This document shows positions 1 through 64,000 of a DNA stretch of 64,000 bases, piece after piece. A program made the translations under genes and the position numbers. Below the pieces are notes generated by a model. The model was not told where the DNA came from. It saw only the letters and a list, made by a program, of their open reading frames with translations, and ran no database searches. The number at the start of each line of letters is the position of its first letter. Position 1 is the first letter of the stretch. The stretch lies in the IMG/VR virus record IMGVR_UViG_3300027631_000013. One strand, given 5' to 3'. Source of the stretch: an uncultured virus (IMG/VR IMGVR_UViG_3300027631_000013) (taxonomy: Duplodnaviria; Heunggongvirae; Uroviricota; Caudoviricetes).

Positions 1-164
1 GAAACATCATCATCATTAATTGCCCTTCTTCTAACTCTGTCTGCCATATAAAAAATATCAACAGAATTAGCATTAGGAAATATATCTTGTAAATGTTCTT
101 TCAATGGTTTTAATTTACCATTGAAAGAATAATATTTTACTTTTCCTGACTCTCTGTACCACAT
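1..164 (-). CDS. Partial hypothetical protein running off the window start (MWYRESGKVKYYSFNG...)
   Basis: Translated by hand: ATG at 164 directly follows the stop of 165..1046 and the frame stays open to position 1. The MWY(R/K) start resembles 12555..12983. Confidence 0.7.
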   Translation of the reverse strand, partial: MWYRESGKVKYYSFNGKLKPLKEHLQDIFPNANSVDIFYMADRVRRRAINDDDV

Positions 165-1046
165 TTAAATATTTGATGCACTATTGGACCATTGTCTGCA
201 GCTCCAGTATCTCGCTTTAGTTTTAGGTCCAGGATTTTCGCAGTTATGTCTTGCTCTAAAGTTCTTTCTTCTTCCAGGAATATTAGATTTTATTTTCATG
301 TTAGGATCGCCAAAATTAACTTTTACGATGTTTCCCTTATCATTCTTTACATAAACAGAGAACTTTTTTGGACCACCTGGAGTACGGAAAGGCTTATTTA
401 ATTTTGGGTTTTTCTTCTTCTTAGTGGATGCAGTTTTTTGATTTTCGCCTTTCATATAATCAGCAACAGAATCTAAATAATCTACACCCTTAGTAATTTT
501 AGATTGAACCCACGCAGGAAGTTCACCCTCTGTATCCTCACCAAGAATAGAAAGTAAATCTTCAATAGCATCCATAGCAGTAGACAATTCATTTTTAGCC
601 ATGTCATACTCAAAATCAGGCTCGCCATTCTCTTCGTGATGATCTTCTTCTTCGTGGTGCTCTTCTTCTTTTACGAAACCAGCAACTCTTACAATTTTGA
701 CACTGCTAACTTTCTCCATCATTCCTCTAAACTTTTTTTCAAATAAGGAGATACATCTGTCAATATTGCTTTCCATGTCCATGCTAAGATCAATCATTTT
801 GTAACATTCGGAGGCAACTTCTTCCATTTGTCCACGATATTGTTTTAAGAAATCAGCATTGGAAGTTTGAGTAAAATAATCCATCACTTGATTTGCAACA
901 GCTTCAGCTAAATTGGCTTTGGATAATTCTACAGATTCAAAGTCATCTGGAAGTAATTTCTTTGTTGTGTCGGTGAGGATGTCAGCTTCATCATACATGC
1001 CTTTCTCATCTAACATATTTGCAATTTTTACTAATCTATCAATCAT
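165..1046 (-). CDS. Modular phage hypothetical protein, possibly virion-internal
   Basis: N-terminal LVKIANMLDEKGMYDEAD motif, acidic His/Glu linker, helical ELPAWVQSKITKGVDYL module and basic C-terminal module (KVNFGDP...RRKNFRARHNC...ARYWSC), recalled from large phage genomes. Confidence 0.75.
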   Translation of the reverse strand: MIDRLVKIANMLDEKGMYDEADILTDTTKKLLPDDFESVELSKANLAEAVANQVMDYFTQTSNADFLKQYRGQMEEVASECYKMIDLSMDMESNIDRCISLFEKKFRGMMEKVSSVKIVRVAGFVKEEEHHEEEDHHEENGEPDFEYDMAKNELSTAMDAIEDLLSILGEDTEGELPAWVQSKITKGVDYLDSVADYMKGENQKTASTKKKKNPKLNKPFRTPGGPKKFSVYVKNDKGNIVKVNFGDPNMKIKSNIPGRRKNFRARHNCENPGPKTKARYWSCRQWSNSASNI

Positions 1047-1076
1047 AATGTTGCTCCGTAAGCTTATTATTTATAT

Positions 1077-1140
1077 TTTTCTAAGATGTGATATAAAAAA
1101 CCTTATACATGTGAGGTTTTTTGCTTTAATTTGTAGAAAA
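1077..1140. promoter_or_regulatory. Back-to-back candidate phage promoters, AGG-N17-TAGAAAA on each strand
   Basis: Plus strand: AGG 1114-1116, 17 nt, TAGAAAA 1134-1140, ahead of ATG 1148. Minus strand: AGG 1103-1101, 17 nt, TAGAAAA 1083-1077, ahead of ATG 1046. Confidence 0.5.
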
Positions 1141-1147
1141 CCTTAAT

Positions 1148-1531
1148 ATGGATTTCTTACTTAACGACCAGCAAATACATGACACTTGGATCAAAATTGC
1201 AAGTTCTTCTGAAATATTGAAAAGCAGTATCCCAGTGCCAAACGATGTTGCTAAAATGGCGGAAAAAGCTTACGACAATAGACACAATTCTGATGTTAAC
1301 TTTGGCAATTCTGATATGTTTGAAATTGCCAGATCTCTTAAAAACAGATCCAGTATTCCCCTCTCATTAGTCTTAGAGATTCATAAATATACAGTGAAGT
1401 ATAGATACAGGCATTCAGACAGTAAAAAAGTTGCTTCATATTGGGAGTGGCAACTTTATGGTGGCGAAGCTGGCAGAAAGTGGTCAGAATCTATAGTAAG
1501 AGCATATATTCCTAAAGAAGTAAGAAATTAA
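1148..1531 (+). CDS. Phage hypothetical protein (WxLxGGxAGxxW-type domain)
   Basis: 127 aa; C-terminal WEWQLYGGEAGRKW resembles a small domain common in phage head-related genes; WIKIAS near the N-terminus. Confidence 0.7.
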   Translation: MDFLLNDQQIHDTWIKIASSSEILKSSIPVPNDVAKMAEKAYDNRHNSDVNFGNSDMFEIARSLKNRSSIPLSLVLEIHKYTVKYRYRHSDSKKVASYWEWQLYGGEAGRKWSESIVRAYIPKEVRN

Positions 1532-1532
1532 A

Positions 1533-1574
1533 TAAAAAACCTCAGTTATGTTATAATATATCTGAGGTTTTTTA
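1533..1574. terminator. 13-bp perfect inverted repeat (bidirectional terminator-like) with an extended -10 in its loop
   Basis: TAAAAAACCTCAG (1533-1545) / CTGAGGTTTTTTA (1562-1574); loop contains TGTTATAAT. Confidence 0.6.
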
Positions 1575-2336
1575 ATGAAAGTAGCAATAGTCCTTACTGG
1601 TATCGCAAATGGTAAAGTTGACGATACATCTGGGTTTGATATACCTAGAAACTTTAAAAACTGTTTCGATAATATACAAGAAAAGTTGATTGGGCCTTTT
1701 TCTGAAAGATATGAAACAAAGCTTTATATGACCACTTACGATATGTTCAATGCCAAAGAAGTGGTTGAAGCATACAATCCCCATAAATATCAGCTCTTGC
1801 CTTATGGTGGCTCTGCAGAAATTACCACCTATATCAAAAGTATGGAAATGCTGCTTGATGAAGATGTTGATTTTATTGTCGCCACCAGATTTGACATTTT
1901 ATTTAGAAGCAAGATTGTTGATTGGGATTTGAAGTTTGAAAAGTTTAATGTATGTTTTAAAGAAGGCAATTATAGTGTAACTGAATGCATTCCATTAAAC
2001 TTTACTGATTGTTCTATATTCATGTTCCCTAAGAAATATCTGAAATCTTTTATCATTGCTTTAAAACAAACATTTGCTTTCCACCCTCAACCGTTTTTCA
2101 GAAAGAATATGCACCCAGTTACTTTCAATTTCTCTAAAGTTATGGGGAAACATGCAGTTCATTTCCTATCTAAGAAAATGCATATTTCTTCACAAGAGAA
2201 CTCTTTCTTTTTCTTATATAGGCAAAAAGTTGATAAATATGGGTTGAACTATGTTTTGCCAGACCTAGATTTACCTCAAGTTTTAGATGATACACTACTA
2301 AGAAAATTCCCAACAATTGATAGAGTTAACTTATGA
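1575..2336 (+). CDS. Hypothetical protein, probably glycan-related
   Basis: MKVAIVLTG start and VDFIVATRFDILF motif, a type often seen in phage sugar clusters; overlaps the start of the dehydratase gene. Confidence 0.55.
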   Translation: MKVAIVLTGIANGKVDDTSGFDIPRNFKNCFDNIQEKLIGPFSERYETKLYMTTYDMFNAKEVVEAYNPHKYQLLPYGGSAEITTYIKSMEMLLDEDVDFIVATRFDILFRSKIVDWDLKFEKFNVCFKEGNYSVTECIPLNFTDCSIFMFPKKYLKSFIIALKQTFAFHPQPFFRKNMHPVTFNFSKVMGKHAVHFLSKKMHISSQENSFFFLYRQKVDKYGLNYVLPDLDLPQVLDDTLLRKFPTIDRVNL

Positions 2337-3286
2337 AAATTGTTTATATCACTGGTTGCTTAGGTTTTATTGGTTCTTACGTAACCACTCTATGCCTTGA
2401 AAGAGGTTGGTATGTTTATGGAATTGATAAATGCACCTATGCTTCAAACTTAAAAAAACTAGATTATTTCAATCAATTTGATAATTTTAAGTTTGAAAAT
2501 AAGGATATCCATGAGATAGACAGATTGGTTGATTGTGATTATATTATTAATACAGCTGCTGAAACTCATGTAGATAATTCAATAAGGAAAAGTGATGTAT
2601 TTTTTCAATCAAACATTTCTGGTGTTTATCATCTTGTTGAGTTATTGAGATCATATTGTAAGGAAAGTCAAGTTTTTCCAACTTTGATTCATTTCAGTAC
2701 AGATGAAGTTTATGGTGATATTAAATCTGGTGAGCATATCGAAACAGATTTACTAAAACCAAGTAATCCATATTCTGCTACAAAAGCTGCTGCAGATCAA
2801 TTAATTTTGGCATGGGGAAGAACTTACAACATTCCTTACAACATTATCCGCCCTACAAACAACTATGGAATTGGTCAGTATGTTGAAAAATTAATTCCTA
2901 AATCATGTAAATATCTCACTTTAAATCGTCAAATACCTTTGCATAATCACGGTCTACCCATCAGAAACTGGTTACATGCTAAAGACACTGCTAGGGCTGT
3001 TCTGTCTGTTATTGATTCTGGTGTTGAAAATGAAATCTTTAATGTTGCTGGAGGATTTGAACAAAGCAACATTGATACAGTAAAGAAAATTATTAATTCT
3101 TATTTTGGAGAGCAAATTGATGATTACGAAAAGTATTTAAACTTTGAAATATCAAGAGCTGGACAAGATGTAAGGTATGGAATTAATGATGATAAAATTA
3201 GAGCGTTAGGTTGGAAGCCTGAAGCAATTTTTGATGAAGAAATTAGTCATATTGTTAATTATTACAAAAAGGTTTTTGTATGGTAA
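2333..3286 (+). CDS. rfbB: dTDP-glucose 4,6-dehydratase (extended SDR)
   Basis: TGCLGFIG Rossmann motif, AAETHVDNS, STDEVYG, PSNPYSATKA (YxxxK), NNYG, EKLIP, RNWLH, RAGQDVRY. Confidence 0.9.
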   Translation: MKIVYITGCLGFIGSYVTTLCLERGWYVYGIDKCTYASNLKKLDYFNQFDNFKFENKDIHEIDRLVDCDYIINTAAETHVDNSIRKSDVFFQSNISGVYHLVELLRSYCKESQVFPTLIHFSTDEVYGDIKSGEHIETDLLKPSNPYSATKAAADQLILAWGRTYNIPYNIIRPTNNYGIGQYVEKLIPKSCKYLTLNRQIPLHNHGLPIRNWLHAKDTARAVLSVIDSGVENEIFNVAGGFEQSNIDTVKKIINSYFGEQIDDYEKYLNFEISRAGQDVRYGINDDKIRALGWKPEAIFDEEISHIVNYYKKVFVW

Positions 3287-4122
3287 CTAAAAGAGTTCTA
3301 ATTACAGGAGGGAATGGATATATTGCAAGAAATACCATTCCCTTTTTATCTGAATATGATTTAACAGTTTTGACAAGAGAAAAACTTGATTTGTTAGATT
3401 CTGAAAAAGTTAAAGAGTTTTTTCAAGATAAGGTTTTTGATACAGTCATTCACACAGCTACATATGGCGGGTACAGAACTCAAAAAGACGATCCAGAATG
3501 GGTTTATAAGAATGTAGCAATGTTTTACAATCTTATGAATTGTCAATATAGTTTTAAGCAAATTATCAATCTCTCTTCTGGGGCGCAATTTGACAGAAGA
3601 TACCCGATAGATGATACGAGATTTCTTCATCATTCTTTCCCAATAGACCCATATGGATTAAGTAAAAACATAATTACTAAAGTTGGCAGAGATTCAAACA
3701 AGTTTAAAAATTTCATCATTTACAATATTTTTAATCACGATGAACCAGATACCAGAATGATTAAAAATAACATAAAGAGATATATTAACAAACAACCATT
3801 GACTATATTTAAAGATCGCAAAGTTGATTTTTTCTTTATGGATGATTTTGTCACTTTACTCAAGCATTATATTGACAGTGATAAAACCTTAACTTTTGAA
3901 TTAGATTTGTGTTACTCTAGAAAATATTATCTTAGTGAAATTGCAAATATTATCAACAGTTTGGGTGAGCATTATGTTGATATTAATATAGAAAACAATA
4001 ATCAAGATTTGCCTTATATTGGTAATGGCGACAAAATAGTAAGAAGTAATTTACCTTTTATTGGCTTAGTCGATGGTATAACTCTTACATATAACAAACT
4101 ATTAGAGGCAAAGAATGTTTAA
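3280..4122 (+). CDS. NAD-dependent epimerase/dehydratase (SDR)
   Basis: VLITGGNGYIA, SSGA, PYGLSK (YxxxK). Confidence 0.85.
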   Translation: MVTKRVLITGGNGYIARNTIPFLSEYDLTVLTREKLDLLDSEKVKEFFQDKVFDTVIHTATYGGYRTQKDDPEWVYKNVAMFYNLMNCQYSFKQIINLSSGAQFDRRYPIDDTRFLHHSFPIDPYGLSKNIITKVGRDSNKFKNFIIYNIFNHDEPDTRMIKNNIKRYINKQPLTIFKDRKVDFFFMDDFVTLLKHYIDSDKTLTFELDLCYSRKYYLSEIANIINSLGEHYVDINIENNNQDLPYIGNGDKIVRSNLPFIGLVDGITLTYNKLLEAKNV

Positions 4123-5326
4123 AAAAGATTGCAGATGTTGCGAAGGAACTAATCTAAAGTCTGTCATTGATTTTGGAATTATCCCTTTAGCTAATAACCT
4201 TTTAGATTCTTTCATTGAAACAGAGAAATCTTTTCCCTTAGAACTTATGTATTGTGAAGACTGTCATAATTGTCAACTTTCATACAGTGTAGATTCTAAA
4301 GTTATGTTTGATAATTATTTGTATGTTTCATCTACAACTGAACAGATGAGACTTCACTTCAAATATGCAGCTACTAAAATCGTTGAAGAATACAAGCTTA
4401 ATTCAGACAGTTTAGTGGTTGAGATTGGTTCTAATGATGGTGTTTTTCTTTCACCAGTACAAGATAAAAATGTAAAAATCTGTGGAATTGAACCTGCTAA
4501 AAATATCTCTGCCTTAGCAAATGAAAAAGGCTTACACACATATAATGGATATTGCGACCAAGAAGCAGTAGGGTATGTTTTAAGTAATTTTGGTAAAGCA
4601 GATGTTGTCACTGCCTTCAATGTTTTTGCCCATGCAGATAATTTGAAACTAATTCTTGACAGTGCTTTTGAAATGTTAAAAGAAGATGGGGTCTTTATTG
4701 TTGAAAATCAGTGGCTTCTTAAAACAATGCACGACTTGACTTTTGACAATATCTACCATGAGCATTTTAATTATTGGTCAGTTACGTCTATGAATAATTT
4801 TGTTAAACGTAATGGATACTATGTGCAAAAGGTTGAACGTTTTAACACTCATGGTGGTTCTATCAGAGTTCATATTTCAAGAAAAGAAGTTAAAAGTGAT
4901 TCTTTGTATCATTTTTTAGAGCTTGAAAATTGCCATGGATTAACTACTTTTGAAGCATATGAAAGATTTGGAAAAAACATTCAGAAGTGCAAAAGAAACA
5001 CTGTAGCTGCTTTTGATGAATTACAAGCAAAATATGGCAAAGTTGTAGGTTATGGTTCGCCAGCTAAAGCCACTACACTATTAAATTATTTTGGCATTGA
5101 TCATAATTATTTGTCATTTATTATAGAAGACAATCCATTGAAGTTTGAAAAGATTGTTCCAGGTATCAAAGTTAAAATCACCAGTAAAGAATTGGCTGAA
5201 AAGATTGTTCCTAAAGCAATTGTTGTTTTTGCTTGGAACTTTTATGACGAGATCTTGAAAAACAATAAGGTTTTTACAGACATGAACGTACCGTTTTTTA
5301 ATATTAAGGATTTACAAAATGGCTAA
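4115..5326 (+). CDS. SAM-dependent NDP-sugar C-methyltransferase
   Basis: N-terminal Zn motifs CRCC and CEDC, VEIGSNDG, NVFAH, FDNIYHEH, THGGSIR, GYGSPAKATT, AWNF. Confidence 0.9.
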   Translation: MFKKDCRCCEGTNLKSVIDFGIIPLANNLLDSFIETEKSFPLELMYCEDCHNCQLSYSVDSKVMFDNYLYVSSTTEQMRLHFKYAATKIVEEYKLNSDSLVVEIGSNDGVFLSPVQDKNVKICGIEPAKNISALANEKGLHTYNGYCDQEAVGYVLSNFGKADVVTAFNVFAHADNLKLILDSAFEMLKEDGVFIVENQWLLKTMHDLTFDNIYHEHFNYWSVTSMNNFVKRNGYYVQKVERFNTHGGSIRVHISRKEVKSDSLYHFLELENCHGLTTFEAYERFGKNIQKCKRNTVAAFDELQAKYGKVVGYGSPAKATTLLNYFGIDHNYLSFIIEDNPLKFEKIVPGIKVKITSKELAEKIVPKAIVVFAWNFYDEILKNNKVFTDMNVPFFNIKDLQNG

Positions 5327-5996
5327 TGAATTGATGGGTGTAAAGTTTGATTTGTTTTGCCCAGCTAATAATTATGAGCAGCAGAACATTGTTGTAGAAC
5401 ATTTGGCGAATCAGGGTTTTGAGTGCAAGAAGTTTGATGGTGCCAATTATCCTTCATGGGCTAAAATTGTAAATGAATGTATGGAGCAATGTGAATCTGA
5501 CATCTTCTTTTACATCTCCCATAAAAACAGACCAAACAGAGAGCAAATAATTAAAACTATTTCTTTATTAAAATCTGGATATGGAATTGCTGGAATGTTT
5601 GATATGACTTTCCATGGCATTAATTTAGATGTAATTAGAAAACTGGGTCCATATGATGAGAGATTTTTAAATGGTGGATGGGAAGAAGTTGATATGTTTT
5701 GGCGATGCTGTGAAAATAATATCGCTGTGTATACTAATCAAGAATCCTATTACACTTGGGAAAAAAGCACTTGGCAATATGGTGGATTTCCTCATTACAA
5801 AAAGAAATGGTTAGAGCCACAAGGTGATAATTATTTAAATAGATTGTTAGACGAAGAGAAATATAATTATAATTTTGGTTCGTCTAAGAGTTCTAAGTTT
5901 TTACCTTGGACAGAATCTTTTATCCGAGGGCAAGAAGAGAATAAGAACAATTATAGAGATTGGAAGGTTATGAAGAAAAACTCTTTCTTCTTGTAG
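5319..5996 (+). CDS. Putative GT-A (GT2-like) glycosyltransferase
   Basis: SWAKIVN and IRKLGPYDERFLNGGWEEVD match the GT2 GxFDExF..ED pattern. Confidence 0.6.
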   Translation: MANELMGVKFDLFCPANNYEQQNIVVEHLANQGFECKKFDGANYPSWAKIVNECMEQCESDIFFYISHKNRPNREQIIKTISLLKSGYGIAGMFDMTFHGINLDVIRKLGPYDERFLNGGWEEVDMFWRCCENNIAVYTNQESYYTWEKSTWQYGGFPHYKKKWLEPQGDNYLNRLLDEEKYNYNFGSSKSSKFLPWTESFIRGQEENKNNYRDWKVMKKNSFFL

Positions 5997-6426
5997 GTGA
6001 TTCTTAATAATTTGTTGTAAAAAGTAATTGAAAGCAATTTCAATTTTGGTTTGCGGTGGCTTAACATCGTTAGATAATCAAAGGGATAAAGTAATTCTCT
6101 ACTACTCCCGCCATGAAAATGGTCAGTTAAGCAAGCCTAGTTTCTGTGAGTTTCAGGTCCGAAGCCTGGAAATATGGAGTAAGATGAGAACTATAAGGCA
6201 GCAATCTTATTAGTTCTAGCAAACATCGATACCTAAGAAACAAAGGGTAGTTACAGGGTCCGAGAATCACGGTTAAGGGCTTTGTAGCAGATTGAAAGGT
6301 AAAACGGAGTTTGTATACCGGATTAATCTTGAAAATCGGTCAAGTAATCTTCGTGGAGATGAAAGACATGAAGTGGGTTAGTTTTTGAGTAAAAAACTAA
6401 CAAGATGCGCCCACTTCGGTAGAGAA

Positions 6427-6522
6427 GGGCATAGCTCAATTTAGAGCACCGCACAAAAGCGTTGATGTTGGTTTGGAGTAATTAAAGTAACAAAAGCATA
6501 AGTTACAAATACCAACTGCCCA
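6427..6522 (+). other. Degenerate tRNA-like cloverleaf inside the large RNA
   Basis: GGGCA/TGCCC acceptor-like stem, TAGCTCAATTTAGAGC D-arm, CGC-ACAAAA-GCG arm, GTTGGT/ACCAAC T-stem with a ~38-nt insertion in place of the T-loop. Confidence 0.6.
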
Positions 6523-6768
6523 TAAAATTAGACGTGTCTTGCATTAGCAGTAAGCAGTGAATGTTGAGAGAAGGTTTGCATAATTTAGATTATATTCTCT
6601 TAAATGAATAGTTTGCGAACGCATATTCCAAATTATTCACTCTCAATAGAAGCTAATGTTAAACTGGACAGCCGCCAGTATAAAAGGACACTGCGTAGCT
6701 TGACATAAATGTGGACAAACACTTAGAGTATATGATGCGGATATTTTACAGTGTCACGAAGCTACACA

Positions 6769-6799
6769 CCCTGGAATTAGTCTCATTCCAGGGTTTTTT
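6769..6799 (+). terminator. Intrinsic terminator
   Basis: CCCTGGAAT (6769-6777) / ATTCCAGGG (6785-6793) followed by T6. Confidence 0.85.
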
Positions 6800-6816
6800 C
6801 ATTTTATAAAGTAAGT

Positions 6817-7620
6817 ATGTTAGCTACTTATTTAATTTCCACCAACAAAAATCGTCCACAACTAAAAGTTCCATTTGCTACAAAAATGGTTTGCTTGCAT
6901 AATTTTTTAGAAGTATTCAAAAACGAAAGAATATTTATTTTTGCTGATAATTGTGATGAAGAGACGTTAGACTATCTTTTATCTTTAGACTTGGAAATGC
7001 ACTCTGGAACTTATGGCTTATATCATTCTCAAGTAGCTTTATATGAAAAAATACTAGAGATGAAACTTGATCCTCTTGAAATTATTTATTGTTCTGAAGA
7101 TGATTATTTACACCAGAAAAATGCACCAGAAATTATCAAAGACGGCTTGACATTTGCAGATTATGTTACACTATATGATCACCCAGACAAATATTCAAAC
7201 TTATATCGATTTGGTGAAACAGTTAAAATTAGAAGATCTTTTTACACACATTGGAAAAACACAATATCTACTTGTATGACATTTGGTTTCAGATACAAAA
7301 CTTTATGCGAAGACATTAATATTTTAAGAGAATATCCAAAAACTCTAGACCATAATATGTTTATTAATTTGAAACAGAATAGCAGATATCTTTATTCTTC
7401 TATTCCTGGTCATTGTTGCCAGATGGATAGATTTATGAATTCTGATAAGGCTAACATTACAGAAAAATGGGCTATAGAAATCTTGATTAATGAAGGTTTA
7501 TCTCAGCTTACAGAACTAAAATTAAAAGAGTATGATAATATAAGTTTTGATGAAAATCAATTTTATCAGAAACTTTATTGGATTGATGGTGCTCTAAAAA
7601 GTGAGGAAAAAGATGAATAA
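6817..7620 (+). CDS. Putative GT-A fold glycosyltransferase
   Basis: IFIFADNC, IIYCSEDDYLH (DxD-like), DYVTLYDHPDKY, STCMTF. Confidence 0.65.
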   Translation: MLATYLISTNKNRPQLKVPFATKMVCLHNFLEVFKNERIFIFADNCDEETLDYLLSLDLEMHSGTYGLYHSQVALYEKILEMKLDPLEIIYCSEDDYLHQKNAPEIIKDGLTFADYVTLYDHPDKYSNLYRFGETVKIRRSFYTHWKNTISTCMTFGFRYKTLCEDINILREYPKTLDHNMFINLKQNSRYLYSSIPGHCCQMDRFMNSDKANITEKWAIEILINEGLSQLTELKLKEYDNISFDENQFYQKLYWIDGALKSEEKDE

Positions 7621-8056
7621 ATGGTTTTTTAGTTTAGTATTATTGTCATTTGGTGCATCGGCTTTTGCTCAAACTCCACAACTTGCAAATCCATTCAATT
7701 ATTACAAGTCGGACAATATTTTTAAGACAGATATTGATGTGAAGCCAAAGAAGTTACCTAACCTTAGCTTTAATGTCAAATCAGCAAATCTTAACGGAGA
7801 TTTGTCAAGATCAGAAGAGCATAAAGTTTCTGGACAATATAGCACTAAAGTATTCGGTGGTAATGCTGGATTAAAGTTCACCAATAATAAAGACTTTCTC
7901 ACACAAAGCATTAACCAAAGTGTTGATTTAAGTTATGGATTGAATGGTCCTTTTGCAAAATTATCTTTTACTGTCAATGCATTCAATAATCAACCACTCA
8001 TAGGTCAAGCAAAAAATAATACTTTAGCTGAGTTGAAGGGTACCATTTCTTTTTAG
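7613..8056 (+). CDS. Secreted protein, possible small outer-membrane beta-protein
   Basis: GAGGA RBS then ATG 7613; Sec signal MNKWFFSLVLLSFGASAFA|Q; alternating beta-strands; terminal Phe (ELKGTISF). Confidence 0.6.
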   Translation: MNKWFFSLVLLSFGASAFAQTPQLANPFNYYKSDNIFKTDIDVKPKKLPNLSFNVKSANLNGDLSRSEEHKVSGQYSTKVFGGNAGLKFTNNKDFLTQSINQSVDLSYGLNGPFAKLSFTVNAFNNQPLIGQAKNNTLAELKGTISF

Positions 8057-8079
8057 GTTAGCGTGTATAATTCAGTATT

Positions 8080-9003
8080 ATGAATAATATTGGAAATGGC
8101 GCAAGCTTTAAAAAGAAGAACAATCATACTCAAGATACCGAAAGAGCACTGACAGCTGGTATTTATTCTTGGATTGACGATAATAAAAATCTAGTTCTCA
8201 TTGCTCAAAGATTAGCTAACTTAACTCTTGAATTAGGTCTTTGTGATACTAATGCTCATAATCCATTCCAAATTGTCCCTACAGATCTTTTTGCAGAAAA
8301 TGGTAATCTGCACCATGAACTATTCCTAAATATTGATCATGCAGCTTGGGGTTATTTTAGAATCCAAATCGAGTCTGAATACAAGTTTAATGTAGTAGAA
8401 CCTAAGTTAATCAATTCTTCTGACACATCCTTAATTTGTATATCAGAGTTAGAAGTAGAACAATACATTAAGTCATTAGCTGAAACATTGGATAATCACT
8501 ACAAGCTTCTTGATTTGTTAGAAGAGAGTAAGTTAGAAGAAGCTCAAAGTATCTTGGATGCAGCTTTGTCCACTTACCATCATTCAATTATCGAGCCCTT
8601 ATCTAATATCAAAACAATTGTAAGCTTCTATAATGGGGAAATTGTAATAAAGGCTACTAATGATGAGGCAACTACTCAATCTATCAAATCTATGGAAACT
8701 AGGTATGATTTAGCCCTTTTACATCCTGAAAACTGGGTTGTTACAAAGAGTGATGGAATCAACGGTCAAGAATGGTTATCTTCTCATTTGAAGTCATTCT
8801 TTGTAGTTGAGAGTAAAGCTGCATCCCTTCTTTATCTTTATCAAAAACTTATCAAAGATGCTGGTTTTAAGTTGATTGTCCACACTGATTCCGTAGAGCC
8901 TGAAACTGATTTGACTGGAGAAGTTTTAAGAGATGATGCCTTAAACTTGACACTCGTTAGACCTGTAATTCATGCAACAAAATTAGAAATACAAAATGGA
9001 TGA
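8080..9003 (+). CDS. Hypothetical protein
   Basis: 307-aa ORF preceded by GTGTATAAT (-10-like); no motif recognised. Confidence 0.7.
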   Translation: MNNIGNGASFKKKNNHTQDTERALTAGIYSWIDDNKNLVLIAQRLANLTLELGLCDTNAHNPFQIVPTDLFAENGNLHHELFLNIDHAAWGYFRIQIESEYKFNVVEPKLINSSDTSLICISELEVEQYIKSLAETLDNHYKLLDLLEESKLEEAQSILDAALSTYHHSIIEPLSNIKTIVSFYNGEIVIKATNDEATTQSIKSMETRYDLALLHPENWVVTKSDGINGQEWLSSHLKSFFVVESKAASLLYLYQKLIKDAGFKLIVHTDSVEPETDLTGEVLRDDALNLTLVRPVIHATKLEIQNG

Positions 9004-10342
9004 GTGGGGTCTTTTTGGATGCGGATGGGGAGATGCAATCGTCTCCATGTCCAATGCTAAAAAGAAGAACATCAGAAAAATTATCTATGTAGGCTCCTTT
9101 CCTGAAATTGTAGATTTTTTATTAGCACAAGATTATATAGATGAAGTTGAGCATATCCATTATTCACCAAAAGATGATGGATATTGGCTTTTCTTTTATC
9201 TTCTATCTATAAGACAAGATGCAGATAAAGTTTTAGAAAACTTTATCAAATCATTCAATCTTGGAGACCACAGAAAATATATAAATCTTCAATTAGCATT
9301 TGGCGGTGGGGACGAATTAGAATTATATGATGATTTTAATTTCTCACAAAAAGCAATTGATGAAGCAAACAAGATTGAAGAAGAATATGGGTTGAAAGAC
9401 TTTATATTGTTTCAACCAGTAAGTTTGCATTCCACACCTCCTGAAAACTTTTATCCTTATTGGGACGATATATTTAAGAAAACTCTTGAACTATATCCAG
9501 ATGATCAAATTGTTTTAATTGGACAAACAAATAGCAAGATTGATGTAAAGCACAATAATTTTTTGGATCTAAGAAATAAGTTTTCCACAGCTGAAGCAAT
9601 TGGTTATCTTTTAAGAAAAGCAAAGCTAGTAATTACTCTTCCCAACAATTCAATTTATTTTTGTAATAGATTTTCAGTGCCTACAGTTAGTTTTTGCAAT
9701 AAAGAGTTTGAACCAGCTTTAGCATTCAGAAGAACCATGAACAAAAAAACAATGGTTCTAGTTGATTGGAAAGCACCATTAGCAAAAGCTATAGATGCTC
9801 TTGAAAATTGGGAAAGCATTATAGAAAATAATCAATTCAGGATAGAAAATCATCTAGACTTTATTGGCAAGTTCTACACAGTTCCAGTGCAATACTTAAA
9901 AGATGCATTGAAATATGATTATTACCAACAGCTCCATGCAATATTTGATAAGTATCAAGATGAAGATTGGTACTTTGGTTATGGAGTGCCTTTTCAAGTA
10001 GCATTGTTTTCTTTATTTTTTAACAAAGGCAAGGGTGTAACTCAAGCATCATTTGGTATGGAATATTTTCATTCAGCTTATGAAGCTCTAAACTCCAAAA
10101 CTACAATGCTTAGGAAATCTTGTTTTGTAAGTAAGCTACCTATTGTTTTTATATCCGATGAAGCTTATCTCACTTCTAAATATCTAAGAAATAATTTTAA
10201 GCATTTCATTTGCATTTCCTTAGGCAATAATGATAGACTTAAGTCTTACTTAGGTAGAAACAATACTGAGTATCAAGAACACAATAAGTATGTTATTGAG
10301 GTTAATTATGGACATAGAACTCAACAAAAATGGCAGGGCTAA
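8996..10342 (+). CDS. GT-B glycosyltransferase, GT9 (heptosyltransferase)-like, with a C-terminal extension
   Basis: GWGDAIVS, ILFQP, IVLIG, LDLRNKFS, KAKLVIT, VPTV match the GT9 layout. Confidence 0.65.
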   Translation: MDEWGLFGCGWGDAIVSMSNAKKKNIRKIIYVGSFPEIVDFLLAQDYIDEVEHIHYSPKDDGYWLFFYLLSIRQDADKVLENFIKSFNLGDHRKYINLQLAFGGGDELELYDDFNFSQKAIDEANKIEEEYGLKDFILFQPVSLHSTPPENFYPYWDDIFKKTLELYPDDQIVLIGQTNSKIDVKHNNFLDLRNKFSTAEAIGYLLRKAKLVITLPNNSIYFCNRFSVPTVSFCNKEFEPALAFRRTMNKKTMVLVDWKAPLAKAIDALENWESIIENNQFRIENHLDFIGKFYTVPVQYLKDALKYDYYQQLHAIFDKYQDEDWYFGYGVPFQVALFSLFFNKGKGVTQASFGMEYFHSAYEALNSKTTMLRKSCFVSKLPIVFISDEAYLTSKYLRNNFKHFICISLGNNDRLKSYLGRNNTEYQEHNKYVIEVNYGHRTQQKWQG

Positions 10343-10871
10343 AATAAATAAAGAAGCTCTTAGATTATACGATTTGCCTGCAAAACAATTGGCACTAAGG
10401 TCTTTAAAACTAAAATATCCCGAATCTAGGTTTTCTTACAGAATTGTTGAAACATTTCAATTTGGAGATATTATTATGACAGAAAAGAGCACTGGCCAAG
10501 AGTATCTTGTTGAAGTTGAAGCTAGAAATGAAAGAGACCATCCAAAAAACATGATTGGAGCTTTTCCAGAAGTCAACATAACTTTAAAAAATAATCTTGA
10601 GAGTTTACATAATGAAGGCAAAAAAGGTTTTTGTATTTCAGTAAATATGGATGACCTTGACAAAGAATATGCAAGTGCTTTTTATATAACTATGTTGAAA
10701 GATATTGCCGTTGCCCCAAAAAAGAAATCATATAATTGGCGAGGCGGCTATGATGAATATTTCTTTAAATTAAGAAATGATCAAGCACAAAGATTTAAAC
10801 TTGATCAATCCACATCTAAGTATGTAAAAATTAATTTAACACATGAGAGAAAAAATGATTACTATAACTGA
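10308..10871 (+). CDS. Putative PD-(D/E)xK-like nuclease
   Basis: GAGG RBS before ATG 10308; FGDII...YLVEVEAR pattern. Confidence 0.4.
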   Translation: MDIELNKNGRAKINKEALRLYDLPAKQLALRSLKLKYPESRFSYRIVETFQFGDIIMTEKSTGQEYLVEVEARNERDHPKNMIGAFPEVNITLKNNLESLHNEGKKGFCISVNMDDLDKEYASAFYITMLKDIAVAPKKKSYNWRGGYDEYFFKLRNDQAQRFKLDQSTSKYVKINLTHERKNDYYN

Positions 10872-11241
10872 AACGGCTGCTGAAATTATCCTAGACACTA
10901 TCGATGCTCAAGAAATGGAAAATGTATATCTTGAGTTGCGAATAACTGGTGGCGGTTGTTCTGGATTACAATATGCTTTAGGGCTTACAGAACTAGATGA
11001 TATTGGTATTGATGAAGTTGTCCATGAAAGTAATGGAATAAAGATTCTCACCACTCTTAAAGAATTAAAGTATGTCGATGGTAGTGTAATTGATTATGTT
11101 GACATGCCTATGGGTAAGGGTTTTAAAGTAAATAATCCACAAGCCACTAAATCATGTGGTTGTGGATCTTCATTCTCTACTGATGATGATGATATTTCTG
11201 AACTCAATGAAGGCAAGGGTTGTGGTTCTTGTAAGAGTTAG
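10855..11241 (+). CDS. iscA: A-type Fe-S cluster carrier (HesB/IscA/ErpA family)
   Basis: ITITETA, GGGCSGLQY, IDY...GFKVNNPQATKSCGCGSSF; extra C-terminal GCGSC. Confidence 0.9.
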   Translation: MITITETAAEIILDTIDAQEMENVYLELRITGGGCSGLQYALGLTELDDIGIDEVVHESNGIKILTTLKELKYVDGSVIDYVDMPMGKGFKVNNPQATKSCGCGSSFSTDDDDISELNEGKGCGSCKS

Positions 11242-11504
11242 TTTCTTCCTTTAGTGAAAAATCTTTTAAACTTTCTATCTGGATCTGACAATTCTCTAAC
11301 TTTATCTAAATGTTTGCCTTGCTCATGGGGCGGTATGACATTTATATTTAAGAAAACATCATAAAAAAACATTAAAATGTCTAGGCTTAAAAACCTAGAC
11401 ATTTTAATGTTTTTAATGAATTGTGACAAAAAAGCAGTTCTTAAAATCCATCTCTCAACTTCATCTTTTCTTACTTTGTTTGCAAGTTCTTTTGTTAAGT
11501 TCAT
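11238..11504 (-). CDS. Hypothetical protein
   Basis: 88 aa, last gene of a tightly packed minus-strand run. Confidence 0.55.
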   Translation of the reverse strand: MNLTKELANKVRKDEVERWILRTAFLSQFIKNIKMSRFLSLDILMFFYDVFLNINVIPPHEQGKHLDKVRELSDPDRKFKRFFTKGRN

Positions 11505-11506
11505 TA

Positions 11507-11878
11507 TTACATCATATGCAATCTATATTTGGTTTGATTCAATATAGCAAGCATTTCGTCTCTAATATTTAATAAATCAGTGTCTGCGTCATCCAATCTT
11601 TGTGGAACAATATTTACAAGATATTCTACAAACTCATCAATAAATGCTTCTGGATTCTCATCTAAATTGTGAAGTGCAATATTGAAAGTACCATTAGCCA
11701 TAAGCTTGCCTTTCTTGCCTTGATAAATCTCAATGAAATCATCAATTAATGGGTCTAATTCATCGTAAGCAGTACCAAAGGCTTCGTGTTGTGCAAAAGA
11801 CCCTGGATTCTTCTGTGTTTGCCAATGAAAAACACGCATTTGATTCTGCAATGTCAAGAAGTTTGTGATATAATTCAT
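11507..11878 (-). CDS. Ferritin/Dps-like four-helix protein (phage type)
   Basis: FHWQT...SFAQHEAF..YDEL..LIDDFIE ferroxidase-like pattern; DLLNIRDEM. Confidence 0.8.
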   Translation of the reverse strand: MNYITNFLTLQNQMRVFHWQTQKNPGSFAQHEAFGTAYDELDPLIDDFIEIYQGKKGKLMANGTFNIALHNLDENPEAFIDEFVEYLVNIVPQRLDDADTDLLNIRDEMLAILNQTKYRLHMM

Positions 11879-12555
11879 TTTTCTAATCCTTCATAACGTT
11901 TTGAAATAAACTCCCAATTGATTATTTTGAACCAATTAGTGATATATTTCTCTCTGTTGTTTTGATATTTGAGATAATAAGCATGCTCCCAAACATCACA
12001 CCCTAATAATGGTGTACCACATTTTTCAATATATGGATTTGATTGATTTTTAAAACCTTGCACTTTAAGCTTCTTACCATCTGTGCAAAGCCAAACCCAA
12101 CCAGAGCCAAAGTGCTTAACTCCAACATCAATAAACTCTTTCTTAAAATTATCATAGCTACCAAATTGTTTATTGATATCTTCTGCTAATTTTCCAGATG
12201 GTTTTTGATTTGTAGTCGAAGACATTGAAATCCAGAAATAAGAATGATTAAAATGTCCACCAGCATTATTTAAAAATGCCTCTTGATCAGCTTTAGCTAC
12301 CTTTGGATCCATAAGTAAATCTATCAAATGGTTATCTTTAAGGCTTGGTTTTTTGTCTAAGATTTCATTCATCTTTTCGACATATTTTTTATGATGCTTG
12401 CCATGGTGTATTCTCATAGTGTTAGCATCAATCACTGGTTCCAAAGCTTCAAATCCATATGGTAATTTAGGTAAGTCATAACCACATTCAAAATCTTGCT
12501 CAATTGATTTTGAAGAGAGTTTGGTTAAGTCTAGATAAAAATTATTGAATCTCAT
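11875..12555 (-). CDS. sodA: Fe/Mn superoxide dismutase, Mn-type signature, with ~25-aa N-terminal extension
   Basis: LPKLPY, HHGKHH, NNAGGHFNHSYFW, FGSGWVWL, NQ, DVWEHAYY. Confidence 0.92.
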   Translation of the reverse strand: MRFNNFYLDLTKLSSKSIEQDFECGYDLPKLPYGFEALEPVIDANTMRIHHGKHHKKYVEKMNEILDKKPSLKDNHLIDLLMDPKVAKADQEAFLNNAGGHFNHSYFWISMSSTTNQKPSGKLAEDINKQFGSYDNFKKEFIDVGVKHFGSGWVWLCTDGKKLKVQGFKNQSNPYIEKCGTPLLGCDVWEHAYYLKYQNNREKYITNWFKIINWEFISKRYEGLEK

Positions 12556-12983
12556 TATGCTTTTGAAATGGCTGCAAACATAGGGGCATTTGGATTGTTA
12601 GGATCAGGAGCAATAGGAATACCGATTTGTATAGGAGCTTTAACATTGTGTAAAGAATCTGGCAAAAGACCACCTTCACATGTTAATACCTGATCTGATG
12701 TATAGCCTTTTTGTGATCTCCAAGCATCAAACTCAGCTCCACATAAAGATTGACCTGGAGCTATTTGACCACAGAACTCACCATCTGGACCTTTAGAACC
12801 ATGTAACACTAAAACTTTGCCAGAAGGAGTTGCTATTTCTGCAAATGATCCTTCTTTCAATGCCTTACTCATTTTTTGCATTTCAGCATAGTTAGCATAA
12901 ATGCCAGTGTTAGGACCTAAAGATGATTGACCACTTTGAGATGCTATATCAATTGGTTGTTGTTGAGCTATTTTGTACCACAT
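12555..12983 (-). CDS. Hypothetical protein with MWYKIAQ start
   Basis: 142 aa; overlaps the SOD start by 1 nt. Confidence 0.7.
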   Translation of the reverse strand: MWYKIAQQQPIDIASQSGQSSLGPNTGIYANYAEMQKMSKALKEGSFAEIATPSGKVLVLHGSKGPDGEFCGQIAPGQSLCGAEFDAWRSQKGYTSDQVLTCEGGLLPDSLHNVKAPIQIGIPIAPDPNNPNAPMFAAISKA

Positions 12984-12993
12984 ATCTATTTAA

Positions 12994-13545
12994 TTAAATA
13001 TTTGAAGAATCTCTACCTATCACTTTCCATTCTATTTTTGATTCATATTTTACACAATGTTCACAAAGCTGTTCTAAAGTATTGAAAAGAACCTTAAATC
13101 TATTTATTTTTTTTGAATCATTTGCAATAGTGTCTAAATAAATATTTAATTTTGTGTGAAACTTTTCTGCGTGTAAACTACCTTCTTCTGGCAATTTTAA
13201 AGCATCTAGTATTGGAAAAGCTATATTTCTAGGATGAGTGCAACTATTATTTTCTGCATTTATGTCTAAGGCAGTAAGTGTAATATTTAAAGTTTCCTTA
13301 TCCTCTTCGTACAGAAGTATATTTTTTTTAAATGGATAGTCAACTCCATAACAAAAAGCATCAAAACAATTAATTCTTTCTAACCAAAAAGAAAGAGGAT
13401 AAGCAATACCTATCCTCTTCTCTAGAAAATCAACTAAATACTCATTACTAGCCCCATTTTTTCTGTAAGTCATCATCCAAAGAACTTCAGGTCCTGCGGA
13501 GTCTGAAAAATTACAGTTTTGAGGATAGAAATAAATGCTCTCCAT
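12994..13545 (-). CDS. Hypothetical protein
   Basis: 183-aa ORF coupled to the upstream gene. Confidence 0.7.
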   Translation of the reverse strand: MESIYFYPQNCNFSDSAGPEVLWMMTYRKNGASNEYLVDFLEKRIGIAYPLSFWLERINCFDAFCYGVDYPFKKNILLYEEDKETLNITLTALDINAENNSCTHPRNIAFPILDALKLPEEGSLHAEKFHTKLNIYLDTIANDSKKINRFKVLFNTLEQLCEHCVKYESKIEWKVIGRDSSNI

Positions 13546-14279
13546 CAGACAGGCTTCATTGTCTCTACAAACTTTACAAGGAAAGCTCTCACTGCAGCAA
13601 TTGTAGCTCTTGATGTGGGGATAAGCTTAATATCTGCCAAAGCCTTATTATATACTTCTGCTCTAAAACCATTAAGTGTCTTTTGTGCAAGAGTGGTGGT
13701 TTCAGCTTCATCCATGTAAAGAGCATCAATCTCTTCTGGGGAAATTGGAGAAAGGTTAGCAAGTCTTTCCTCTAATTCTGCATCTTCATTAGCATCATAA
13801 GCAGTGAAGCAATCATCGACATATGACTTCATTTCAACTTTAGCCATTAAGGATTGCTGAATAACTTCGTCTCGCAAAGCATTCATCCATCCCATAGGAG
13901 GACCTGAAACAGGAGCAGGATCAACAATTACAGGTTGACGACTCATTACATCATCAAGTTCTTGCTTAAATGAAGAAGCCATAGTTTCAATTGCAGTGTT
14001 GAGCATAGCAATATTAACTACATCATCAGTATTCTTCTCTTCAACCATCTTTTGAAGCAAATCAAGTCTGGTGTTTGTCATACCAACGAATTGATCAAGT
14101 TTTTCAAAAGCTTTGTCTGTAAGTGCTTTATTATCATAGACAACAGCAGTTAGTTCTTGAAGCAAAACAGTCAATTCATCATTTGCAATATTGAACTCAT
14201 ATTGTGAAACTGAGTCAGCAACAACTGTATCTTCAGCTACAATAACTTCTCTCTTTCCAAGCCAATCAAAAATACCCAT
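13545..14279 (-). CDS. Hypothetical acidic helical/coiled-coil protein
   Basis: 244 aa; GAGGT RBS and GTATAAT upstream. Confidence 0.75.
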   Translation of the reverse strand: MGIFDWLGKREVIVAEDTVVADSVSQYEFNIANDELTVLLQELTAVVYDNKALTDKAFEKLDQFVGMTNTRLDLLQKMVEEKNTDDVVNIAMLNTAIETMASSFKQELDDVMSRQPVIVDPAPVSGPPMGWMNALRDEVIQQSLMAKVEMKSYVDDCFTAYDANEDAELEERLANLSPISPEEIDALYMDEAETTTLAQKTLNGFRAEVYNKALADIKLIPTSRATIAAVRAFLVKFVETMKPV

Positions 14280-14306
14280 TGTGAATTACCTCTAGATTAA
14301 TTATAC

Positions 14307-14942
14307 CTAGAAATTACGACCCCCACCGAAACCGCCTACTCCGCCATTCATTCCACCAAATGCACCACCGCCAAAGCCTCCCATTGCTCCTCCGCCCATT
14401 CCATTACCACCGCCCATTCCAAAGCCTCCATTGCCTCCGAAAGAGCTATTACCATTACCACCGCCAAAGTTGCCCATACCACTTCCATTCATTCCACCTG
14501 TATATCTACTAAATTGATTGATTAAAAGAATGTTGCCAAATGCTGACATCAAATCAACAGGGTCAATAAATGTCAATGGTATTCTTTCCCAGCTTGAATT
14601 ATTTTTTACATTAGGGATTAGATCAGGACCACCAGTTTGAGGAGTTGGTGTGGAGATTCTTTGCTTTACAATCCATACATTATTTTCTTTAGTATATGAT
14701 AGTGGAGTTGTTGCAGCTCTCATTACTAATTTAAGGGAGTTTTCAAACGGCTGATCTTCCAGAGTCATTGTTACGAAACCAGCAACAGAATTATCAATGA
14801 CATAGTTTTTGATTCCTGCTTGTTTAAACATCATCTCTAATGTTGTTCTTACGGGTGCATCTTTTAAATCAACTGAGATATTCTGTGCAAAAACTGGAGA
14901 ACAAGCAACTAAACAAACTAAAAGAGCTATTAATTTTTTCAT
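14307..14942 (-). CDS. Secreted secretin/TonB short N-terminal (STN/N0)-like protein with Gly-rich tail
   Basis: Signal peptide (..SPVFA|Q); ISVDLKDAPVRTTLEMMF...VAGFVTMTLEDQPFENSLKLVM; IPLTFIDP (N1-like start); GGF/GGM tail; no barrel domain. Confidence 0.75.
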   Translation of the reverse strand: MKKLIALLVCLVACSPVFAQNISVDLKDAPVRTTLEMMFKQAGIKNYVIDNSVAGFVTMTLEDQPFENSLKLVMRAATTPLSYTKENNVWIVKQRISTPTPQTGGPDLIPNVKNNSSWERIPLTFIDPVDLMSAFGNILLINQFSRYTGGMNGSGMGNFGGGNGNSSFGGNGGFGMGGGNGMGGGAMGGFGGGAFGGMNGGVGGFGGGRNF

Positions 14943-15283
14943 TTCTTTTTTGGTTCCACATTATAGATTTTTTTCTTACCAATAGTTTCAACAGAGAATT
15001 GGACATTATATTTAGAAGAAAGATATTCCACCGCTTCATCGACAGTGAAATCTACGAAACTAAAATTCTTCTTTTCAGCCTTATCTAAAGAACTGTCAAT
15101 ATATTTGTTTCTTATATTGGCTTGCTTAAAAAACCCTTCAATCACTTCTTTGGCATTTCTATAGTATGAAGAATTAAGACTGATTGATATTTCTTTCTTA
15201 GGCTTTGGTTCATCTTGTGCATTTGCCACCGTTCCCAATAAGAAAAAAGCCAATGTGTAAAAGATTGCTGAGTATATTTTCAT
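14939..15283 (-). CDS. Secreted STN/N0-like protein
   Basis: Signal peptide (..VANA|Q); EVIEGFFKQANIRNKYID...SFVDFTVDEAVEYL aligns by eye with the neighbour's EMMFKQAGIKNYVID; AGGAG RBS. Confidence 0.6.
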   Translation of the reverse strand: MKIYSAIFYTLAFFLLGTVANAQDEPKPKKEISISLNSSYYRNAKEVIEGFFKQANIRNKYIDSSLDKAEKKNFSFVDFTVDEAVEYLSSKYNVQFSVETIGKKKIYNVEPKKK

Positions 15284-15335
15284 TTTTGTTTCTCCTAGCT
15301 ATTTTGTACAAATCACTTATAGGACACTGATTTTT

Positions 15336-15641
15336 ATGAAACCCTTCGACTTAATATCAAATGACAATGACGATAATGATGTAATTAATGCATTTGAAAA
15401 AAGATTAGAGCTTGTTTTATCTTTAAGTGCACAAGAATTAGTAGAGAGAATTGAAAACACTTACGACTCTTCTGATGTGTTGATTGAGGGATATTCTCTT
15501 ACTGACAATCTTTCCACTGCTGATTCTATTGCTTACGCTTCTATTGTAAGGTTGAGAGAAATGTTGAGCGAGAGTGCACTTTGGCTTAAAAACGAGTTCA
15601 AATTGCATGAGTATGATGAAAACGATGAAACTGACCTTTGA
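15336..15641 (+). CDS. Acidic hypothetical protein
   Basis: 101-aa ORF. Confidence 0.65.
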   Translation: MKPFDLISNDNDDNDVINAFEKRLELVLSLSAQELVERIENTYDSSDVLIEGYSLTDNLSTADSIAYASIVRLREMLSESALWLKNEFKLHEYDENDETDL

Positions 15642-15954
15642 TGAAATTGATAGTGCATTTCAAAACAAAATTAAGTCTTTAGTAGAAAACTTTAATCCAG
15701 AAAAAGTCCTAATTACAGCTGAATCAAAAATGGTGTTTTATAGGAAAGATTCTGGATTTGATTTTTTTGGATGTGATTTCTGTCTTTTTAATGAAGTAAA
15801 GCAGAATGAGTTTGGAGAATTTATAATTGGAGATTTGGAATTATTAAACTTTTTTGACATACAACCAGAAACAGACATGCCACAAGAATTTGGTTTGAAC
15901 TTATGGTATTGCCCTAAATGTCAAAAGCAATTAATCAACCAACATGAAAAATAA
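15625..15954 (+). CDS. Hypothetical protein with two CxxC motifs
   Basis: GCDFC and YCPKC; start codon uncertain. Confidence 0.6.
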   Translation: MKLTFDEIDSAFQNKIKSLVENFNPEKVLITAESKMVFYRKDSGFDFFGCDFCLFNEVKQNEFGEFIIGDLELLNFFDIQPETDMPQEFGLNLWYCPKCQKQLINQHEK

Positions 15955-16382
15955 TGTCAGCTTATAAAAAAATTAAATGTAATATTATTGACAAAGAAAC
16001 ACTTGTCAAAGCGCTTTCATCTATTGGATTCAAACCTCTAGTGCATGATTTACCACAGCACTTGAGAGGATACAGAAACGACATTAGAAAAGACACTGCT
16101 GAAATAATTGTACCTAAAGAGCAAATCAATTCTTTATTTACAGGTGCTTCTAATGATCTTGGTTTTAAATGGAATGAAGAAGAATCCAAATATGAAATTG
16201 TTTGTTCTGATTATGATTCAAAGTTCAAGATAGACGAAAGAGTAGTGCAAGCATATACAAAAGTAGTGATTGAAGAGGCATTAGAAAAGCAAGGCTATAA
16301 AATTAAAGTAAATATAGCTGATGAGGATCTAAAGAAACGCAAGCAAGCACAAATTGAAATCGTTGCTAGGAAGTTAATCTAA
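15954..16382 (+). CDS. DUF1257 / Ycf35-like protein
   Basis: MSAY..IK..I.D...LVKAL...G, NDLGFKWN, YEIVCSDYD, VQAY...V.EE....GY. Confidence 0.75.
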   Translation: MSAYKKIKCNIIDKETLVKALSSIGFKPLVHDLPQHLRGYRNDIRKDTAEIIVPKEQINSLFTGASNDLGFKWNEEESKYEIVCSDYDSKFKIDERVVQAYTKVVIEEALEKQGYKIKVNIADEDLKKRKQAQIEIVARKLI

Positions 16383-16591
16383 TGCCTAAAGAAATAGAAT
16401 TAAATATAGAAATTGATGAAAAAGGCAATGTAAAAGTCACACCTAAAGGAACAGTGGGAAAAGAATGTTTAGATATTTTAAAGTTCTTGGATAAATTGGA
16501 AGGTGTGGAAGTACAAGAAACTGTTGCCAATGATGATATGAATAAAACAACATTGCAAAAAATAAATGTTCAAGGAGTAAAAAATGAATAA
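16382..16591 (+). CDS. DUF2997-like protein
   Basis: IEIDEKGNVKVTPKGTVGKECLDI; usual neighbour of DUF1257. Confidence 0.7.
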   Translation: MPKEIELNIEIDEKGNVKVTPKGTVGKECLDILKFLDKLEGVEVQETVANDDMNKTTLQKINVQGVKNE

Positions 16592-17186
16592 TCTTGAAAA
16601 GTGGTTTTGGAAGTTATTATCTACTAAAGGATCTGATTTTAGTGCTTTAACTGTTAAGAAGCCTGGCCCTGTAATGGTAGAAGCAGCAGAAGACGCAGAT
16701 ACAGATGAAGTATTGTCAGTGAGAGAAAATGGTAGTAACGCTGGAAAATATGTTTCTGAATATTTGAAAGCTGTAGGGTTGGGGCCTGGACATCCTTGGT
16801 GTATGGCTTTTGTAGTATTTAGAATTATTAAAGCTGCACATAGAACCATGGTAAATATTCCAGCTGTTATGCCTCGTACTGGTGCCGTTGCTGTTTTTGG
16901 AAAATGGGCACAAAAAGATGGTCATTTTATTAGACGTGCTGATCTTGAACTAGGTAAAGCTGTTCCAATGAAAGGCGATGTAGTTGTGTATTGGTTTGCT
17001 TCAAAAGGTAGACTTGCTCATGCTGGTATTGTTGTAGATGGTGGTAAAACATTCTATACAGTGGAAGGCAATACATCAAGCGGAATTGAAACTAGTGTTG
17101 ATAGAGATGGTCAAGGAACATACAAGAAACTACGCAAATATTCTCATTTAGGAATCTTTGGTGGAATTATTAGACTTCCATATTAA
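16584..17186 (+). CDS. CHAP-domain peptidoglycan hydrolase (candidate endolysin)
   Basis: VRENGSNAG..V.EYL..VGL..G.PWCMAFV, GDVV, HAGIV, TVEGNT. Confidence 0.85.
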   Translation: MNNLEKWFWKLLSTKGSDFSALTVKKPGPVMVEAAEDADTDEVLSVRENGSNAGKYVSEYLKAVGLGPGHPWCMAFVVFRIIKAAHRTMVNIPAVMPRTGAVAVFGKWAQKDGHFIRRADLELGKAVPMKGDVVVYWFASKGRLAHAGIVVDGGKTFYTVEGNTSSGIETSVDRDGQGTYKKLRKYSHLGIFGGIIRLPY

Positions 17187-18018
17187 TAATCAAAAATTCT
17201 TCTTTAAACACAGATTTAGATTCTGCAACCACAAGTCCATTCTCATCTACTATTTGAGATTTGCCTTGAAAAAATAAGCCAGGAATAATAAATCCACAAC
17301 AGTAAGGCCGTATTATTGCAATGTTGTTATCTTTAGCTCTTTGCAATTGCGGTCTTTCTGTTTTTTCATCAAAGGGATAATGTGGCCAAGGTCTCCATCC
17401 ACTAGAAGGAGCCACTATATAATCTGCCCCTTTTTCTTTCATTTCTTTAATAATATAATCGTGGTTGAGATCATAACAAATTACAGCACCAATATTACCC
17501 TTAGATGTTTTAATTGGGTCTGATTCTGTATTTGATTTTACACCCCAAGATATTTCTAAAGGCACTAATTCTTGCTTTAAATATTCTCCAACAAATTCGC
17601 CATTGTCAAAAACCAAAGAAGAATTGTATATATCCCCATTTCTTTGAACATAAATAGAACCAGCAACAACTACGACATTGTATTTTTTAGATAATTCAGA
17701 AAATGTTCTTCTTATCACTCTTTCTATTTTGTTTTGAGAGAGCCATTTACCCATCTTATCTAATTTGATTTTTGATAAGATGATGTCAGATAATTTTTCA
17801 AGGAACGATTTAAATGAAGATTGTTTTACAGGAGCAGTTTCTTTTACCCAAGCAAGACAAAAGCTGATATCCTCTGGGAACACGAGGACATCAGCTTTAT
17901 GCTTAAACGAGTTTATTCTAAATATTCTTTCAATAAAATTAAAGAATGCTTTTTCTGTAAAACATTGAGCCATATTTAATTGTATGGCTGCAATTTTTAC
18001 TAGTTGTTTCTGATCCAA
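17170..18018 (-). CDS. Carbon-nitrogen hydrolase (nitrilase superfamily)
   Basis: KIAAIQL, VLVFPE (Glu), YNSS, YLK (Lys), VICYD (Cys) triad, GKSQIVD. Confidence 0.88.
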   Translation of the reverse strand: MDQKQLVKIAAIQLNMAQCFTEKAFFNFIERIFRINSFKHKADVLVFPEDISFCLAWVKETAPVKQSSFKSFLEKLSDIILSKIKLDKMGKWLSQNKIERVIRRTFSELSKKYNVVVVAGSIYVQRNGDIYNSSLVFDNGEFVGEYLKQELVPLEISWGVKSNTESDPIKTSKGNIGAVICYDLNHDYIIKEMKEKGADYIVAPSSGWRPWPHYPFDEKTERPQLQRAKDNNIAIIRPYCCGFIIPGLFFQGKSQIVDENGLVVAESKSVFKEEFLIINMEV

Positions 18019-18308
18019 TCTGCAAGATCCGCTGCAGCTATTTCTGCATCAACCTTAGCTTGTGCATTTGCTTCCTTAGAAGATTTTTCAACAAGATAAG
18101 TTTTTGTTACATCTAAAATGAAATATGCAATACAATCTTCTACATAATTTGCTTTAGTAATAGGATTGTCAATTTCATTACCTGCATTGTCAGAAACTTT
18201 GTCTGCAGGAACTGGTGCGCTATATGGTCTTTTAGCTACAAATGCATCGATTACATTTTGAGCATCTGACTCTCTTACTGGAATACTTACTACAAAATCA
18301 ATTACCAT
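18000..18308 (-). CDS. Hypothetical protein, paralog of the N-terminal domain of 18310..19167
   Basis: IPVRESDAQNVIDAF...NPITK versus VPIRDVDAQDVKDAF...NPVTK. Confidence 0.7.
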   Translation of the reverse strand: MVIDFVVSIPVRESDAQNVIDAFVAKRPYSAPVPADKVSDNAGNEIDNPITKANYVEDCIAYFILDVTKTYLVEKSSKEANAQAKVDAEIAAADLADWIRNN

Positions 18309-18309
18309 C

Positions 18310-19167
18310 TTATTCCTCCGTCACTGTAATATGAACAGTAGCTGGGTCACTATAATAAACTCCATCAAAAGCCTTAAAAGTAAATGAATCTTCACCTACA
18401 AAGTCAGTGTTAGGAACATATGTTTGTGTATTTGTATCGTTTTGGAAAAGGCTTCCACTTGCAGATGGTGTTTCTACAGAGTAAGTTAAAGAATCGTTTT
18501 CAGGATCTGTTCCACTTAAATCAATTGAAATAGTACCATTTTTAACAACTGAAACATGAAGAGTACTTGCTATTGGATTATGACTTACAACATCAATTAC
18601 AACATTAACTGGAGGACTGTATTTTGTACCATTGAAAGCTTTAATACTAATTACTGCTTGACCGCTAAAATTAACATCAGGGGTGTAAAGCAATTCACTG
18701 TCTGAAATTAAAACTGTACCATTAGAAGGCTGATTTACAACTTCAAATGTTAACGGTAAATTATCAGGGTCAGATGCTACTAAATTAATAACTGCATTGT
18801 CTCCCTTGCTAATAGATGCTGTCGCTTCTTCTACAGTAGGATAGTTTTCAAATGGATTGACAGGAAGAGCTTCAATTCTTGCTGCATCAAATAAAGCAAT
18901 ATTCTCCTGAGCTCTTTGTGAAGCTGCAGAAGAAGCTTCATTTCTTGCCACTAATTCAGCATTTTCAATGGAGTATGATTTTAAAATAGTCAATAAAAAT
19001 TGTGTGCAGCAACTCTTAACAAATTGCTCTTTAGTGACTGGGTTTGGCTCCATGATGCCATTACCTAAATCAATTGTTTCTCTATATCCATAAGTAGCTG
19101 CAAATGCATCTTTTACATCTTGAGCATCCACATCTCTAATCGGAACATTAATTGTAAAACCTAACAT
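18310..19167 (-). CDS. Virion protein with two cadherin-like/bacterial Ig domains
   Basis: ASDPDNLPLTF..PSNGT..YTPDVNFSG and GTDPENDSLTY..YVPNTDFVGEDSFTFKAFDG. Confidence 0.8.
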   Translation of the reverse strand: MLGFTINVPIRDVDAQDVKDAFAATYGYRETIDLGNGIMEPNPVTKEQFVKSCCTQFLLTILKSYSIENAELVARNEASSAASQRAQENIALFDAARIEALPVNPFENYPTVEEATASISKGDNAVINLVASDPDNLPLTFEVVNQPSNGTVLISDSELLYTPDVNFSGQAVISIKAFNGTKYSPPVNVVIDVVSHNPIASTLHVSVVKNGTISIDLSGTDPENDSLTYSVETPSASGSLFQNDTNTQTYVPNTDFVGEDSFTFKAFDGVYYSDPATVHITVTEE

Positions 19168-19191
19168 TTCAATTACCTCTCTTTTTATATT

Positions 19192-20742
19192 CTAATAATG
19201 TCTATCAGTTCGCCTTCTAGCTTCATTTGCATTATCTGTATTCTCAAAAGCTAAAATCCATCCTTTTCTAGCAGTGGCGTTAGCTGTTGTGTAGTTGATA
19301 GAAAATCCTGGCCTTGAATCAAAATCAACTAAACTAGCTACAACAAGATCTGATGGAGCTTCACCACTTGATCTTGCTAATGCTAAAAGGCTTCCAGACA
19401 TTTGTGAAAAGACAAATGAATTGTTATTATTTGCATCTTCATCACCGAAAGAAATACAATATTGACCTTGATTTGAGTAAACAAAGGTTGATCCAGCAGA
19501 AGCGTTTATTGCAGCATTAGCAGTAAGCGTAATTGATGTTTGTGAGCCTACTGTACTAATAGTGCCTATAAGTGAATTAGTATGATTATATAGTTTAAAC
19601 CCAGGAGCATATCTATAAAATGAAGTTCCTGTACCTGTTACTGTTGCACTGCCTGTACTTGCAGAAATTGTACCCACGCCATCAAAATACAATGAATCAT
19701 TACTTCTGTTTCCACCAAAAAACTGTATTGAATCAGAGCCAGGAGATGTAGTTGTTCTTGTAGCGTCTGCCGTTGCGTTTACTGCACCACCAATTAGTGT
19801 TTTAGGAACAAAACCTGTAGACCCTAGCGCTGTAAATACCTCTCCGGTTGTAGTTGATGTATTTAAATCTCTCAAAGCAAAGTGAGTTGGGCTGGCACCT
19901 TTAATTGCTAAAAATATAAAATTATTGTTAGAACCACTAGCAGCGTCACTAGATGTTAAAGTAAATCCACCTGTAGTTATGCCTGATATAGTATGATTAT
20001 ATGGGCCTACGCCTGTAGAAGTCGAATATGTCACTAAATCGTTTGGATCATATACAGACATACAATCTATTGGGTCTGCTCCATTTTCATAATGCCAATA
20101 TACTGATTTTTGTAATAGTGGAGATCTTGTCGCTGCGCCAAAAGATATTCTACAATCGTCTGTAAGCCCAGCGTTTAATGCACTTATAACTGTAGCACCA
20201 ATAACTACATCTGGCCTAAAGTTTAAAGCTGAGTATGTTACTGTACCGCCTGCTGTAGTTGCCATTGGTACTGTTCCAATTCCAACAGTAACATCATCTC
20301 CACCAAAAAATGTGATGATAGCCTCTATATGTCCATTAGTTTGTGGTGTATCAGCAGAAAATGTAAAATCTGCAAAATCTGTACCAAAAGCAACAGCTGT
20401 GCATTGATAATAAACAGTGCCACCACTTGTATTTGTAGCAAATATTGCTCTTGAATTAGAATTTTGTCTCCTGCCTGCAGTAGGGCTTTGGTTGTCTTGA
20501 ATAGATATATAAGCACTATGCTCTAATATTGTTGCAACTCCATCTCCTCTAGGCCCAGCAAATCCAATTCCCAAGTTTCTTTGTGCAAGAGCTGTGTCAA
20601 AAGCATCAGTAGCAGCATTGACTTCTGCATACATAATCATGCATGCTTTAGGAGTACCAAAACCTGGTTCTGTTTGAACACGTACAGCTCGGTTAGTTGC
20701 TTCTGCAGACCAAAATCTTCTTCTTACTACACAGGTTTTCAT
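19192..20742 (-). CDS. Beta-rich virion/tail-fibre-associated protein
   Basis: 516 aa, G/T/S-rich; FRPDVVI and FVPK repeats; GTISASTGSATVTGTGTSF phage fibre motif. Confidence 0.65.
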   Translation of the reverse strand: MKTCVVRRRFWSAEATNRAVRVQTEPGFGTPKACMIMYAEVNAATDAFDTALAQRNLGIGFAGPRGDGVATILEHSAYISIQDNQSPTAGRRQNSNSRAIFATNTSGGTVYYQCTAVAFGTDFADFTFSADTPQTNGHIEAIITFFGGDDVTVGIGTVPMATTAGGTVTYSALNFRPDVVIGATVISALNAGLTDDCRISFGAATRSPLLQKSVYWHYENGADPIDCMSVYDPNDLVTYSTSTGVGPYNHTISGITTGGFTLTSSDAASGSNNNFIFLAIKGASPTHFALRDLNTSTTTGEVFTALGSTGFVPKTLIGGAVNATADATRTTTSPGSDSIQFFGGNRSNDSLYFDGVGTISASTGSATVTGTGTSFYRYAPGFKLYNHTNSLIGTISTVGSQTSITLTANAAINASAGSTFVYSNQGQYCISFGDEDANNNNSFVFSQMSGSLLALARSSGEAPSDLVVASLVDFDSRPGFSINYTTANATARKGWILAFENTDNANEARRRTDRHY

Positions 20743-21810
20743 TTAAACTTCTTCTAACTCCAAAGATACTGAAAAATTAGCATGGGTAGCATTTAAAGCA
20801 GTAAAATTGATTCTTAGCTTGTCATTTGAAGTAAGTGCAAGTCCAGCTGCAGCAAAGGCAGAACCTTGTACTTCATAAACAGCACCACCAGTAATAGTCA
20901 AAGAACTTACAGCTGTGCCTGAAAAAGCTGAAGTTCCAGTGTATTTTTCTAATTGTATAGTAGATGTACCAGCAGATGGAGTTTCTACTCTTACATGAAA
21001 CTCTTTTGGAATATAAGTTAAAGATGTGGTGCCGTCTGTTGGGCTGTCAGGTATTCTTACAATTACAGTATCAGCTCCTGCTGCTGTAGGAGTGTAACCA
21101 CTACAGAAGCTGATTACTAATGGTCTTTTTGCTCTAATTGTCCCTGAAGATGTTATCAATACACCAGTAGAAAAAGTGATACCAGTGCCTGCGGTGATAG
21201 CAATTCCACCACTACCTGCAGCTACTGTAGTCCAACCTAAACCTCCAGAACCATTAGTAAACAACACCTGTAAGTTTGATCCATCAGCAGCAGGAAGTGT
21301 ATAGTTTACGTTGCCTGAGTTAGCACCACCCTTTATAGAAGAATAAAAAGTATTTCCAGAGTTATAGAACCTAATTGTATTTGCTCTATTAATTTCTAAA
21401 AAGTTTGAACCAGAAGCTACATTTCCAGAAAAGAAGAATTGTTGGTTTGCGTCAGAAGTGGTTCCAAAAGCAGTGTTGCCTTTTACTTGCAATTTATTAG
21501 TTGCAGCGGGAGTTGTTTCACCAATTCCTACTACTCCACCAAACTCAGCAATACCAATAGTAGCCCCAGCAGAAGCTCTTAATAATGGAGTTCCAGATAC
21601 ATCATTTACAGACCAAATTGTTCCTACTGTTAAATTGTTGTCTAGTGAAAAAACTTGTCCCTCATTGCTATAAAATGATATTGAGTTATCATTTAGTACT
21701 TCCATTGTAATAACAGAAGTACCAGCTGCAGATCCAGTAAAAACAATTTTCGGTGTAGTTACTTTATTTCTGCTAGGGGTAATTTTTATATTCTTATCTA
21801 TATCTGGCAT
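20743..21810 (-). CDS. Short fibre-family protein
   Basis: Shares the DKNI(K/R)I start, DN.ISF..GQ.FS..SVND.SG.P module and RFYNS.NTFY...TLP.ADG module with the two giant fibres. Confidence 0.75.
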   Translation of the reverse strand: MPDIDKNIKITPSRNKVTTPKIVFTGSAAGTSVITMEVLNDNSISFYSNEGQVFSLDNNLTVGTIWSVNDVSGTPLLRASAGATIGIAEFGGVVGIGETTPAATNKLQVKGNTAFGTTSDANQQFFFSGNVASGSNFLEINRANTIRFYNSGNTFYSSIKGGANSGNVNYTLPAADGSNLQVLFTNGSGGLGWTTVAAGSGGIAITAGTGITFSTGVLITSSGTIRAKRPLVISFCSGYTPTAAGADTVIVRIPDSPTDGTTSLTYIPKEFHVRVETPSAGTSTIQLEKYTGTSAFSGTAVSSLTITGGAVYEVQGSAFAAAGLALTSNDKLRINFTALNATHANFSVSLELEEV

Positions 21811-21822
21811 ATCATTTACCTA

Positions 21823-22485
21823 TTAGTCATATCTACCTTTCATAGCGTTATAGTTTTTTGTAATTTCTCTCTCTGATAATGCTTTTTTATAAACCTTAGC
21901 TTGAGATATATATCCATTTAATCTTAAAGTTCTAGCAGGGTTAGTACCAAGATAAAATGGTGAATTAGTAGTATTTATACTTGCTGTAGAAGCGTTGTAT
22001 CTCAAAACACCATTAATATATAATTTAGATGTGATAGAATTGCTAGTTAAAAATTCACCAATATATGCAACGTGATACCAAACATTAGCATCATAAGTTA
22101 ATGTAGTAGCAACCCCAGAGTTTCCAATACTTAAGTTCCAAACAGTAGATGAAGTTTCTATTCCAAAGCCTGTACCAGCTCCATTAGCACCAACAGACAT
22201 TACCGACTGAACAGCTTTAGAAGTAAACTTAACCCATGCTGTCAATGTTCTTGAGTTTGCTCCAGTTATGCCTGTATTTGAAAATGATGTTACAATTCCA
22301 GCGCCACCAAATGATATATAACTTGCACCACTAGAGTTGACAATGCTAATACCTGTAGATGTTGCAGTATTACCAGACACACTGTTTTTGATAGTAGACC
22401 CACTTATAGATCTAATATTTACAGCATCTACAGATCCAAATAGTGAATCAAAACCTTCTATTCTAGGCCCATTTCCTACACCCAT
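21823..22485 (-). CDS. LamG/concanavalin-A-like domain protein
   Basis: TLTAWVK, WYHVA, LYING, YKKALSEREITKNY. Confidence 0.8.
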   Translation of the reverse strand: MGVGNGPRIEGFDSLFGSVDAVNIRSISGSTIKNSVSGNTATSTGISIVNSSGASYISFGGAGIVTSFSNTGITGANSRTLTAWVKFTSKAVQSVMSVGANGAGTGFGIETSSTVWNLSIGNSGVATTLTYDANVWYHVAYIGEFLTSNSITSKLYINGVLRYNASTASINTTNSPFYLGTNPARTLRLNGYISQAKVYKKALSEREITKNYNAMKGRYD

Positions 22486-23204
22486 TATTGAGGTACCTCC
22501 AATCCGCCTGCCCCTGCTATGACAAATCTACCTTTAAATGAATCATAATTATTTTTTATGTCTGCTGCTGTTAAGGCACTTCTATACAGTCTTACTATCG
22601 CTATATTTCCAGCAAAAGTATTAGTTGCGCCAGAATTATTTCCTATAAAATCATTGCCAGTATATGAAGATGGAGATGTAATACTGCTTGAGCCTATACT
22701 TGCCCCATTAACATAAAAAGTTGCAGTGCCAGAGCTAAATGACAAAGCTACTTGTTGCCATGCATTCAAAGTAATACAGTTTCCAATTCTTGCAGAGAAA
22801 CCAGATACTGCGTATGTGTTTAACTGTAAGCCTGCTGTTACTGTGCTGTTATCCAATGAAAATATAAAACCAGTAAGTGAGCCTGATGAATGTTGAAATA
22901 TTCTTCCAGAGTTGCCTTCACCATAACCTGTAGGGTAAATCCATGCTTCACATGTCCAAGAAGTAGTAACATTTCCACCATTTGTTGTACCCAAGTTGAC
23001 CAAGCTTGTAGTTCCATTAAAAGTTAAAGCTAGAGTGCCACCAGATCCAGTTAAAGTACAAGAAGTTAATGCTCCTACATTATTAAATGTTGAAACATCA
23101 AACCAGTTAGAACCACTACCAGGATATGATCTAACATTTGCGGCATCTACATTTAAACATAGCAATTCATATGAAGTTATTGATGGATTATAAAATTGTC
23201 CCAT
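22485..23204 (-). CDS. LamG/concanavalin-A-like domain protein
   Basis: DAANVRSYPGSG.WFD, TCEAWI, FYVNG, YRSALT..DI..NY; second Met taken as start. Confidence 0.8.
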   Translation of the reverse strand: MGQFYNPSITSYELLCLNVDAANVRSYPGSGSNWFDVSTFNNVGALTSCTLTGSGGTLALTFNGTTSLVNLGTTNGGNVTTSWTCEAWIYPTGYGEGNSGRIFQHSSGSLTGFIFSLDNSTVTAGLQLNTYAVSGFSARIGNCITLNAWQQVALSFSSGTATFYVNGASIGSSSITSPSSYTGNDFIGNNSGATNTFAGNIAIVRLYRSALTAADIKNNYDSFKGRFVIAGAGGLEVPQ

Positions 23205-26200
23205 TTTCATACTCCACTACAAGTTTAGGAATGTCAATTCTTTCTGCCCAAACTGTAAAGAAACAATTTATTGGGTTGTCGTTAAAGTCATTAATATGGA
23301 TTTTATAATCTTCAATCTTTTCAACATAAAGTATTGAATTTGTTTTACCAATTGGGGTCAAGGTAACTGTTAATGATTCTGGGTGTACTAAGCCTGTCCA
23401 ATAATCAGGTGTTTCAATTACATATTCGTCTTTCAATATGCCTCTTACATATACGCCGTTTTCTGGGCCTTCTAAGGAACCGTATCTTAGTTTCCAGTTG
23501 TTCTTAAGAGGGTGGTTAATCACGAAGGATTTGTTAGTAGCAGAAATCTCACCTTCAATCTCTAATTCGTAAGCAGGGTTAGTTACACCAATACCCACTC
23601 TAATTTGGGTAGTTCCTATACCATTAACAATAAAGAATGTATTGCCAATTGCAGAACCACCAAAGACTCTAACTGTATTTGTTGTGCCTGATGTAGAATA
23701 TTCAAATCCTGTAGCATCTTTTACGGAAGAACCAGTGCCAGGATAATATGCTAATCTTGCTGATGTACCAGAAGCAACCGTACCAGCACCACCGCCACTA
23801 GCACCAGGAGCAGACCAATAAAGCTGACCACTAGCACCAGCAGTAGCTAATACACTTCCAGCAGTTCCAGCAGATGTAGGAAGAATAAAAGTTAAATCTG
23901 AGGTTGCATTTGTTGCACCAGTTAACGCAGTGTAAAAGGTCTGGCCTGTATTATAAAATGTTAGAGCTGCAGGAGAATCTACAAGTATAGAACCTAAACT
24001 ATCTATCTGTAAAATCCCACCATTAGTTGACTTGAGTGCTTGAGTTGTAGGACCTAAAGCCCAATATACATCTCCGAAGCTGCTTTTAAACTGAACACTA
24101 TCAACACTTGCTCCATTTGTTGCATTTACTAATAATGCAGGTAAGGAACCCTGTGCTAACAATTCCATTGAAGCGGCAGCAGTATTTATTGATACTCTAT
24201 TGTATGAAGCAACTGAAGCCCCAGTTCCAGGATAGTATGCAACTAAAGATGCAGCTGAAGGCACAGCAACTGTTCCACCTCCACCGCTACCAGTAGAATC
24301 AACTTGCCATGAAGGAGCAGTACCAGCCCCATTAGATTTTAAAACTGATCCTGCAGTGCCAGCCGCAAGTCTAGTTAAAGCTGTGGTTGAGGATGCATAA
24401 AGGATATCACCAATTGCATATGAAACTTGTCCAGTACCACCATTTACAGCGGATATTGCAGTACCAGCCCATGCACCACTTGTAATTGTGCTATTTATGT
24501 GTGAAACGCCAGATATTGAGGAAAGGTTAGCTGTAGCAGTCCATAAGCTTCCTCCAATACCAACACCTCCAGTTACTACTAATGCACCAGTTGAAGTAGA
24601 TGTTGATGTTGTTGTGCCATTAATATTAGCACCTGAAGCAGTGATTGTATTACCAAGGGCGCTAACTCCTGAAAGAACATATGCAGGAGTACTACCAATA
24701 GATGCGTTACTTCTAGAACCAGTTAAGAAAATTGTAGATGTAGTATCAAGTACCACGTTGATATTTGCTGAGTTAGTGGCTGTTCCTGCACTTCCAGCAT
24801 TAGTAGCTGTTGTAGCTGAACCAGCATTTGTAGCTGTACCTGCACTACCAGCGTTAGTGGCTGTCCCTGCTGTACCAGCGGATGTTGCTGTTGTGGCTGA
24901 CCCTGCTGTTACTGAAGTTCCAGCTGAACCTGCTGTTGTAGCAGTAGTGGCTGCGCCAGCAAAACCAGCAGAGGTAGCTGTTGTAGCAGAACCAGCGTTT
25001 CCTGCGTTGGTTGCTGTACCTGCTGTACCAGCAGAAGTTGCAGTAGTAGCTGATCCGGCACTTCCTGCGTTAGTGGCCGTACCTGCTGTTCCAGCAGATG
25101 TAGCGGTGGTGGCTGCTCCAGCAAATCCAGCATTAGTTGCTGTTCCAGCTGTTCCAGCTGAAGTTGCAGTTGTAGCTGATCCAGCACTTCCAGCATTAGT
25201 AGCAGTACCTGCTGTACCAGCAGAAGTTGCAGTAGTAGCAGATCCAGCACTTCCAGCGTTAGTAGCAGTTCCTGCTGTACCAGCAGAAGTTGCAGTGGTC
25301 GCATTACCAGAGAATGTTGTTGCTGTTATTGTATTACCAAGTGCAGAAACACCTGAAAGAACATAAACTGCTGTGCTTCCAATAGAAGCATTACTTCTTG
25401 AACCAGTTAAGTAAATTGTAGAAGTGGTATCGAGTACTACATTGGTGTTGGCTGAATTGGTGGCTGTTCCTGCTGAGCCTGCATTAGTGGCTGTCCCTGC
25501 TGTACCAGCAGAGGTTGCAGTGGTAGCAGATCCCGCAAATCCAGCATTCGTTGCTGTTGTAGCAGAACCAGCATTACCAGCATTAGTGGCGGTAGTTGCT
25601 GAACCAGCAGTTACTGATGTTCCAGCACTTCCAGCATTAGTGGCTGTTGTAGCAGAACCTGCAGTTACTGAAGTACCAGCACTTCCTGCATTAGTAGCTG
25701 TAGTAGCGGATCCTGCTGTTACTGATGTTCCAGCCGAACCAGCATTAGTTGCGGTTCCTGCTGTCCCAGCAGAGGTAGCTGTTGTAGCAGAACCAGCATT
25801 ACCAGCATTAGTAGCTGTAGTGGCAGACCCTGCTGTAACTGAAGTTCCTGCAGAACCTGCTGTAGTAGCTGTAGTGGCTGCGCCTGCAAAGCCAGCATTA
25901 ACTGCTGTACCTGCTGATCCAGCTGATGTAGAGGTTGTAGCATTACCTGATAATGCACCTGTAACAGTTCCATTATTAAGAGTTACACCAGAGATGGAAG
26001 CAAGATTAGATGTTGATGTCCATAAACTACCACCAATACCAACACCACCAGATACAATTAAAGCGCCAGTGGTTGAATTAGTTGAAGCTGTGGAGCCTTG
26101 AATCTTTACATCTTGACCAAAGTAGGAAGTTTTAGCAATACCCGCTCCACCAGAAACAGTTAAACCTCCAGTGGTAGTTGAAGTAGAGGCTGTGGATCTA

Positions 26201-29200
26201 AGAACAGATACTCCTGTTCCACCAATTGTTAGTTCAACATCTAATGGAGATTCAAATGTATGAGTAGTATTTGTTCCATATGTAGCATAATATATATTAC
26301 CATCATTTATAATACTTAATCGATTAGGGTTAGAAGAATAAGATTGATCAAGTACAAAGGATGCATAAATATCAGCATTATTTACAATAGTAAGGCCAGA
26401 ACTTTTGGTATCAGGCCCATTATATGTATTTTTTAATGTAATCTGGCAATTACTTCCACCAATTCCAATTTCTGTTGTTGGAAAATCAATAGGTTTACCT
26501 ATATACAATCTTCCACTAATTCCAACACCACCAGCAACAGTTAAAGCGCCAGTAGTTGGAGTAGTGGAAGCAGTGGAAGAAGATATAATTGTATTACCAG
26601 AGAATGTTTTAGCACCGGCAATTGTTTGTGCTCCTGTTGTTACTAAACCTCTATTAGAACCTGAAGCATCTGGAATGTTAAATGTATGCGTGGAAGTGGA
26701 AGAAGATATATTAAAATCAGTTCCAGAAGTACCAGTAGCAAATGTCTGAGTAGCTGCAGTAAGGCTATTTAAAGTTGTAATTGCTGAAACTGAAGCTATA
26801 GTTGTCCATGCAAGACCAGCTGAACCATTGGTATATAATACTTGATTAGCACTTCCATCAGCAACAGGTAAAGTGAAAGTAACATTAGCAGAAGAAGAAC
26901 CTGCCTTTAATCCAGTGTAGAATGTGTTAGCAGAATTAAAGAATCTTACTTCTTTTTGTGATAATACTTCTATGTTATCTGCTACATCAATGGTTCCAAA
27001 TACATTTAAACTTCCACCAATACCAACACCGCCTGTAACTACTAATGCACCAGTAGTAGTAGAACCAGAAGCAGTAGTACCTTGGATAAATACAGATTGA
27101 CCAAAGTAGGAAGTTTTTCCAATTCCAGCTCCACCAACTAATGTTAAAGCTCCTGTAGTTGATGATGTAGAAGCAGTGGTTTGTGCTATGGAAACTCTTG
27201 TTGAATCTAATTTTAATGTAGTGTTTGGAGAACCTGTATATAAAAGGATGGTTTTAGCTGTACCTGCTCCCAGATTTACATCTCCGTAAGAATTACTAAT
27301 AAATAATAATTGACTAGCAGTAGAACTATTTGAATTATTATAGCCTATAGAAGCAAGATTGCCTACAACATCATTACCAAAAGATAATATTGAATAGCTA
27401 TAATTTACAGGACTAGTATTTTGTATGAGAACTGATACGTCACTAAGATCATTGCTTGAGGCAAAGGCTGCTAATGTATTAGATGAAATACTTGTTGCAG
27501 GTTTACCTCCAACGTTCAATTGCCCACTAATACCAACGCCACCAGTAACAACTAAAGCACCAGAAGTTGGAGAAGTAGAAGCAGTAGAGCCAGTAATTCT
27601 TAAAGCTGATGCGCTTAATGTATTTCCAAGAGCACTAACACCTGAAAGGACATATGAAGGGGTATTGCCAATGGATGCATTACTTCTAGAACCAGTTAAG
27701 TAAATTGTAGAAGTGGTATCAAGTACTACATTTGTATTAGCAGAGTTTGTAGAGGTTGCAGCGCTACCAGCATTAGTTGCTGTTCCAGCACTTCCAGCGT
27801 TAGTAGCAGTACCTGCTGTACCAGCACTTGTAGCTGTAGTAGCACTTCCTGCAGTGACTGAAGTCCCTGCACTACCTGCATTAGTGGCTGTCCCTGCTGT
27901 TCCAGCAGATGTTGCAGTAGTGGCTGCACCTGCAAAGCCAGCATTAGTAGCAGTTGTAGCGCTACCTGCAGTTACCGAAGTACCAGCACTACCTGCAGTT
28001 ACAGATGTTCCTGCAGATCCAGCATTGGTGGCTGTACCTGCTGTACCAGCAGAAGTGGCTGTAGTAGCAGACCCAGAACTTCCAGCAGTAATTGAAGTAC
28101 CAGCAGATCCAGCATTGGTAGCTGTACCAGCTGTGCCTGCAGAAGTAGAGGTTGTTGCAGAACCAGCGTTACCATCTAAATCAGCAACTAAAACACCCTT
28201 AGTACCGCTTACAACTTCTCCAGAAATTGTAGCATCTGTAAATAATGCAAACTTACTTACAGATTGATCCCAGCCAAAGAACCCAGTTTTGCCCGTACCA
28301 GAAACATAATAGAATGCCACACCACGATCTTTTGAATCAGCGGTATTTGGAACTGTACCACCAATAGCTGTGCCAATAGTAATAATTGGATCTACTACAG
28401 TTGATACTGTTGAATTAACTGTTGTAGTGGTTCCATTAACTGTAAGATCTCCAGTTAAAACAAAATTACCACCAACATTTAAGTTTCCTGTTACACCAAG
28501 ACCACCAGAAACAATTAAAGCACCTGAAGTCGATGTTGTTGAATTGGTATTTGAACCTAACCTAGTGTCTTTAGGAACAACGAATAATGAAGATGTTACT
28601 GATATACCACTACCAGAATAAAGCGATGTAGTAGTATTGGCATTATCATTGTCTAATAATGCTAAAAAGTCAGTTCCAGCAAACGTCTGGGTTCTTATAG
28701 CTTCAGCTCTTCCAGCATTAACCGCTGTACCAGCACTTCCTGCATTGACAGCAGTACCTGCCGAACCAGCATTAGTAGCCGTTCCAGCTGTACCAGCATT
28801 AGTGGCAGTGGTTGCTGATCCTGCACTACCAGCATTAGTAGCAGTACCAGCTGTGCCAGCTGAAGTTGCAGTAGTAGCTGCACCAGCAAAACCTGCGTTA
28901 GTGGCTGTACCTGCTGTTCCAGCAGAAGTAGCAGTTGTGGCTGACCCAGCACTTCCTGCTGTGACAGACGTTCCAGCAGAACCTGCATTAGTTGCAGTAC
29001 CTGCTGTTCCAGCTGAAGTGGCAGTTGTAGCGGAACCAGCACTACCAGCATTAGTGGCTGTTGTTGCGTTACCAGAGAATGTTGTTGCTGTTATTGTGTT
29101 GCCTAAAGCAGAAACGCCAGACAATACATAAACTGCTGTATTTCCAATTGAGGCATTACTTCTTGATCCAGTTAAGTAAATTGTAGAAGTGGTATCGAGT

Positions 29201-32200
29201 ACTATATTTGTATTAGCGGAATTAGTGGATGTAGCTGCACTACCAGCGTTAGTAGCAGTTCCAGCTGAACCAGCATTAGTAGCAGTAGTAGCAGAGCCAG
29301 CAGTAACTGAAGTTCCTGCGCTACCAGCATTAGTAGCAGTTCCTGCTGTACCAGCATTGGTTGCAGTGGTAGCAGAACCAGCACTACCAGCGTTTACTGC
29401 TGTACCAGCGCTACCTGCTGTTACTGATGTTCCAGCCGAACCAGCGTTTGTTGCTGTTCCTGCTGTTCCAGCAGAGGTTGCTGTTGTAGCAGAACCAGCG
29501 TTTCCAGCATTAACTGCTGTACCAGCGCTACCAGCAGTTGTAGAAGTAGTTGCATTACCAGAGAAAGTAGTTGCTGTAATTGTGTTCCCAAGAGCACTTA
29601 CACCAGAAAGGACATAGATTGCTGTACTTCCAATAGATGCATTGCTTCTTGATCCAGTAATGTAAATTGTACTTGTTGTATCTAGAACAATGTTAGCATT
29701 TGCAGTATTAGTGGCTGTACCAGCTGAACCAGCTGTTACAGATGTTCCTGCAGAACCAGCATTGCTTGCTGTAGTGGCTGCGCCAGCAAAACCTGCATTC
29801 GTTGCTGTTGTTGCAGATCCTGCAGAACCAGCATTAACTGCCGTTCCGGCACTTCCAGCAGTGACAGAAGTTCCTGCGGAGCCTGCGTTTGTAGCAGTAC
29901 CTGCTGTACCAGCAGAAGTAGCAGTAGTAGCATTACCACTAAACGTTGTAGCGGTAATAATGTTATTACCAATTGTAATTCCAGAACCAGTAGATAATTG
30001 AGTGGAACCAGAAGCTGTATTTAAAACAGTACCAACTAAATATCTAGTTGCAGTTGAAGCATCAGTATTGACTAAAGCAGCAGATGTAGCTGTTCCTGCT
30101 ATATTAGATGTCCAACCTAAAGCAGCTGAACCATTGGTATATAATACTTGATTAGCACTTCCATCAGCAACAGGTAATGTGAAAGTAACATTTGCAGAAG
30201 AAGAACCTGCTCTTAATCCAGTGTAGAATGTGTTTGCAGAATTGAAGAATCTAACTTCTTTTTGTGATAATACTTCAATATTATTAGCAACATCAATAGT
30301 GCCGAATACATTTAAAGAACCACCAATTCCAACACCACCAGAAACAGTTAATGCTCCAGTAGTTGTAGAACCAGAAGCAGTGGAGCCTTGAATCTTTACA
30401 TCTTGACCAAAGTAGGAAGTTTTTCCAATTCCAACACCACCGACTACAGTTAATCCACCTGTTGTTGAAGATGTAGAAGCTGCGGTTTGTGCTATGGAAG
30501 CTTTTAATGAAGTAAATGTTAATAAATTGACCCCACCAATATTTAAATAGACGATTCTACCTGTACCTGCCTGCAGATACGTATCTCCAGACGTATTATA
30601 AATAAATAGTGCATTAAGATAACCAGGGCCACTCGTGCTACTAAAATATTGAAGACCTGCACTATTGTATAAATTATTAGCTAGTCTTAGTCCAGCATTA
30701 GCAAATTCATCGGTGCTAGTATTTTGTATATCAACATATACGGCGGGTCTACTTCCAGCAAAACCTGCTATACTATCAGTGTTAAAAAATGTACTAGCTA
30801 TCCCAACATTTAATACTCCACTAATTCCAACACCACCAGTAACAGTTAAAGCACCAGTAGTTGGAGTAGTAGAAGCAGTGGAGCCTTGAATCTTTACATC
30901 TTGGCCAAAGTAGGATGTTTTAGCAATACCAGCTCCACCAGAAACAGTCAGAGCACCTGTGGTTGAAGATGTGGATACAGTGGTATGAAGGACAGATACT
31001 CCATTTCCACCAGAAAATTTGTGAAAACTGGAAGACCCCGACCCTGCTTCATAAACTATTTCTCCTGGACCGATTATTTCTAAAGAATTATTATAAAAAG
31101 GAACTACATTATTTCCATTCCAGAATCTTATTTTCGCCTGAATGCCGAGGTTATCCACAAAGAGTAGTTGGCTATTGGACAACATATCACTTCTGGTATT
31201 TTGTATACGTACTGTTAAACCATCTGAGTCACTGGCGCTACCAGAAAAATTTGCTACTACATTATATGGGTTATAACTAGTAGATGCAATTCCAACATTT
31301 AATCTTCCACTAATACCAACACCGCCAGTAATAACTAAAGCACCAGTAGTTTGATTAGTTGAAGCAGTGGAACCTAGAATCTTTACATCTTGACCAAAGT
31401 AGGATGTTTTAGCAATACCCGCTCCACCAGATACAATTAAAGCGCCTGTAGTTGAAGATGTGGAATCTGTGGAGCCAGTAATATTTAAACCTGATGCGCT
31501 TAATGTATTACCTAAAGCACTTACACCAGAAAGAACATATGAAGCAGTATTACCAATGGATGCATTACTTCTTGAGCCAGTAAGGTAAATTGTAGAAGTG
31601 GTATCAAGAACTACGTTAGTATTAGCAGAGTTTGTAGCTGTTCCTGCGGAACCAGCATTAGTTGCTGTACCAGCGCTTCCAGCGTTAGTAGCAGTACCTG
31701 CTGTTCCAGCGGAAGTAGCTGTAGTAGCACTTCCAGCTGTTACTGATGTTCCAGCACTACCAGCATTAGTGGCTGTCCCTGCTGTTCCAGCTGAAGTAGC
31801 AGTAGTGGCTGCGCCAGCAAATCCAGCATTGGTTGCCGTTCCGGCACTACCGGCTGTTACTGAAGTACCAGCACTACCAGCATTAGTGGCTGTACCTGCT
31901 GTTCCAGCAGATACAGATGTTCCTGCGCTACCTGCATTTACAGCAGTTCCAGCAGCACCAGCAGTAGTAGCGGTAGTAGCAGAACCAGCACTTCCTGTAA
32001 TAGAACCAGTAATTGTAGAAGAGAATGTTTTGGTTCCTGCAATAGTTTGTGTGCCAGTAGTAATTAAACCCCTAGCTGTTGCAGAAGCGTCAGGAATATT
32101 AAATGTGTGAGAAGAGCCTGTTGAAGTTATCGCAAAATCAGTTCCAGAAGATCCAACTGCCAAAGACTGATAAGAAGCTGCTATGCCATTAAGATTTGTT

Positions 32201-35200
32201 ATTCCAGCTCCTGTAGTAGAAACTGTAATTGAACCAGCAGAGTTAGTAATTAAAATACCACTACCAGCAGTAAGAGTAGATTTAATTAATGAGTTGCCAG
32301 TAGATGAACCAATTAAAAGTTGTCCATCAGTATAGGATATTTGCCCTGTACCACCATAAAGAACACCGATTGTTGCTGCGTTCCAAGTACCAGAAGCAAG
32401 TGTACCTACAGAAGTTAATGAGGATGAAACTACAGATGTGCCAAGAGAAATAGCATCTAAAACCTTGGCTCCATTGATTCTATAAGTATATCCAGTTGAA
32501 GCATTTATATCTCCAACTACATGTAATTTAAATGATGGATTTGATATACCAACACCAACATTACCAGCAAACTCAGCCATAGAAACTGTAGCATCTGCAT
32601 TTGCTCTAATTAATGGGATACCAGAAATATCATTAACAGAGAAAATCCATCCAGTATTTAAAACAGGTGTGATAGAGAATAATTGGCCTTGTGCACCATC
32701 AAAAGAAAGTGAGTTATCTTCTAGTACATTTAAGAATATTGGGTTGCCTGTTTGACCAATAAATGCCATAGAAGGAATGGTTGTTATTCCTGTGGTTCCA
32801 ATTTGTGCTTGGTTAAATACTAATCTTCCACTGATTCCAACTCCACCATTAACAACAAGTGCGCCAGTATTTACAGATGTTGATGCAGTGGAAGAATTAA
32901 CTACTAATTGGCCTGTACTTGGATTATAGAAAAGATTGGAATTAGTGAGGATATTTGATGAGCCAGATGTTGCAGATGTAAACGAAAGGAATCTAGATGC
33001 ATTTGTTGAGTCTGCAGTAATTGTAACTGAACCAGCAACAGTTGCTGTACCTGCTGAGCCAGCGTTGGTTGCTGTACCAGCGGATCCTGCAGTGACAGAA
33101 GTTCCTGCGGAGCCTGCGTTTGTAGCAGTGCCTGCTGTTCCAGCTGAAGTGGCTGTAGTAGCAGCACCAGCGAATCCAGCGTTAGTAGCTGTTCCAGCTG
33201 TACCAGCTGAAGTGGATGTAGTTGCAGCACCAGCAAAACCAGCATTTACTGCTGTTCCAGCAGACCCTGCAGTGACAGAAGTACCAGCAGATCCAGCGTT
33301 AGTAGCAGTACCAGCCGTACCTGCCGAGACAGATGTTCCAGCACTTCCAGCATTAGTAGCTGTTCCTGCTGTTCCAGCAGAAGTAGCAGTAGTAGCGTTG
33401 CCTGAGAAAGTAGTAGCTGTTACAGTATTACCAAGTGCAGATACACCAGATAATACATATACTGCCGTGCTTCCTATAGAAGCATTACTTCTTGATCCAG
33501 TTAAGTAAATTGTTGATGTGGTGTCAAGTACCACATTTGTATTAGCTGAATTAGTGGCTGTACCAGCTGAACCAGCTGTTACAGATGTTCCTGCAGAACC
33601 AGCGTTAGTAGCAGTACCTGCTGTTCCAGCAGATGTAGCAGTGGTAGCAGATCCAGCATTACCAGCATTGACTGCTGTACCAGCACTTCCGGCAGTTACA
33701 GATGTTCCTGCGGAACCAGCGTTAGTAGCGGTACCTGCTGTTCCAGCGGAAGTAGCAGTAGTTGCAGCACCAGCAAATCCAGCATTAGTGGCTGTACCTG
33801 CTGTCCCAGCAGTTACTGAAGTTCCTGCGGAACCAGCGTTAGTAGCAGTACCTGCTGTCCCAGCAGAAGTAGCAGTAGTAGCAGCACCTGCAAAACCAGC
33901 GTTAGTTGCTGTTCCTGCTGTTCCTGCAGAAGTGGCAGTAGTAGCAGAACCTGCATTGCCATCAAGGTCAGCAAAAATAGTAGCCTTAGTTCCAGATACT
34001 ACCTCACCGCTGATAGAAGCGTCAGTGTAAAAGGCATATTTACTTGCTGATTGATCCCAACCAAAGAATCCAGTTTTGCCTGTACCTGAAAAATAATAGA
34101 ACGCCAATCCTCTGTCTTTAGAATCTGCAGAGTTTGGAACAGTACCGCCCGTGCTTGTTCCAATAGTTATAATTGGGTCTACAACGGTTGAAACTGTGGA
34201 GTTAACTGTCGTAGTGGTTCCATTAATTGTAAGATCGCCAGTGAGAACAAAGTTACCACCTACATTTAAGTTTCCAGTTATACCTACACCACCAGAAACA
34301 ATCAATGCTCCTGAGGAAGTGTTAGTAGATTGAGTATTGTTCCCAATCCTAGTATCATCTGGTACGACCAAAGATGTTGCAGTTACAGATATTCCACTAC
34401 CAACAAACATTGACTGAGTGGCACTTGCTGTATCTGAACTAGACAATGTTAAATAGTTAGTACCAGTAAGTGCTTGAGTTCTAATTGCTTCAGATCTACC
34501 AGAGTTAGTAGCAGTACCAGCAGATCCAGCATTGGTTGCAGTACCTGCCGAACCAGCATTGGTTGCAGTACCTGCTGTTCCAGCAGATGTAGCAGTAGTA
34601 GCAGAACCAGCGCTTCCTGCATTGGTGGCTGTACCAGCACTTCCAGCAGTTACTGAGGTACCTGCCGAACCAGCATTAGTAGCTGTACCAGCTGTTCCAG
34701 CTGAAGTAGCTGTAGTTGCAGAACCAGCGCTTCCAGCATTAGTAGCTGTACCAGCTGTTCCAGCTGAAGTAGCGGTAGTGGCTGCGCCAGCAAAACCTGC
34801 GTTTGTTGCTGTACCAGCAGAACCTGCAGTTACAGAAGTACCTGCACTACCTGCATTAGTTGCAGTACCAGCTGTACCAGCTGAAGTAGCTGTTGTTGCA
34901 GAACCAGCACTTCCAGCATTAGTGGCTGTACCTGCTGTTCCAGCAGAAGTAGCTGTAGTGGCTGCGCCAGCAAAACCAGCATTTGTAGCTGTACCAGCAG
35001 AACCTGCAGTAACAGAAGTACCAGCGCTACCAGCATTAGTAGCAGTACCAGCTGTACCAGCTGAAGTAGCAGTAGTTGCTGCGCCAGCAAAACCAGCATT
35101 TGTAGCTGTAACTGCTGTACCAGCAGATGTAGCAGATGTAGCAGTTCCAGTAAGATTGCCAACAAAACCACTACTTGCAAAAACTTGTCCTAAAACATGT

Positions 35201-36726
35201 AATTTATATGATGGATTAGAAAGACCAATTCCAACATTTCCAGCAAACTCTGCCATTGCAATAGTAGCATCAGCATTTGCCCTAATTAATGGTATGCCTG
35301 AAATGTCATTAACAGAAAAAATCCAACCAGTATTTAAAACTGGTGAAATTGAGAATAATTGACCTTGAGTTCCTGAGAATGAGATTGTATTATCATCAAG
35401 GACTCTAAGATTAATAGGATTTCCAGTAGAGCCAATAAAGGCCATTGTTGGAGGAGATGCAATTCCTGTAGTACCAAACTGAGCAGAATTAAAAACTAAT
35501 CTGCCACTGATTCCTACGCCACCATTAACAACCAAAGCTCCAGTATTTACAGAAGTAGATGCTGTTGATGAGTTAATTAATACTTGACCAGCACCAGGAT
35601 TGTAAATTAGGTTTGAGTTTACAAGTACATTTGATGAGCCGGATGTAGCTGAAACAAACGATAAATATCTTGATGCACTTGTAGAATCAGATGTAATTGT
35701 AACAGAGCCAGCGACAGTTGCTGTTCCAGCTAATCCTGCATTAGCGGCTGTTCCTGCGCTACCGGCTGTAACAGATGTTCCTGCAGAGCCTGCATTTGTA
35801 GCAGTAGTAGCAGAGCCAGCTGTTACTGAAGTTCCAGCACTTCCTGCGTTTGTTGCCGTGCCAGCTGTTCCAGCTGAAGTAGCTGTAGTTGCAGCACCTG
35901 CAAAGCCTGCATTAGTAGCTGTACCAGCTGATCCTGCTGTTACTGAAGTTCCGGCACTACCAGCGTTTGTTGCTGTACCAGCTGTTCCAGCTGAAGTAGC
36001 AGTGGTGGCTGATCCTGCGCTTCCAGCATTAGTTGCTGTACCAGCAGATCCTGCTGTTACTGATGTACCAGCACTTCCTGCGTTAGTAGCTGTTCCCGCT
36101 GTACCAGCGGATGTAGCTGTTGTGGCTGAGCCTGCGAATCCAGCATTAGTAGCTGTTCCCGCTGTACCAGCGGATGTCGCTGTTGTGGCTGCGCCTGCGA
36201 ATCCAGCATTAGTTGCTGTACCTGCAGATCCTGCTGTTACTGAAGTACCTGCACTTCCTGCATTTGTTGCTGTTCCCGCTGTACCAGCGGATACTGAAGT
36301 ACCAGCGCTTCCAGCTGTTAAAGATGTTCCAGCACTTCCAGAGGTTGTAGCGGATGTTGCAGTACCAGTAAGATTTCCTACAAACCCACCACTAGCGTAT
36401 GCCTGACCAATTACACTTAATTTATATGCTGCGTTTGTAGTGCCAATTCCGACAAAACCAGAAAATTCAGCAATTCCAACAGTTCCATCTGCATGTACTC
36501 TAAAAGATGGAATACCAGATATATCATTAATAGAAAAGATATATCCAGAAGATAAATTATTATTTACCGAGAATAGTTGTCCAGATGATCCTTCAAATGA
36601 TATGGTGTTATCATCAAGAACATATAGTGTAATAGGGGCATTAGTAGACCCTGTGAATGCTATTCTTGGTAGAGAGGTTGTATCTCTATTGGGTGTGATA
36701 CGAATATTCTTATCGGAATTGGCCAT
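23188..36726 (-). CDS. Giant (4512 aa) repetitive tail-fibre/appendage protein
   Basis: Long A-x-x tripeptide tracts (AGS/AGT/ATN/ATT), recurrent GALxVxGGVGI modules, GGTG fibre motifs, C-terminal KSFVINHP..LRYGSLEGPENGVYVRG domain typical of phage fibre tips. Confidence 0.85.
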   Translation of the reverse strand: MANSDKNIRITPNRDTTSLPRIAFTGSTNAPITLYVLDDNTISFEGSSGQLFSVNNNLSSGYIFSINDISGIPSFRVHADGTVGIAEFSGFVGIGTTNAAYKLSVIGQAYASGGFVGNLTGTATSATTSGSAGTSLTAGSAGTSVSAGTAGTATNAGSAGTSVTAGSAGTATNAGFAGAATTATSAGTAGTATNAGFAGSATTATSAGTAGTATNAGSAGTSVTAGSAGTATNAGSAGSATTATSAGTAGTATNAGSAGTSVTAGSAGTATNAGFAGAATTATSAGTAGTATNAGSAGTSVTAGSATTATNAGSAGTSVTAGSAGTAANAGLAGTATVAGSVTITSDSTSASRYLSFVSATSGSSNVLVNSNLIYNPGAGQVLINSSTASTSVNTGALVVNGGVGISGRLVFNSAQFGTTGIASPPTMAFIGSTGNPINLRVLDDNTISFSGTQGQLFSISPVLNTGWIFSVNDISGIPLIRANADATIAMAEFAGNVGIGLSNPSYKLHVLGQVFASSGFVGNLTGTATSATSAGTAVTATNAGFAGAATTATSAGTAGTATNAGSAGTSVTAGSAGTATNAGFAGAATTATSAGTAGTATNAGSAGSATTATSAGTAGTATNAGSAGTSVTAGSAGTATNAGFAGAATTATSAGTAGTATNAGSAGSATTATSAGTAGTATNAGSAGTSVTAGSAGTATNAGSAGSATTATSAGTAGTATNAGSAGTATNAGSAGTATNSGRSEAIRTQALTGTNYLTLSSSDTASATQSMFVGSGISVTATSLVVPDDTRIGNNTQSTNTSSGALIVSGGVGITGNLNVGGNFVLTGDLTINGTTTTVNSTVSTVVDPIITIGTSTGGTVPNSADSKDRGLAFYYFSGTGKTGFFGWDQSASKYAFYTDASISGEVVSGTKATIFADLDGNAGSATTATSAGTAGTATNAGFAGAATTATSAGTAGTATNAGSAGTSVTAGTAGTATNAGFAGAATTATSAGTAGTATNAGSAGTSVTAGSAGTAVNAGNAGSATTATSAGTAGTATNAGSAGTSVTAGSAGTATNSANTNVVLDTTSTIYLTGSRSNASIGSTAVYVLSGVSALGNTVTATTFSGNATTATSAGTAGTATNAGSAGTSVSAGTAGTATNAGSAGTSVTAGSAGTAVNAGFAGAATTSTSAGTAGTATNAGFAGAATTATSAGTAGTATNAGSAGTSVTAGSAGTATNAGSAGTATVAGSVTITADSTNASRFLSFTSATSGSSNILTNSNLFYNPSTGQLVVNSSTASTSVNTGALVVNGGVGISGRLVFNQAQIGTTGITTIPSMAFIGQTGNPIFLNVLEDNSLSFDGAQGQLFSITPVLNTGWIFSVNDISGIPLIRANADATVSMAEFAGNVGVGISNPSFKLHVVGDINASTGYTYRINGAKVLDAISLGTSVVSSSLTSVGTLASGTWNAATIGVLYGGTGQISYTDGQLLIGSSTGNSLIKSTLTAGSGILITNSAGSITVSTTGAGITNLNGIAASYQSLAVGSSGTDFAITSTGSSHTFNIPDASATARGLITTGTQTIAGTKTFSSTITGSITGSAGSATTATTAGAAGTAVNAGSAGTSVSAGTAGTATNAGSAGTSVTAGSAGTATNAGFAGAATTATSAGTAGTATNAGSAGTSVTAGSATTATSAGTAGTATNAGSAGTATNAGSAGTATNSANTNVVLDTTSTIYLTGSRSNASIGNTASYVLSGVSALGNTLSASGLNITGSTDSTSSTTGALIVSGGAGIAKTSYFGQDVKILGSTASTNQTTGALVITGGVGISGRLNVGIASTSYNPYNVVANFSGSASDSDGLTVRIQNTRSDMLSNSQLLFVDNLGIQAKIRFWNGNNVVPFYNNSLEIIGPGEIVYEAGSGSSSFHKFSGGNGVSVLHTTVSTSSTTGALTVSGGAGIAKTSYFGQDVKIQGSTASTTPTTGALTVTGGVGISGVLNVGIASTFFNTDSIAGFAGSRPAVYVDIQNTSTDEFANAGLRLANNLYNSAGLQYFSSTSGPGYLNALFIYNTSGDTYLQAGTGRIVYLNIGGVNLLTFTSLKASIAQTAASTSSTTGGLTVVGGVGIGKTSYFGQDVKIQGSTASGSTTTGALTVSGGVGIGGSLNVFGTIDVANNIEVLSQKEVRFFNSANTFYTGLRAGSSSANVTFTLPVADGSANQVLYTNGSAALGWTSNIAGTATSAALVNTDASTATRYLVGTVLNTASGSTQLSTGSGITIGNNIITATTFSGNATTATSAGTAGTATNAGSAGTSVTAGSAGTAVNAGSAGSATTATNAGFAGAATTASNAGSAGTSVTAGSAGTATNTANANIVLDTTSTIYITGSRSNASIGSTAIYVLSGVSALGNTITATTFSGNATTSTTAGSAGTAVNAGNAGSATTATSAGTAGTATNAGSAGTSVTAGSAGTAVNAGSAGSATTATNAGTAGTATNAGSAGTSVTAGSATTATNAGSAGTATNAGSAATSTNSANTNIVLDTTSTIYLTGSRSNASIGNTAVYVLSGVSALGNTITATTFSGNATTATNAGSAGSATTATSAGTAGTATNAGSAGTSVTAGSAGSATTATSAGTAGTATNAGFAGAATTATSAGTAGTATNAGSAGSATTATNAGTAGTATNAGSAGTAVNAGSAGTAVNAGRAEAIRTQTFAGTDFLALLDNDNANTTTSLYSGSGISVTSSLFVVPKDTRLGSNTNSTTSTSGALIVSGGLGVTGNLNVGGNFVLTGDLTVNGTTTTVNSTVSTVVDPIITIGTAIGGTVPNTADSKDRGVAFYYVSGTGKTGFFGWDQSVSKFALFTDATISGEVVSGTKGVLVADLDGNAGSATTSTSAGTAGTATNAGSAGTSITAGSSGSATTATSAGTAGTATNAGSAGTSVTAGSAGTSVTAGSATTATNAGFAGAATTATSAGTAGTATNAGSAGTSVTAGSATTATSAGTAGTATNAGSAGTATNAGSAATSTNSANTNVVLDTTSTIYLTGSRSNASIGNTPSYVLSGVSALGNTLSASALRITGSTASTSPTSGALVVTGGVGISGQLNVGGKPATSISSNTLAAFASSNDLSDVSVLIQNTSPVNYSYSILSFGNDVVGNLASIGYNNSNSSTASQLLFISNSYGDVNLGAGTAKTILLYTGSPNTTLKLDSTRVSIAQTTASTSSTTGALTLVGGAGIGKTSYFGQSVFIQGTTASGSTTTGALVVTGGVGIGGSLNVFGTIDVADNIEVLSQKEVRFFNSANTFYTGLKAGSSSANVTFTLPVADGSANQVLYTNGSAGLAWTTIASVSAITTLNSLTAATQTFATGTSGTDFNISSSTSTHTFNIPDASGSNRGLVTTGAQTIAGAKTFSGNTIISSSTASTTPTTGALTVAGGVGISGRLYIGKPIDFPTTEIGIGGSNCQITLKNTYNGPDTKSSGLTIVNNADIYASFVLDQSYSSNPNRLSIINDGNIYYATYGTNTTHTFESPLDVELTIGGTGVSVLRSTASTSTTTGGLTVSGGAGIAKTSYFGQDVKIQGSTASTNSTTGALIVSGGVGIGGSLWTSTSNLASISGVTLNNGTVTGALSGNATTSTSAGSAGTAVNAGFAGAATTATTAGSAGTSVTAGSATTATNAGNAGSATTATSAGTAGTATNAGSAGTSVTAGSATTATNAGSAGTSVTAGSATTATNAGSAGTSVTAGSATTATNAGNAGSATTATNAGFAGSATTATSAGTAGTATNAGSAGTATNSANTNVVLDTTSTIYLTGSRSNASIGSTAVYVLSGVSALGNTITATTFSGNATTATSAGTAGTATNAGSAGSATTATSAGTAGTATNAGSAGSATTATSAGTAGTATNAGFAGAATTATSAGTAGTATNAGSAGSATTATSAGTAGTATNAGNAGSATTATSAGFAGAATTATTAGSAGTSVTAGSATTATSAGTAGTATNAGSAGTATNAGSATTATNAGSAGTATNSANINVVLDTTSTIFLTGSRSNASIGSTPAYVLSGVSALGNTITASGANINGTTTSTSTSTGALVVTGGVGIGGSLWTATANLSSISGVSHINSTITSGAWAGTAISAVNGGTGQVSYAIGDILYASSTTALTRLAAGTAGSVLKSNGAGTAPSWQVDSTGSGGGGTVAVPSAASLVAYYPGTGASVASYNRVSINTAAASMELLAQGSLPALLVNATNGASVDSVQFKSSFGDVYWALGPTTQALKSTNGGILQIDSLGSILVDSPAALTFYNTGQTFYTALTGATNATSDLTFILPTSAGTAGSVLATAGASGQLYWSAPGASGGGAGTVASGTSARLAYYPGTGSSVKDATGFEYSTSGTTNTVRVFGGSAIGNTFFIVNGIGTTQIRVGIGVTNPAYELEIEGEISATNKSFVINHPLKNNWKLRYGSLEGPENGVYVRGILKDEYVIETPDYWTGLVHPESLTVTLTPIGKTNSILYVEKIEDYKIHINDFNDNPINCFFTVWAERIDIPKLVVEYENGTIL

Positions 36727-36794
36727 TTTTACGCTCTTTTAAGAGGGGAGAGAATATAATTATTCTGCTTAATTATTCAAGCAAATAAGCTTCT

Positions 36795-37043
36795 TTATCC
36801 TTCTGTTAGAGGTGCAGTCCATTCAGATGTTGCTAAAATCGCTAAAATCTCTTCATGGGTGTATTCTTGTGATTTTGTTGTAAGAGCTGCTACAGATGCT
36901 GGTTGTGTGCCTTCATATTTCACGAATGTTTTTGTTTCATCTACAGACTTTCTCACTGTGTCTGCTGAAGTTTCCATCACTTCTGAAAAACTAACATTTG
37001 CCAACTCGGAACAATCAAAAATTACATACTTTCTATCATTCAT
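36795..37043 (-). CDS. Small phage protein, possibly a fibre assembly factor
   Basis: 82 aa; FSEVMETSADTVRKSVDETKTFVKY...YTHEEIL..L...EW; AGGAG RBS. Confidence 0.7.
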   Translation of the reverse strand: MNDRKYVIFDCSELANVSFSEVMETSADTVRKSVDETKTFVKYEGTQPASVAALTTKSQEYTHEEILAILATSEWTAPLTEG

Positions 37044-37066
37044 TTTATTTTTTCTCCTAATTATAT

Positions 37067-37789
37067 TTATAAAGAATATCTTACTCTTAATGCATTATAA
37101 TTTTGCTTTATTTCATTATCAGACATATTTCTTGCATACATATAAACTCCAGCGATTCTAAATGTGCCGAATTCTTGAGTACCGTTTGCATTAGAACCAA
37201 AAGTCATTCTTGTTACTAAAGCATAATTAAAAGGATCTGAAGCAATTGATGATGTAGATTCTTGAACACCGTTGACAAAATATTGAGTAGAAACACCATT
37301 CGTCCATCTTATAGTTATAATTTTAAAATCATCATTTGCTGTTTGAAGAACACTAGTTGAATACATACCAGATGGACTGCCCCTATACCAAAGTCCATAT
37401 CTACTTTGATCACATGAAGCAAGACAAAAATAAGTTGAAAAATCTACATTTGTAGCTTCTCCTGCATTACAAGCCATAATCCTCGAACAGCTACCAAAAC
37501 CATTATTATTGATACTGGACATGACGATAAATATAGTTGCGTTTCTTCCAAAGTCTTGAGTGTAAGAGCCATTTCTTATGATATTTTGGCCACTATCAGC
37601 ACGTACGTTGAAACAGGTAGTATTTTTATGAGTGGTGAAAGATGGTGAATTATTTAAAGTAAAATTATAGTTATTACCTGAAACGTCATACCAAGTGTTA
37701 CCAGTTCCAGGATAAGATCTACTGTTTGTGGCATCTAAAGCAAGCATTAGGCCTGTAGGATTTATATTTGGGCTTACAATTACTGCCAT
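37067..37789 (-). CDS. LamG-like protein
   Basis: LDATNSRSYPGTGNTWYD...FVNG...EIKQNY. Confidence 0.8.
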   Translation of the reverse strand: MAVIVSPNINPTGLMLALDATNSRSYPGTGNTWYDVSGNNYNFTLNNSPSFTTHKNTTCFNVRADSGQNIIRNGSYTQDFGRNATIFIVMSSINNNGFGSCSRIMACNAGEATNVDFSTYFCLASCDQSRYGLWYRGSPSGMYSTSVLQTANDDFKIITIRWTNGVSTQYFVNGVQESTSSIASDPFNYALVTRMTFGSNANGTQEFGTFRIAGVYMYARNMSDNEIKQNYNALRVRYSL

Positions 37790-38430
37790 TAGTATCCAAA
37801 CCTCTTTCTTGTAGCATTGTAGTTTTGCTTTATTTCATCAGCTGTAAGAAGTCTGTTGTAGAACATTAAAAAACTAATTTCAGCAGTAGAACACTCATTA
37901 ACACCAAGCCATCCACCTAAGCACAAACCATTAGGGCCTTGAGATCCATTGCCATTGCTTACAGATAAAGAACCATTAATATACATACTCCAAACATCAG
38001 AACTATAGTTTTCAACTCCTGTAGTGATTTGCCAATTTGTATTGTTTGGAACTCCAGGGCCAACAATCCAGCCTTCTGCATAGTAGACAGGATTTTGATT
38101 ACTCCAATGTCCTAGTAGCCAGTTATTACTAAAAGAAGTTATAATTCTTCCACGAGTTCCTCCAGAATATCTCACGGCAGCCATTACTGTATGGTTTGTA
38201 AATCTTTGATCGAATGGAGACAATACTATATAATCGTTTGTTCCATCTGTTTGCATTACTCCACCATTATTTGTACTGTATGCCACTCCATTAACAAGTG
38301 TCATATGATTATTGTTGCCTGATAAGTCATACCAAGTATTACCAGTACCAGAATAAGATCTTGGATTTGCAGCGTCAACATATACAATTAATCCATTTGT
38401 TACTAGTGAGGTGTTATATGCAATTCCCAT
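37789..38430 (-). CDS. LamG-like protein
   Basis: DAANPRSYSGTGNTWYDLSG...YNRLLTADEIKQNY. Confidence 0.8.
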   Translation of the reverse strand: MGIAYNTSLVTNGLIVYVDAANPRSYSGTGNTWYDLSGNNNHMTLVNGVAYSTNNGGVMQTDGTNDYIVLSPFDQRFTNHTVMAAVRYSGGTRGRIITSFSNNWLLGHWSNQNPVYYAEGWIVGPGVPNNTNWQITTGVENYSSDVWSMYINGSLSVSNGNGSQGPNGLCLGGWLGVNECSTAEISFLMFYNRLLTADEIKQNYNATRKRFGY

Positions 38431-39095
38431 TAGATTCCATACCTCTTTCTTGTGGCATTAAAATTTTGCCTTATTTCTGTGGCGGATAAAGCACGGTTGT
38501 AAACTAATGTATTAGCAATGTTTCCCGAAAATGGATATGACCCATCAGTTACTCTTCCTACACTCATCCTTTGATTAGTCAGAACTGAACCAACAGCAGA
38601 AAAGGAACCTGCTACAGATGTGTCAACAAATTGGTAAACTGTTCCTGATATTCTAACAACTGATACAAAGCGCCAATTTCCATTTGCTATAACAATATTT
38701 CCATCAAAAGAATTTCCAGCTACCCATGTTCTCATCACGCCACTTGTTTGACTAGTGTAAACATAAATACCTCCACCGCCACCAGTGTCATCTAATCCAA
38801 AAATAGTTGTGTAGCTTGTAGTACTTGTTTTTATCCAAGAAGAAATTGTAAAATTGCCTGTACCAAAATTGAAAAGAGAATCTGCAGGTTTTAACAGAAA
38901 ATCATTAGTGCCATCAAAGAAAAAAGATCCATTATTTGCACTACTAAAACCTACTCCATTCACTAATGTTGATCCTGTCCCGCCTACAAGACTATTTGCA
39001 GTAATACCAGAACCAGCATATGATCTTGTATTAGCTGCGTCTAGGGCATATATCAATCCACTTGTTACAATTCCTGGTGAGTGTGATAGTCCCAT
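38430..39095 (-). CDS. LamG-like protein
   Basis: LDAANTRSY...FDGTND...YNRALSATEIRQNF. Confidence 0.8.
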   Translation of the reverse strand: MGLSHSPGIVTSGLIYALDAANTRSYAGSGITANSLVGGTGSTLVNGVGFSSANNGSFFFDGTNDFLLKPADSLFNFGTGNFTISSWIKTSTTSYTTIFGLDDTGGGGGIYVYTSQTSGVMRTWVAGNSFDGNIVIANGNWRFVSVVRISGTVYQFVDTSVAGSFSAVGSVLTNQRMSVGRVTDGSYPFSGNIANTLVYNRALSATEIRQNFNATRKRYGI

Positions 39096-39740
39096 TTAGA
39101 TTCCGTACCTGTCTCTTGTGGCTTCAAAGTTCTGCTTAATTTCTGCAGCGGATAAAGCACGATTGTAAATTTGCACTTGGGAGATATTGCCATTCAATCC
39201 CCAAAAACCAATACTATTGTGAATGCCTATAATAAGATCAGTTGTGGAAACATCGTAAGAATCTGAGCTACTTACAGATGCAATTAATTCACCATCCATA
39301 TAAATTGATTTAACAGTGGAACCTCTTACTAAACTGATCATATTCCATCTGCCAACGATAAAATTATAACTAGCGCCTAGTGTAGCACCTGAATTTGAAT
39401 AGTAATATGTAATATTACCTGAACTAACAACAGTTCCAGAATAAAATGAATCTACTAATAAATGTGTTCCTCCATCATTTCTTTTGAACCAGTAATTTTG
39501 AGTATAAACACTACCCATAACATCACAATTAGAAAATATTATATGATCGTTACTGCCATCAAAGAAAAAAGAGCCTCCATTCGTACTTGTAAATCCAGCA
39601 CCATTTACAAGACTTCCATTAAATACACCAATCAAACTATTTATAGTTACTCCAGATCCAGCATAGCTTCTTGTATTGGCAGCATCAAAATGAAATACAA
39701 GGTTATTTGTTACTAAATTAGGTGAATGAGATAGTGCCAT
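39096..39740 (-). CDS. LamG-like protein
   Basis: FDAANTRSY...FDGSND...YNRALSAAEIKQNF. Confidence 0.8.
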   Translation of the reverse strand: MALSHSPNLVTNNLVFHFDAANTRSYAGSGVTINSLIGVFNGSLVNGAGFTSTNGGSFFFDGSNDHIIFSNCDVMGSVYTQNYWFKRNDGGTHLLVDSFYSGTVVSSGNITYYYSNSGATLGASYNFIVGRWNMISLVRGSTVKSIYMDGELIASVSSSDSYDVSTTDLIIGIHNSIGFWGLNGNISQVQIYNRALSAAEIKQNFEATRDRYGI

Positions 39741-40402
39741 TAGATTCCATACCTATCCCTTGTAGCATTGAAGTTTTGAGAGATTTCTTGTTGTGTGAGA
39801 GCTCTGTTGTAAAGCCTACATTCTGATATAGATCCAGTCCAATATTGTTGTGGACCTATTTGAGCACCAATGTATGCTTGCCCAGATTGTACTGTGTTCC
39901 ACCCTCTAGCAGCTGAAAGACCTAAAACTCCATTTACATACAAATTAGCCGTTGATCCATCATATGTTCCAGTTATATTGAACCAAGTATTTAATGAAAC
40001 ACTAGTAGATTGTAAATCAGTGGCGAACCCTCCAAATAGAGATGACAATCCATAAACCCCAATAAAAAAGGCAGCATTTGTATTTGCAGTTCCATAGCCA
40101 AATATCATCTGCCAACTTCCTGTGTTTGCTGTTAATTTTGCCCATGCAGTTAAAGTTTTAGATCCTGTACCATATAAAAGACTTGCAACTGGCAAAGCAA
40201 TTCTGTCATTACTACCATCAAATATTAATGACCCACCATTTGATGTTGAGTATGTAGGGCCATTTTCTAAAGTGGCTGAACTTCCAGTAGCGCTTAATTG
40301 AAAAACTGTATTCCCTGAACCGCTATAGCATCTTGAATTAGCAAAATCAAGAGTATATACTAATCCGTTTGTCACTATTGATGTGTTATATGCTATTCCC
40401 AT
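39740..40402 (-). CDS. LamG-like protein
   Basis: FDGSND...GTYDG..LYVNG...YNRALTQQEI. Confidence 0.8.
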   Translation of the reverse strand: MGIAYNTSIVTNGLVYTLDFANSRCYSGSGNTVFQLSATGSSATLENGPTYSTSNGGSLIFDGSNDRIALPVASLLYGTGSKTLTAWAKLTANTGSWQMIFGYGTANTNAAFFIGVYGLSSLFGGFATDLQSTSVSLNTWFNITGTYDGSTANLYVNGVLGLSAARGWNTVQSGQAYIGAQIGPQQYWTGSISECRLYNRALTQQEISQNFNATRDRYGI

Positions 40403-41091
40403 TAGATTCCATACCTATCTCTAGTGGCCTCAAAGTTATTTTTTATTTCTGAAGCTGATAATGCCCTGTTGTAGATGGATACGTTCGCAATCCTACCAGT
40501 TAAATTATAGTTTGTTCCTTGATATGTTCCTATTTTTGCTGTTATTGAATTAGTACCAAGTGTTCCAGTTTGCGCCCGTGTGTTTTTAAGAACTCCGTTA
40601 ACATAGATCCTCATATTAGAACCATCATAAGTCCCTACAACGTTGTACCAAATGTTCAATAAATGAGATGAAGTGTCAACTACACTTACATCGGCACCAC
40701 CAGCGGATATCCTAAAAGAAAATGTATTTAAATAATTTTCCATTAACCAAGTCCAAGGAAATCCTTTAACAGTTATTACTGAATATGATGCTCCTCCACC
40801 ACCATAAGCAGTGTAATACACCCATGCAGAAGCAGTGACATTTGAGCTTCCACCTATATCGCTTAAAGAACTATTATTACCACAATCAATATGATCATTT
40901 ACTCCATCTAAAACAATTGAACCACCATTTAATCCGGAAAAAGTTGGGCCATTTGTCAAGATTCCAGTATTGCCAAAGCCAGATAAATCATATATTGTTA
41001 ATCCAGATCCAGCATAAGATCTCATGTTTGCTGCATCTACATATAACACTAATCCAGAAGAGGCAATATTTGGGTCAATGATTATAGCCAT
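40402..41091 (-). CDS. LamG-like protein
   Basis: WYNVVGTYDG..IYVNG...YNRALSASEI. Confidence 0.8.
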   Translation of the reverse strand: MAIIIDPNIASSGLVLYVDAANMRSYAGSGLTIYDLSGFGNTGILTNGPTFSGLNGGSIVLDGVNDHIDCGNNSSLSDIGGSSNVTASAWVYYTAYGGGGASYSVITVKGFPWTWLMENYLNTFSFRISAGGADVSVVDTSSHLLNIWYNVVGTYDGSNMRIYVNGVLKNTRAQTGTLGTNSITAKIGTYQGTNYNLTGRIANVSIYNRALSASEIKNNFEATRDRYGI

Positions 41092-41789
41092 TACAATCCA
41101 AATCTCCCTTTAGTGGCATTGTAGTTTTGTTGGATTTCTGTTGCTGATAATACACGATTGTAGATTTGAAGCTGAGGAATAAATCCATTCAAAAAATATG
41201 CGGCATTATTACTAGCATCACTATAAGATCCAATTCTGAAAATATGGCTTGCTTGAAAATCATTTGCTATGAATTGAGTGATTGTTGTTGCTGAATCAAA
41301 ACTCCCATTAATATAAAGAGTTAATTTATCAGTGCGATCATATACTGCACCAACGTGATACCAAGTATTTGCTGAGATGTTTAAAGTAGAGGGAGTATTC
41401 ACGTCTGCACCTCCCATACTCATAAAAGGATATATTTTACTATTTTGGATGAAAAGAGCATATCTAGACCCAGCAGCTGCAGCTATAGACTTTGAAAATA
41501 TTCCTTGAAGACCTGACACGGCATTAGCTTTAAAATACGTGCAAAAAGAAAAACTAGCTAACCCCATGTCAAAGTTATCGCCTAAATCAATAACATCATT
41601 AGAACCATCAAATACAAAGCTTCCATTATTTGACGATGTAAAACCTACTCCGTTTACAAGTGTTCCATTAATTCCGCCTGTTATTCCAAACACAGTATTT
41701 CCTGTTCCAGAATAACTTCGTGAATTTGCAGCGTCAAGGGCAAATACCAACCCGTCTGATACAATTGTTGGATTATAACTTAGTCCCAT
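41091..41789 (-). CDS. LamG-like protein
   Basis: WYHVGAVYD..LYING...YNRVLSATEI. Confidence 0.8.
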   Translation of the reverse strand: MGLSYNPTIVSDGLVFALDAANSRSYSGTGNTVFGITGGINGTLVNGVGFTSSNNGSFVFDGSNDVIDLGDNFDMGLASFSFCTYFKANAVSGLQGIFSKSIAAAAGSRYALFIQNSKIYPFMSMGGADVNTPSTLNISANTWYHVGAVYDRTDKLTLYINGSFDSATTITQFIANDFQASHIFRIGSYSDASNNAAYFLNGFIPQLQIYNRVLSATEIQQNYNATKGRFGL

Positions 41790-41791
41790 GA

Positions 41792-43789
41792 TTAAATGTT
41801 GTACCTAGTTCTGTAATAATCAAAGTTTTGCTTCACTTCATATGCAGAAAGAGCTCGATTGTTGATAGTGAAAAGATTCCATTTAGTTGCTGTATTTCCG
41901 TGATAGCCAACTCCTAAGCGTAAATTATTTCCACCATAAGAACCCAAACCCGAAGTAGAAGTTCCTTGCAAAACACCATTTTTGTACATTGACCATAAAT
42001 TATTAGAATATGTGATTGACATCAAAGCATTTTCATTTGAAGCTAAACTGACTAAAAGTCTGTAATCTCCATCAAGATACCAATATATTTGGGATGATGA
42101 TTCTCTTTTCAAATAAATCCATGGAACGCCAGTACCCTGTGAATCAGATATCTCCAACAAGCCACCAGAGGATGATGAAGTTGAAAAAAGAAAAGTAATT
42201 GTCAAACTTGAATCAATTACTGTTTTATTTACATCAGAAATTATAAAATCATTGGTACCATCTAATACTAAATTTGAAGTATTACCTAGACCAGAAAAAG
42301 CGGGACCATTGGTAAGTATTGCATGATAATTATTACCAGATAAATCGTACCAAGTGTTGCCTGTTCCTGAGTATGAAGCTCTATTTGCAGCATCTAATTC
42401 TAATACTAAACCATCACGAACAGGAAGAAGGGCATTAACAAATCTACCTTTAGTGGCATTGTAGTTTTGAAGGATTTCTTGCTGGGTAAGTGTTTTATTG
42501 TAAAGAAGTGTTTGTGATATACTAGCATTTGACATACCATCCCAGTTATATCCAATTACAAACATTCTATTATTGTTTATGCCACCAGATGAGCTTAATG
42601 TAGATTTCAATTCTCCATTTACATACATTTTAGCTGTGGAGGTGTCTGAAGTTAAAACGTAATTATCCCATCTCCCAAACTTAAATAAATAACTTCCGCC
42701 CCCAGCAATATCATTCTTCCATATTCTTTCTGTGTCGTTAGAAGCGATATCAATGCCAAAATCTGATCTATTTCCTGCTGTTGGATTATAAAAACCAACA
42801 AAGGGCTGATAATAGTTTTCGTCAGTTATTTTTGCCCAAATTGAAATAGTAGCATTTGCAGATATACCAAATCCTGAAGCATATGCATTATTGAATGATA
42901 TGTAATCATTAGTACCATCTAATACAATAACTCCACCATTTGACGATGACAACTCTGGGCCATTTGTAAGAGTTCCAGTGTTACCAAAACCACTCAAATC
43001 ATAAATGGAATTGCCTGTTCCTGGATATGATGTATTTTTACTTGGATCTATATGCAACACTAATCCATCGGAAACAATATTTTCTTCTGGATAATATTTT
43101 TTTCTTGTGGCATTGTAATTTTGTAATATTTCAGATGCAGAAAATCCCCTGTTATAAAGACTTACTGAACCGACATTTCCTTTGTAATAACTATAATTGC
43201 CAACATAGTCATACTTACCTACCATCATAGCGGATGAAGTATGTCCTATTGCTGCATTAGATGTATTCTGTCCGCAAAGAATATTGTTTACATACAATTT
43301 TACATTGGATGTTCCACTACCAGATCTTGTAGCTACTATGTGATGCCATTTATTTAACTCAAGATTTGTCAAACTTACTACATTGTCTTCTAAAACTAAT
43401 TGTGAGCCAGTAGTGTAAATTGTAAATCCTCTTCCAGAGCCAAACTCAAACCAAAATCCACTTCCAGCTCCACCATTATTTGCACTGCTCAAAATACATT
43501 GATAATCGTTATATCTAGTAAACTTTGCATAAACTTCAATGGTGAAATCAGATGCAAAAAAAGTATTGTAATTTGTTTGAATAAAATCATTGGTACCATC
43601 AAATGCAAAAGATCTTATTTCTGTATTATCAATAGGGTTTGCGGTAAATCCAACAAAAGTGCCACCAATAGAAGGGTTCACTAAATTGTAGATAGTGTTT
43701 CCTGACCCTGAATAGCAACGGGGATTGTTTGGATCAATATGAAAAATTAATCCATCAACAATTATGCTAGGTGAATGTCCAAGGCCCAT
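41792..43789 (-). CDS. Protein with three LamG-like domains
   Basis: Three GL..(I/L)D....Y.G / NR..S..E(I/V)..N(Y/F) units. Confidence 0.8.
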   Translation of the reverse strand: MGLGHSPSIIVDGLIFHIDPNNPRCYSGSGNTIYNLVNPSIGGTFVGFTANPIDNTEIRSFAFDGTNDFIQTNYNTFFASDFTIEVYAKFTRYNDYQCILSSANNGGAGSGFWFEFGSGRGFTIYTTGSQLVLEDNVVSLTNLELNKWHHIVATRSGSGTSNVKLYVNNILCGQNTSNAAIGHTSSAMMVGKYDYVGNYSYYKGNVGSVSLYNRGFSASEILQNYNATRKKYYPEENIVSDGLVLHIDPSKNTSYPGTGNSIYDLSGFGNTGTLTNGPELSSSNGGVIVLDGTNDYISFNNAYASGFGISANATISIWAKITDENYYQPFVGFYNPTAGNRSDFGIDIASNDTERIWKNDIAGGGSYLFKFGRWDNYVLTSDTSTAKMYVNGELKSTLSSSGGINNNRMFVIGYNWDGMSNASISQTLLYNKTLTQQEILQNYNATKGRFVNALLPVRDGLVLELDAANRASYSGTGNTWYDLSGNNYHAILTNGPAFSGLGNTSNLVLDGTNDFIISDVNKTVIDSSLTITFLFSTSSSSGGLLEISDSQGTGVPWIYLKRESSSQIYWYLDGDYRLLVSLASNENALMSITYSNNLWSMYKNGVLQGTSTSGLGSYGGNNLRLGVGYHGNTATKWNLFTINNRALSAYEVKQNFDYYRTRYNI

Positions 43790-43804
43790 GATTAAATGTT
43801 ATAC

Positions 43805-45169
43805 CTAGTATCCAAATCTGCCTTTTGTGGCATTGTAGTTTTGTTGAACTTCTACAGCGGATAATGCCCTATTGTAGATTTGTATTTTTGTCATTTTACA
43901 ATTCAAAAAATAACCTGCTCCATAATGATATGTAGCAAAAGATATCACATTAGTATTTATTGTAGCTAATGCAGAATTGTTTGTGGTGTAATCAAGAGAT
44001 CCATTAACATATAATTTTTGAGTTGTACCATCGGCTGTCATTACAATTTGATACCACTTATTAGATATCAAAGTCGTAGAACCTGCACCCACTCCTGTGC
44101 CCCAGCTACCACCGATTCTACCTCCAGCATTTGTAGTGTATGCTTCGCCAGAAATTAGTCTAAAAGAACCTTCTTTGTTTATTCCTAATCCAGCAACAGG
44201 GATAACAGGAAAATTAAACCAAGCTGACACAGTAATATATGTAAGTTCTTGGCTGCTATTATGTGGAATTGTCATATAGTCATTGGTTCCATCAAAAACT
44301 ATAGCTCCTCCATTTAAACCCGAAAAAGTAGCACCATTGGCGAGAGTTCCAGTATTTCCAGAACCAGAAAGATCATAAACTGCATTGCCTGACCCTATAT
44401 ATGAAGACGGTTTGCTAGGATCAATATAAAGCACTAATCCATTTGTAACTATATTCTCTTCTGGAAAATATCTTTTTTTGGATGAATTATAGTTTCTTGT
44501 TATTTCGTCAGATGTAAGAGCACGATTGTATATTTTTATTTGATTTATTTTACCTGAATGAAAATAACCAGCTCCATTGTTATATCCAGATCCATTGTCA
44601 TCAGCCCCAATCAAAACTCTTGTATTGTTAGCATCATATTGAATAGAGCCTGTGATATTTGAGCTATTTAACAATACTCCATCTAAATATAGTCTTTGAG
44701 CTGAACCATCATATGTATGTATTAAATTATGCCATTTATTTCCAGATATATTAGAAATACCAATTCCAATATAAGCAAATGATCCAGAAGTGTTTACCCC
44801 GCCATAAATTGTTGAACTCTCCATCCATAACGCATATGTATTGTTTGATGAAGATCCATATTGAAGTCCTATAAAAATAGCTGCATTTGGAATTGTAGAA
44901 AAATTAAACCAAACTTCTTGAGTTAAGCCAGATGTAGGACTCATTGAAGAAGATCTAACAATGGTCATATAATCGTTAGAACCATCAAAGTTAAAAAATG
45001 ATTGTGGTGCGGATTGAAAAGATGGTGAATCAACAAAAGTAGCTTTATTAGAATTACCACTTAAGTCGTACCAAGTATTACCAGATCCAGAATAACTTGC
45101 ACTATTGGCAGCATCTAAATATAACACCAACCCATCAGATGCAGAGGGTGGTCCAGAATATGTTCCCAT
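43805..45169 (-). CDS. Protein with two LamG-like domains
   Basis: Two units joined by RYFPEENIV, the same linker type as in 41792..43789. Confidence 0.8.
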   Translation of the reverse strand: MGTYSGPPSASDGLVLYLDAANSASYSGSGNTWYDLSGNSNKATFVDSPSFQSAPQSFFNFDGSNDYMTIVRSSSMSPTSGLTQEVWFNFSTIPNAAIFIGLQYGSSSNNTYALWMESSTIYGGVNTSGSFAYIGIGISNISGNKWHNLIHTYDGSAQRLYLDGVLLNSSNITGSIQYDANNTRVLIGADDNGSGYNNGAGYFHSGKINQIKIYNRALTSDEITRNYNSSKKRYFPEENIVTNGLVLYIDPSKPSSYIGSGNAVYDLSGSGNTGTLANGATFSGLNGGAIVFDGTNDYMTIPHNSSQELTYITVSAWFNFPVIPVAGLGINKEGSFRLISGEAYTTNAGGRIGGSWGTGVGAGSTTLISNKWYQIVMTADGTTQKLYVNGSLDYTTNNSALATINTNVISFATYHYGAGYFLNCKMTKIQIYNRALSAVEVQQNYNATKGRFGY

Positions 45170-46563
45170 TACACTCCATACCTCCCTCTATTAGATTGAT
45201 ATATATGATTTAATTCTGAAGGTGATAAAACACGATTATAAAGCATGAAAGAATAAACTCTGCCTTTGTAATTGTAAGCTTGATCTAAAGAATATCCAAT
45301 TCTTGTATTTGACATTTGAACAGAACTTTGGCTAGATGTTTTATATTGTAAAAAAGCATTTTGATAAAGCTTCCATTCAGAACTACTAGAAGTTACACTA
45401 ACCATATGAATGTTATTTCTAGCAACAGTTGGACTTAATGTTATGGGGCCAATTCTACCAAATCTTAATGTGCTGAAATATCCAAAACCATCAACCCAAG
45501 GATAATGGTCATTAGCAGTACCATTTCCGTAACCCATAAATCCAGTATATGTTGTAGAAGAGGCTGTGGCTTCATCATTTTTAAGCCATATAACCATTGT
45601 GGCATTTGTGGTGAAAAGGCCAGTATTTACAGTGGAAGCAATGAAGTCATTTGTTCCATCTAATGTAAAATATGAAGAACTTCCAACACTTGTAAATGTA
45701 GGACCATTAGTAAGAACACCATCATTCTTGTTACCAGATAAATCAGCAACAATTGTACCTGAACCCTGATAAGACACTACATTCCCAGCATCATAATACA
45801 AAACTAAACCATCAGTAAATATAGGATTTGAAAATGCATATCTAGTCTTATTTGCATCATAATTTTGCTTAACTTCATCAGGTGTTAAAGCTTTATTATA
45901 GATTCTTACTATTGAAGTATCACATTTATTATAATAATTGTTCATTGCTGAATTAGCTATTCTTATATTTCTTCCTGAAATATTATTAACAGAAGTAGTA
46001 ACTGCCATTCCAGCAGGAGATGAAGTTCCAATCAAAGCTCCATTCATATAAACTGACAATCCAGCTCCAGCTCTTATCCCTACAATTTGATTCCAAAGAT
46101 AAAGTGTAGGAGTATTTGGAATCATCATTTCATATAAAGTTGATCCACTTTCTATTCCAAATTGAATTGATTCGCCTGTTCCTGAACTGCTATTGCCTAA
46201 AGAAAAAAACCACTCATTAGTTCCAGAACCACCACCAGCGTAATTCCACTTATTCACGCCCCAATAATTACTGTTTGACGAAGTGGCATTTTTTCTGAAC
46301 CAATGCTCTACTGTAAAATTATTAGCACCAAAATCAAATATAGAATTGTCAAGTATTTCTATATAGTCATTAGTACCATCACAACTTATAAATCCACCAG
46401 AATTACTTGAATATGCTGGGCCATTAACAAGAGTGCCATGATTACCTCTTCCAGTAATGTCAAACCAAGTATTCCCAGAACCAGAATATGATTTAGGATT
46501 GGCAGCATCTAAAGCTAAAATTAAATTAGATGTTACTATAGAAGGTGAATGTGAAAGTCCCAT
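45169..46563 (-). CDS. Protein with two LamG-like domains
   Basis: Two conserved LamG-like units. Confidence 0.8.
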   Translation of the reverse strand: MGLSHSPSIVTSNLILALDAANPKSYSGSGNTWFDITGRGNHGTLVNGPAYSSNSGGFISCDGTNDYIEILDNSIFDFGANNFTVEHWFRKNATSSNSNYWGVNKWNYAGGGSGTNEWFFSLGNSSSGTGESIQFGIESGSTLYEMMIPNTPTLYLWNQIVGIRAGAGLSVYMNGALIGTSSPAGMAVTTSVNNISGRNIRIANSAMNNYYNKCDTSIVRIYNKALTPDEVKQNYDANKTRYAFSNPIFTDGLVLYYDAGNVVSYQGSGTIVADLSGNKNDGVLTNGPTFTSVGSSSYFTLDGTNDFIASTVNTGLFTTNATMVIWLKNDEATASSTTYTGFMGYGNGTANDHYPWVDGFGYFSTLRFGRIGPITLSPTVARNNIHMVSVTSSSSEWKLYQNAFLQYKTSSQSSVQMSNTRIGYSLDQAYNYKGRVYSFMLYNRVLSPSELNHIYQSNRGRYGV

Positions 46564-46568
46564 AATTT

Positions 46569-47645
46569 TTAAGGTTTTGCGTTCGTAGATACTAAATATT
46601 TTGATCCAGTGTAAGGAGCGCCTTGGTCATCAAAAGCTGAAATTAAACCTGTAGAGGAAAGGCTCTGTAACATAAGAAAACCATAAACGCTATAGTTTCC
46701 ATTTGGCTCATTATAAGTTGCGTCTCTTATCCACCATCTTCCACCATCAGGCACTCTCCATCCTGTTGCCCCAGATCCATAATAGTTTGGATCTCTCATA
46801 ATTGAACTAGTGTAATTTGAAGCTATTGTGTTATAAATTGCTCCACAATGATTCATGTAAGTGCTGTAAGAAACACCTAAGACATTTTGAGTAAACTCAT
46901 ATATAGCCTTCCAATGTGCTTGAGATCTAGGATAAATTAAATCTAAACCTAAAGTTGTTCCGGAATTAATTTGAGTAACTGAATTAACACTAGTACCATT
47001 ATTAATTACATAAAAATCATATCCTCCACCATCATTTGTCATATCCACATACATATATAAAGTATTGGGCATATTTTGATTTTTAATATAATAATAACCA
47101 GAAGGAAGATCAGGGCTTTGCTGCTTTAAGGAATATCCACTTTTAGCAGGATTACCAACAGTACCAAGAGTTACATAAGAAATTGGAAGATCAAATCTAC
47201 CCCTAAAAGCAGCATAATTATTTTTTATCTCATTGGCTGTAAGGATTCTATTGTAAACTCCAGCTGCAGCAATTGTGATAGAAGGCTTTAATTGATAACT
47301 TATAACTACTGGAGCCATATCAGTAGCACCAGATATTACTAAGTTTGTAATATCATCAACATACCCTGAAGAAAAAACCTCATTTGGTACATCTATTCTA
47401 TAATAACCAGGCAAATTAGTAGAGTCTAATTCAACAAATCCACCAGAAAACCAAGGATCTCCAGCAGAATGTGATCTCAATGTAATACCCACACCAGCAA
47501 ACTCTTTCCTACAATAATAAGCTTTTAATCCAGAAGAAGAAAAGCCTAAACCTGTAAGTGGCTTGTTGTTATAAGTGTCATTTCTTTGAATATAAATGTA
47601 TTCAGAATGATTAACCTTATTTATGGGTATTATTTTGCTTATCAT
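46569..47645 (-). CDS. Mosaic virion protein: GGFVE/PGxYRID module + LamG C-terminal remnant + fibrinogen-like lectin domain
   Basis: N-terminal module shared with the 603/606-aa proteins; YNRILTANEIKNNY; SGYYYIK..MYVDMTNDGGGY. Confidence 0.7.
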   Translation of the reverse strand: MISKIIPINKVNHSEYIYIQRNDTYNNKPLTGLGFSSSGLKAYYCRKEFAGVGITLRSHSAGDPWFSGGFVELDSTNLPGYYRIDVPNEVFSSGYVDDITNLVISGATDMAPVVISYQLKPSITIAAAGVYNRILTANEIKNNYAAFRGRFDLPISYVTLGTVGNPAKSGYSLKQQSPDLPSGYYYIKNQNMPNTLYMYVDMTNDGGGYDFYVINNGTSVNSVTQINSGTTLGLDLIYPRSQAHWKAIYEFTQNVLGVSYSTYMNHCGAIYNTIASNYTSSIMRDPNYYGSGATGWRVPDGGRWWIRDATYNEPNGNYSVYGFLMLQSLSSTGLISAFDDQGAPYTGSKYLVSTNAKP

Positions 47646-49438
47646 CTATATTCAATTCTTAATGGATTCATATTTTCTGCGCCCCTAATATAAATAGTGG
47701 CTTCGTCTACTCCAGAATTAAACACAGCATTAGGTATGTCAATTCTATATAATCCTGGCATATTTGTATTATCAACAGCTACAAAACCTCCAGAAGAATA
47801 AGAACCTGTAGCTGTTTGTGTTGCTAATGAAATAGCTGTAGGTGATGCTCCAGGACGAACATAATAAGCTGTTAAACCAGAAGAATTATAAGCTAAACCT
47901 GTAAGAGCAGAACCAGAGTTTCCTTGTGTGATATTTATATATTCTACTGTACTTGTATTTCCAGCAACGAATGTTCTTTTTTCAACATCAGGGGTTCTAG
48001 TATATTGGAGTAAGACATTATGGAAAGCACCATTAAAGCCTCCTCCTCTAACAGAAACAATAACTTTTCCAACACCTGATACAAAAGCAGCATTAGGAAC
48101 ATCTAGTCTATACAATCCTGGAGCATTAGAAGAACTTACTTCAGCAAATCCTCCAGAAGTCCAAGTTCCATTCACTGTTTGAGCAGCTAATGTAATAGAA
48201 ACTGGAGCTGCATTATCTCTTGTGTAATGAGCAACTAAACCTGCTACATTGTAAGATACACCTGTAGCACCGAGCATCATATATAAAGATTGAGAAGTTG
48301 AATCAGGAGAAATGGTTATCGATTCAAACTGTCTGTCAGGTGCAGCAAAGTTAGTAATGCTATTTAACGATCTATATTGTATAGCACCAATATCTGGCAA
48401 TGCTTGTTGCCAGCCATATCCAAATAAATCAGATGTACCCACCCCAACAGTAGTTCCAGCCCCAGATAAGTATCCATTATTTTTACTTGATAAAAATTGA
48501 GTATGTGATAAACCAAATAATAATGGTTCAGCAAAATCTAGACCAGATAAACCATATGAACAATTAATAAGTTTATTAGGAGGACTATTATAATGCTGCG
48601 ACCCACCAGCAAATCTACAATTAGTGTAGCCCATATGATTACCATTAATCCAACAAACATTAGCGTAATCACCAGCCCAAATTAAAGTGTTGTATACATC
48701 AATCATGCCTGCGCCACTACCATATGTATTCATTCCATGGCTTTCATTGTTAATAAAAGTGCAGTTTGTAATTGTTATTGGGCTAGTTAATGTATAATTG
48801 ATACCATTAACAAACCATCTATTTCCTAATGCCAAACAATTTTTTGCACTCATAAATCCACTTAAACCAATCCCACTTGTCATAGGATCATAATAAATAA
48901 AATTACCTCCTAAAGAGATTAAATTTTCAAATGCATGAGGAACTAATGTAGTGTTTTGAATAATTCTTATAGCATTAGCGTCATATGATCCATATAGAAA
49001 TGATGTTAAAACACTATTGCACAGCTTGATGTTACTACAAGAAGAAATACCCAAACCTGTATAATAATATTCTAAATACAATGATTCAAAATTGATATTA
49101 CTTTTCCCAGTAGCAGAAATTAATGTGTTTGACGATGGATAAAATATTGTTGACAAACTATCATATAAAGTATTGGCTGTTATTCTAACACTATCAGGAG
49201 TTACACCAGTAAATTGCAGTGCCTTAGGATCTCCATAAATATATGTTGTGCTGCCAGTTGAAGTAAATCCTATAGTCAATGTTTCCCTATAGACACCAGG
49301 AGCAATATATAAAGTATCTCCACCAGTAATTCCTGTACCACCAAGCGCTTTTGTTAATGTTTTCCAAGATCCTGATGTGTTTGGAGTAGTACCAGTATTA
49401 GAATCATTTCCATCATTTCTCACATAGTAAGTAGGCAT
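47642..49438 (-). CDS. Right-handed beta-helix (pectate-lyase-like fold) virion protein, copy 1
   Basis: TYYVRNDGNDSNTG..WKTL..GDTLYIAPGVYRE, ITNCTF repeats, PDIGAIQY, then two GGF/PGLYR modules. Confidence 0.75.
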   Translation of the reverse strand: MPTYYVRNDGNDSNTGTTPNTSGSWKTLTKALGGTGITGGDTLYIAPGVYRETLTIGFTSTGSTTYIYGDPKALQFTGVTPDSVRITANTLYDSLSTIFYPSSNTLISATGKSNINFESLYLEYYYTGLGISSCSNIKLCNSVLTSFLYGSYDANAIRIIQNTTLVPHAFENLISLGGNFIYYDPMTSGIGLSGFMSAKNCLALGNRWFVNGINYTLTSPITITNCTFINNESHGMNTYGSGAGMIDVYNTLIWAGDYANVCWINGNHMGYTNCRFAGGSQHYNSPPNKLINCSYGLSGLDFAEPLLFGLSHTQFLSSKNNGYLSGAGTTVGVGTSDLFGYGWQQALPDIGAIQYRSLNSITNFAAPDRQFESITISPDSTSQSLYMMLGATGVSYNVAGLVAHYTRDNAAPVSITLAAQTVNGTWTSGGFAEVSSSNAPGLYRLDVPNAAFVSGVGKVIVSVRGGGFNGAFHNVLLQYTRTPDVEKRTFVAGNTSTVEYINITQGNSGSALTGLAYNSSGLTAYYVRPGASPTAISLATQTATGSYSSGGFVAVDNTNMPGLYRIDIPNAVFNSGVDEATIYIRGAENMNPLRIEYR

Positions 49439-49439
49439 T

Positions 49440-49652
49440 TTATATATTTCCAAAGCTCATAGCGCTATGCACTAATTTGAAGGCTATTTCTTTTTGAAAA
49501 TTGTCATCTAACATTTTCCAAATATCAAAAAAACTAATACCATTTTCATAAGATTTGACTATGTTGTTATTAGAGTCATGTATTGTAAAATAAAAAACCC
49601 AATCCTTTTCATCGCCTATGGGACCTTCTATATTAATTAACTTTATTGTCAT
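49440..49652 (-). CDS. Small protein, copy 1 of the duplicated cassette
   Basis: Paralog of 51504..51716. Confidence 0.75.
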   Translation of the reverse strand: MTIKLINIEGPIGDEKDWVFYFTIHDSNNNIVKSYENGISFFDIWKMLDDNFQKEIAFKLVHSAMSFGNI

Positions 49653-49708
49653 TTATTTTTCCTAAAGTTTTGCATTTTCAGTTTTATTTTCAGAGTTTAA
49701 AAAAACTA

Positions 49709-51502
49709 CTATCTATATTCAATTCTTAGAGGATTCATATTTGCTGCACCTCTAACATAAACAGTAGCTTTGGAAACACCTGGATTAAACACTGCATTAG
49801 GTATGTCAATTCTATATAATCCTGGCATATTTGTATTATCAACTGCTATAAAACCTCCAGAAGCATATGAACCACTTGCTGTCTGACTACTAAGTGTTAT
49901 TACAGATGGAGCTGCGCCTGATCTAATATAATATGCAGTTAAACCAGAGGAATTGTATGTAAGCCCTGTCAATGCAATCCCTGAATTACTTTTTGTGATA
50001 TTTATATATTCAACTGTACTTGTATTTCCAGCAACAAATGTTCTTAATTCAACATCTGGATTTGTTGTATATTGGAGTAAGACATTGTGAAAAGCGCCAT
50101 TATAACCTCCACCCCTCACAGAAACTATCACTTTACCTACACCTGAAGTAAAAGCGGCATTAGGAACATCAAGTCTATATAATCCTGGAGCACTAGTAGA
50201 ACTCACTTCAGCGAATCCTCCTGAAGTCCATGCAGCGCTTGGACTTTGTGCAGTTAATGTAATTGGGACAGGCGAAGAATTATCCCTTATGTAATGAGCT
50301 ACTAAGCCTGTTGCATTATAGGATATCCCCGTAGAGCCAAGCATCATATATAATGATTGAGAGGTTGAATCTGGCGCAATAGTTATAGATTCAAATTGTC
50401 TATCAGGTGCAGCATAATTAGTAATGCTATTTAAAGATCTATATTGTAAGGCTCCAATGTCAGGTGCTGCTTGTTGCCAGGTGTATCCTAATAAATCAGA
50501 CGTACCTGCACCAGCAGTGATTCCTGCGCCAACCAAGTATCCATTATTTTTACTTGATAAAAACTGAGTATGATATAAACCAAATAATAATGGTTCAGCA
50601 AAGTCTAATCCAGGAAAGCCAAATGTACAATTAACAAGAGTTCTACTACCACCACCACCATGTTGTGATTGACCTGTGAATCTGCAGTTAGTATATCTGA
50701 TATCATATGTATTACTCCAAGTGACACTAGAATATGAATTGGTCCAAATTAATGAGTTATAAAAATCTAACATGGTAACACCAATACCATAAGTAGTGAT
50801 GGCATAGTTAAGGCTCATCAAAAAGGTGCAGTTTCTAAATGTTGTTGGACTGGTTGCAGTATAGGTAGTACCGTTATTGAAGTATCTTTTTCCTATTGCT
50901 AAGCAGTTTTGTACATTCATGAACCCACTTAAGCCAATTCCACTAGTTATAGGATCAAAATAAGTAAAGCTATCACCACCAAAAGAAATTAAATTTTCAA
51001 ATGTATGTGGCACTAATGTAGTATTTTGAATAACCCTTATAGCAGAGCCTACATGAGTTTTATAGCCGTTTAAAACACTATTACGCAATTTAATATTACT
51101 ACAAGAAGAAATACCTAAACCTACAGATGAATATTCCAAATATAGAGATTCAAAATTAATATTACTTTTTCCAGTAGCAGAAATCAAAACATTATCTGGT
51201 GGATATAATGCTGATGATGAGCTGTCATATAAATTATATGCTGTTATTCTGACACTACCAGGAGTCACGCCAGTAAATTGGATTGCCTTAGGATCTCCAT
51301 AAATATACGTTGTGCTACCAGACGAAGTTAAATCTACAATTGGTGTTTCTCTATAGACACCAGGGGCTATATACAAAGTATCTCCACCAGTAATACCAGT
51401 TGCCCCTAACGCTTTTGTTAATGTTTTCCAAGCACCTGATGTTCCTTGAGCAGACCCAGTGTTAGAATCATTTCCATCATTTCTTACATAGTAAGTTGCC
51501 AT
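49709..51502 (-). CDS. Right-handed beta-helix virion protein, copy 2
   Basis: Collinear paralog of 47642..49438. Confidence 0.75.
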   Translation of the reverse strand: MATYYVRNDGNDSNTGSAQGTSGAWKTLTKALGATGITGGDTLYIAPGVYRETPIVDLTSSGSTTYIYGDPKAIQFTGVTPGSVRITAYNLYDSSSSALYPPDNVLISATGKSNINFESLYLEYSSVGLGISSCSNIKLRNSVLNGYKTHVGSAIRVIQNTTLVPHTFENLISFGGDSFTYFDPITSGIGLSGFMNVQNCLAIGKRYFNNGTTYTATSPTTFRNCTFLMSLNYAITTYGIGVTMLDFYNSLIWTNSYSSVTWSNTYDIRYTNCRFTGQSQHGGGGSRTLVNCTFGFPGLDFAEPLLFGLYHTQFLSSKNNGYLVGAGITAGAGTSDLLGYTWQQAAPDIGALQYRSLNSITNYAAPDRQFESITIAPDSTSQSLYMMLGSTGISYNATGLVAHYIRDNSSPVPITLTAQSPSAAWTSGGFAEVSSTSAPGLYRLDVPNAAFTSGVGKVIVSVRGGGYNGAFHNVLLQYTTNPDVELRTFVAGNTSTVEYINITKSNSGIALTGLTYNSSGLTAYYIRSGAAPSVITLSSQTASGSYASGGFIAVDNTNMPGLYRIDIPNAVFNPGVSKATVYVRGAANMNPLRIEYR

Positions 51503-51503
51503 T

Positions 51504-51716
51504 TTAGATTTTTCCGTTAGACATAGCACTATGAACCAATGAGAAGGCTATTTCTTTTTGATAATTTTCATTTAAAACTTTCCAGATATCAGAAAATTTA
51601 ATTCCATTTTCGTAAGATTGAATGACATTATTATTAGAATCATTAATTGTAAAATAAAAAATCCAATCTTTTTCTTCACCAATAGGGCCTTCTATATTAA
51701 TCATATTTAATATCAT
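51504..51716 (-). CDS. Small protein, copy 2 of the duplicated cassette
   Basis: NIEGPIG.EKDW.FYFTI.DSNNN...SYENGI shared with 49440..49652. Confidence 0.75.
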   Translation of the reverse strand: MILNMINIEGPIGEEKDWIFYFTINDSNNNVIQSYENGIKFSDIWKVLNENYQKEIAFSLVHSAMSNGKI

Positions 51717-51725
51717 TTCTTTTTC

Positions 51726-53531
51726 CTAGGGTTTTGCATTTGTAGAAACTAAATACGAAGTGCCAGTAGAAAAGGCTCCTCCATCATCAAAACCTGTTAT
51801 AGTGCCATCAGCAAACATCGATTGTAAGCCTAAAAACCCATAATTTGTGTAATTACCATTTGGTTCTGAATAAGAAGAATCTCTTATAAACCATCTTCCA
51901 CCGTCTGTAACTCTCCAATCAGGTGCGCCACTTTCGTATGAATTAGGGTCTCTCATTGCATAACTGGTATAATTTCCAATTCCGCCTACCCTATATACTG
52001 CACCTGTAGTCCTAAGATATGTTCCATAACTTGAACCTAAAACATTAGTCACAAACTCATACATAGACTTCCAATGATCTTTTGATCTTGGATAAACTAA
52101 ATCTAATCCCAAAACAACACCAGAATGCGTGTCAGTGGAATACGCTACGCTTGTACCTCCGGTAATGACATAGTAATCAAAACCTCCACCTTCATTTGAC
52201 ATATCAACATACATATTTAACGCATTTGGCATTGAAGCGCTTTTTATCCAATAATAACCCGAAGTTAAAGTAGGATAACTCATTGCTAACGCTAAACCAC
52301 TTGGAGCAGGATCAGCAAAAGTCCCCATAGTTCTAGCGCCTAAAGTATTTATATAAACATTTTTATATGCTAAATAATTTTGAGTGATTTCATCCTGGCT
52401 TAATTCTCTATTGTAAACTTGAACAGATCCTAATTTTACAGAACTAAATTGGCTTTGAATATTTGACTTGCCAATAAATAAATTACTTGATCCCACATTT
52501 AAAGATGTAGTTTTTTGCTTAATTCTTACACCGTTAAAATAAACTTTCTGCACAGTTCCATTATATGTGGTTGATAAGCTGTTCCAAGTATCTGCAATTA
52601 TATTAGAAGTTTCAAAAGCATTAGAATTAGAAAAGTTTAAAGCCCCTATAATTGAAGAACCGATGCCTATTTGATTAGCTCTAGATGTTGTTCCTGTGCC
52701 AAAAGAAAACCATATTTGATCATTATTGTTTTGCTTTTTAAATATTTGAGTAACTGTGTATGAAGAAGTACCGCCTATCACTCCCCACTTTGTAGCTTCT
52801 CCATATTCATTAACACCATCAAAAGTAATAGCTCCGCCAGAAGAATTGTCAAAAACTGGGCTGTTATATAGAGTAACGTGTCTGTCATACCCGCTTAAGT
52901 CATACCAAGTGTTTCCTGTTCCTGGGTATGATTTTAAGTTGTTAGCATCTACGTTAAAAATCAATCCTTTTTTGTTAATTCCTGGTACATATCCTGTGCC
53001 TCCAATATAAAGGTCAGCATATTGATTTCCAACTGTTAATGTAAATGAAAGAGCTATTTCTCCATCAATATATAATTTAGAACCATTTGACACGCCAGAA
53101 TCAAATGTCAATGTTATATAGTGCCATTTTCCATCAGCAATTGAGCTTGTATGTTGATATTCTATTCCTGTAGCCCAATCAATAACTAAAGGATATCCAT
53201 TTCTTAAAAAAATACCATAAGAGTTATTTTTTGTGATTAATGCTTTAAAAAACGGTGTGTCAATACTAGTTTTTACCCAGCAATAAACAGTACCAGAAGA
53301 TAGTTGTATATCAGAAAAATTATTGATTATAATAAAATCATTTTCATTGTCAAAATTAATGCTTCCATTCCATTGACCAGCATACAAAGGCCCATATTTA
53401 ATTTCAGCTGACAAATTAGATATGCTATTTCTTGCGGTGGTGCCAATTCCAGCATATAGTTTGGTGTTACCAAAATCTAGGTCTAACACTAATCCGCTTA
53501 AATCCCTTTGAGGTCCAGATCCAGAAGCCAT
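51726..53531 (-). CDS. Two LamG-like domains plus C-terminal fibrinogen-like lectin domain
   Basis: LamG motifs, then SGYYWIK..MYVDMSNEGGGF...YLVSTNAKP, shared with 46569..47645. Confidence 0.75.
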   Translation of the reverse strand: MASGSGPQRDLSGLVLDLDFGNTKLYAGIGTTARNSISNLSAEIKYGPLYAGQWNGSINFDNENDFIIINNFSDIQLSSGTVYCWVKTSIDTPFFKALITKNNSYGIFLRNGYPLVIDWATGIEYQHTSSIADGKWHYITLTFDSGVSNGSKLYIDGEIALSFTLTVGNQYADLYIGGTGYVPGINKKGLIFNVDANNLKSYPGTGNTWYDLSGYDRHVTLYNSPVFDNSSGGAITFDGVNEYGEATKWGVIGGTSSYTVTQIFKKQNNNDQIWFSFGTGTTSRANQIGIGSSIIGALNFSNSNAFETSNIIADTWNSLSTTYNGTVQKVYFNGVRIKQKTTSLNVGSSNLFIGKSNIQSQFSSVKLGSVQVYNRELSQDEITQNYLAYKNVYINTLGARTMGTFADPAPSGLALAMSYPTLTSGYYWIKSASMPNALNMYVDMSNEGGGFDYYVITGGTSVAYSTDTHSGVVLGLDLVYPRSKDHWKSMYEFVTNVLGSSYGTYLRTTGAVYRVGGIGNYTSYAMRDPNSYESGAPDWRVTDGGRWFIRDSSYSEPNGNYTNYGFLGLQSMFADGTITGFDDGGAFSTGTSYLVSTNAKP

Positions 53532-54781
53532 TAGCTGTATCTCCCTCTCATAGCATCGTAGTTTTGCTGGATTTCAAATGGCTCTAAAACACGATTATAG
53601 AAATTAACATAAGCTAATCTACCAGTTATTGGCTCATCAAATGAAAATCTATTACCAAAAAATATAGAACCTGTGTTGTTTGATGGCAATTCACAATAAA
53701 CATGCAGCCATTGGTTTCTTGGGAATACTGTAGTGTTATCTAGGCCAACTAACGAACTTTTAACACCATTCACATACAACTTAGTAAAAAAACCACTGTT
53801 AGTTACATAGAAATAATTTGTAAAACTTGGTCGGCAGTCAATTATATAATAAGACCCACCTTGACTTGATGAAATCCACATTGCAAAAGATATTGATCTA
53901 AAAGAATTAGAACTGAATTCTAAAACTCTAGTAGATGATCCAGAAATATCAATATATGCTGTAGAACCTGAACCAACAATAGTAGGACCATTTCTCAAAT
54001 CAGCAGTAGCCCCAGCAGCAGAAGTGACATTGTAGATTCTAGACCCTGAACCTGGATAAGATAAAGCAGAACCAACATCAAATGCACTTACCAACCCATT
54101 AGTAACAATATCAGCAGTGTAAGCATATCTGCCTTTAGTGGCATTGTAATTTTGGTTGACTTCAGTAGCGGATAATTCTCTGTTATATAAAAGAACTTGA
54201 GAGATATTACCATTCATATACCTATTACCAACATAAACAGGATAGCCTACATATAAAGGTGAGCTTAAAGTGGTAATTGCTAAGCTTGAAGTACTATCAT
54301 ATTGTCCATCTATATAGAAATTATGATTTGTACCATCACAAGTGATAGCAAAGTGATACCATCTGTTGAGCTTAATACTTGGGGATGTATATACATATGA
54401 TGGAGATCCGTTATTTTTATGCATTATAAGTCTACTAGCATTAACCTGCATTTCAAATGATTCGCCACCTGTAGGTCCTAATCTTGCAATTACACTTGCA
54501 TACAAATCACCCATCCAAGCCCAAGCCATTAAAGTTCTAGGAGTGGTACCAGCAATTCCAGTGTTATTTACAGATACTATATAATCATTAGAGCCATCAA
54601 AAACTGTATATTTGGCTAGATTATTGGAAATTGTTGGGCCGTTTGTAAGAGTGCCATGATTATTGTTGCCAGATAAATCATAAAATGTTACACCAGAGCC
54701 AGGGTAACATTTTGGATTTGCAGGGTCATAGGCAACAACTAATCCACTTGAAACAATAGTTGGATTATAAGCAAGGGCCAC
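53531..54781 (-). CDS. Protein with two LamG-like domains
   Basis: Two conserved LamG-like units. Confidence 0.8.
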   Translation of the reverse strand: MALAYNPTIVSSGLVVAYDPANPKCYPGSGVTFYDLSGNNNHGTLTNGPTISNNLAKYTVFDGSNDYIVSVNNTGIAGTTPRTLMAWAWMGDLYASVIARLGPTGGESFEMQVNASRLIMHKNNGSPSYVYTSPSIKLNRWYHFAITCDGTNHNFYIDGQYDSTSSLAITTLSSPLYVGYPVYVGNRYMNGNISQVLLYNRELSATEVNQNYNATKGRYAYTADIVTNGLVSAFDVGSALSYPGSGSRIYNVTSAAGATADLRNGPTIVGSGSTAYIDISGSSTRVLEFSSNSFRSISFAMWISSSQGGSYYIIDCRPSFTNYFYVTNSGFFTKLYVNGVKSSLVGLDNTTVFPRNQWLHVYCELPSNNTGSIFFGNRFSFDEPITGRLAYVNFYNRVLEPFEIQQNYDAMRGRYS

Positions 54782-54784
54782 AAT

Positions 54785-57700
54785 TTAATACTCCACTAAC
54801 AATTTAGGAATGTCTATTCTTTCTGCATACACTGTAAAGTAGCAATTTATAAGATTTAAACAATTATCTTGTACATAGACAATATTATTTTCAATATTTT
54901 CTACATATAATTCACTAAATCTACCTATAGGAGTGAGAGTAACTGTAATCGAATCATAATCCACTAAATTAACCCAATAATCAGGCAATTCGATGGTGTT
55001 TTTATTCTTCAATCTGCCTCTGACATATACACCGTTTTCAGGTCCTTCTAAAGAGCCATATCGTAAATGCATGCCTTCTTTTGTAGGGTGGTCAATTACG
55101 AAGCTTTTATTTGTTGCAGATAATTCACCGATAATGTGTAAATCGTATTGTGGTGTAGCTGTATTAATTCCAACTCTGTTATTAGTAGTGTCAAAATAAA
55201 CATATGCAGTACCAGCTGAGTTACCAATACTTACACCAGAAGCAGCATCAATTCCAGGTCTAATTGAAAGTGATGATGTTGCAGTGATGATTGATGCTCC
55301 CACTGCAGATGTTGATGGATTGACAAATAATGTACCAGTGTTAAATACTCCACTACTTCCAGTTCCAGAGTAAGAATACAATAATCTTCTGTTTGTATTT
55401 GTAGTGTCAGCAGAGAAGATTACATTTGTGGCATTTGTTGCAGTTGTAGCAGTACCAGTTAAAGATCCTACAAAAGTGGTGGCTGTAAGAGTGTTTCCAA
55501 GAGCAGAAATACCAGTGTCAACATAAACAGCAGTACCAGCAAAACCACCATTACTTCTTGTTCCTAAAAGATACAATGTTGAAGTAGTATCAGTGGTGGT
55601 AGCTAATAATTGGGAAGATGTTGCAGTACCAGATAAAGCTCCACTAAATGTTGTTGCAGATAATGTTCCAGTAGAAGATACAAAACTTAATCCAGAACCA
55701 ACTTGTAATGCAGTACCACCAGAAGCAGCACCAGAAATTAATGTACCTGTTAAATACATTGTTCCTGAAAGTGCGGTTGTTGTTGTGTTGGTAGATGTTG
55801 AAGCAGTACCAGTTAAAGATGCAGTAATTGTTCCAGCAGAGAAATTACCGCTTCCATCTCTTAATACAATTGCGGAAGATGTATTTGTAGAAACAGCTGA
55901 TGAATAAATTACATATCCAGTACCATCAGAAGCCACAGCAGAAGTAGCAGTAATACCAGAACCAGATATAGTAATTGTCTCTGCATATTGTCCAGTAGTG
56001 TCAGTGCCCAAAGCAACAGAATTAGCGGCAATAGTGGCGGTTAAAGTGGTGTTTCCAGCGCCACTAAATACAACAGAACCAGATAAATCCCCACCTAATG
56101 AAATAGTTCTTGGTGTTGTTAATTGATCTGCAGAAGAAGCTGTTGTAGCTGTTGCTGCATTTCCTTGAAGAGCACCAGTGAAAGTAGTGGCAAATAACGT
56201 AGCACCAACAGCATAAACACTAGTATCTACATAAACTTGAGTACCAGCAAAACCAGTGGAAGATCTAGAACCTAAGAAATAAAGGTTTGAACTAGTATCT
56301 GTAACTGTAGAAATAACTTGAGCTGATGTTGCAGTACCAGTAAGATTTGCGGTAATTGTTCCAGCTGAGAAATTACCTGAAGCATCTCTTAATACAATAG
56401 AAGATGCTGTATTTGTAGAAACGGCAGATGAATAGATTGTATATGCTGTTCCGTCATCTCCTGCTGCTGCTGTTGCTGTAATACCAGAACCTGATATAGC
56501 TATTGTTGAAGCATATTGTCCAGTGGTGTCAGTTCCAAGAGCAACAGAATTAGCGGCTATTGTTGCTGTTAATGTAGTGTTTCCTGTGCCTGAGAATGAT
56601 ACAGACCCACTTAAATCACCACCAAGAGAGAAAGTGATCGGGTTAGTCCAAGCTGCAGCAGTACCAGTGATTCTTGTTGCGTCAATTACTCCAGTAGTTC
56701 CAGAGAATACTTCAGAAGAATTAGCAGCATCAGGAATGAATGTAAAGAAACCTGTAGAATCATCAAAACCAAAGAAGCCAGTTTTAGCAGTACCAGAAAA
56801 GTATTTAAACTCTATTCCACGATCTTTATTATCATCTGTTCCTGGGTTTGTTCCACCAGTAGCAGTTCCTAAAGTAAATACGGGATCAACAAGGGTAGAA
56901 ACGGTTGAGTTTACTGTAGTGGTTGTTCCATTTACAGTTAAGTTTCCAGTGACAGTTACATCATTGGAGAATGTTTTAGAACCAGCAAATGTCTGTGTTC
57001 CTGTTGTTACTAAACCTCTATTGGAACCTGAAGCATCTGGAATATTAAATGTATGACTAGATCCTGTTGATGATATATTGAAATCACTACCAGATGTTCC
57101 AGTTGCTAATGTTTGAGAAGAACCTGACAAACCATTAAGATTTGTGATTCCAGCCCCAGTAGTAGAAACTGTAATTGACCCAGATGCATTAGTGATTGAA
57201 ATACCACTACCAGCAGTAAGGGTAGACTTAATTAACGTTCCGCCAGTAGAAGACCCAATTAAAAGCTGACCATCTGTATATGAAGTTTGTCCAGTACCAC
57301 CATAAAGAGTGCCAATAGTAGTTGCATTCCAAGTACCTGAAGTTAATGTTCCTACAGATGTCAAAGAAGATGAAACTACTGCACTTCCTAAAGAAATAGC
57401 ATCAATTACTTTCGTGCCATTAATTCTATAAGTGTAACCAGTGCCAATATTAACATCACCCATTACATGAAGTTTAAAGCCAGGTAATGAAGTTCCAACA
57501 CCTACACTTGTTCCAAACTCTGCCATTGAAAGAGTGCCATTAGCATTAGCACGTAAAATTGGCAAACCTGAAATATCATTGACAGAGAAAATTGTGCCAG
57601 AAGATAGGTTGTTGTTGATAGAGAATAACTGACCAGATGAACCTTCAAATGATAATGTATTGTCAGCTAAAATTGATAATGTAATTGGATTGTTTGTTTG

Positions 57701-59593
57701 TCCAATAAATGCAATTGATGGAATTACAGTTGTACCAGCAACTCCTAATGTTGCTTGGTTAAAATATAACTCTCCTTGAACATATGCATCACTACCAAAA
57801 TATGATGTCTGCCCTACTCCAATACCACCTGCTACTACTAAAGCGCCAGAAGAAGATGATGTAGATGCTGTAGAACTATTAATTCTTCCAGTGCCATTTA
57901 CATTAAGATTTCCTGATATTCCAACTCCGCCAAACGCAAGTAAAGAGCCAGATGAGAATCCAGTAGAAGCTGTAGTATTAGAAACAATTAAAGCTGATGA
58001 GAAAGTTTTTGCACCAGCTATTGTTTGTGCATTTGTAGTAATTAAACCAGTGGAAGCAGCACCAGCATAAGGGATATTAAATGTATGTGTTGATGTGGAT
58101 GATGAAATATTAAAATCAGATCCAGATGTTCCAGTAGCAAATGTTTGTGTTGCTGCTGTTAATCCATTTAAAGATGTTATTGCTGCTGTTACAAAAGAAG
58201 TCCATCCAAGAGCAGCAGAACCATTTGTAATTAATGCTTGATTTGAAGTACCATCAGCAATTGGTAAAGTGAAAGTAACATTGCCAGAAGAAGAGCCAGA
58301 TTTAAATGCAGTGTAGAAAGTATTACCAGAATTAAAGAATCTTAGTTCTTTCTGTGCTAATATTTCTATATGATCTGCTACATCTATCGTGCCTGTAACT
58401 TGTAAACTTCCACCAATTCCAACTCCACCTGTTACTACTAATGCGCCTGTAGATGTAGAACCTGAAGCTGTTGCCCCTTGAATAAAGACAGAACTAGCAA
58501 AATATGATGTTAAACCTACACCAATGCCACCTGAGAATACAACACCACCAGTAGCAGAAGAAGTAGATGCTGTGGCTGAAGTAAATCTAGAAACACCACC
58601 AACATTTATAGATCCACCAATTCCAACACCACCAGTAACAATAATAGCACCAGTAGTTGTGTTAGTGGAAGCGGTAGACCCAGTAATGGTCATTCCTATA
58701 CCAAGAATGTTTCCAGAAGGATACAAACCAACCATTAATGATCCAGGGTTGTTTTGCACCTCAATTGCTGGATACCCATCAGAGTTAAACCCTCTAACAA
58801 CAATACCAGCAGCATTTGGAGCTTGAACCGATACACCAGGAGTTCTACCGTCAGCGTGGGTTAAAACAGCTCCAAAGTTAAAAGTACCAGAACTATTAAT
58901 CCAAGAAAGGTTTGAGGCAGAGCTGTTTTGCCATTGTTGTAAGTTACCAGTTTGAGATGTTGCACCTCTTACTGTAATACCTATACCAGTTGCAGTGGGG
59001 ATAGTAACAAGTAATCTTTGAAGTGCATTAAGAACTGTAATATCTGAGTTAGTACCAGCAGTAGCAGCACTTAAATTAGTTCTAGCATCAGCAGCAGTAG
59101 TAGCGCCTGTACCACCATACAATACTGCAATAGGTGTACCGTTCCAAGTACCAGAAGTAACCGTGCCAAAACCAGTAAGAGAAGAATTAACAACAGTAGA
59201 TCCTAAAGTCGTGGAATCTAATACTCTTGTTCCGCCAATTCTTAATGTTTTTCCAGATCCAGCGTTGATATCACCATTAACATCTAATTTATATAATGGG
59301 TTTACTGTACCAACACCAACATTACCAAAGAACTCAGCAATTCCAACTGTACCATCAGCATCTATTCTTAAAGATGGAATACCTGATATATCGTTGACTG
59401 AAAATATTGTTCCAGTGGTGACAGAATTAGAAACAGAGAAAAGTTGCCCCGTAGAGCCTTCAAAAGAAATTGTATTATCATCTAAAACATAAAGATAAAT
59501 CGGATCATTTGTAGAGCCAATAAAAGCAATATTAGGATAACCACTTTTACCTTTATTTGTTTCAATACGAATATTCTTATCTGAATTGGCCAT
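54785..59593 (-). CDS. Long (1602 aa) tail-fibre protein, paralog of the 4512-aa protein
   Basis: Same MANSDKNIRI start and same C-terminal KSFVIDHP..LRYGSLEGPENGVYVRG domain; GALxVxGG, LGGDLSGSV and IVLRDxSGNFSAG repeats. Confidence 0.85.
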   Translation of the reverse strand: MANSDKNIRIETNKGKSGYPNIAFIGSTNDPIYLYVLDDNTISFEGSTGQLFSVSNSVTTGTIFSVNDISGIPSLRIDADGTVGIAEFFGNVGVGTVNPLYKLDVNGDINAGSGKTLRIGGTRVLDSTTLGSTVVNSSLTGFGTVTSGTWNGTPIAVLYGGTGATTAADARTNLSAATAGTNSDITVLNALQRLLVTIPTATGIGITVRGATSQTGNLQQWQNSSASNLSWINSSGTFNFGAVLTHADGRTPGVSVQAPNAAGIVVRGFNSDGYPAIEVQNNPGSLMVGLYPSGNILGIGMTITGSTASTNTTTGAIIVTGGVGIGGSINVGGVSRFTSATASTSSATGGVVFSGGIGVGLTSYFASSVFIQGATASGSTSTGALVVTGGVGIGGSLQVTGTIDVADHIEILAQKELRFFNSGNTFYTAFKSGSSSGNVTFTLPIADGTSNQALITNGSAALGWTSFVTAAITSLNGLTAATQTFATGTSGSDFNISSSTSTHTFNIPYAGAASTGLITTNAQTIAGAKTFSSALIVSNTTASTGFSSGSLLAFGGVGISGNLNVNGTGRINSSTASTSSSSGALVVAGGIGVGQTSYFGSDAYVQGELYFNQATLGVAGTTVIPSIAFIGQTNNPITLSILADNTLSFEGSSGQLFSINNNLSSGTIFSVNDISGLPILRANANGTLSMAEFGTSVGVGTSLPGFKLHVMGDVNIGTGYTYRINGTKVIDAISLGSAVVSSSLTSVGTLTSGTWNATTIGTLYGGTGQTSYTDGQLLIGSSTGGTLIKSTLTAGSGISITNASGSITVSTTGAGITNLNGLSGSSQTLATGTSGSDFNISSTGSSHTFNIPDASGSNRGLVTTGTQTFAGSKTFSNDVTVTGNLTVNGTTTTVNSTVSTLVDPVFTLGTATGGTNPGTDDNKDRGIEFKYFSGTAKTGFFGFDDSTGFFTFIPDAANSSEVFSGTTGVIDATRITGTAAAWTNPITFSLGGDLSGSVSFSGTGNTTLTATIAANSVALGTDTTGQYASTIAISGSGITATAAAGDDGTAYTIYSSAVSTNTASSIVLRDASGNFSAGTITANLTGTATSAQVISTVTDTSSNLYFLGSRSSTGFAGTQVYVDTSVYAVGATLFATTFTGALQGNAATATTASSADQLTTPRTISLGGDLSGSVVFSGAGNTTLTATIAANSVALGTDTTGQYAETITISGSGITATSAVASDGTGYVIYSSAVSTNTSSAIVLRDGSGNFSAGTITASLTGTASTSTNTTTTALSGTMYLTGTLISGAASGGTALQVGSGLSFVSSTGTLSATTFSGALSGTATSSQLLATTTDTTSTLYLLGTRSNGGFAGTAVYVDTGISALGNTLTATTFVGSLTGTATTATNATNVIFSADTTNTNRRLLYSYSGTGSSGVFNTGTLFVNPSTSAVGASIITATSSLSIRPGIDAASGVSIGNSAGTAYVYFDTTNNRVGINTATPQYDLHIIGELSATNKSFVIDHPTKEGMHLRYGSLEGPENGVYVRGRLKNKNTIELPDYWVNLVDYDSITVTLTPIGRFSELYVENIENNIVYVQDNCLNLINCYFTVYAERIDIPKLLVEY

Positions 59594-59680
59594 TTTTATG
59601 CTCTTTTATTAGGGAGAAAAGAAATTGAGTTTCTTCTTATTTATTTGGCTATCTCGAGGCTTTCATCCTTGCAAATAAGA

Positions 59681-61660
59681 TTACACACCATATCTGGATC
59701 TCATCAGTTCAAAGTTTTCTCTCATTTCTTTAGGACTTAGAGCTTTGTTGTAAATCTGTACCTGATAAATAGTGCCGTTGAAATAGTCTCCTGATCCGCC
59801 ACCCAAAGTAGCTCTTCCAACATTTACACCAGCAACATCTGTAAGTGTTGTGGAAGCAAGGGCTACATTTCCATCTTCAACGCCATTTATATAAAGTCTC
59901 ATTAATGAACCAGCTCTATCATAAACAACAGCACCACAAAATATTTTTCCTGTATTCACTCTTTGAGAAGAAGATTTACCAGCAGTTCCAGCACCATCGG
60001 CATACAAAGCTGTACCCAAAACATAAAGTTGAAAACCTGTGCCATTTCTTTTTGAAGCTATACAGTTATATCCAGTAGAAGTAGTTTTAAACCAAGCTAT
60101 AATAGTTGCGCTTCCTGTACCCAAATCAAATCTACTTGCTGTTGGAACTGTAGCGAATGATGAAGAGCCGTTAAAGACAAAAGCTCCTCCATGTACAGAA
60201 GAAAATGTCATGCTATTTAATGTTGCTGTGCTTCCACTTCCACTTATTTCATACCAAGAAGCACCACCGCCAGGATAAGAATCAGGATTAGCAGCATCTA
60301 AATGTAAAATAAGGCTTTGTTGAGGTATAGTGTGATATTGAGAAGCAAATTGCCTATATAAGGACAATATCTCGGTCTGGTTTAAAGCTCTGTCATAAAT
60401 TAAAGCTTTTGTAACTTTGCCTTTAAAATATCTTGTTCCGCCAGGGTCTGAACCAATGTAAATATTTGCATACGAATGTGATGCCATTGCAACATTGTTA
60501 TATGCAAATGTTTTATTTAAAGATAATCTTGATTGTGTTGGCTCTACTGCAGCAGTAGCCATAAACCAAGCATTATTAGGCATTGTTAGTCCTGAAGAAA
60601 ACTGTCCGGCATCAAAAGTATTATTCCAATTGTAACCAAGAAAATTTGAACTAGAATAATATTGTAGACCTGTAGCACTACCCCTGTCATAGATTAAACC
60701 TGCATAAGTTTGTTGCAGACCATCAGGATATCCTACAAAAACAAATGTGCCTTCAGTTACCGTATCAGAATATGAAGCAAAAGCGTAGTCGTTAGTCCCA
60801 TCAAAATAAAAATAACCAGACTGTCCAGATCCTGAAAAACTCACTCCATTGAACAAAGTAACATGATTATTATTTCCAGATATGTCGTACCAAACTGTAC
60901 CAACACCAGCATATGACAATGAGGAGTTTGCATCTAAAAAAACTTGTAATCCATCTGTAATTACTGGAGTTTTAATAGAAAGCTTTAACTTATTTGCTTG
61001 AAAGTTTTGTGCAATTTCCGTGTCTGTTAATTCTCTGTTATATATTTTGACAGAGTAGATTCTTCCATTAAAATAAAATCCAGAACCAAAATATTTACCA
61101 AGGAAAACTGATGCAGAATTTGATGCAGTTTTTGATGAATATGTAGTGGAAAGAACACGGTTTCCATCTTTATATATTTTTTTATTTGTCGTAGTACTGT
61201 TAATTGTTGTACTTACGGTTTGAATATTTCTGTTTTCTTGAAATGAAGATGTTACTAAATCATCACCAGTGCCTGAATTGCCTGTTAACCAAGACAAAGT
61301 AGTGTTAAAATAAATCATGTAGTCAGTAGATGAATTATTATCAGCTGAACGTTTTGCAATTAAAGAGGAGTTAGGAACGTAGTTGTAAACATCGTAAACA
61401 ATTTCTATAGTAGCTGATGTTCCTGTTCCAATATTTAAAGAAGTGGAATGAGGTATTTCTATATAGTCATTACTTCCATCTAATTCAAAAAAACCACCAT
61501 AGGAATTATATAAAACACCATTATTTAAAATGCCATTATTTCCATATCCACTAATGTCATACCAAGTGTTTCCAGACCCAGAATATGATTTAGTATTTGT
61601 AGCATCTAAATGTAATACAAGATTAGAGGAAGTTAAGTTTTTACCTTGAAAAAGAGCCAT
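59681..61660 (-). CDS. Protein with three LamG-like domains
   Basis: Three LDA.N..SY.G / Y.(R/K).L...E units. Confidence 0.8.
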   Translation of the reverse strand: MALFQGKNLTSSNLVLHLDATNTKSYSGSGNTWYDISGYGNNGILNNGVLYNSYGGFFELDGSNDYIEIPHSTSLNIGTGTSATIEIVYDVYNYVPNSSLIAKRSADNNSSTDYMIYFNTTLSWLTGNSGTGDDLVTSSFQENRNIQTVSTTINSTTTNKKIYKDGNRVLSTTYSSKTASNSASVFLGKYFGSGFYFNGRIYSVKIYNRELTDTEIAQNFQANKLKLSIKTPVITDGLQVFLDANSSLSYAGVGTVWYDISGNNNHVTLFNGVSFSGSGQSGYFYFDGTNDYAFASYSDTVTEGTFVFVGYPDGLQQTYAGLIYDRGSATGLQYYSSSNFLGYNWNNTFDAGQFSSGLTMPNNAWFMATAAVEPTQSRLSLNKTFAYNNVAMASHSYANIYIGSDPGGTRYFKGKVTKALIYDRALNQTEILSLYRQFASQYHTIPQQSLILHLDAANPDSYPGGGASWYEISGSGSTATLNSMTFSSVHGGAFVFNGSSSFATVPTASRFDLGTGSATIIAWFKTTSTGYNCIASKRNGTGFQLYVLGTALYADGAGTAGKSSSQRVNTGKIFCGAVVYDRAGSLMRLYINGVEDGNVALASTTLTDVAGVNVGRATLGGGSGDYFNGTIYQVQIYNKALSPKEMRENFELMRSRYGV

Positions 61661-63786
61661 TATATTCCAAATCTCCCTCTTAAAGCATTGAAGTTTTGTG
61701 TGATTTCTGCTTGTGATAATTCTCTGTCATACATCATCACAAGGTAGATTTCACCCTTCCACCAATAGTCGCTTACCCCTGAACTTAAGCCTCCAGCATA
61801 AGCGCCTATAACGTATCTACTTAATGTAATGTCGCCAGTACCAAGAGAATTGGATGAAAGTGAAGGTGATATTTTTGTAACACTATCTGTATCTAAAATC
61901 GAGATTGCTGTTCCTGCGTAAGATCTTGAAAGACCTAATTGATATACAGTATTGTTTTGGAAAGTGGTTGGAGAACTGCTTTCATCATATGTAGATAAAG
62001 TAGTAAATGCAAAATTGAATGTTTTGTATGCTGATGGATTGTCAAGTCCAATTCCAATCCCATTATTTCTAGAAGCAGCAAAATCAGTAGTGTCTATTGC
62101 ATACTGCCTACCTGAACCGCTCATTGTTTTACACCAGACATATACTGACAATTCTTGTTTATTAGTCAGGTTTTTACTAGTAGTGCAAAGAAAAGCTGCT
62201 TTAGATGTGTTGCCATTAAAATAAAAACCATTATTTTGGAATACAGGCAAAGAAGTTCCATAAGTGACCATTCTTGCATGGTTTTGATTTCCACTTAAGT
62301 CATACCATTTAGTGCCCTTGCCTGGATATGAGTTTTTATCAGCGGCATCTAAAAGTAATACCAAGCCTTTTCTTACAATATCTGGATTAAATGAGTTTTG
62401 AATTGCTCTATAGTTTTGACCAATTTCTGTATTAGTAAGTGCTCTGTTGTAAACTTTAACATTGTAAACATTAACATTAGGGCCAAGATAAGCTCCAGTG
62501 TCAAATCTACCAATATTTACTGGTTTAGCATTGTCATAAGATAATGATGCTGTATATGGTACTGTTGATGTTAGTCTGCCATTAATGAAAGTCTTGATAC
62601 TGTTCAAATCATATGTCATTGCATAGTGGTAAGTTTTATTCACTACTACATTTGAAAAACTCATAGAAGTACCATCAGCATTCAAATACCAAGTTAATAC
62701 ATTTGAGTTTGCACCTGAATATAAAGCCCAAGTTGCACCAGCTCCATTTAAAGGCTTATTGATGATATGTTCATAACCAGAGATTGTCCCAGTTAATTTA
62801 AATGTAATCTCTGCGGACATTCTTGTTAGTCCATTAAAAGCTGTGGCAGAATCAGTAATAAAATAATCATCTGTACCATCAAATGCAATCCCACCACCAT
62901 TTTCTGAAGTAAACGCAGCTCCAGAAAAAAGCTTCCCATGAGCATAAGAATTAGAAAGATCAGCCCATACAGTAGATCCAGAACCAGAAAAAGATTGTGG
63001 ATTTGAAGCATCTAAATGAAAAATTAAACCATCAGTAACATATGGTTGTGATTTCTTTACATATTTTTGCACAGTTGATAAATATAAAGATCTAACTTCT
63101 TCTGCTGAAAGATTTCTATTATAAAATTGTGCTGAAGCTATTTGACCTTTGAGATATCCATAACCCCAAGGAACTCTACCAAAAGCAGTTCCTGTGCCTG
63201 TTACACTTGATTTACTACCTGTAGTAGACCTATCAATCACACCATTCACAAATATTCTTTGTAGATAATTTAAATTGTTATAGCAAAATACAACATGGTA
63301 CCAATTGTTAGCAACAGGAACGGTTACACTTGCAGAATCATTAGCCCAAAGACCTAAATGAAATGACGTACCTCTTTGAAGAAGGTGGACATTACCGTTA
63401 GTACCACATATACCTTGATCAACTCCAATGTTAATACCATCAAACTTAATCCAAAAAGCAACGGACCAGGAATTATCTACCCAAAATGTTGATGGAATAC
63501 TTGAACAATCTATATAGTCATTAGAACCATCAAAAATAAAATATCCACGATTGCTTGATGAATAGGCAACACCATTAGTGAGAGTGCCATTTCTTCCATT
63601 ACCAGATAAATCATAAACTGTATTTCCAGAACCAGAATATGATTTAGGATTAGTGGCATCATAATAAGCAACTAATTCATCTCTTAAGATTCTCGGACCA
63701 ACACCTCTACTGATCCCAAGGTCACGAGCAGAATATCCAATTGCGGCTATTCTGTTATTAAAAAATCCTTGGGTAATTAGAGACAT
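61660..63786 (-). CDS. Protein with three LamG-like domains
   Basis: Three conserved LamG-like units. Confidence 0.8.
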   Translation of the reverse strand: MSLITQGFFNNRIAAIGYSARDLGISRGVGPRILRDELVAYYDATNPKSYSGSGNTVYDLSGNGRNGTLTNGVAYSSSNRGYFIFDGSNDYIDCSSIPSTFWVDNSWSVAFWIKFDGINIGVDQGICGTNGNVHLLQRGTSFHLGLWANDSASVTVPVANNWYHVVFCYNNLNYLQRIFVNGVIDRSTTGSKSSVTGTGTAFGRVPWGYGYLKGQIASAQFYNRNLSAEEVRSLYLSTVQKYVKKSQPYVTDGLIFHLDASNPQSFSGSGSTVWADLSNSYAHGKLFSGAAFTSENGGGIAFDGTDDYFITDSATAFNGLTRMSAEITFKLTGTISGYEHIINKPLNGAGATWALYSGANSNVLTWYLNADGTSMSFSNVVVNKTYHYAMTYDLNSIKTFINGRLTSTVPYTASLSYDNAKPVNIGRFDTGAYLGPNVNVYNVKVYNRALTNTEIGQNYRAIQNSFNPDIVRKGLVLLLDAADKNSYPGKGTKWYDLSGNQNHARMVTYGTSLPVFQNNGFYFNGNTSKAAFLCTTSKNLTNKQELSVYVWCKTMSGSGRQYAIDTTDFAASRNNGIGIGLDNPSAYKTFNFAFTTLSTYDESSSPTTFQNNTVYQLGLSRSYAGTAISILDTDSVTKISPSLSSNSLGTGDITLSRYVIGAYAGGLSSGVSDYWWKGEIYLVMMYDRELSQAEITQNFNALRGRFGI

Positions 63787-63789
63787 TTT

Positions 63790-64000
63790 TTAAGTCCTTG
63801 ATGTTGGTGCTGTTGCTGAATTAAGGGTAAATGTCTTTACTGCTGTCGTACCATCATTAGCATACATGGTCATTGTTGTTCCAGAAATCACCCACTTACC
63901 AAATCCTTGAGCTCTTGCAGCATTTAAACAATCACCAATAGTTTCTGCAGTGTTTGATACCGGAATTGCTTGTGTTGTATCTAAATATGCACCAGCTTCT
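63790..64000 (-). CDS. 3' end of an upstream virion gene (partial)
   Basis: Translated by hand: ...EAGAYLDTTQAIPVSNTAETIGDCLNAARAQGFGKWVISGTTMTMYANDGTTAVKTFTLNSATAPTSRT*. Confidence 0.75.
   Translation of the reverse strand, partial: EAGAYLDTTQAIPVSNTAETIGDCLNAARAQGFGKWVISGTTMTMYANDGTTAVKTFTLNSATAPTSRT

What the first reader, a model, noticed from the sequence alone, without database searches (positions are those of the whole stretch)
6026..6799. A ~770-nt ornate non-coding RNA gene inside the glycosylation cluster
Seen: this is the only large ORF-free gap, and nearly all of it pairs. Helices: AATTGAAA-GCAA-TTTCAATT (6026-6045, GNRA loop); GCTTAAC 6059-65/GTTAAGC 6126-32; CCAT-GAAA-ATGG (6111-22, GNRA loop); 6151-57/6165-71; AGAACTA 6187-93/TAGTTCT 6211-17; a 12-bp helix with four G-U pairs 6250-61/6277-88; CTTGA 6328-32/TCAAG 6340-44; long-range AAGACATG 6363-70/CGTGTCTT 6533-40 enclosing GAAGTGGG/CCCACTTC and TTAGTTTTT/AAAAACTAA; GCATTAGC 6541-48/GCTAATGT 6652-59 enclosing 6562-70/6640-48 and 6605-15/6629-39; ACTGG/CCAGT 6663-79; then a pseudoknot and an intrinsic terminator. 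G-U pairs, GNRA loops and the T-tract all point to a plus-strand RNA. Known: GOLLD (~800 nt) and ROOL (~600 nt) are phage-associated giant RNAs of unknown function, reported to form multimeric cages. Inference: this is a member of such a class or a new one; I cannot assign the family by eye.
Basis: partly seen in the sequence, partly recalled or inferred. Interest (0 to 1): 0.92.

Follow-up and report, generated by a model that had tools for sequence, protein, structure and literature searches.

The report
New giant structured RNA of jumbo phages
The gene-free gap encodes a roughly 750-base, intricately folded non-coding RNA that is kept at one fixed place in a group of very large freshwater phages and matches no catalogued RNA family, so it looks like a new class of giant phage RNA whose job is still unknown.

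Summary
Window 5997-6816 has no conserved ORF. It holds one plus-strand RNA gene (conserved core about 6045-6805) that ends in an intrinsic terminator (6767-6794 plus a T run).

- **Family.** Pattern scans found 64 further loci with a homologue. The 50 distinct full-length copies, the window's included, are 727-807 nt long and 60-100% identical.
- **Structure.** On their alignment, 125 predicted pairs are 99.2% canonical. 59 pairs show compensatory double changes, against 8-13 when partners are slid. A 6-bp pseudoknot also covaries.
- **Strand.** 12.8% of paired cells are G-U, which fixes the strand.
- **Known families.** Rfam 15 gives nothing, including the GOLLD, ROOL and intron models. Four literature searches found no description.
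- **Transcription.** Contigs from four RNA libraries of four studies hold 6073-6765.
- **Context.** The RNA sits at a fixed core locus, between a 127-157 aa basic protein and a small secreted barrel-like protein. The carriers are jumbo phages (316-kb and 358-kb contigs). The sugar-gene cassette around it is an insertion particular to this window.
Most helices are confirmed; two are wrong, and the 5' hairpin lies outside the conserved core.

Function is inferred only. I think it is a stable, trans-acting structural RNA that binds a partner or self-assembles, as GOLLD and ROOL do.

The parts
6045..6805 (+). Conserved core of the RNA gene; the only copy in the window
   Evidence: A family profile built from alignment A1 matches window 6045-6805 (E 9e-153) and nowhere else in the 64 kb. 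The window query matched all 62 loci then held; 56 of them are full length.
6013..6025 (+). Promoter-like -10 region. It is weak in the window (TAAAAA at 6018-6023) and stronger in relatives.
   Evidence: Within 20-60 nt upstream of the conserved CGGTGG, 32 of 49 members have an exact TATAAT, 8 have TATAAG, 6 have TATAAA and 3 (the window among them) have TAAAAA. Three members show a full TTGACA-16/17-TATAAT. The consensus hexamers are recalled. The transcription start was not measured.
6026..6045 (+). Window-specific hairpin AATTGAAA-GCAA-TTTCAATT, in the leader/promoter zone
   Evidence: It is present in the window's MFE fold. It is not conserved in the upstream alignment of relatives.
6059..6132 (+). 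5' domain. Helix 6059-65/6126-32 closes a junction of three hairpins: 6066-68/6073-75, 6083-86+6091-92/6104-09 and 6110-14/6119-23.
   Evidence: Helices 2-6 are 97-100% paired, with double changes in 5 pairs. The block 6098-6126 is invariant partly by construction, because it was the search pattern.
6135..6248 (+). Domain 2. Helices 6135-38/6245-48 and 6140-45/6236-41 enclose hairpin 6151-57/6165-71, helices 6176-77/6232-33 and 6183-86/6224-27, and a variable hairpin at 6187-6217.
   Evidence: Helix 8 has 5 of 6 pairs with double changes. The variable part folds better than shuffles (z below -1) in 72% of members.
6173..6177 (+). Near-invariant TATGG strand. Together with CCTAAG at 6232-6237 it resembles the 11-nt GAAA-tetraloop receptor.
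   Evidence: The columns are invariant or nearly so. GG pairs with CC. The receptor consensus is recalled from memory. The local topology is a three-way junction, so the match is unproven.
6250..6288 (+). 12-bp hairpin with a conserved 16-nt loop
   Evidence: Helix 12 has 7 of 12 pairs with double changes and is 99% paired. Several G-U pairs are invariant.
6290..6367 (+). Helices 6290-93/6334-37, 6296-6300/6326-30, 6305-07/6318-20 and 6339-41/6365-67
   Evidence: Helices 13-16 are 99-100% paired, and 9 of their 15 pairs show double changes.
6370..6539 (+). Central domain. It holds hairpin 6378-86/6394-6400, the long-range helix 6403-09/6533-39 and helix 6427-30/6518-21 around a variable insert. 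The invariant GAAGTG 6370-75 / CACTTC 6412-17 could add a pseudoknot.
   Evidence: helix 17 has 6 of 7 pairs with double changes, and helix 18 is 100% paired. For GAAGTG/CACTTC, 6 pairs are canonical in all 50 sequences: 5 never vary and 1 varies on one side in a single sequence, so there is no covariation for or against.
6541..6659 (+). Helix 6541-48/6652-59 enclosing a length-variable, structured insert of 71-141 nt across the family
   Evidence: Helix 21 has 4 of 8 pairs with double changes. The insert folds better than shuffles (z below -1) in 96% of members, median z -2.8.
6554..6559 (+). 5' strand of the pseudoknot; it pairs with 6689-6694
   Evidence: The 6 pairs are 100% canonical in 50 sequences, and 3 pairs show double changes (9, 14 and 9 sequences). 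Slid controls give 0-2 such pairs.
6663..6679 (+). Hairpin ACTGG/CCAGT with a conserved loop
   Evidence: One pair is G-C in 23 sequences and A-U in 27; the helix is 99.6% paired. Its loop and 3' side could instead pair with 6055-58, as RNAalifold proposed. That alternative has no double changes.
6689..6694 (+). 3' strand of the pseudoknot
6695..6765 (+). 3' domain: helix 6695-6701/6759-65 enclosing hairpin 6727-31/6741-45
   Evidence: Helix 22 has 2 pairs with double changes and helix 23 has 4 of 5. The RNA-library contigs end at 6740-6765.
6767..6800 (+). Intrinsic terminator: stem 6767-76/6786-94 followed by a T run
   Evidence: The consensus scan found it at 6768-6794. All 9 stem pairs show double changes across the family.
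1148..1531 (+). Context gene 'UP' (127 aa, basic, no known family). In relatives its homologue ends right at the RNA's promoter.
   Evidence: 47 of 62 loci have a homologue directly upstream on the same strand. There are no Pfam or PHROG hits. The AF2 model has pLDDT 82.6 and no PDB match at E <= 0.001.
1575..5996 (+). Sugar-modification cassette inserted between UP and the RNA in this window's phage only. It includes two epimerase/dehydratases and a C-methyltransferase.
   Evidence: Pfam hits. It is absent from this position in the two jumbo-phage records and in the nearest relatives.
7601..8056 (+). Context gene 'DN' (151 aa; signal-peptide-like N-terminus, C-terminal F). In most relatives it is the first gene after the RNA.
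   Evidence: 33 of 62 loci have a homologue just downstream; alignment A3. The outer-membrane barrel reading is my inference from the sequence pattern.

Best explanation
**What is shown.** Window 6045-6805 (+ strand) is a gene for a large, highly structured non-coding RNA.
- The RNA belongs to a family of 727-807-nt RNAs that matches no catalogued RNA family.
- The family sits at one fixed core locus of a lineage of jumbo phages (316-kb and 358-kb contigs). The runs that hold this window's own copy are labelled lake, freshwater, estuary and marine.
- It has about 24 covariation-supported helices in a string of domains.
- It has at least one covarying pseudoknot and many invariant unpaired nucleotides.
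- It ends in a covarying intrinsic terminator.
- Contigs from RNA libraries hold it.

**What is inferred from sequence.** The RNA is transcribed on its own from a sigma-70-type promoter. That promoter overlaps the end of the upstream gene. This suggests host RNA polymerase makes the RNA, probably early in infection.

**Mechanism, inferred only (about 0.3-0.35).** The RNA is a stable, trans-acting structural RNA. It folds into a compact tertiary architecture and works by binding: either it binds copies of itself, or it sequesters or scaffolds a macromolecular partner during host takeover. That partner could be the host translation or RNA machinery, or the small basic phage protein encoded just upstream. 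This is how the phage RNAs GOLLD and ROOL are thought to act.

**My odds.** A real, independently folded ncRNA family: about 0.95. Undescribed so far: about 0.8.
For: **Structure.**
- 125 RNAalifold pairs on 50 distinct sequences are 99.2% canonical. Shuffles give 92.0%, and 0 of 500 reach the observed value.
- 59 pairs show changes on both sides. Shuffles give 37 +/- 2.5 (0 of 500), and slid partners give 8-13.
- The covariation score is 0.306, against 0.04-0.08 when slid.
- The pseudoknot 6554-59/6689-94 is 100% paired, with 3 of 6 pairs doubly changed.

**Strand.**
- 799 of 6228 paired cells (12.8%) are G-U.
- The terminator stem covaries in 9 of 9 pairs.
- A TATAAT-like box is present upstream in 49 of 49 members, and exact in 32.

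**Not coding.**
- No column is covered by an open stretch of 60 or more codons on the + strand in more than 28% of sequences.
- Variability shows no 3-base periodicity: 0.561, 0.548 and 0.541 for the three phases.

**Selection.**
- RNA identity between the window and the far clade is 61-64%.
- The flanking DN protein is only 23-28% identical and UP is 37-66% identical.

**RNA evidence.**
- 6 runs on record as RNA hold 53-78% of the stretch's sampled words.
- In 4 runs from 4 studies, contigs 95-100% identical to the window cover 6073-6765.
- Contigs of two studies both start at 6084, and three end at 6756-6765.
- Further contigs in those libraries match only the conserved cores and then diverge, so they are relatives of the family.

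**Independent gene.**
- The gene downstream differs between clades: DN, a 267-aa gene, or the homologue of 8080-9003.
- The position is fixed in a syntenic backbone shared by the window and both jumbo records.

**Not a known family.**
- No Rfam match reaches gathering score on the 64-kb window.
- At E up to 10 on the region, only noise appears.
- 20 diverse members give no match inside the RNA.
- The GOLLD and ROOL models give no match at E <= 1 in the two jumbo records that hold the RNA.
Against: **Function and partners.**
- Nothing here shows function, partners or oligomeric state.
- I found no conserved self-complementary loop of 6 nt or more that would suggest kissing-loop self-assembly.
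- Unlike GOLLD and ROOL, the RNA is not near tRNA genes. The window has none, and in the 358-kb record the nearest is at least 55 kb away.
- UP has no recognisable RNA-binding family or fold.

**Limits of the RNA evidence.**
- It comes from assembled contigs only, so ends, strand and level are not measured.
- One RNA-library contig ends at 6073 next to adapter letters. That site is inside a supported helix, so processing or fragmentation is unresolved.

**Other limits.**
- The window's own -10-like box is weak (TAAAAA).
- Every sequence in the alignment came from one pattern in the 5' domain, so that block's invariance is by construction. One further member, L073, came from a different block but was not aligned. 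More distant members may have been missed.
- The shuffle control ignores relatedness. The slid control does not have that flaw.
Confidence: 0.55

Rival explanations
1. It is a large ribozyme. The conserved unpaired nucleotides and pseudoknots would build an active site that processes itself or cuts or joins other RNAs (phage or host tRNA, mRNA or rRNA) during infection.
For: Many invariant single-stranded positions sit at junctions. There is a covarying pseudoknot. The size and domain complexity are typical of group I/II introns and RNase P (established knowledge). The carrier phages encode tRNAs: 9 in one record and 5 in the other. One RNA-library contig ends sharply at 6073, next to adapter letters.
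Against: No Rfam ribozyme or intron model matches. No split host gene flanks it. The ends look like a promoter and a terminator rather than splice or cleavage sites. The 6073 end comes from a single contig in a single run.
Confidence: 0.15
2. It is the RNA subunit of a ribonucleoprotein formed with the small basic protein encoded directly upstream (UP; window 1148-1531), comparable to OLE RNA with its Oap proteins.
For: A UP homologue lies immediately upstream on the same strand in 47 of 62 loci. The median pI of UP is 9.0. The RNA's promoter overlaps the end of UP. Both are retained in the window even though a 4.4-kb cassette has been inserted between them.
Against: The whole neighbourhood is syntenic, so adjacency may only reflect conserved gene order. 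UP has no RNA-binding family or fold match. In the window the two genes are separated by 4.5 kb, so close linkage is not required.
Confidence: 0.15
3. It is a very long cis-acting leader or attenuator that controls the downstream genes through its terminator.
For: It ends in a terminator 20-50 nt ahead of a co-oriented gene in nearly all loci.
Against: The downstream gene differs between clades while the RNA stays. The terminator stem is a plain, strongly covarying hairpin, and I saw no alternative pairing for it. About 700 nt of conserved structure is far beyond any known leader.
Confidence: 0.05
4. It is a very divergent member of GOLLD or ROOL that the Rfam covariance models fail to recognise.
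For: It is phage-encoded, ornate, of similar length and found in lake waters. GOLLD was first found in lake metagenomes and has a variable 5' half (passages of PMC12286853 seen).
Against: There is no match to RF02032 or RF03087 at E <= 1 in the records that hold the RNA. There is no match to any family in the window or in 20 diverse members. It is not next to tRNAs.
Confidence: 0.03
5. It is not an RNA gene at all, but a decayed protein gene, a mobile-element remnant or a DNA-level site such as a replication origin or packaging site.
For: It is a gene-free stretch next to an inserted cassette in the window. On the - strand, up to 66% of members have an open stretch of 60 or more codons over part of it.
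Against: Compensatory changes that keep G-U-tolerant pairing are not expected for DNA sites or dead genes. No ORF is conserved across clades and there is no codon periodicity. The region has no internal repeats of note, and its position and length are fixed across the family. The stretch is present in RNA libraries.
Confidence: 0.02

Closest known systems
GOLLD RNA (Rfam RF02032)
   Same: It is phage-encoded, several hundred nucleotides long and made of many helices with pseudoknots. It occurs in lake and other aquatic metagenomes, its function is unknown, and it is a stand-alone gene with its own ends. GOLLD is reported to form an RNA-only nanocage (PMC12286853, passages seen).
   Different: The GOLLD covariance model does not match. 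This RNA is not near tRNA genes, while GOLLD often is. It is conserved along its whole length with two variable inserts, rather than having a conserved 3' half and a variable 5' half. Its carriers are jumbo phages of one syntenic lineage. Its oligomeric state is unknown.
ROOL RNA (Rfam RF03087)
   Same: It is a large ornate RNA of phages and prophages with multiple pseudoknots, no known protein partner and very high abundance where measured. ROOL forms a homo-octameric cage (PMC12286853, passages seen).
   Different: The ROOL model does not match. The sequence and helix layout are different. There is no tRNA-island context. The runs that hold the window's copy are labelled lake, freshwater, estuary and marine rather than gut, rumen or Lactobacillales.
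OLE RNA with its Oap proteins
   Same: It is a roughly 600-nt ornate RNA that is highly expressed and works with small dedicated proteins encoded next to it. That model fits the UP-RNA pairing seen here.
   Different: OLE is bacterial (extremophilic Firmicutes), not phage-borne. Rfam gives no match. Whether UP binds the RNA is untested.
Group I/II introns and RNase P RNA (large ribozymes)
   Same: The size is comparable. The RNA has a multi-domain architecture, long-range helices and pseudoknots, GNRA-type loops and a strand pair resembling a tetraloop receptor (motif recalled).
   Different: No Rfam intron or RNase P model matches. There are no flanking exons or split gene. The RNA is bounded by a promoter-like box and a terminator.

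Membership tests
GOLLD (RF02032) | Match to the family covariance model (conserved 3' core) | tested here: not met
   There is no match at gathering score on the window. There is none at E <= 10 on 5900-6900, none at E <= 1 in 20 family loci, and none at E <= 1 in the two jumbo records that hold the RNA.
GOLLD (RF02032) | Frequent location beside tRNA genes or islands | tested here: not met
   The 64-kb window has 0 tRNA genes. In the 358-kb record the tRNAs lie at 133-137 kb and 172-176 kb, while the RNA is at about 231 kb.
GOLLD (RF02032) | Encoded by phages or prophages | tested here: met
   Virion-protein PHROG hits in the window. Members lie on 316-kb and 358-kb viral contigs. Synteny is shared between them and the window.
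GOLLD / ROOL | RNA-only homo-oligomeric cage | not testable with these tools
   This needs native gels, mass photometry or cryo-EM of the transcript. I found no conserved palindromic loop of 6 nt or more.
ROOL (RF03087) | Match to the family covariance model | tested here: not met
Group I / group II introns | Match to the intron models, and interruption of a host gene with recognisable exons | tested here: not met
   There are no Rfam matches. The flanking ORFs are complete, separate genes that differ between clades.
Stand-alone bacterial/phage ncRNA gene | Conserved secondary structure supported by compensatory changes | tested here: met
   59 of 125 pairs show double changes, against 8-13 when slid; 99.2% of cells are paired. 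The pseudoknot is also supported.
Stand-alone bacterial/phage ncRNA gene | Own promoter and intrinsic terminator | tested here: inconclusive
   The terminator is found and covaries. A -10-like box is conserved: exact TATAAT in 32 of 49 members. The transcription start is not mapped, and the window's own box is weak.
Stand-alone bacterial/phage ncRNA gene | A discrete transcript | tested here: inconclusive
   Contigs of 4 RNA libraries from 4 studies cover 6073-6765. Contigs cannot give ends, strand or level.
11-nt GAAA tetraloop receptor (motif recalled) | TATGG and CCTAAG strands facing each other in a continuous helix, with a GAAA loop partner | tested here: inconclusive
   Both strands are near-invariant, and GG pairs with CC. 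They sit at a three-way junction. The base after CCTAA covaries with 6144 rather than with the T of TATGG. No GAAA loop is conserved across the family.

The most novel reading that the evidence does not exclude
This is the founding member of a third, unrelated class of giant phage RNAs. It would be a core component of a cosmopolitan aquatic jumbo-phage lineage, made in large amounts by the host polymerase. It would either assemble into an RNA-only quaternary structure (a cage or ring, as GOLLD and ROOL do) or be a new large ribozyme acting on host RNA. Either way it would be an RNA machine used for host takeover with no protein counterpart.
Probability: 0.3. Interest if true: 0.95.

Novelty: categorically new. 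Interest (0 to 1): 0.88.

Why it matters
Very few natural RNA classes longer than 500 nt have complex conserved folds. They are the rRNAs, group I/II introns, RNase P, OLE, GOLLD, ROOL and a few more. Each has revealed either catalysis or unexpected architecture, and GOLLD and ROOL were recently shown to build RNA-only cages.

This RNA adds a new class, and it comes with much of what is needed for experiments:
- 50 distinct sequences that give a covariation-backed secondary structure with a pseudoknot.
- Defined gene boundaries.
- A conserved neighbour protein that can be tested as a partner.

It is a core gene of a jumbo-phage lineage, and the window's own copy recurs nearly unchanged in 14 DNA runs labelled lake, freshwater, estuary or marine. 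That makes its role in infection an ecological question as well.

It also shows that a plain read of raw sequence can pick out such genes. The sugar-gene context that drew the eye is incidental.

Tried and rejected
**Homologue searches that found nothing useful.**
- blastn (word size 11) against 50,697 GenBank phage records: no match.
- Relatives of the flanking proteins 5319-5996 and 6817-7620 in viral contigs: none, and one distant hit, with no RNA there.
- Eight loci around relatives of the C-methyltransferase (about 50% identical): no homologue of the RNA by nhmmer or blastn. The sugar cassette and the RNA are therefore not linked.
- A third block pattern on viral contigs returned only the 358-kb contig again.

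**Own genome.** No genome is held for this window.

**Cover in the RNA-library contigs.**
- The contigs left 4000-6072 and 6766-9000 uncovered, apart from a 157-nt contig at 7847-8003 in one run and a poor 39-nt match in another.

**tRNA-remnant idea.** A D-arm-like string lies near 6431-6447. I dropped the idea because ARAGORN finds no tRNA, Rfam finds none in the region, and the string lies in a variable insert.

**CsrB-like sponge idea.** I dropped it by eye and ran no test. I counted six or seven GGA motifs in the consensus, which is about what my own estimate from base composition gives, and most of them lie inside stems.

**RNAalifold helices I do not accept.**
- The long-range helix 6055-58/6673-76 has no double changes and overlaps the covarying hairpin 6663-79. 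I left it as a possible tertiary contact.
- The 3-bp helix 6414-16/6422-24 competes with the invariant GAAGTG/CACTTC pairing. I dropped it.

**UP protein.** No Pfam or PHROG family, no PDB fold match at E <= 0.001, and only 'hypothetical viral protein' clusters in the Atlas at scores below 0.9.

**Phage lineage.** The T4 Gp23 Pfam model found nothing in the two jumbo records, and its controls did not ring either, so this says nothing. I therefore do not call the phage T4-like.

**Wrong accessions.** Two Rfam accessions I recalled for GOLLD were wrong: RF01998 is a group II intron piece and RF01687 is Acido-Lenti-1. The right one is RF02032.

**Host.** The one hit in bacterial genome contigs is a 5.8-kb contig of a MAG labelled Rickettsiaceae. 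It carries the same UP-RNA-DN phage synteny. It is most likely a mis-binned phage fragment and gives no host.

**Earlier findings of this scan.** Nothing was returned.
Full report
**The region.** Window 5997-6816 lies between two + strand ORFs (5319-5996 and 6817-7620). It holds only short ORFs of 43-61 aa. As RNA, the + strand of 6000-6800 folds at -217.5 kcal/mol, against -180.5 +/- 6.4 for 20 dinucleotide shuffles (z -5.75). The - strand gives z -3.91. A consensus scan finds one intrinsic terminator, at 6768-6794 followed by a T run, on the + strand.

**Known families.**
- Rfam 15 gives no match at gathering score anywhere in the 64 kb.
- With permissive filters on 5900-6900 it gives only five matches at E 1.1-8.3. 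All are eukaryotic snoRNA or lncRNA families far below their thresholds.
- blastn against 50,697 phage records finds nothing.

**The replicon.** It is a large tailed phage.
- Many ORFs match PHROG virion-protein families.
- One matches cyanomyovirus structural proteins at 42-45% identity.
- The window holds a 4512-aa ORF and no tRNA genes.
- The genes just upstream of the gap are two NAD-dependent epimerase/dehydratases and a C-methyltransferase.

**How relatives were found.**
- Searches through the flanking proteins and through the methyltransferase gave no locus with a similar RNA.
- The run index showed the 821-base stretch held almost letter for letter in 14 DNA runs labelled lake water, freshwater, estuary, marine or simply metagenome. 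All 14 are flagged as possible sources.
- Six runs on record as RNA hold 53-78% of its sampled words. In all, 20 holding rows come from 15 studies.
- I laid four RNA-library runs from four studies on window 4000-9000. Contigs 95-100% identical to the window cover 6073-6765. Two studies start at 6084, and ends fall at 6740-6765.
- Other contigs match only short cores (6080-6112, 6121-6156, 6142-6187, 6293-6366) and then diverge. That pointed to a family of related RNAs and told me which blocks are conserved.
- These are assembled contigs. They show presence in RNA libraries, not ends, strand or level. The bare flanks are not counted as evidence.

**The family.**
- A pattern from two conserved blocks found one 358-kb viral contig and 61 metagenome loci.
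- nhmmer with the window as query matched all 62. 56 are full length and 6 are cut by contig ends.
- With the window this gives 57 full-length copies and 50 distinct sequences of 727-807 nt.
- They form 17 clusters at 90% identity. The minimum pairwise identity is 60%.
- The window is identical to two loci, 78-79% identical to eight, and 61-64% identical to the rest.
- A second pattern from another block added a 316-kb viral contig with a full-length member.
- The bacterial genome collection gave one hit, on a 5.8-kb contig of a MAG labelled Rickettsiaceae. That contig carries the same phage gene order.
- The window has a single copy, at 6045-6805.

**Structure.** On the MAFFT alignment A1 (50 sequences, 928 columns), RNAalifold predicts 126 pairs, 59 of them with compensatory double changes. 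I then counted the structure, leaving out one isolated pair, so 125 pairs in 24 helices.

| Measure | Observed | Shuffled (500) | Partners slid 1-3 columns |
|---|---|---|---|
| Cells forming a standard pair | 99.2% | 92.0% (0 reach it) | 38-45% |
| Pairs changed on both sides | 59 | 37 +/- 2.5 (0 reach it) | 8-13 |
| Cells changed on both sides | 521 | 137 | 19-84 |
| Covariation score | 0.306 | 0.161 | 0.04-0.08 |

- The shuffle control ignores relatedness. The slid control keeps it, and the contrast remains.
- My own scan for stacked, covarying pairs outside that structure found two more elements. One is a 6-bp pseudoknot, window 6554-59 with 6689-94, which is 100% canonical with 3 pairs doubly changed. 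The other is the hairpin 6663-67/6675-79, where one pair is G-C in 23 sequences and A-U in 27.
- 12.8% of all paired cells are G-U, which would be A-C mismatches on the other strand. Together with the terminator, whose 9 stem pairs all covary, this fixes the + strand.
- The two long variable inserts still fold better than shuffles in most members. The insert inside 6541-6659 does so in 96% of members (median z -2.8). The small one at 6187-6223 does so in 72%.
- No ORF is conserved and variability shows no codon periodicity.
- The helices in window coordinates are listed under 'parts'.

- Two are not: 6328-32/6340-44 and 6363-70/6533-40. They compete with covarying alternatives.
- The rest lie in invariant or unalignable parts.
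- The 5' hairpin 6026-6045 is particular to the window and lies in the leader or promoter zone.

**Ends and promoter.**
- 20-60 nt upstream of the conserved CGGTGG start of the core, 32 of 49 members carry an exact TATAAT, 8 carry TATAAG, 6 carry TATAAA and 3 (the window among them) carry TAAAAA.
- Three members with a different upstream gene show a full TTGACA-16/17-TATAAT.
- I infer transcription by the host sigma-70 polymerase, which in large lytic phages usually means early expression. This is inference; no start site was measured.

**Context.**
- In 47 of 62 loci the gene directly upstream, on the same strand, is a homologue of window 1148-1531 ('UP'). It is 127-157 aa with a median pI of 9.0.
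- In 33 loci the gene just downstream is a homologue of window 7601-8056 ('DN'). It is about 152 aa, with a signal-peptide-like start and a C-terminal F, so it looks like a small outer-membrane barrel. That would imply a diderm host.
- The two viral records (358 kb and 316 kb; CheckV estimates 89% and 88% complete) share a long syntenic backbone with the window around the RNA. The backbone includes UP, the RNA, the homologue of 8080-9003, an IscA-like protein, DUF5856, superoxide dismutase, a CN-hydrolase and the 516-aa protein.
- The window is therefore a piece of a jumbo phage of this lineage.
- The sugar cassette 1575-5996 and the 267-aa gene 6817-7620 are insertions beside an RNA that stays in place. 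The 267-aa gene is also found in the nearest relatives; the sugar cassette is absent from this position in them.
- UP has no Pfam or PHROG family, no PDB fold match and no informative Atlas neighbour.
- tRNA genes exist in both records but lie at least 55 kb from the RNA in the 358-kb one.

**What it is.** With about 0.95 confidence it is a real, independently folded, plus-strand ncRNA gene. It is a core gene of this phage lineage and is under stronger constraint than its protein neighbours. RNA identity to the far clade is 61-64%, against 23-28% amino-acid identity for DN.

**Membership tests.**
- The GOLLD (RF02032) and ROOL (RF03087) models give no match at E <= 1 in the records that hold the RNA.
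- No Rfam family matches the window or 20 diverse members. The one hit in those 20 loci is a sub-threshold hammerhead match outside the RNA.
- The RNA also lacks the tRNA neighbourhood typical of GOLLD and ROOL.

**Literature.** Four full-text searches found no description.
- Of PMC10690425 I saw passages only. Its candidates average 67 nt, and I did not open its supplements.
- Of PMC12286853 I saw passages.
- Of PMC12619734 I saw the outline and abstract only.

**How it most likely works.** Nothing here measures function.
- The features are the hallmarks of RNAs that work through a precise three-dimensional shape. They are a string of seven or so domains, many invariant unpaired bases at junctions, at least one pseudoknot, a strand pair resembling a tetraloop receptor (motif recalled, unproven), its own promoter and terminator, and presence in RNA libraries of several studies.
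- My best guess (about 0.3-0.35) is a stable trans-acting scaffold or sequestering RNA used in host takeover. It might self-assemble as GOLLD and ROOL do, or act together with UP.
- A ribozyme (0.15) and an RNP with UP (0.15) are live rivals.
- A cis-acting leader, a hidden GOLLD/ROOL member, or a non-RNA element are each unlikely, for the reasons given under the rivals.

**Limits.**
- Every sequence in the alignment came from one 5'-domain pattern, so that block's invariance is partly by construction, and distant members may be missing. One further member, L073, came from a different block but was not aligned.
- The alignment is sequence-based and poor in the variable inserts.
- No phylogeny-aware covariation test and no whole-length covariance model could be run here.
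- RNA ends, strand and abundance rest on contigs only.
- The host is unknown.

Noticed in passing
window 1575-5996: A sugar-modification cassette sits between UP and the RNA. It holds a 253-aa unknown protein, two NAD-dependent epimerase/dehydratases, a C-methyltransferase with a zinc-binding N-terminal domain, and a 225-aa unknown protein. It is absent from this position in the two jumbo-phage records and in the nearest relatives, so it looks like a recent insertion. The methyltransferase's closest relatives (about 50% identical) are on other large uncultured phage contigs.
   Followed up: partly
window 37067-41789 (- strand): Seven tandem genes of 213-240 aa with abutting starts and stops are paralogues of one another (27-41% identity by blastp). 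Only the first, 37067-37789, was scanned, and only against Pfam; it has no family.
   Followed up: partly
window 23188-36726 (- strand): A single 4512-aa ORF lies in the virion-gene block. I did not analyse it.
   Followed up: no
window 41792-63786 (- strand): A run of large paralogous virion structural proteins shares PHROG families 24074, 8510 and 15727, which are also found in cyanomyoviruses such as S-PM2. The T4 Gp23 Pfam model found nothing in the two related jumbo records, but that search's controls also failed.
   Followed up: partly
window 10843-12555 and 17170-18018: The phage carries auxiliary genes: an IscA-like Fe-S assembly protein, DUF5856, an Fe/Mn superoxide dismutase and a carbon-nitrogen hydrolase. 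All are conserved in synteny in both jumbo-phage records.
   Followed up: partly
window 7601-8056 and alignment A3: The conserved gene after the RNA encodes a protein of about 152 aa. It has a signal-peptide-like N-terminus, alternating polar and hydrophobic segments and a terminal F, so it looks like a small outer-membrane beta-barrel made by the phage. Identity is only 23-28% between the window and the other clades.
   Followed up: partly
L072 (genome contigs): A 5.8-kb contig in a MAG labelled Rickettsiaceae bacterium carries the phage's UP-RNA-DN module, and its RNA is 97% identical to L038, L047 and L071. It is probably a phage fragment binned into an AT-rich MAG.
   Followed up: partly
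L013 639-708: There is a sub-threshold match to the hammerhead HH9 model (22 bits against a gathering score of 52; E 0.51), about 700 nt upstream of the RNA in one locus. It is most likely noise.
   Followed up: no
window 6073 (run X15): One RNA-library contig ends exactly at 6073 and continues into sequencing-adapter letters, so many fragments ended there. The site is inside a supported hairpin. It may be a processing site, a reverse-transcription stop or a fragmentation hot spot.
   Followed up: no

Follow-up and report, generated by a model that had tools for sequence, protein, structure and literature searches.

A cloverleaf-shaped segment in the middle of a large non-coding phage RNA raises the question of whether it is a tRNA, what is left of one, or a structural part of the RNA around it. 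The segment lies at 6427-6522 on the + strand of the window, by which we mean the whole stretch of DNA analyzed here, 64,000 nucleotides from an uncultured virus (IMG/VR record IMGVR_UViG_3300027631_000013) with a G+C content of about 33%. Both the module and its parent RNA are contained in an ORF-free gap at 5997-6816, and the parts discussed below are as follows.

6059..6800 (+): parent RNA, about 740 nt, ornate and non-coding, with an approximate 5′ limit, possibly at 6035
6403..6409 (+): 5′ strand of the enclosing helix, pairing with 6533-6539
6415..6426 (+): small near-invariant hairpin or motif CTTCNGTAGAGA, directly 5′ of the module
6427..6431 (+): 5′ strand GGGCA of the outer ‘acceptor-like’ stem, pairing with 6517-6521
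6432..6433 (+): UA linker at the site of tRNA U8-N9, UA in window-like forms
6434..6447 (+): D-like arm GCTC-AATTTA-GAGC, 4 bp with a 6-nt loop, A at both ends and no GG
6450..6461 (+): ‘anticodon-like’ hairpin CGC-ACAAAA-GCG, 3 bp with a 6-nt loop
6462..6466 (+): 5-nt linker TTGAT at the site of the tRNA variable loop, UUGAU or CUGAU in window-like forms
6467..6472 (+): 5′ strand GTTGGT of the T-like stem, pairing with 6511-6516 and adjoining the outer stem (0-nt linker)
6473..6510 (+): 38-nt insert that replaces the T loop, with an inner hairpin
6511..6516 (+): 3′ strand ACCAAC of the T-like stem
6517..6522 (+): 3′ strand TGCCC of the outer stem and an unpaired A, with no CCA after it
6533..6539 (+): 3′ strand of the enclosing helix, pairing with 6403-6409
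6768..6800 (+): intrinsic terminator of the parent RNA, a stem at 6768-6794 followed by a T run

The succession of arms given in a preliminary description of the locus, from GGGCA-TA-GCTC to ACCAAC-TGCCC-A, is present letter for letter at 6427-6522 (+), and the departures from tRNA that it listed are all correct: the outer stem has 5 bp, the D-like loop lacks GG, the ‘anticodon’ loop has 6 nt and the T loop is replaced. When the module is folded alone, the minimum free energy (MFE) and centroid structures both consist of the 5-bp outer stem enclosing three hairpins, a four-way junction, at -26.3 kcal/mol against -17.2 ± 2.95 for dinucleotide shuffles (z -3.08, with none of 200 as good). The junction is also kept in the 806-nt MFE structure of the gap. 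In the inner hairpin of the 38-nt insert, GTAAC (6487-6491) can pair with GTTAC (6502-6506) as originally described, but both the MFE structure and the closest of the divergent relatives favor GTAAT(T), 6478-6483/6501-6506. The D-arm signature does have the look and the arm order of a tRNA, but the string alone is not beyond chance, as the pattern TAGCTYA-N3-9-ARAGC matches once in the window against 0.50 expected and at least once in 38 of 100 shuffles. A complementarity between the D-like loop and the loop of the third arm, noticed by eye, was dropped, the sequence being too AU-rich to tell.

Homologs were collected with core motifs taken from RNA-library contigs aligned to the region. A scan of metagenomes requiring two exact core motifs, beyond which more distant members may exist, some perhaps with a real tRNA, returned at least 80 loci from lake, freshwater and estuary assemblies. 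True homologs were also found on two large phage records of 316 kb (L014) and 358 kb (L023), at full length and with nhmmer E values of 1e-46 to 1e-48; the other 43 of 45 single-motif matches in viral contigs were chance matches in coding DNA. The 83 sequences (the window, the two phage loci and 80 metagenome loci) include 69 of full length, 63 of them unique, and many alignment rows are near-copies from different metagenomes. Excluding nine loci that end before the domain, the domain census covers 74 loci, that is, the window and at least 73 homologous loci on contigs of large phages and of lake and estuary metagenomes. An exact 35-mer of the domain had no match in viral contigs, and blastn of the 820-nt gap against phage records had none either. 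Among 185,579 species genomes there was one match, to a 5.8-kb contig (L136) of a lake metagenome-assembled genome titled Rickettsiaceae bacterium; mis-binning of a phage contig is a likelier explanation here than a host relationship.

The parent RNA is a previously undescribed ornate RNA of large freshwater and estuarine phages, without a family in Rfam 15. No Rfam 15 model matched the whole 64 kb at gathering level; at E≤10 nothing relevant matched 5700-7000, with GOLLD, ROOL, OLE, raiA and HEARO included, and at E≤5 no model, GOLLD included, matched 12 homolog loci. The open-access and bioRxiv literature searched contained no description of it. The RNAalifold consensus of the 63 unique homologs has about 30 helices, most of them with compensatory changes, and the terminator stem covaries, with such changes at 10 pairs. 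That the RNA lies on the + strand follows from its G-U pairs and from the terminator, which is on that strand. A conserved ORF was sought across the homologs and none was found, the longest ORFs measuring 39-98 aa and varying in place and strand. Column identity among the unique homologs is 0.77-0.90 over most of the RNA, with the 5′ half better conserved than the 3′ half. It is lowest at 6440-6520 (0.35-0.40), and a second poorly conserved stretch, at about 6560-6650 (0.38-0.63), is enclosed by a covarying helix, 6554-6559/6689-6694. The module at 6427-6522 is one of two variable modules of the parent RNA. In one RNA-library contig, 119 foreign letters replace 6548-6685, in the second variable stretch.

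RNA libraries of six studies have contigs with near-identical copies of the parent RNA, and 53-78% of the sampled words are present in the six libraries; 14 DNA runs, which may be the source of the sequence, were left out of this support. Contigs of four RNA libraries cover 6073-6765, and those bridging the borders of the module run over 6084-6756 (X18), 6293-6757 (X19), 6084-6478 (X16), and 6346-6484 and 6455-6740 (X15), contigs from which no ends, strand or level can be read and in which DNA carry-over is possible. In these four libraries, module and big RNA form one continuous sequence. The flanks at 4000-6003 and 6839-9000 are almost uncovered in the four RNA runs, and such missing cover is no argument for a discrete transcript. 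Position 6084 is the start of two contigs from two studies, several contigs end at 6740-6765, and in one X15 contig adapter letters stand directly before 6073, so that the library fragment ended there. Such starts and ends, and the adapter at 6073, are at most weak hints of transcript borders, because they were compared in RNA runs alone.

Upstream of the RNA in the window lie sugar-nucleotide genes at 2333-5326 (+), namely a 4,6-dehydratase-like gene, an epimerase/reductase and a C-methyltransferase, and the unannotated ORFs on either side differ from those beside most homologs. The neighboring 225-aa and 448-aa ORFs yielded no relatives, the neighboring 267-aa ORF led to one weak locus only, and eight loci with relatives of the methyltransferase carry no homolog of the RNA there. 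The ORF families flanking the homolog loci had no informative Pfam or PHROG match, a weak DUF3431 being the sole one. Elsewhere in the window, 23188-36726 (-) is a single ORF of 4512 aa with a G+C of 0.36-0.50, mostly above 0.42, against about 0.29-0.40 for the rest, and 41792-63786 (-) holds a paralogous array of virion/tail-fibre-like genes with phrog_24074 and phrog_8510 repeats (PHROG matches). Relatives of these virion/tail-fibre-like genes are found in cyanophages and Flavobacterium phages, and the two large phage records (G001, G002) have comparable arrays at a distance of 25-30 kb from the RNA. A link to the bS21 phages of PMC9723584 was rejected, as bS21 is absent from both large phage records; the accessible part of that article makes no mention of non-coding RNA.

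Comparison across the homologs allowed us to interrogate the fold of the module itself. A covariance model of 6400-6545, built from 10 window-like sequences, matched 74 of the 74 sources searched. In the covariation alignment (A4), which was fitted to the structure of the model and so leans towards it, 95.4% of 899 cells are paired (74 loci, 49 distinct rows) against 82.9% in shuffles, with none of 500 shuffles reaching this value. Both sides have changed in 18 of 25 pairs, against about 11 in shuffles, and sliding the partners by 1-3 columns leaves 29-48% paired. Compensatory changes are present in all five helices; helix 1, which encloses the module, is 100% paired, and helix 5, the T-like stem, is 97.7% paired with both sides changed in 6 of its 6 pairs. 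The outer stem is found as GGGCA/UGCCC, GGGUA/UACCC, GGGU/ACUC, GAGU/ACUU or GGGA/UCCC, the fourth pair of the D-like stem is C-G, U.G or U-A by lineage, and the third arm is closed by GUUGGU/ACCAAC, GUUGGA/UCCAAC or AGAUGAAG/CUUUAUCU.

Folding without an alignment sorts the sequences into lineage forms. All 18 distinct forms of 68-70 nt and 93-95 nt give the outer stem and three hairpins, the same topology arising from unrelated third-arm sequences; in the 70-nt variant, a 9-nt loop, AUUUGACGG, replaces the 38-nt insert. Two distinct 114-nt forms (L085/L069) keep the first two hairpins and fold as a multibranch structure with a longer, branched third arm, and the other 26 distinct sequences fold as a single long hairpin on the outer stem. 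The cloverleaf of the preliminary description is thus conserved in homologs as a covarying junction at 34 of 74 loci (18 window-like, 2 long and 14 compact), though 40 loci have the single long hairpin on the same outer stem instead; among unique full-length RNAs the division is 28 to 35 of 63. The successive linkers measure 2, 2, 5 and 0 nt in the window form and 2-3, 1-3, 3-8 and 0 nt over all junction forms. The letters of the UA linker also fit the 70-nt forms, but there the MFE structure parses AUA in 7 of 8. None of the D-like loops (AAUUUA, AAGUUA, AUGACGA and others) contains GG.

The helix said to enclose the module had to be replaced. It was described as 6363/6540, but 6363-6370/6533-6540 is only 71% canonical, and the homologs support 6403-6409/6533-6539, with 441 of 441 cells canonical and compensatory UA/UG/CG and CG/UA/UG changes. 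The two 5′ strands, 6363-6370 and 6403-6409, can pair with one 3′ strand at 6533-6540, of which the homologs keep the 6403 helix only. Between this helix and the module, the hairpin 6415-6418/6423-6426 of the alifold consensus is 91% canonical without covariation, and its columns are invariant in A1/A2/A3. Taken as a whole, 6427-6522 is a real, selectively maintained four-way junction, peripheral and lineage-variable, in the middle of the RNA. The broader picture of a big structured RNA with a cloverleaf-shaped module inside, sharing its arm order, UA linker and D-arm look with tRNA, is upheld.

Is the module then a tRNA? Cloverleaf arm order and linker lengths agree with one, and the other defining traits do not. 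In place of a 7-bp acceptor stem with a 3′ CCA there are 4-5 bp in all 18 parsed junction forms, followed by A and then UAAAAU, so that CCA is not encoded. The elbow made by G18G19 and a 7-nt T loop is lacking, a T-loop-like UUUGAC being found only in the 70-nt form, within a 9-nt loop. A 5-bp anticodon stem with a 7-nt loop and U33 is lacking as well. ARAGORN found no tRNA in the whole 64 kb and none in the 74 homolog loci, searched over up to 3 kb each, with none within 1.5 kb of the RNA; an intact tRNA at the site of the module, which the preliminary description had thought homologs might carry, was found in 0 of 74. It likewise found none in 47 distinct domain sequences at thresholds of 100, 90 and 80%. 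At 70% there are 5 matches, all antisense, and 66 of 470 shuffles also match. In metazoan-mitochondrial mode at 95%, the compact form is called in 5 sequences on the sense strand, as are 33 of 470 shuffles, and at 90% 252 of 470 shuffles match; these calls show that the compact form has the dimensions of a cloverleaf, nothing more. The relaxed search for a tRNA thus gave nothing above shuffle background on the sense strand, apart from the mitochondrial mode on the shorter variant. At E≤10 the Rfam tRNA model matched neither 6415-6535 nor the compact L014 595-690, and blastn of the domain, its 5′ half and the compact form against 50,697 phage records matched no tRNA gene. The two large phage records carry 5 and 9 tRNAs, tens of kb from the RNA and at least about 25 kb away even if the records are circular. 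The module is a changeable structural module recognized by no tRNA detector, and not a working tRNA.

There are several possible explanations for such a module. On balance we lean towards an architectural one, by analogy with the variable linker of GOLLD or ROOL: the module would be a branch or spacer between two conserved halves. We prefer it because the short ‘anticodon’ hairpin has a loop that varies in near relatives and because there is no elbow motif; ‘architecture’ is here what we infer from the variability of the module. The module stands on a conserved platform, consisting of the helix 6403-6409/6533-6539, the small invariant hairpin and the covarying 4-5-bp outer stem. Depending on the lineage, this platform carries a window-like cloverleaf of 93-95 nt whose third arm is long, a compact one of 68-70 nt, a branched form of 114 nt or one long hairpin. 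The content of the module can vary freely, in the extreme being reduced to a single hairpin. The module may fix how the two conserved halves are angled and spaced, or may be a lineage-specific contact surface, comparable to the GOLLD/ROOL variable linker or to an rRNA expansion segment; it would serve neither as tRNA nor as anticodon decoy nor as processing signal.

A different question is where the module came from. One tentative answer, possible although we would not count on it, is that it is the relic of a captured tRNA that was inserted or fused into the central linker and decayed to a structural module, with the hairpin forms as later reductions. Such an origin is compatible with the structural reading; of the captured tRNA turned structural module proposed earlier, the structural module is borne out and the tRNA origin is possible but unproven. 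Traits kept beyond the needs of a generic junction are the UA linker, the A-flanked D-like loop, a third arm that joins the outer stem directly, and a stack of 11-12 pairs in the outer and T-like stems. The tRNA-like linker pattern of 2, 1-3, 4-5 and 0 nt, with a 4-bp D-like arm preceded by UA, argues for the relic, as does the 68-70-nt form, which has the size of a tRNA and 12 stacked pairs in the outer and T-like stems. When the domains were compared with 13 tRNAs of the two related large phage records, the best score of the 70-nt form was 15, with the tRNA-Lys(UUU) of a related phage, against 8.2 ± 1.7 for dinucleotide shuffles, 2 of 500 of which reach the score. The two have AUAGCUUA..AAAGCA in common, and the loop GAUUUGAC of the 70-nt form has GAUUCGAC as its counterpart in the tRNA. 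The 5′ half of the window form scored 10.5 against 5.5 ± 1.3, with 0 of 500 plain shuffles reaching it. Against a tRNA origin, the full-length window domain does not resemble tRNAs significantly (52 of 500 shuffles reach its score), the Rfam tRNA model stays below its reporting floor on the window and the 70-nt forms, and chance alone predicts 0.5 occurrences of the D-arm string per window. Furthermore, the 74 homolog loci hold neither an intact nor an intermediate tRNA, and the distance of at least about 25 kb to the real tRNAs of the two related phage records also counts against the relic.

The history of the forms bears on the same question. With the module left out, a quick IQ-TREE tree of the RNA (657 columns, midpoint root only) has one clade of window-like and long forms, all of them junctions, and another of compact junctions and hairpins, both with an SH-aLRT of 100. 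Compact forms stand on basal branches of the mixed clade. Junction versus hairpin needs 4 changes on this tree, and a single hairpin clade is rejected (p-AU 0.011, for a group named after the tree was seen). Since the deepest split has junction forms on either side and the mixed clade has them at its base, the junction may be ancestral, which suits a tRNA relic. With the midpoint root, which as the only root of the tree is a point against the relic, the junction looks ancestral, in which case the hairpin would have several origins or have been passed on by recombination. Precedent for tRNAs in such a place is provided by GOLLD, whose linkers sometimes hold them according to the available part of a preprint (bioRxiv 10.1101/2024.12.08.627333).

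A more specific version of this history strikes us as improbable. It holds that the parent RNA belongs to a new class of ornate phage RNAs that is independent of GOLLD, that the module in its central linker is what remains of a decayed tRNA, and that the compact 70-nt form still presents a 12-bp minihelix with a T-loop-like UUUGA cap to a tRNA-binding host or defense factor. If it were true, a tRNA or a mimic of one in the variable linker would be a recurrent design principle of giant phage RNAs.

We think it very unlikely that the module works as a functional tRNA mimic, that is, a decoy for anticodon nucleases or for another tRNA-binding host or defense factor, and the suggestion of such a decoy in the preliminary description finds no support. 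Its attraction lies in the cloverleaf shape and the D-arm look, and in the phage setting, in which tRNA-directed defense is plausible. Against a decoy, the ‘anticodon’ stem has 3-5 bp across the junction forms, with a loop of 3-6 nt that differs in close relatives (ACAAAA, AUAAAA, ACACAA, AAAAAA and AAUCAA, with AACUG, AACAG, AACAA and AUA also found) and offers no U33-like position. The set of hairpins is entirely absent in 40 of 74 loci. With GG missing from the D-like loop and no T loop in the window, the elbow is lacking.

It is likewise most unlikely that the module is an RNase P/Z processing handle by which the big RNA would be halved or a small RNA released. The outer and T-like stems do stack to 11-12 bp in the manner of a tRNA minihelix, and an unpaired A follows the outer stem; against this role, the RNA-library contigs of four studies run through both 6427 and 6522, for which reason excision is not indicated (partial processing is still compatible), and the proposal of a processing handle is left unsupported. 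A T-loop/D-loop elbow is missing here too, the outer stem has just 4-5 bp, and the hairpin forms lack the shape. Finally, a chance fold without selected structure, for which the AU-rich sequence and a D-arm motif within chance might speak, is scarcely credible in view of the z of -3.08, the compensatory changes found in every one of the five helices, the much lower values of the slid and shuffle controls, and the one topology reached from unrelated third arms.

The architectural reading can be set beside known systems. The module resembles canonical tRNA and the reduced metazoan mitochondrial tRNAs in arm order, UA linker, 4-bp D-like stem, a variable-loop-like linker of 4-5 nt and a third arm adjoining the outer stem. 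Unlike tRNA, it has an outer stem of 4-5 bp, no G18G19, an ‘anticodon’ stem of 3-5 bp closing a loop of 3-6 nt, no T loop of 7 nt in the window form and no CCA, it is embedded in a longer RNA, and both ARAGORN in bacterial mode and the Rfam tRNA model are silent on it. As a tRNA-shaped part of a larger non-tRNA RNA it is also like the corresponding domains of Y RNA (YrlA), tmRNA and viral 3′ TLS elements. Those mimics keep a T-loop/D-loop elbow or an aminoacylatable 3′ end and are recognized by tRNA enzymes, whereas our module is internal and its sequence has no elbow motifs or such a 3′ end.

The closest likeness is to the ornate phage RNAs. In the accessible part of the preprint (bioRxiv 10.1101/2024.12.08.627333), GOLLD is described with a variable linker that sometimes holds phage tRNAs and with a better conserved 3′ region. 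As far as that text goes, the parent RNA is like GOLLD in being large (>700 nt), ornate, phage-encoded and found in lake and marine samples, with two conserved parts flanking a variable region whose content is tRNA-related. It differs from GOLLD in having no Rfam match, in a module that is not a bona fide tRNA, in the lack of any tRNA within 1.5 kb in 74 loci and, on the same partial text, in that here the 5′ half is the better conserved one. The architecture may be GOLLD-like: a variable module lies between conserved halves, with no real tRNA in it. ROOL, to the extent covered by the available text, is likewise an ornate RNA of phages and prophages, an abundant one, with an unresolved variable linker; it is often near tRNA islands, whereas the parent RNA is not near tRNAs, and no Rfam family matches it.

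The wider question addressed by this locus is what the ornate phage RNAs GOLLD and ROOL do and what the tRNAs within or beside them mean, to which the parent RNA adds a third large ornate RNA, one without an Rfam family. That tRNA-related content occurs in the linker of ornate phage RNAs is a theme already known. What is new is a covariation-proven, tRNA-shaped module that is not a tRNA and that swaps between cloverleaf and hairpin in related phages. The locus also counsels caution, in that ‘tRNA-like’ should not be read from a D-arm string alone. The compact cloverleaf, the expanded cloverleaf and the hairpin form a natural series that is suited to asking whether the tRNA shape matters.
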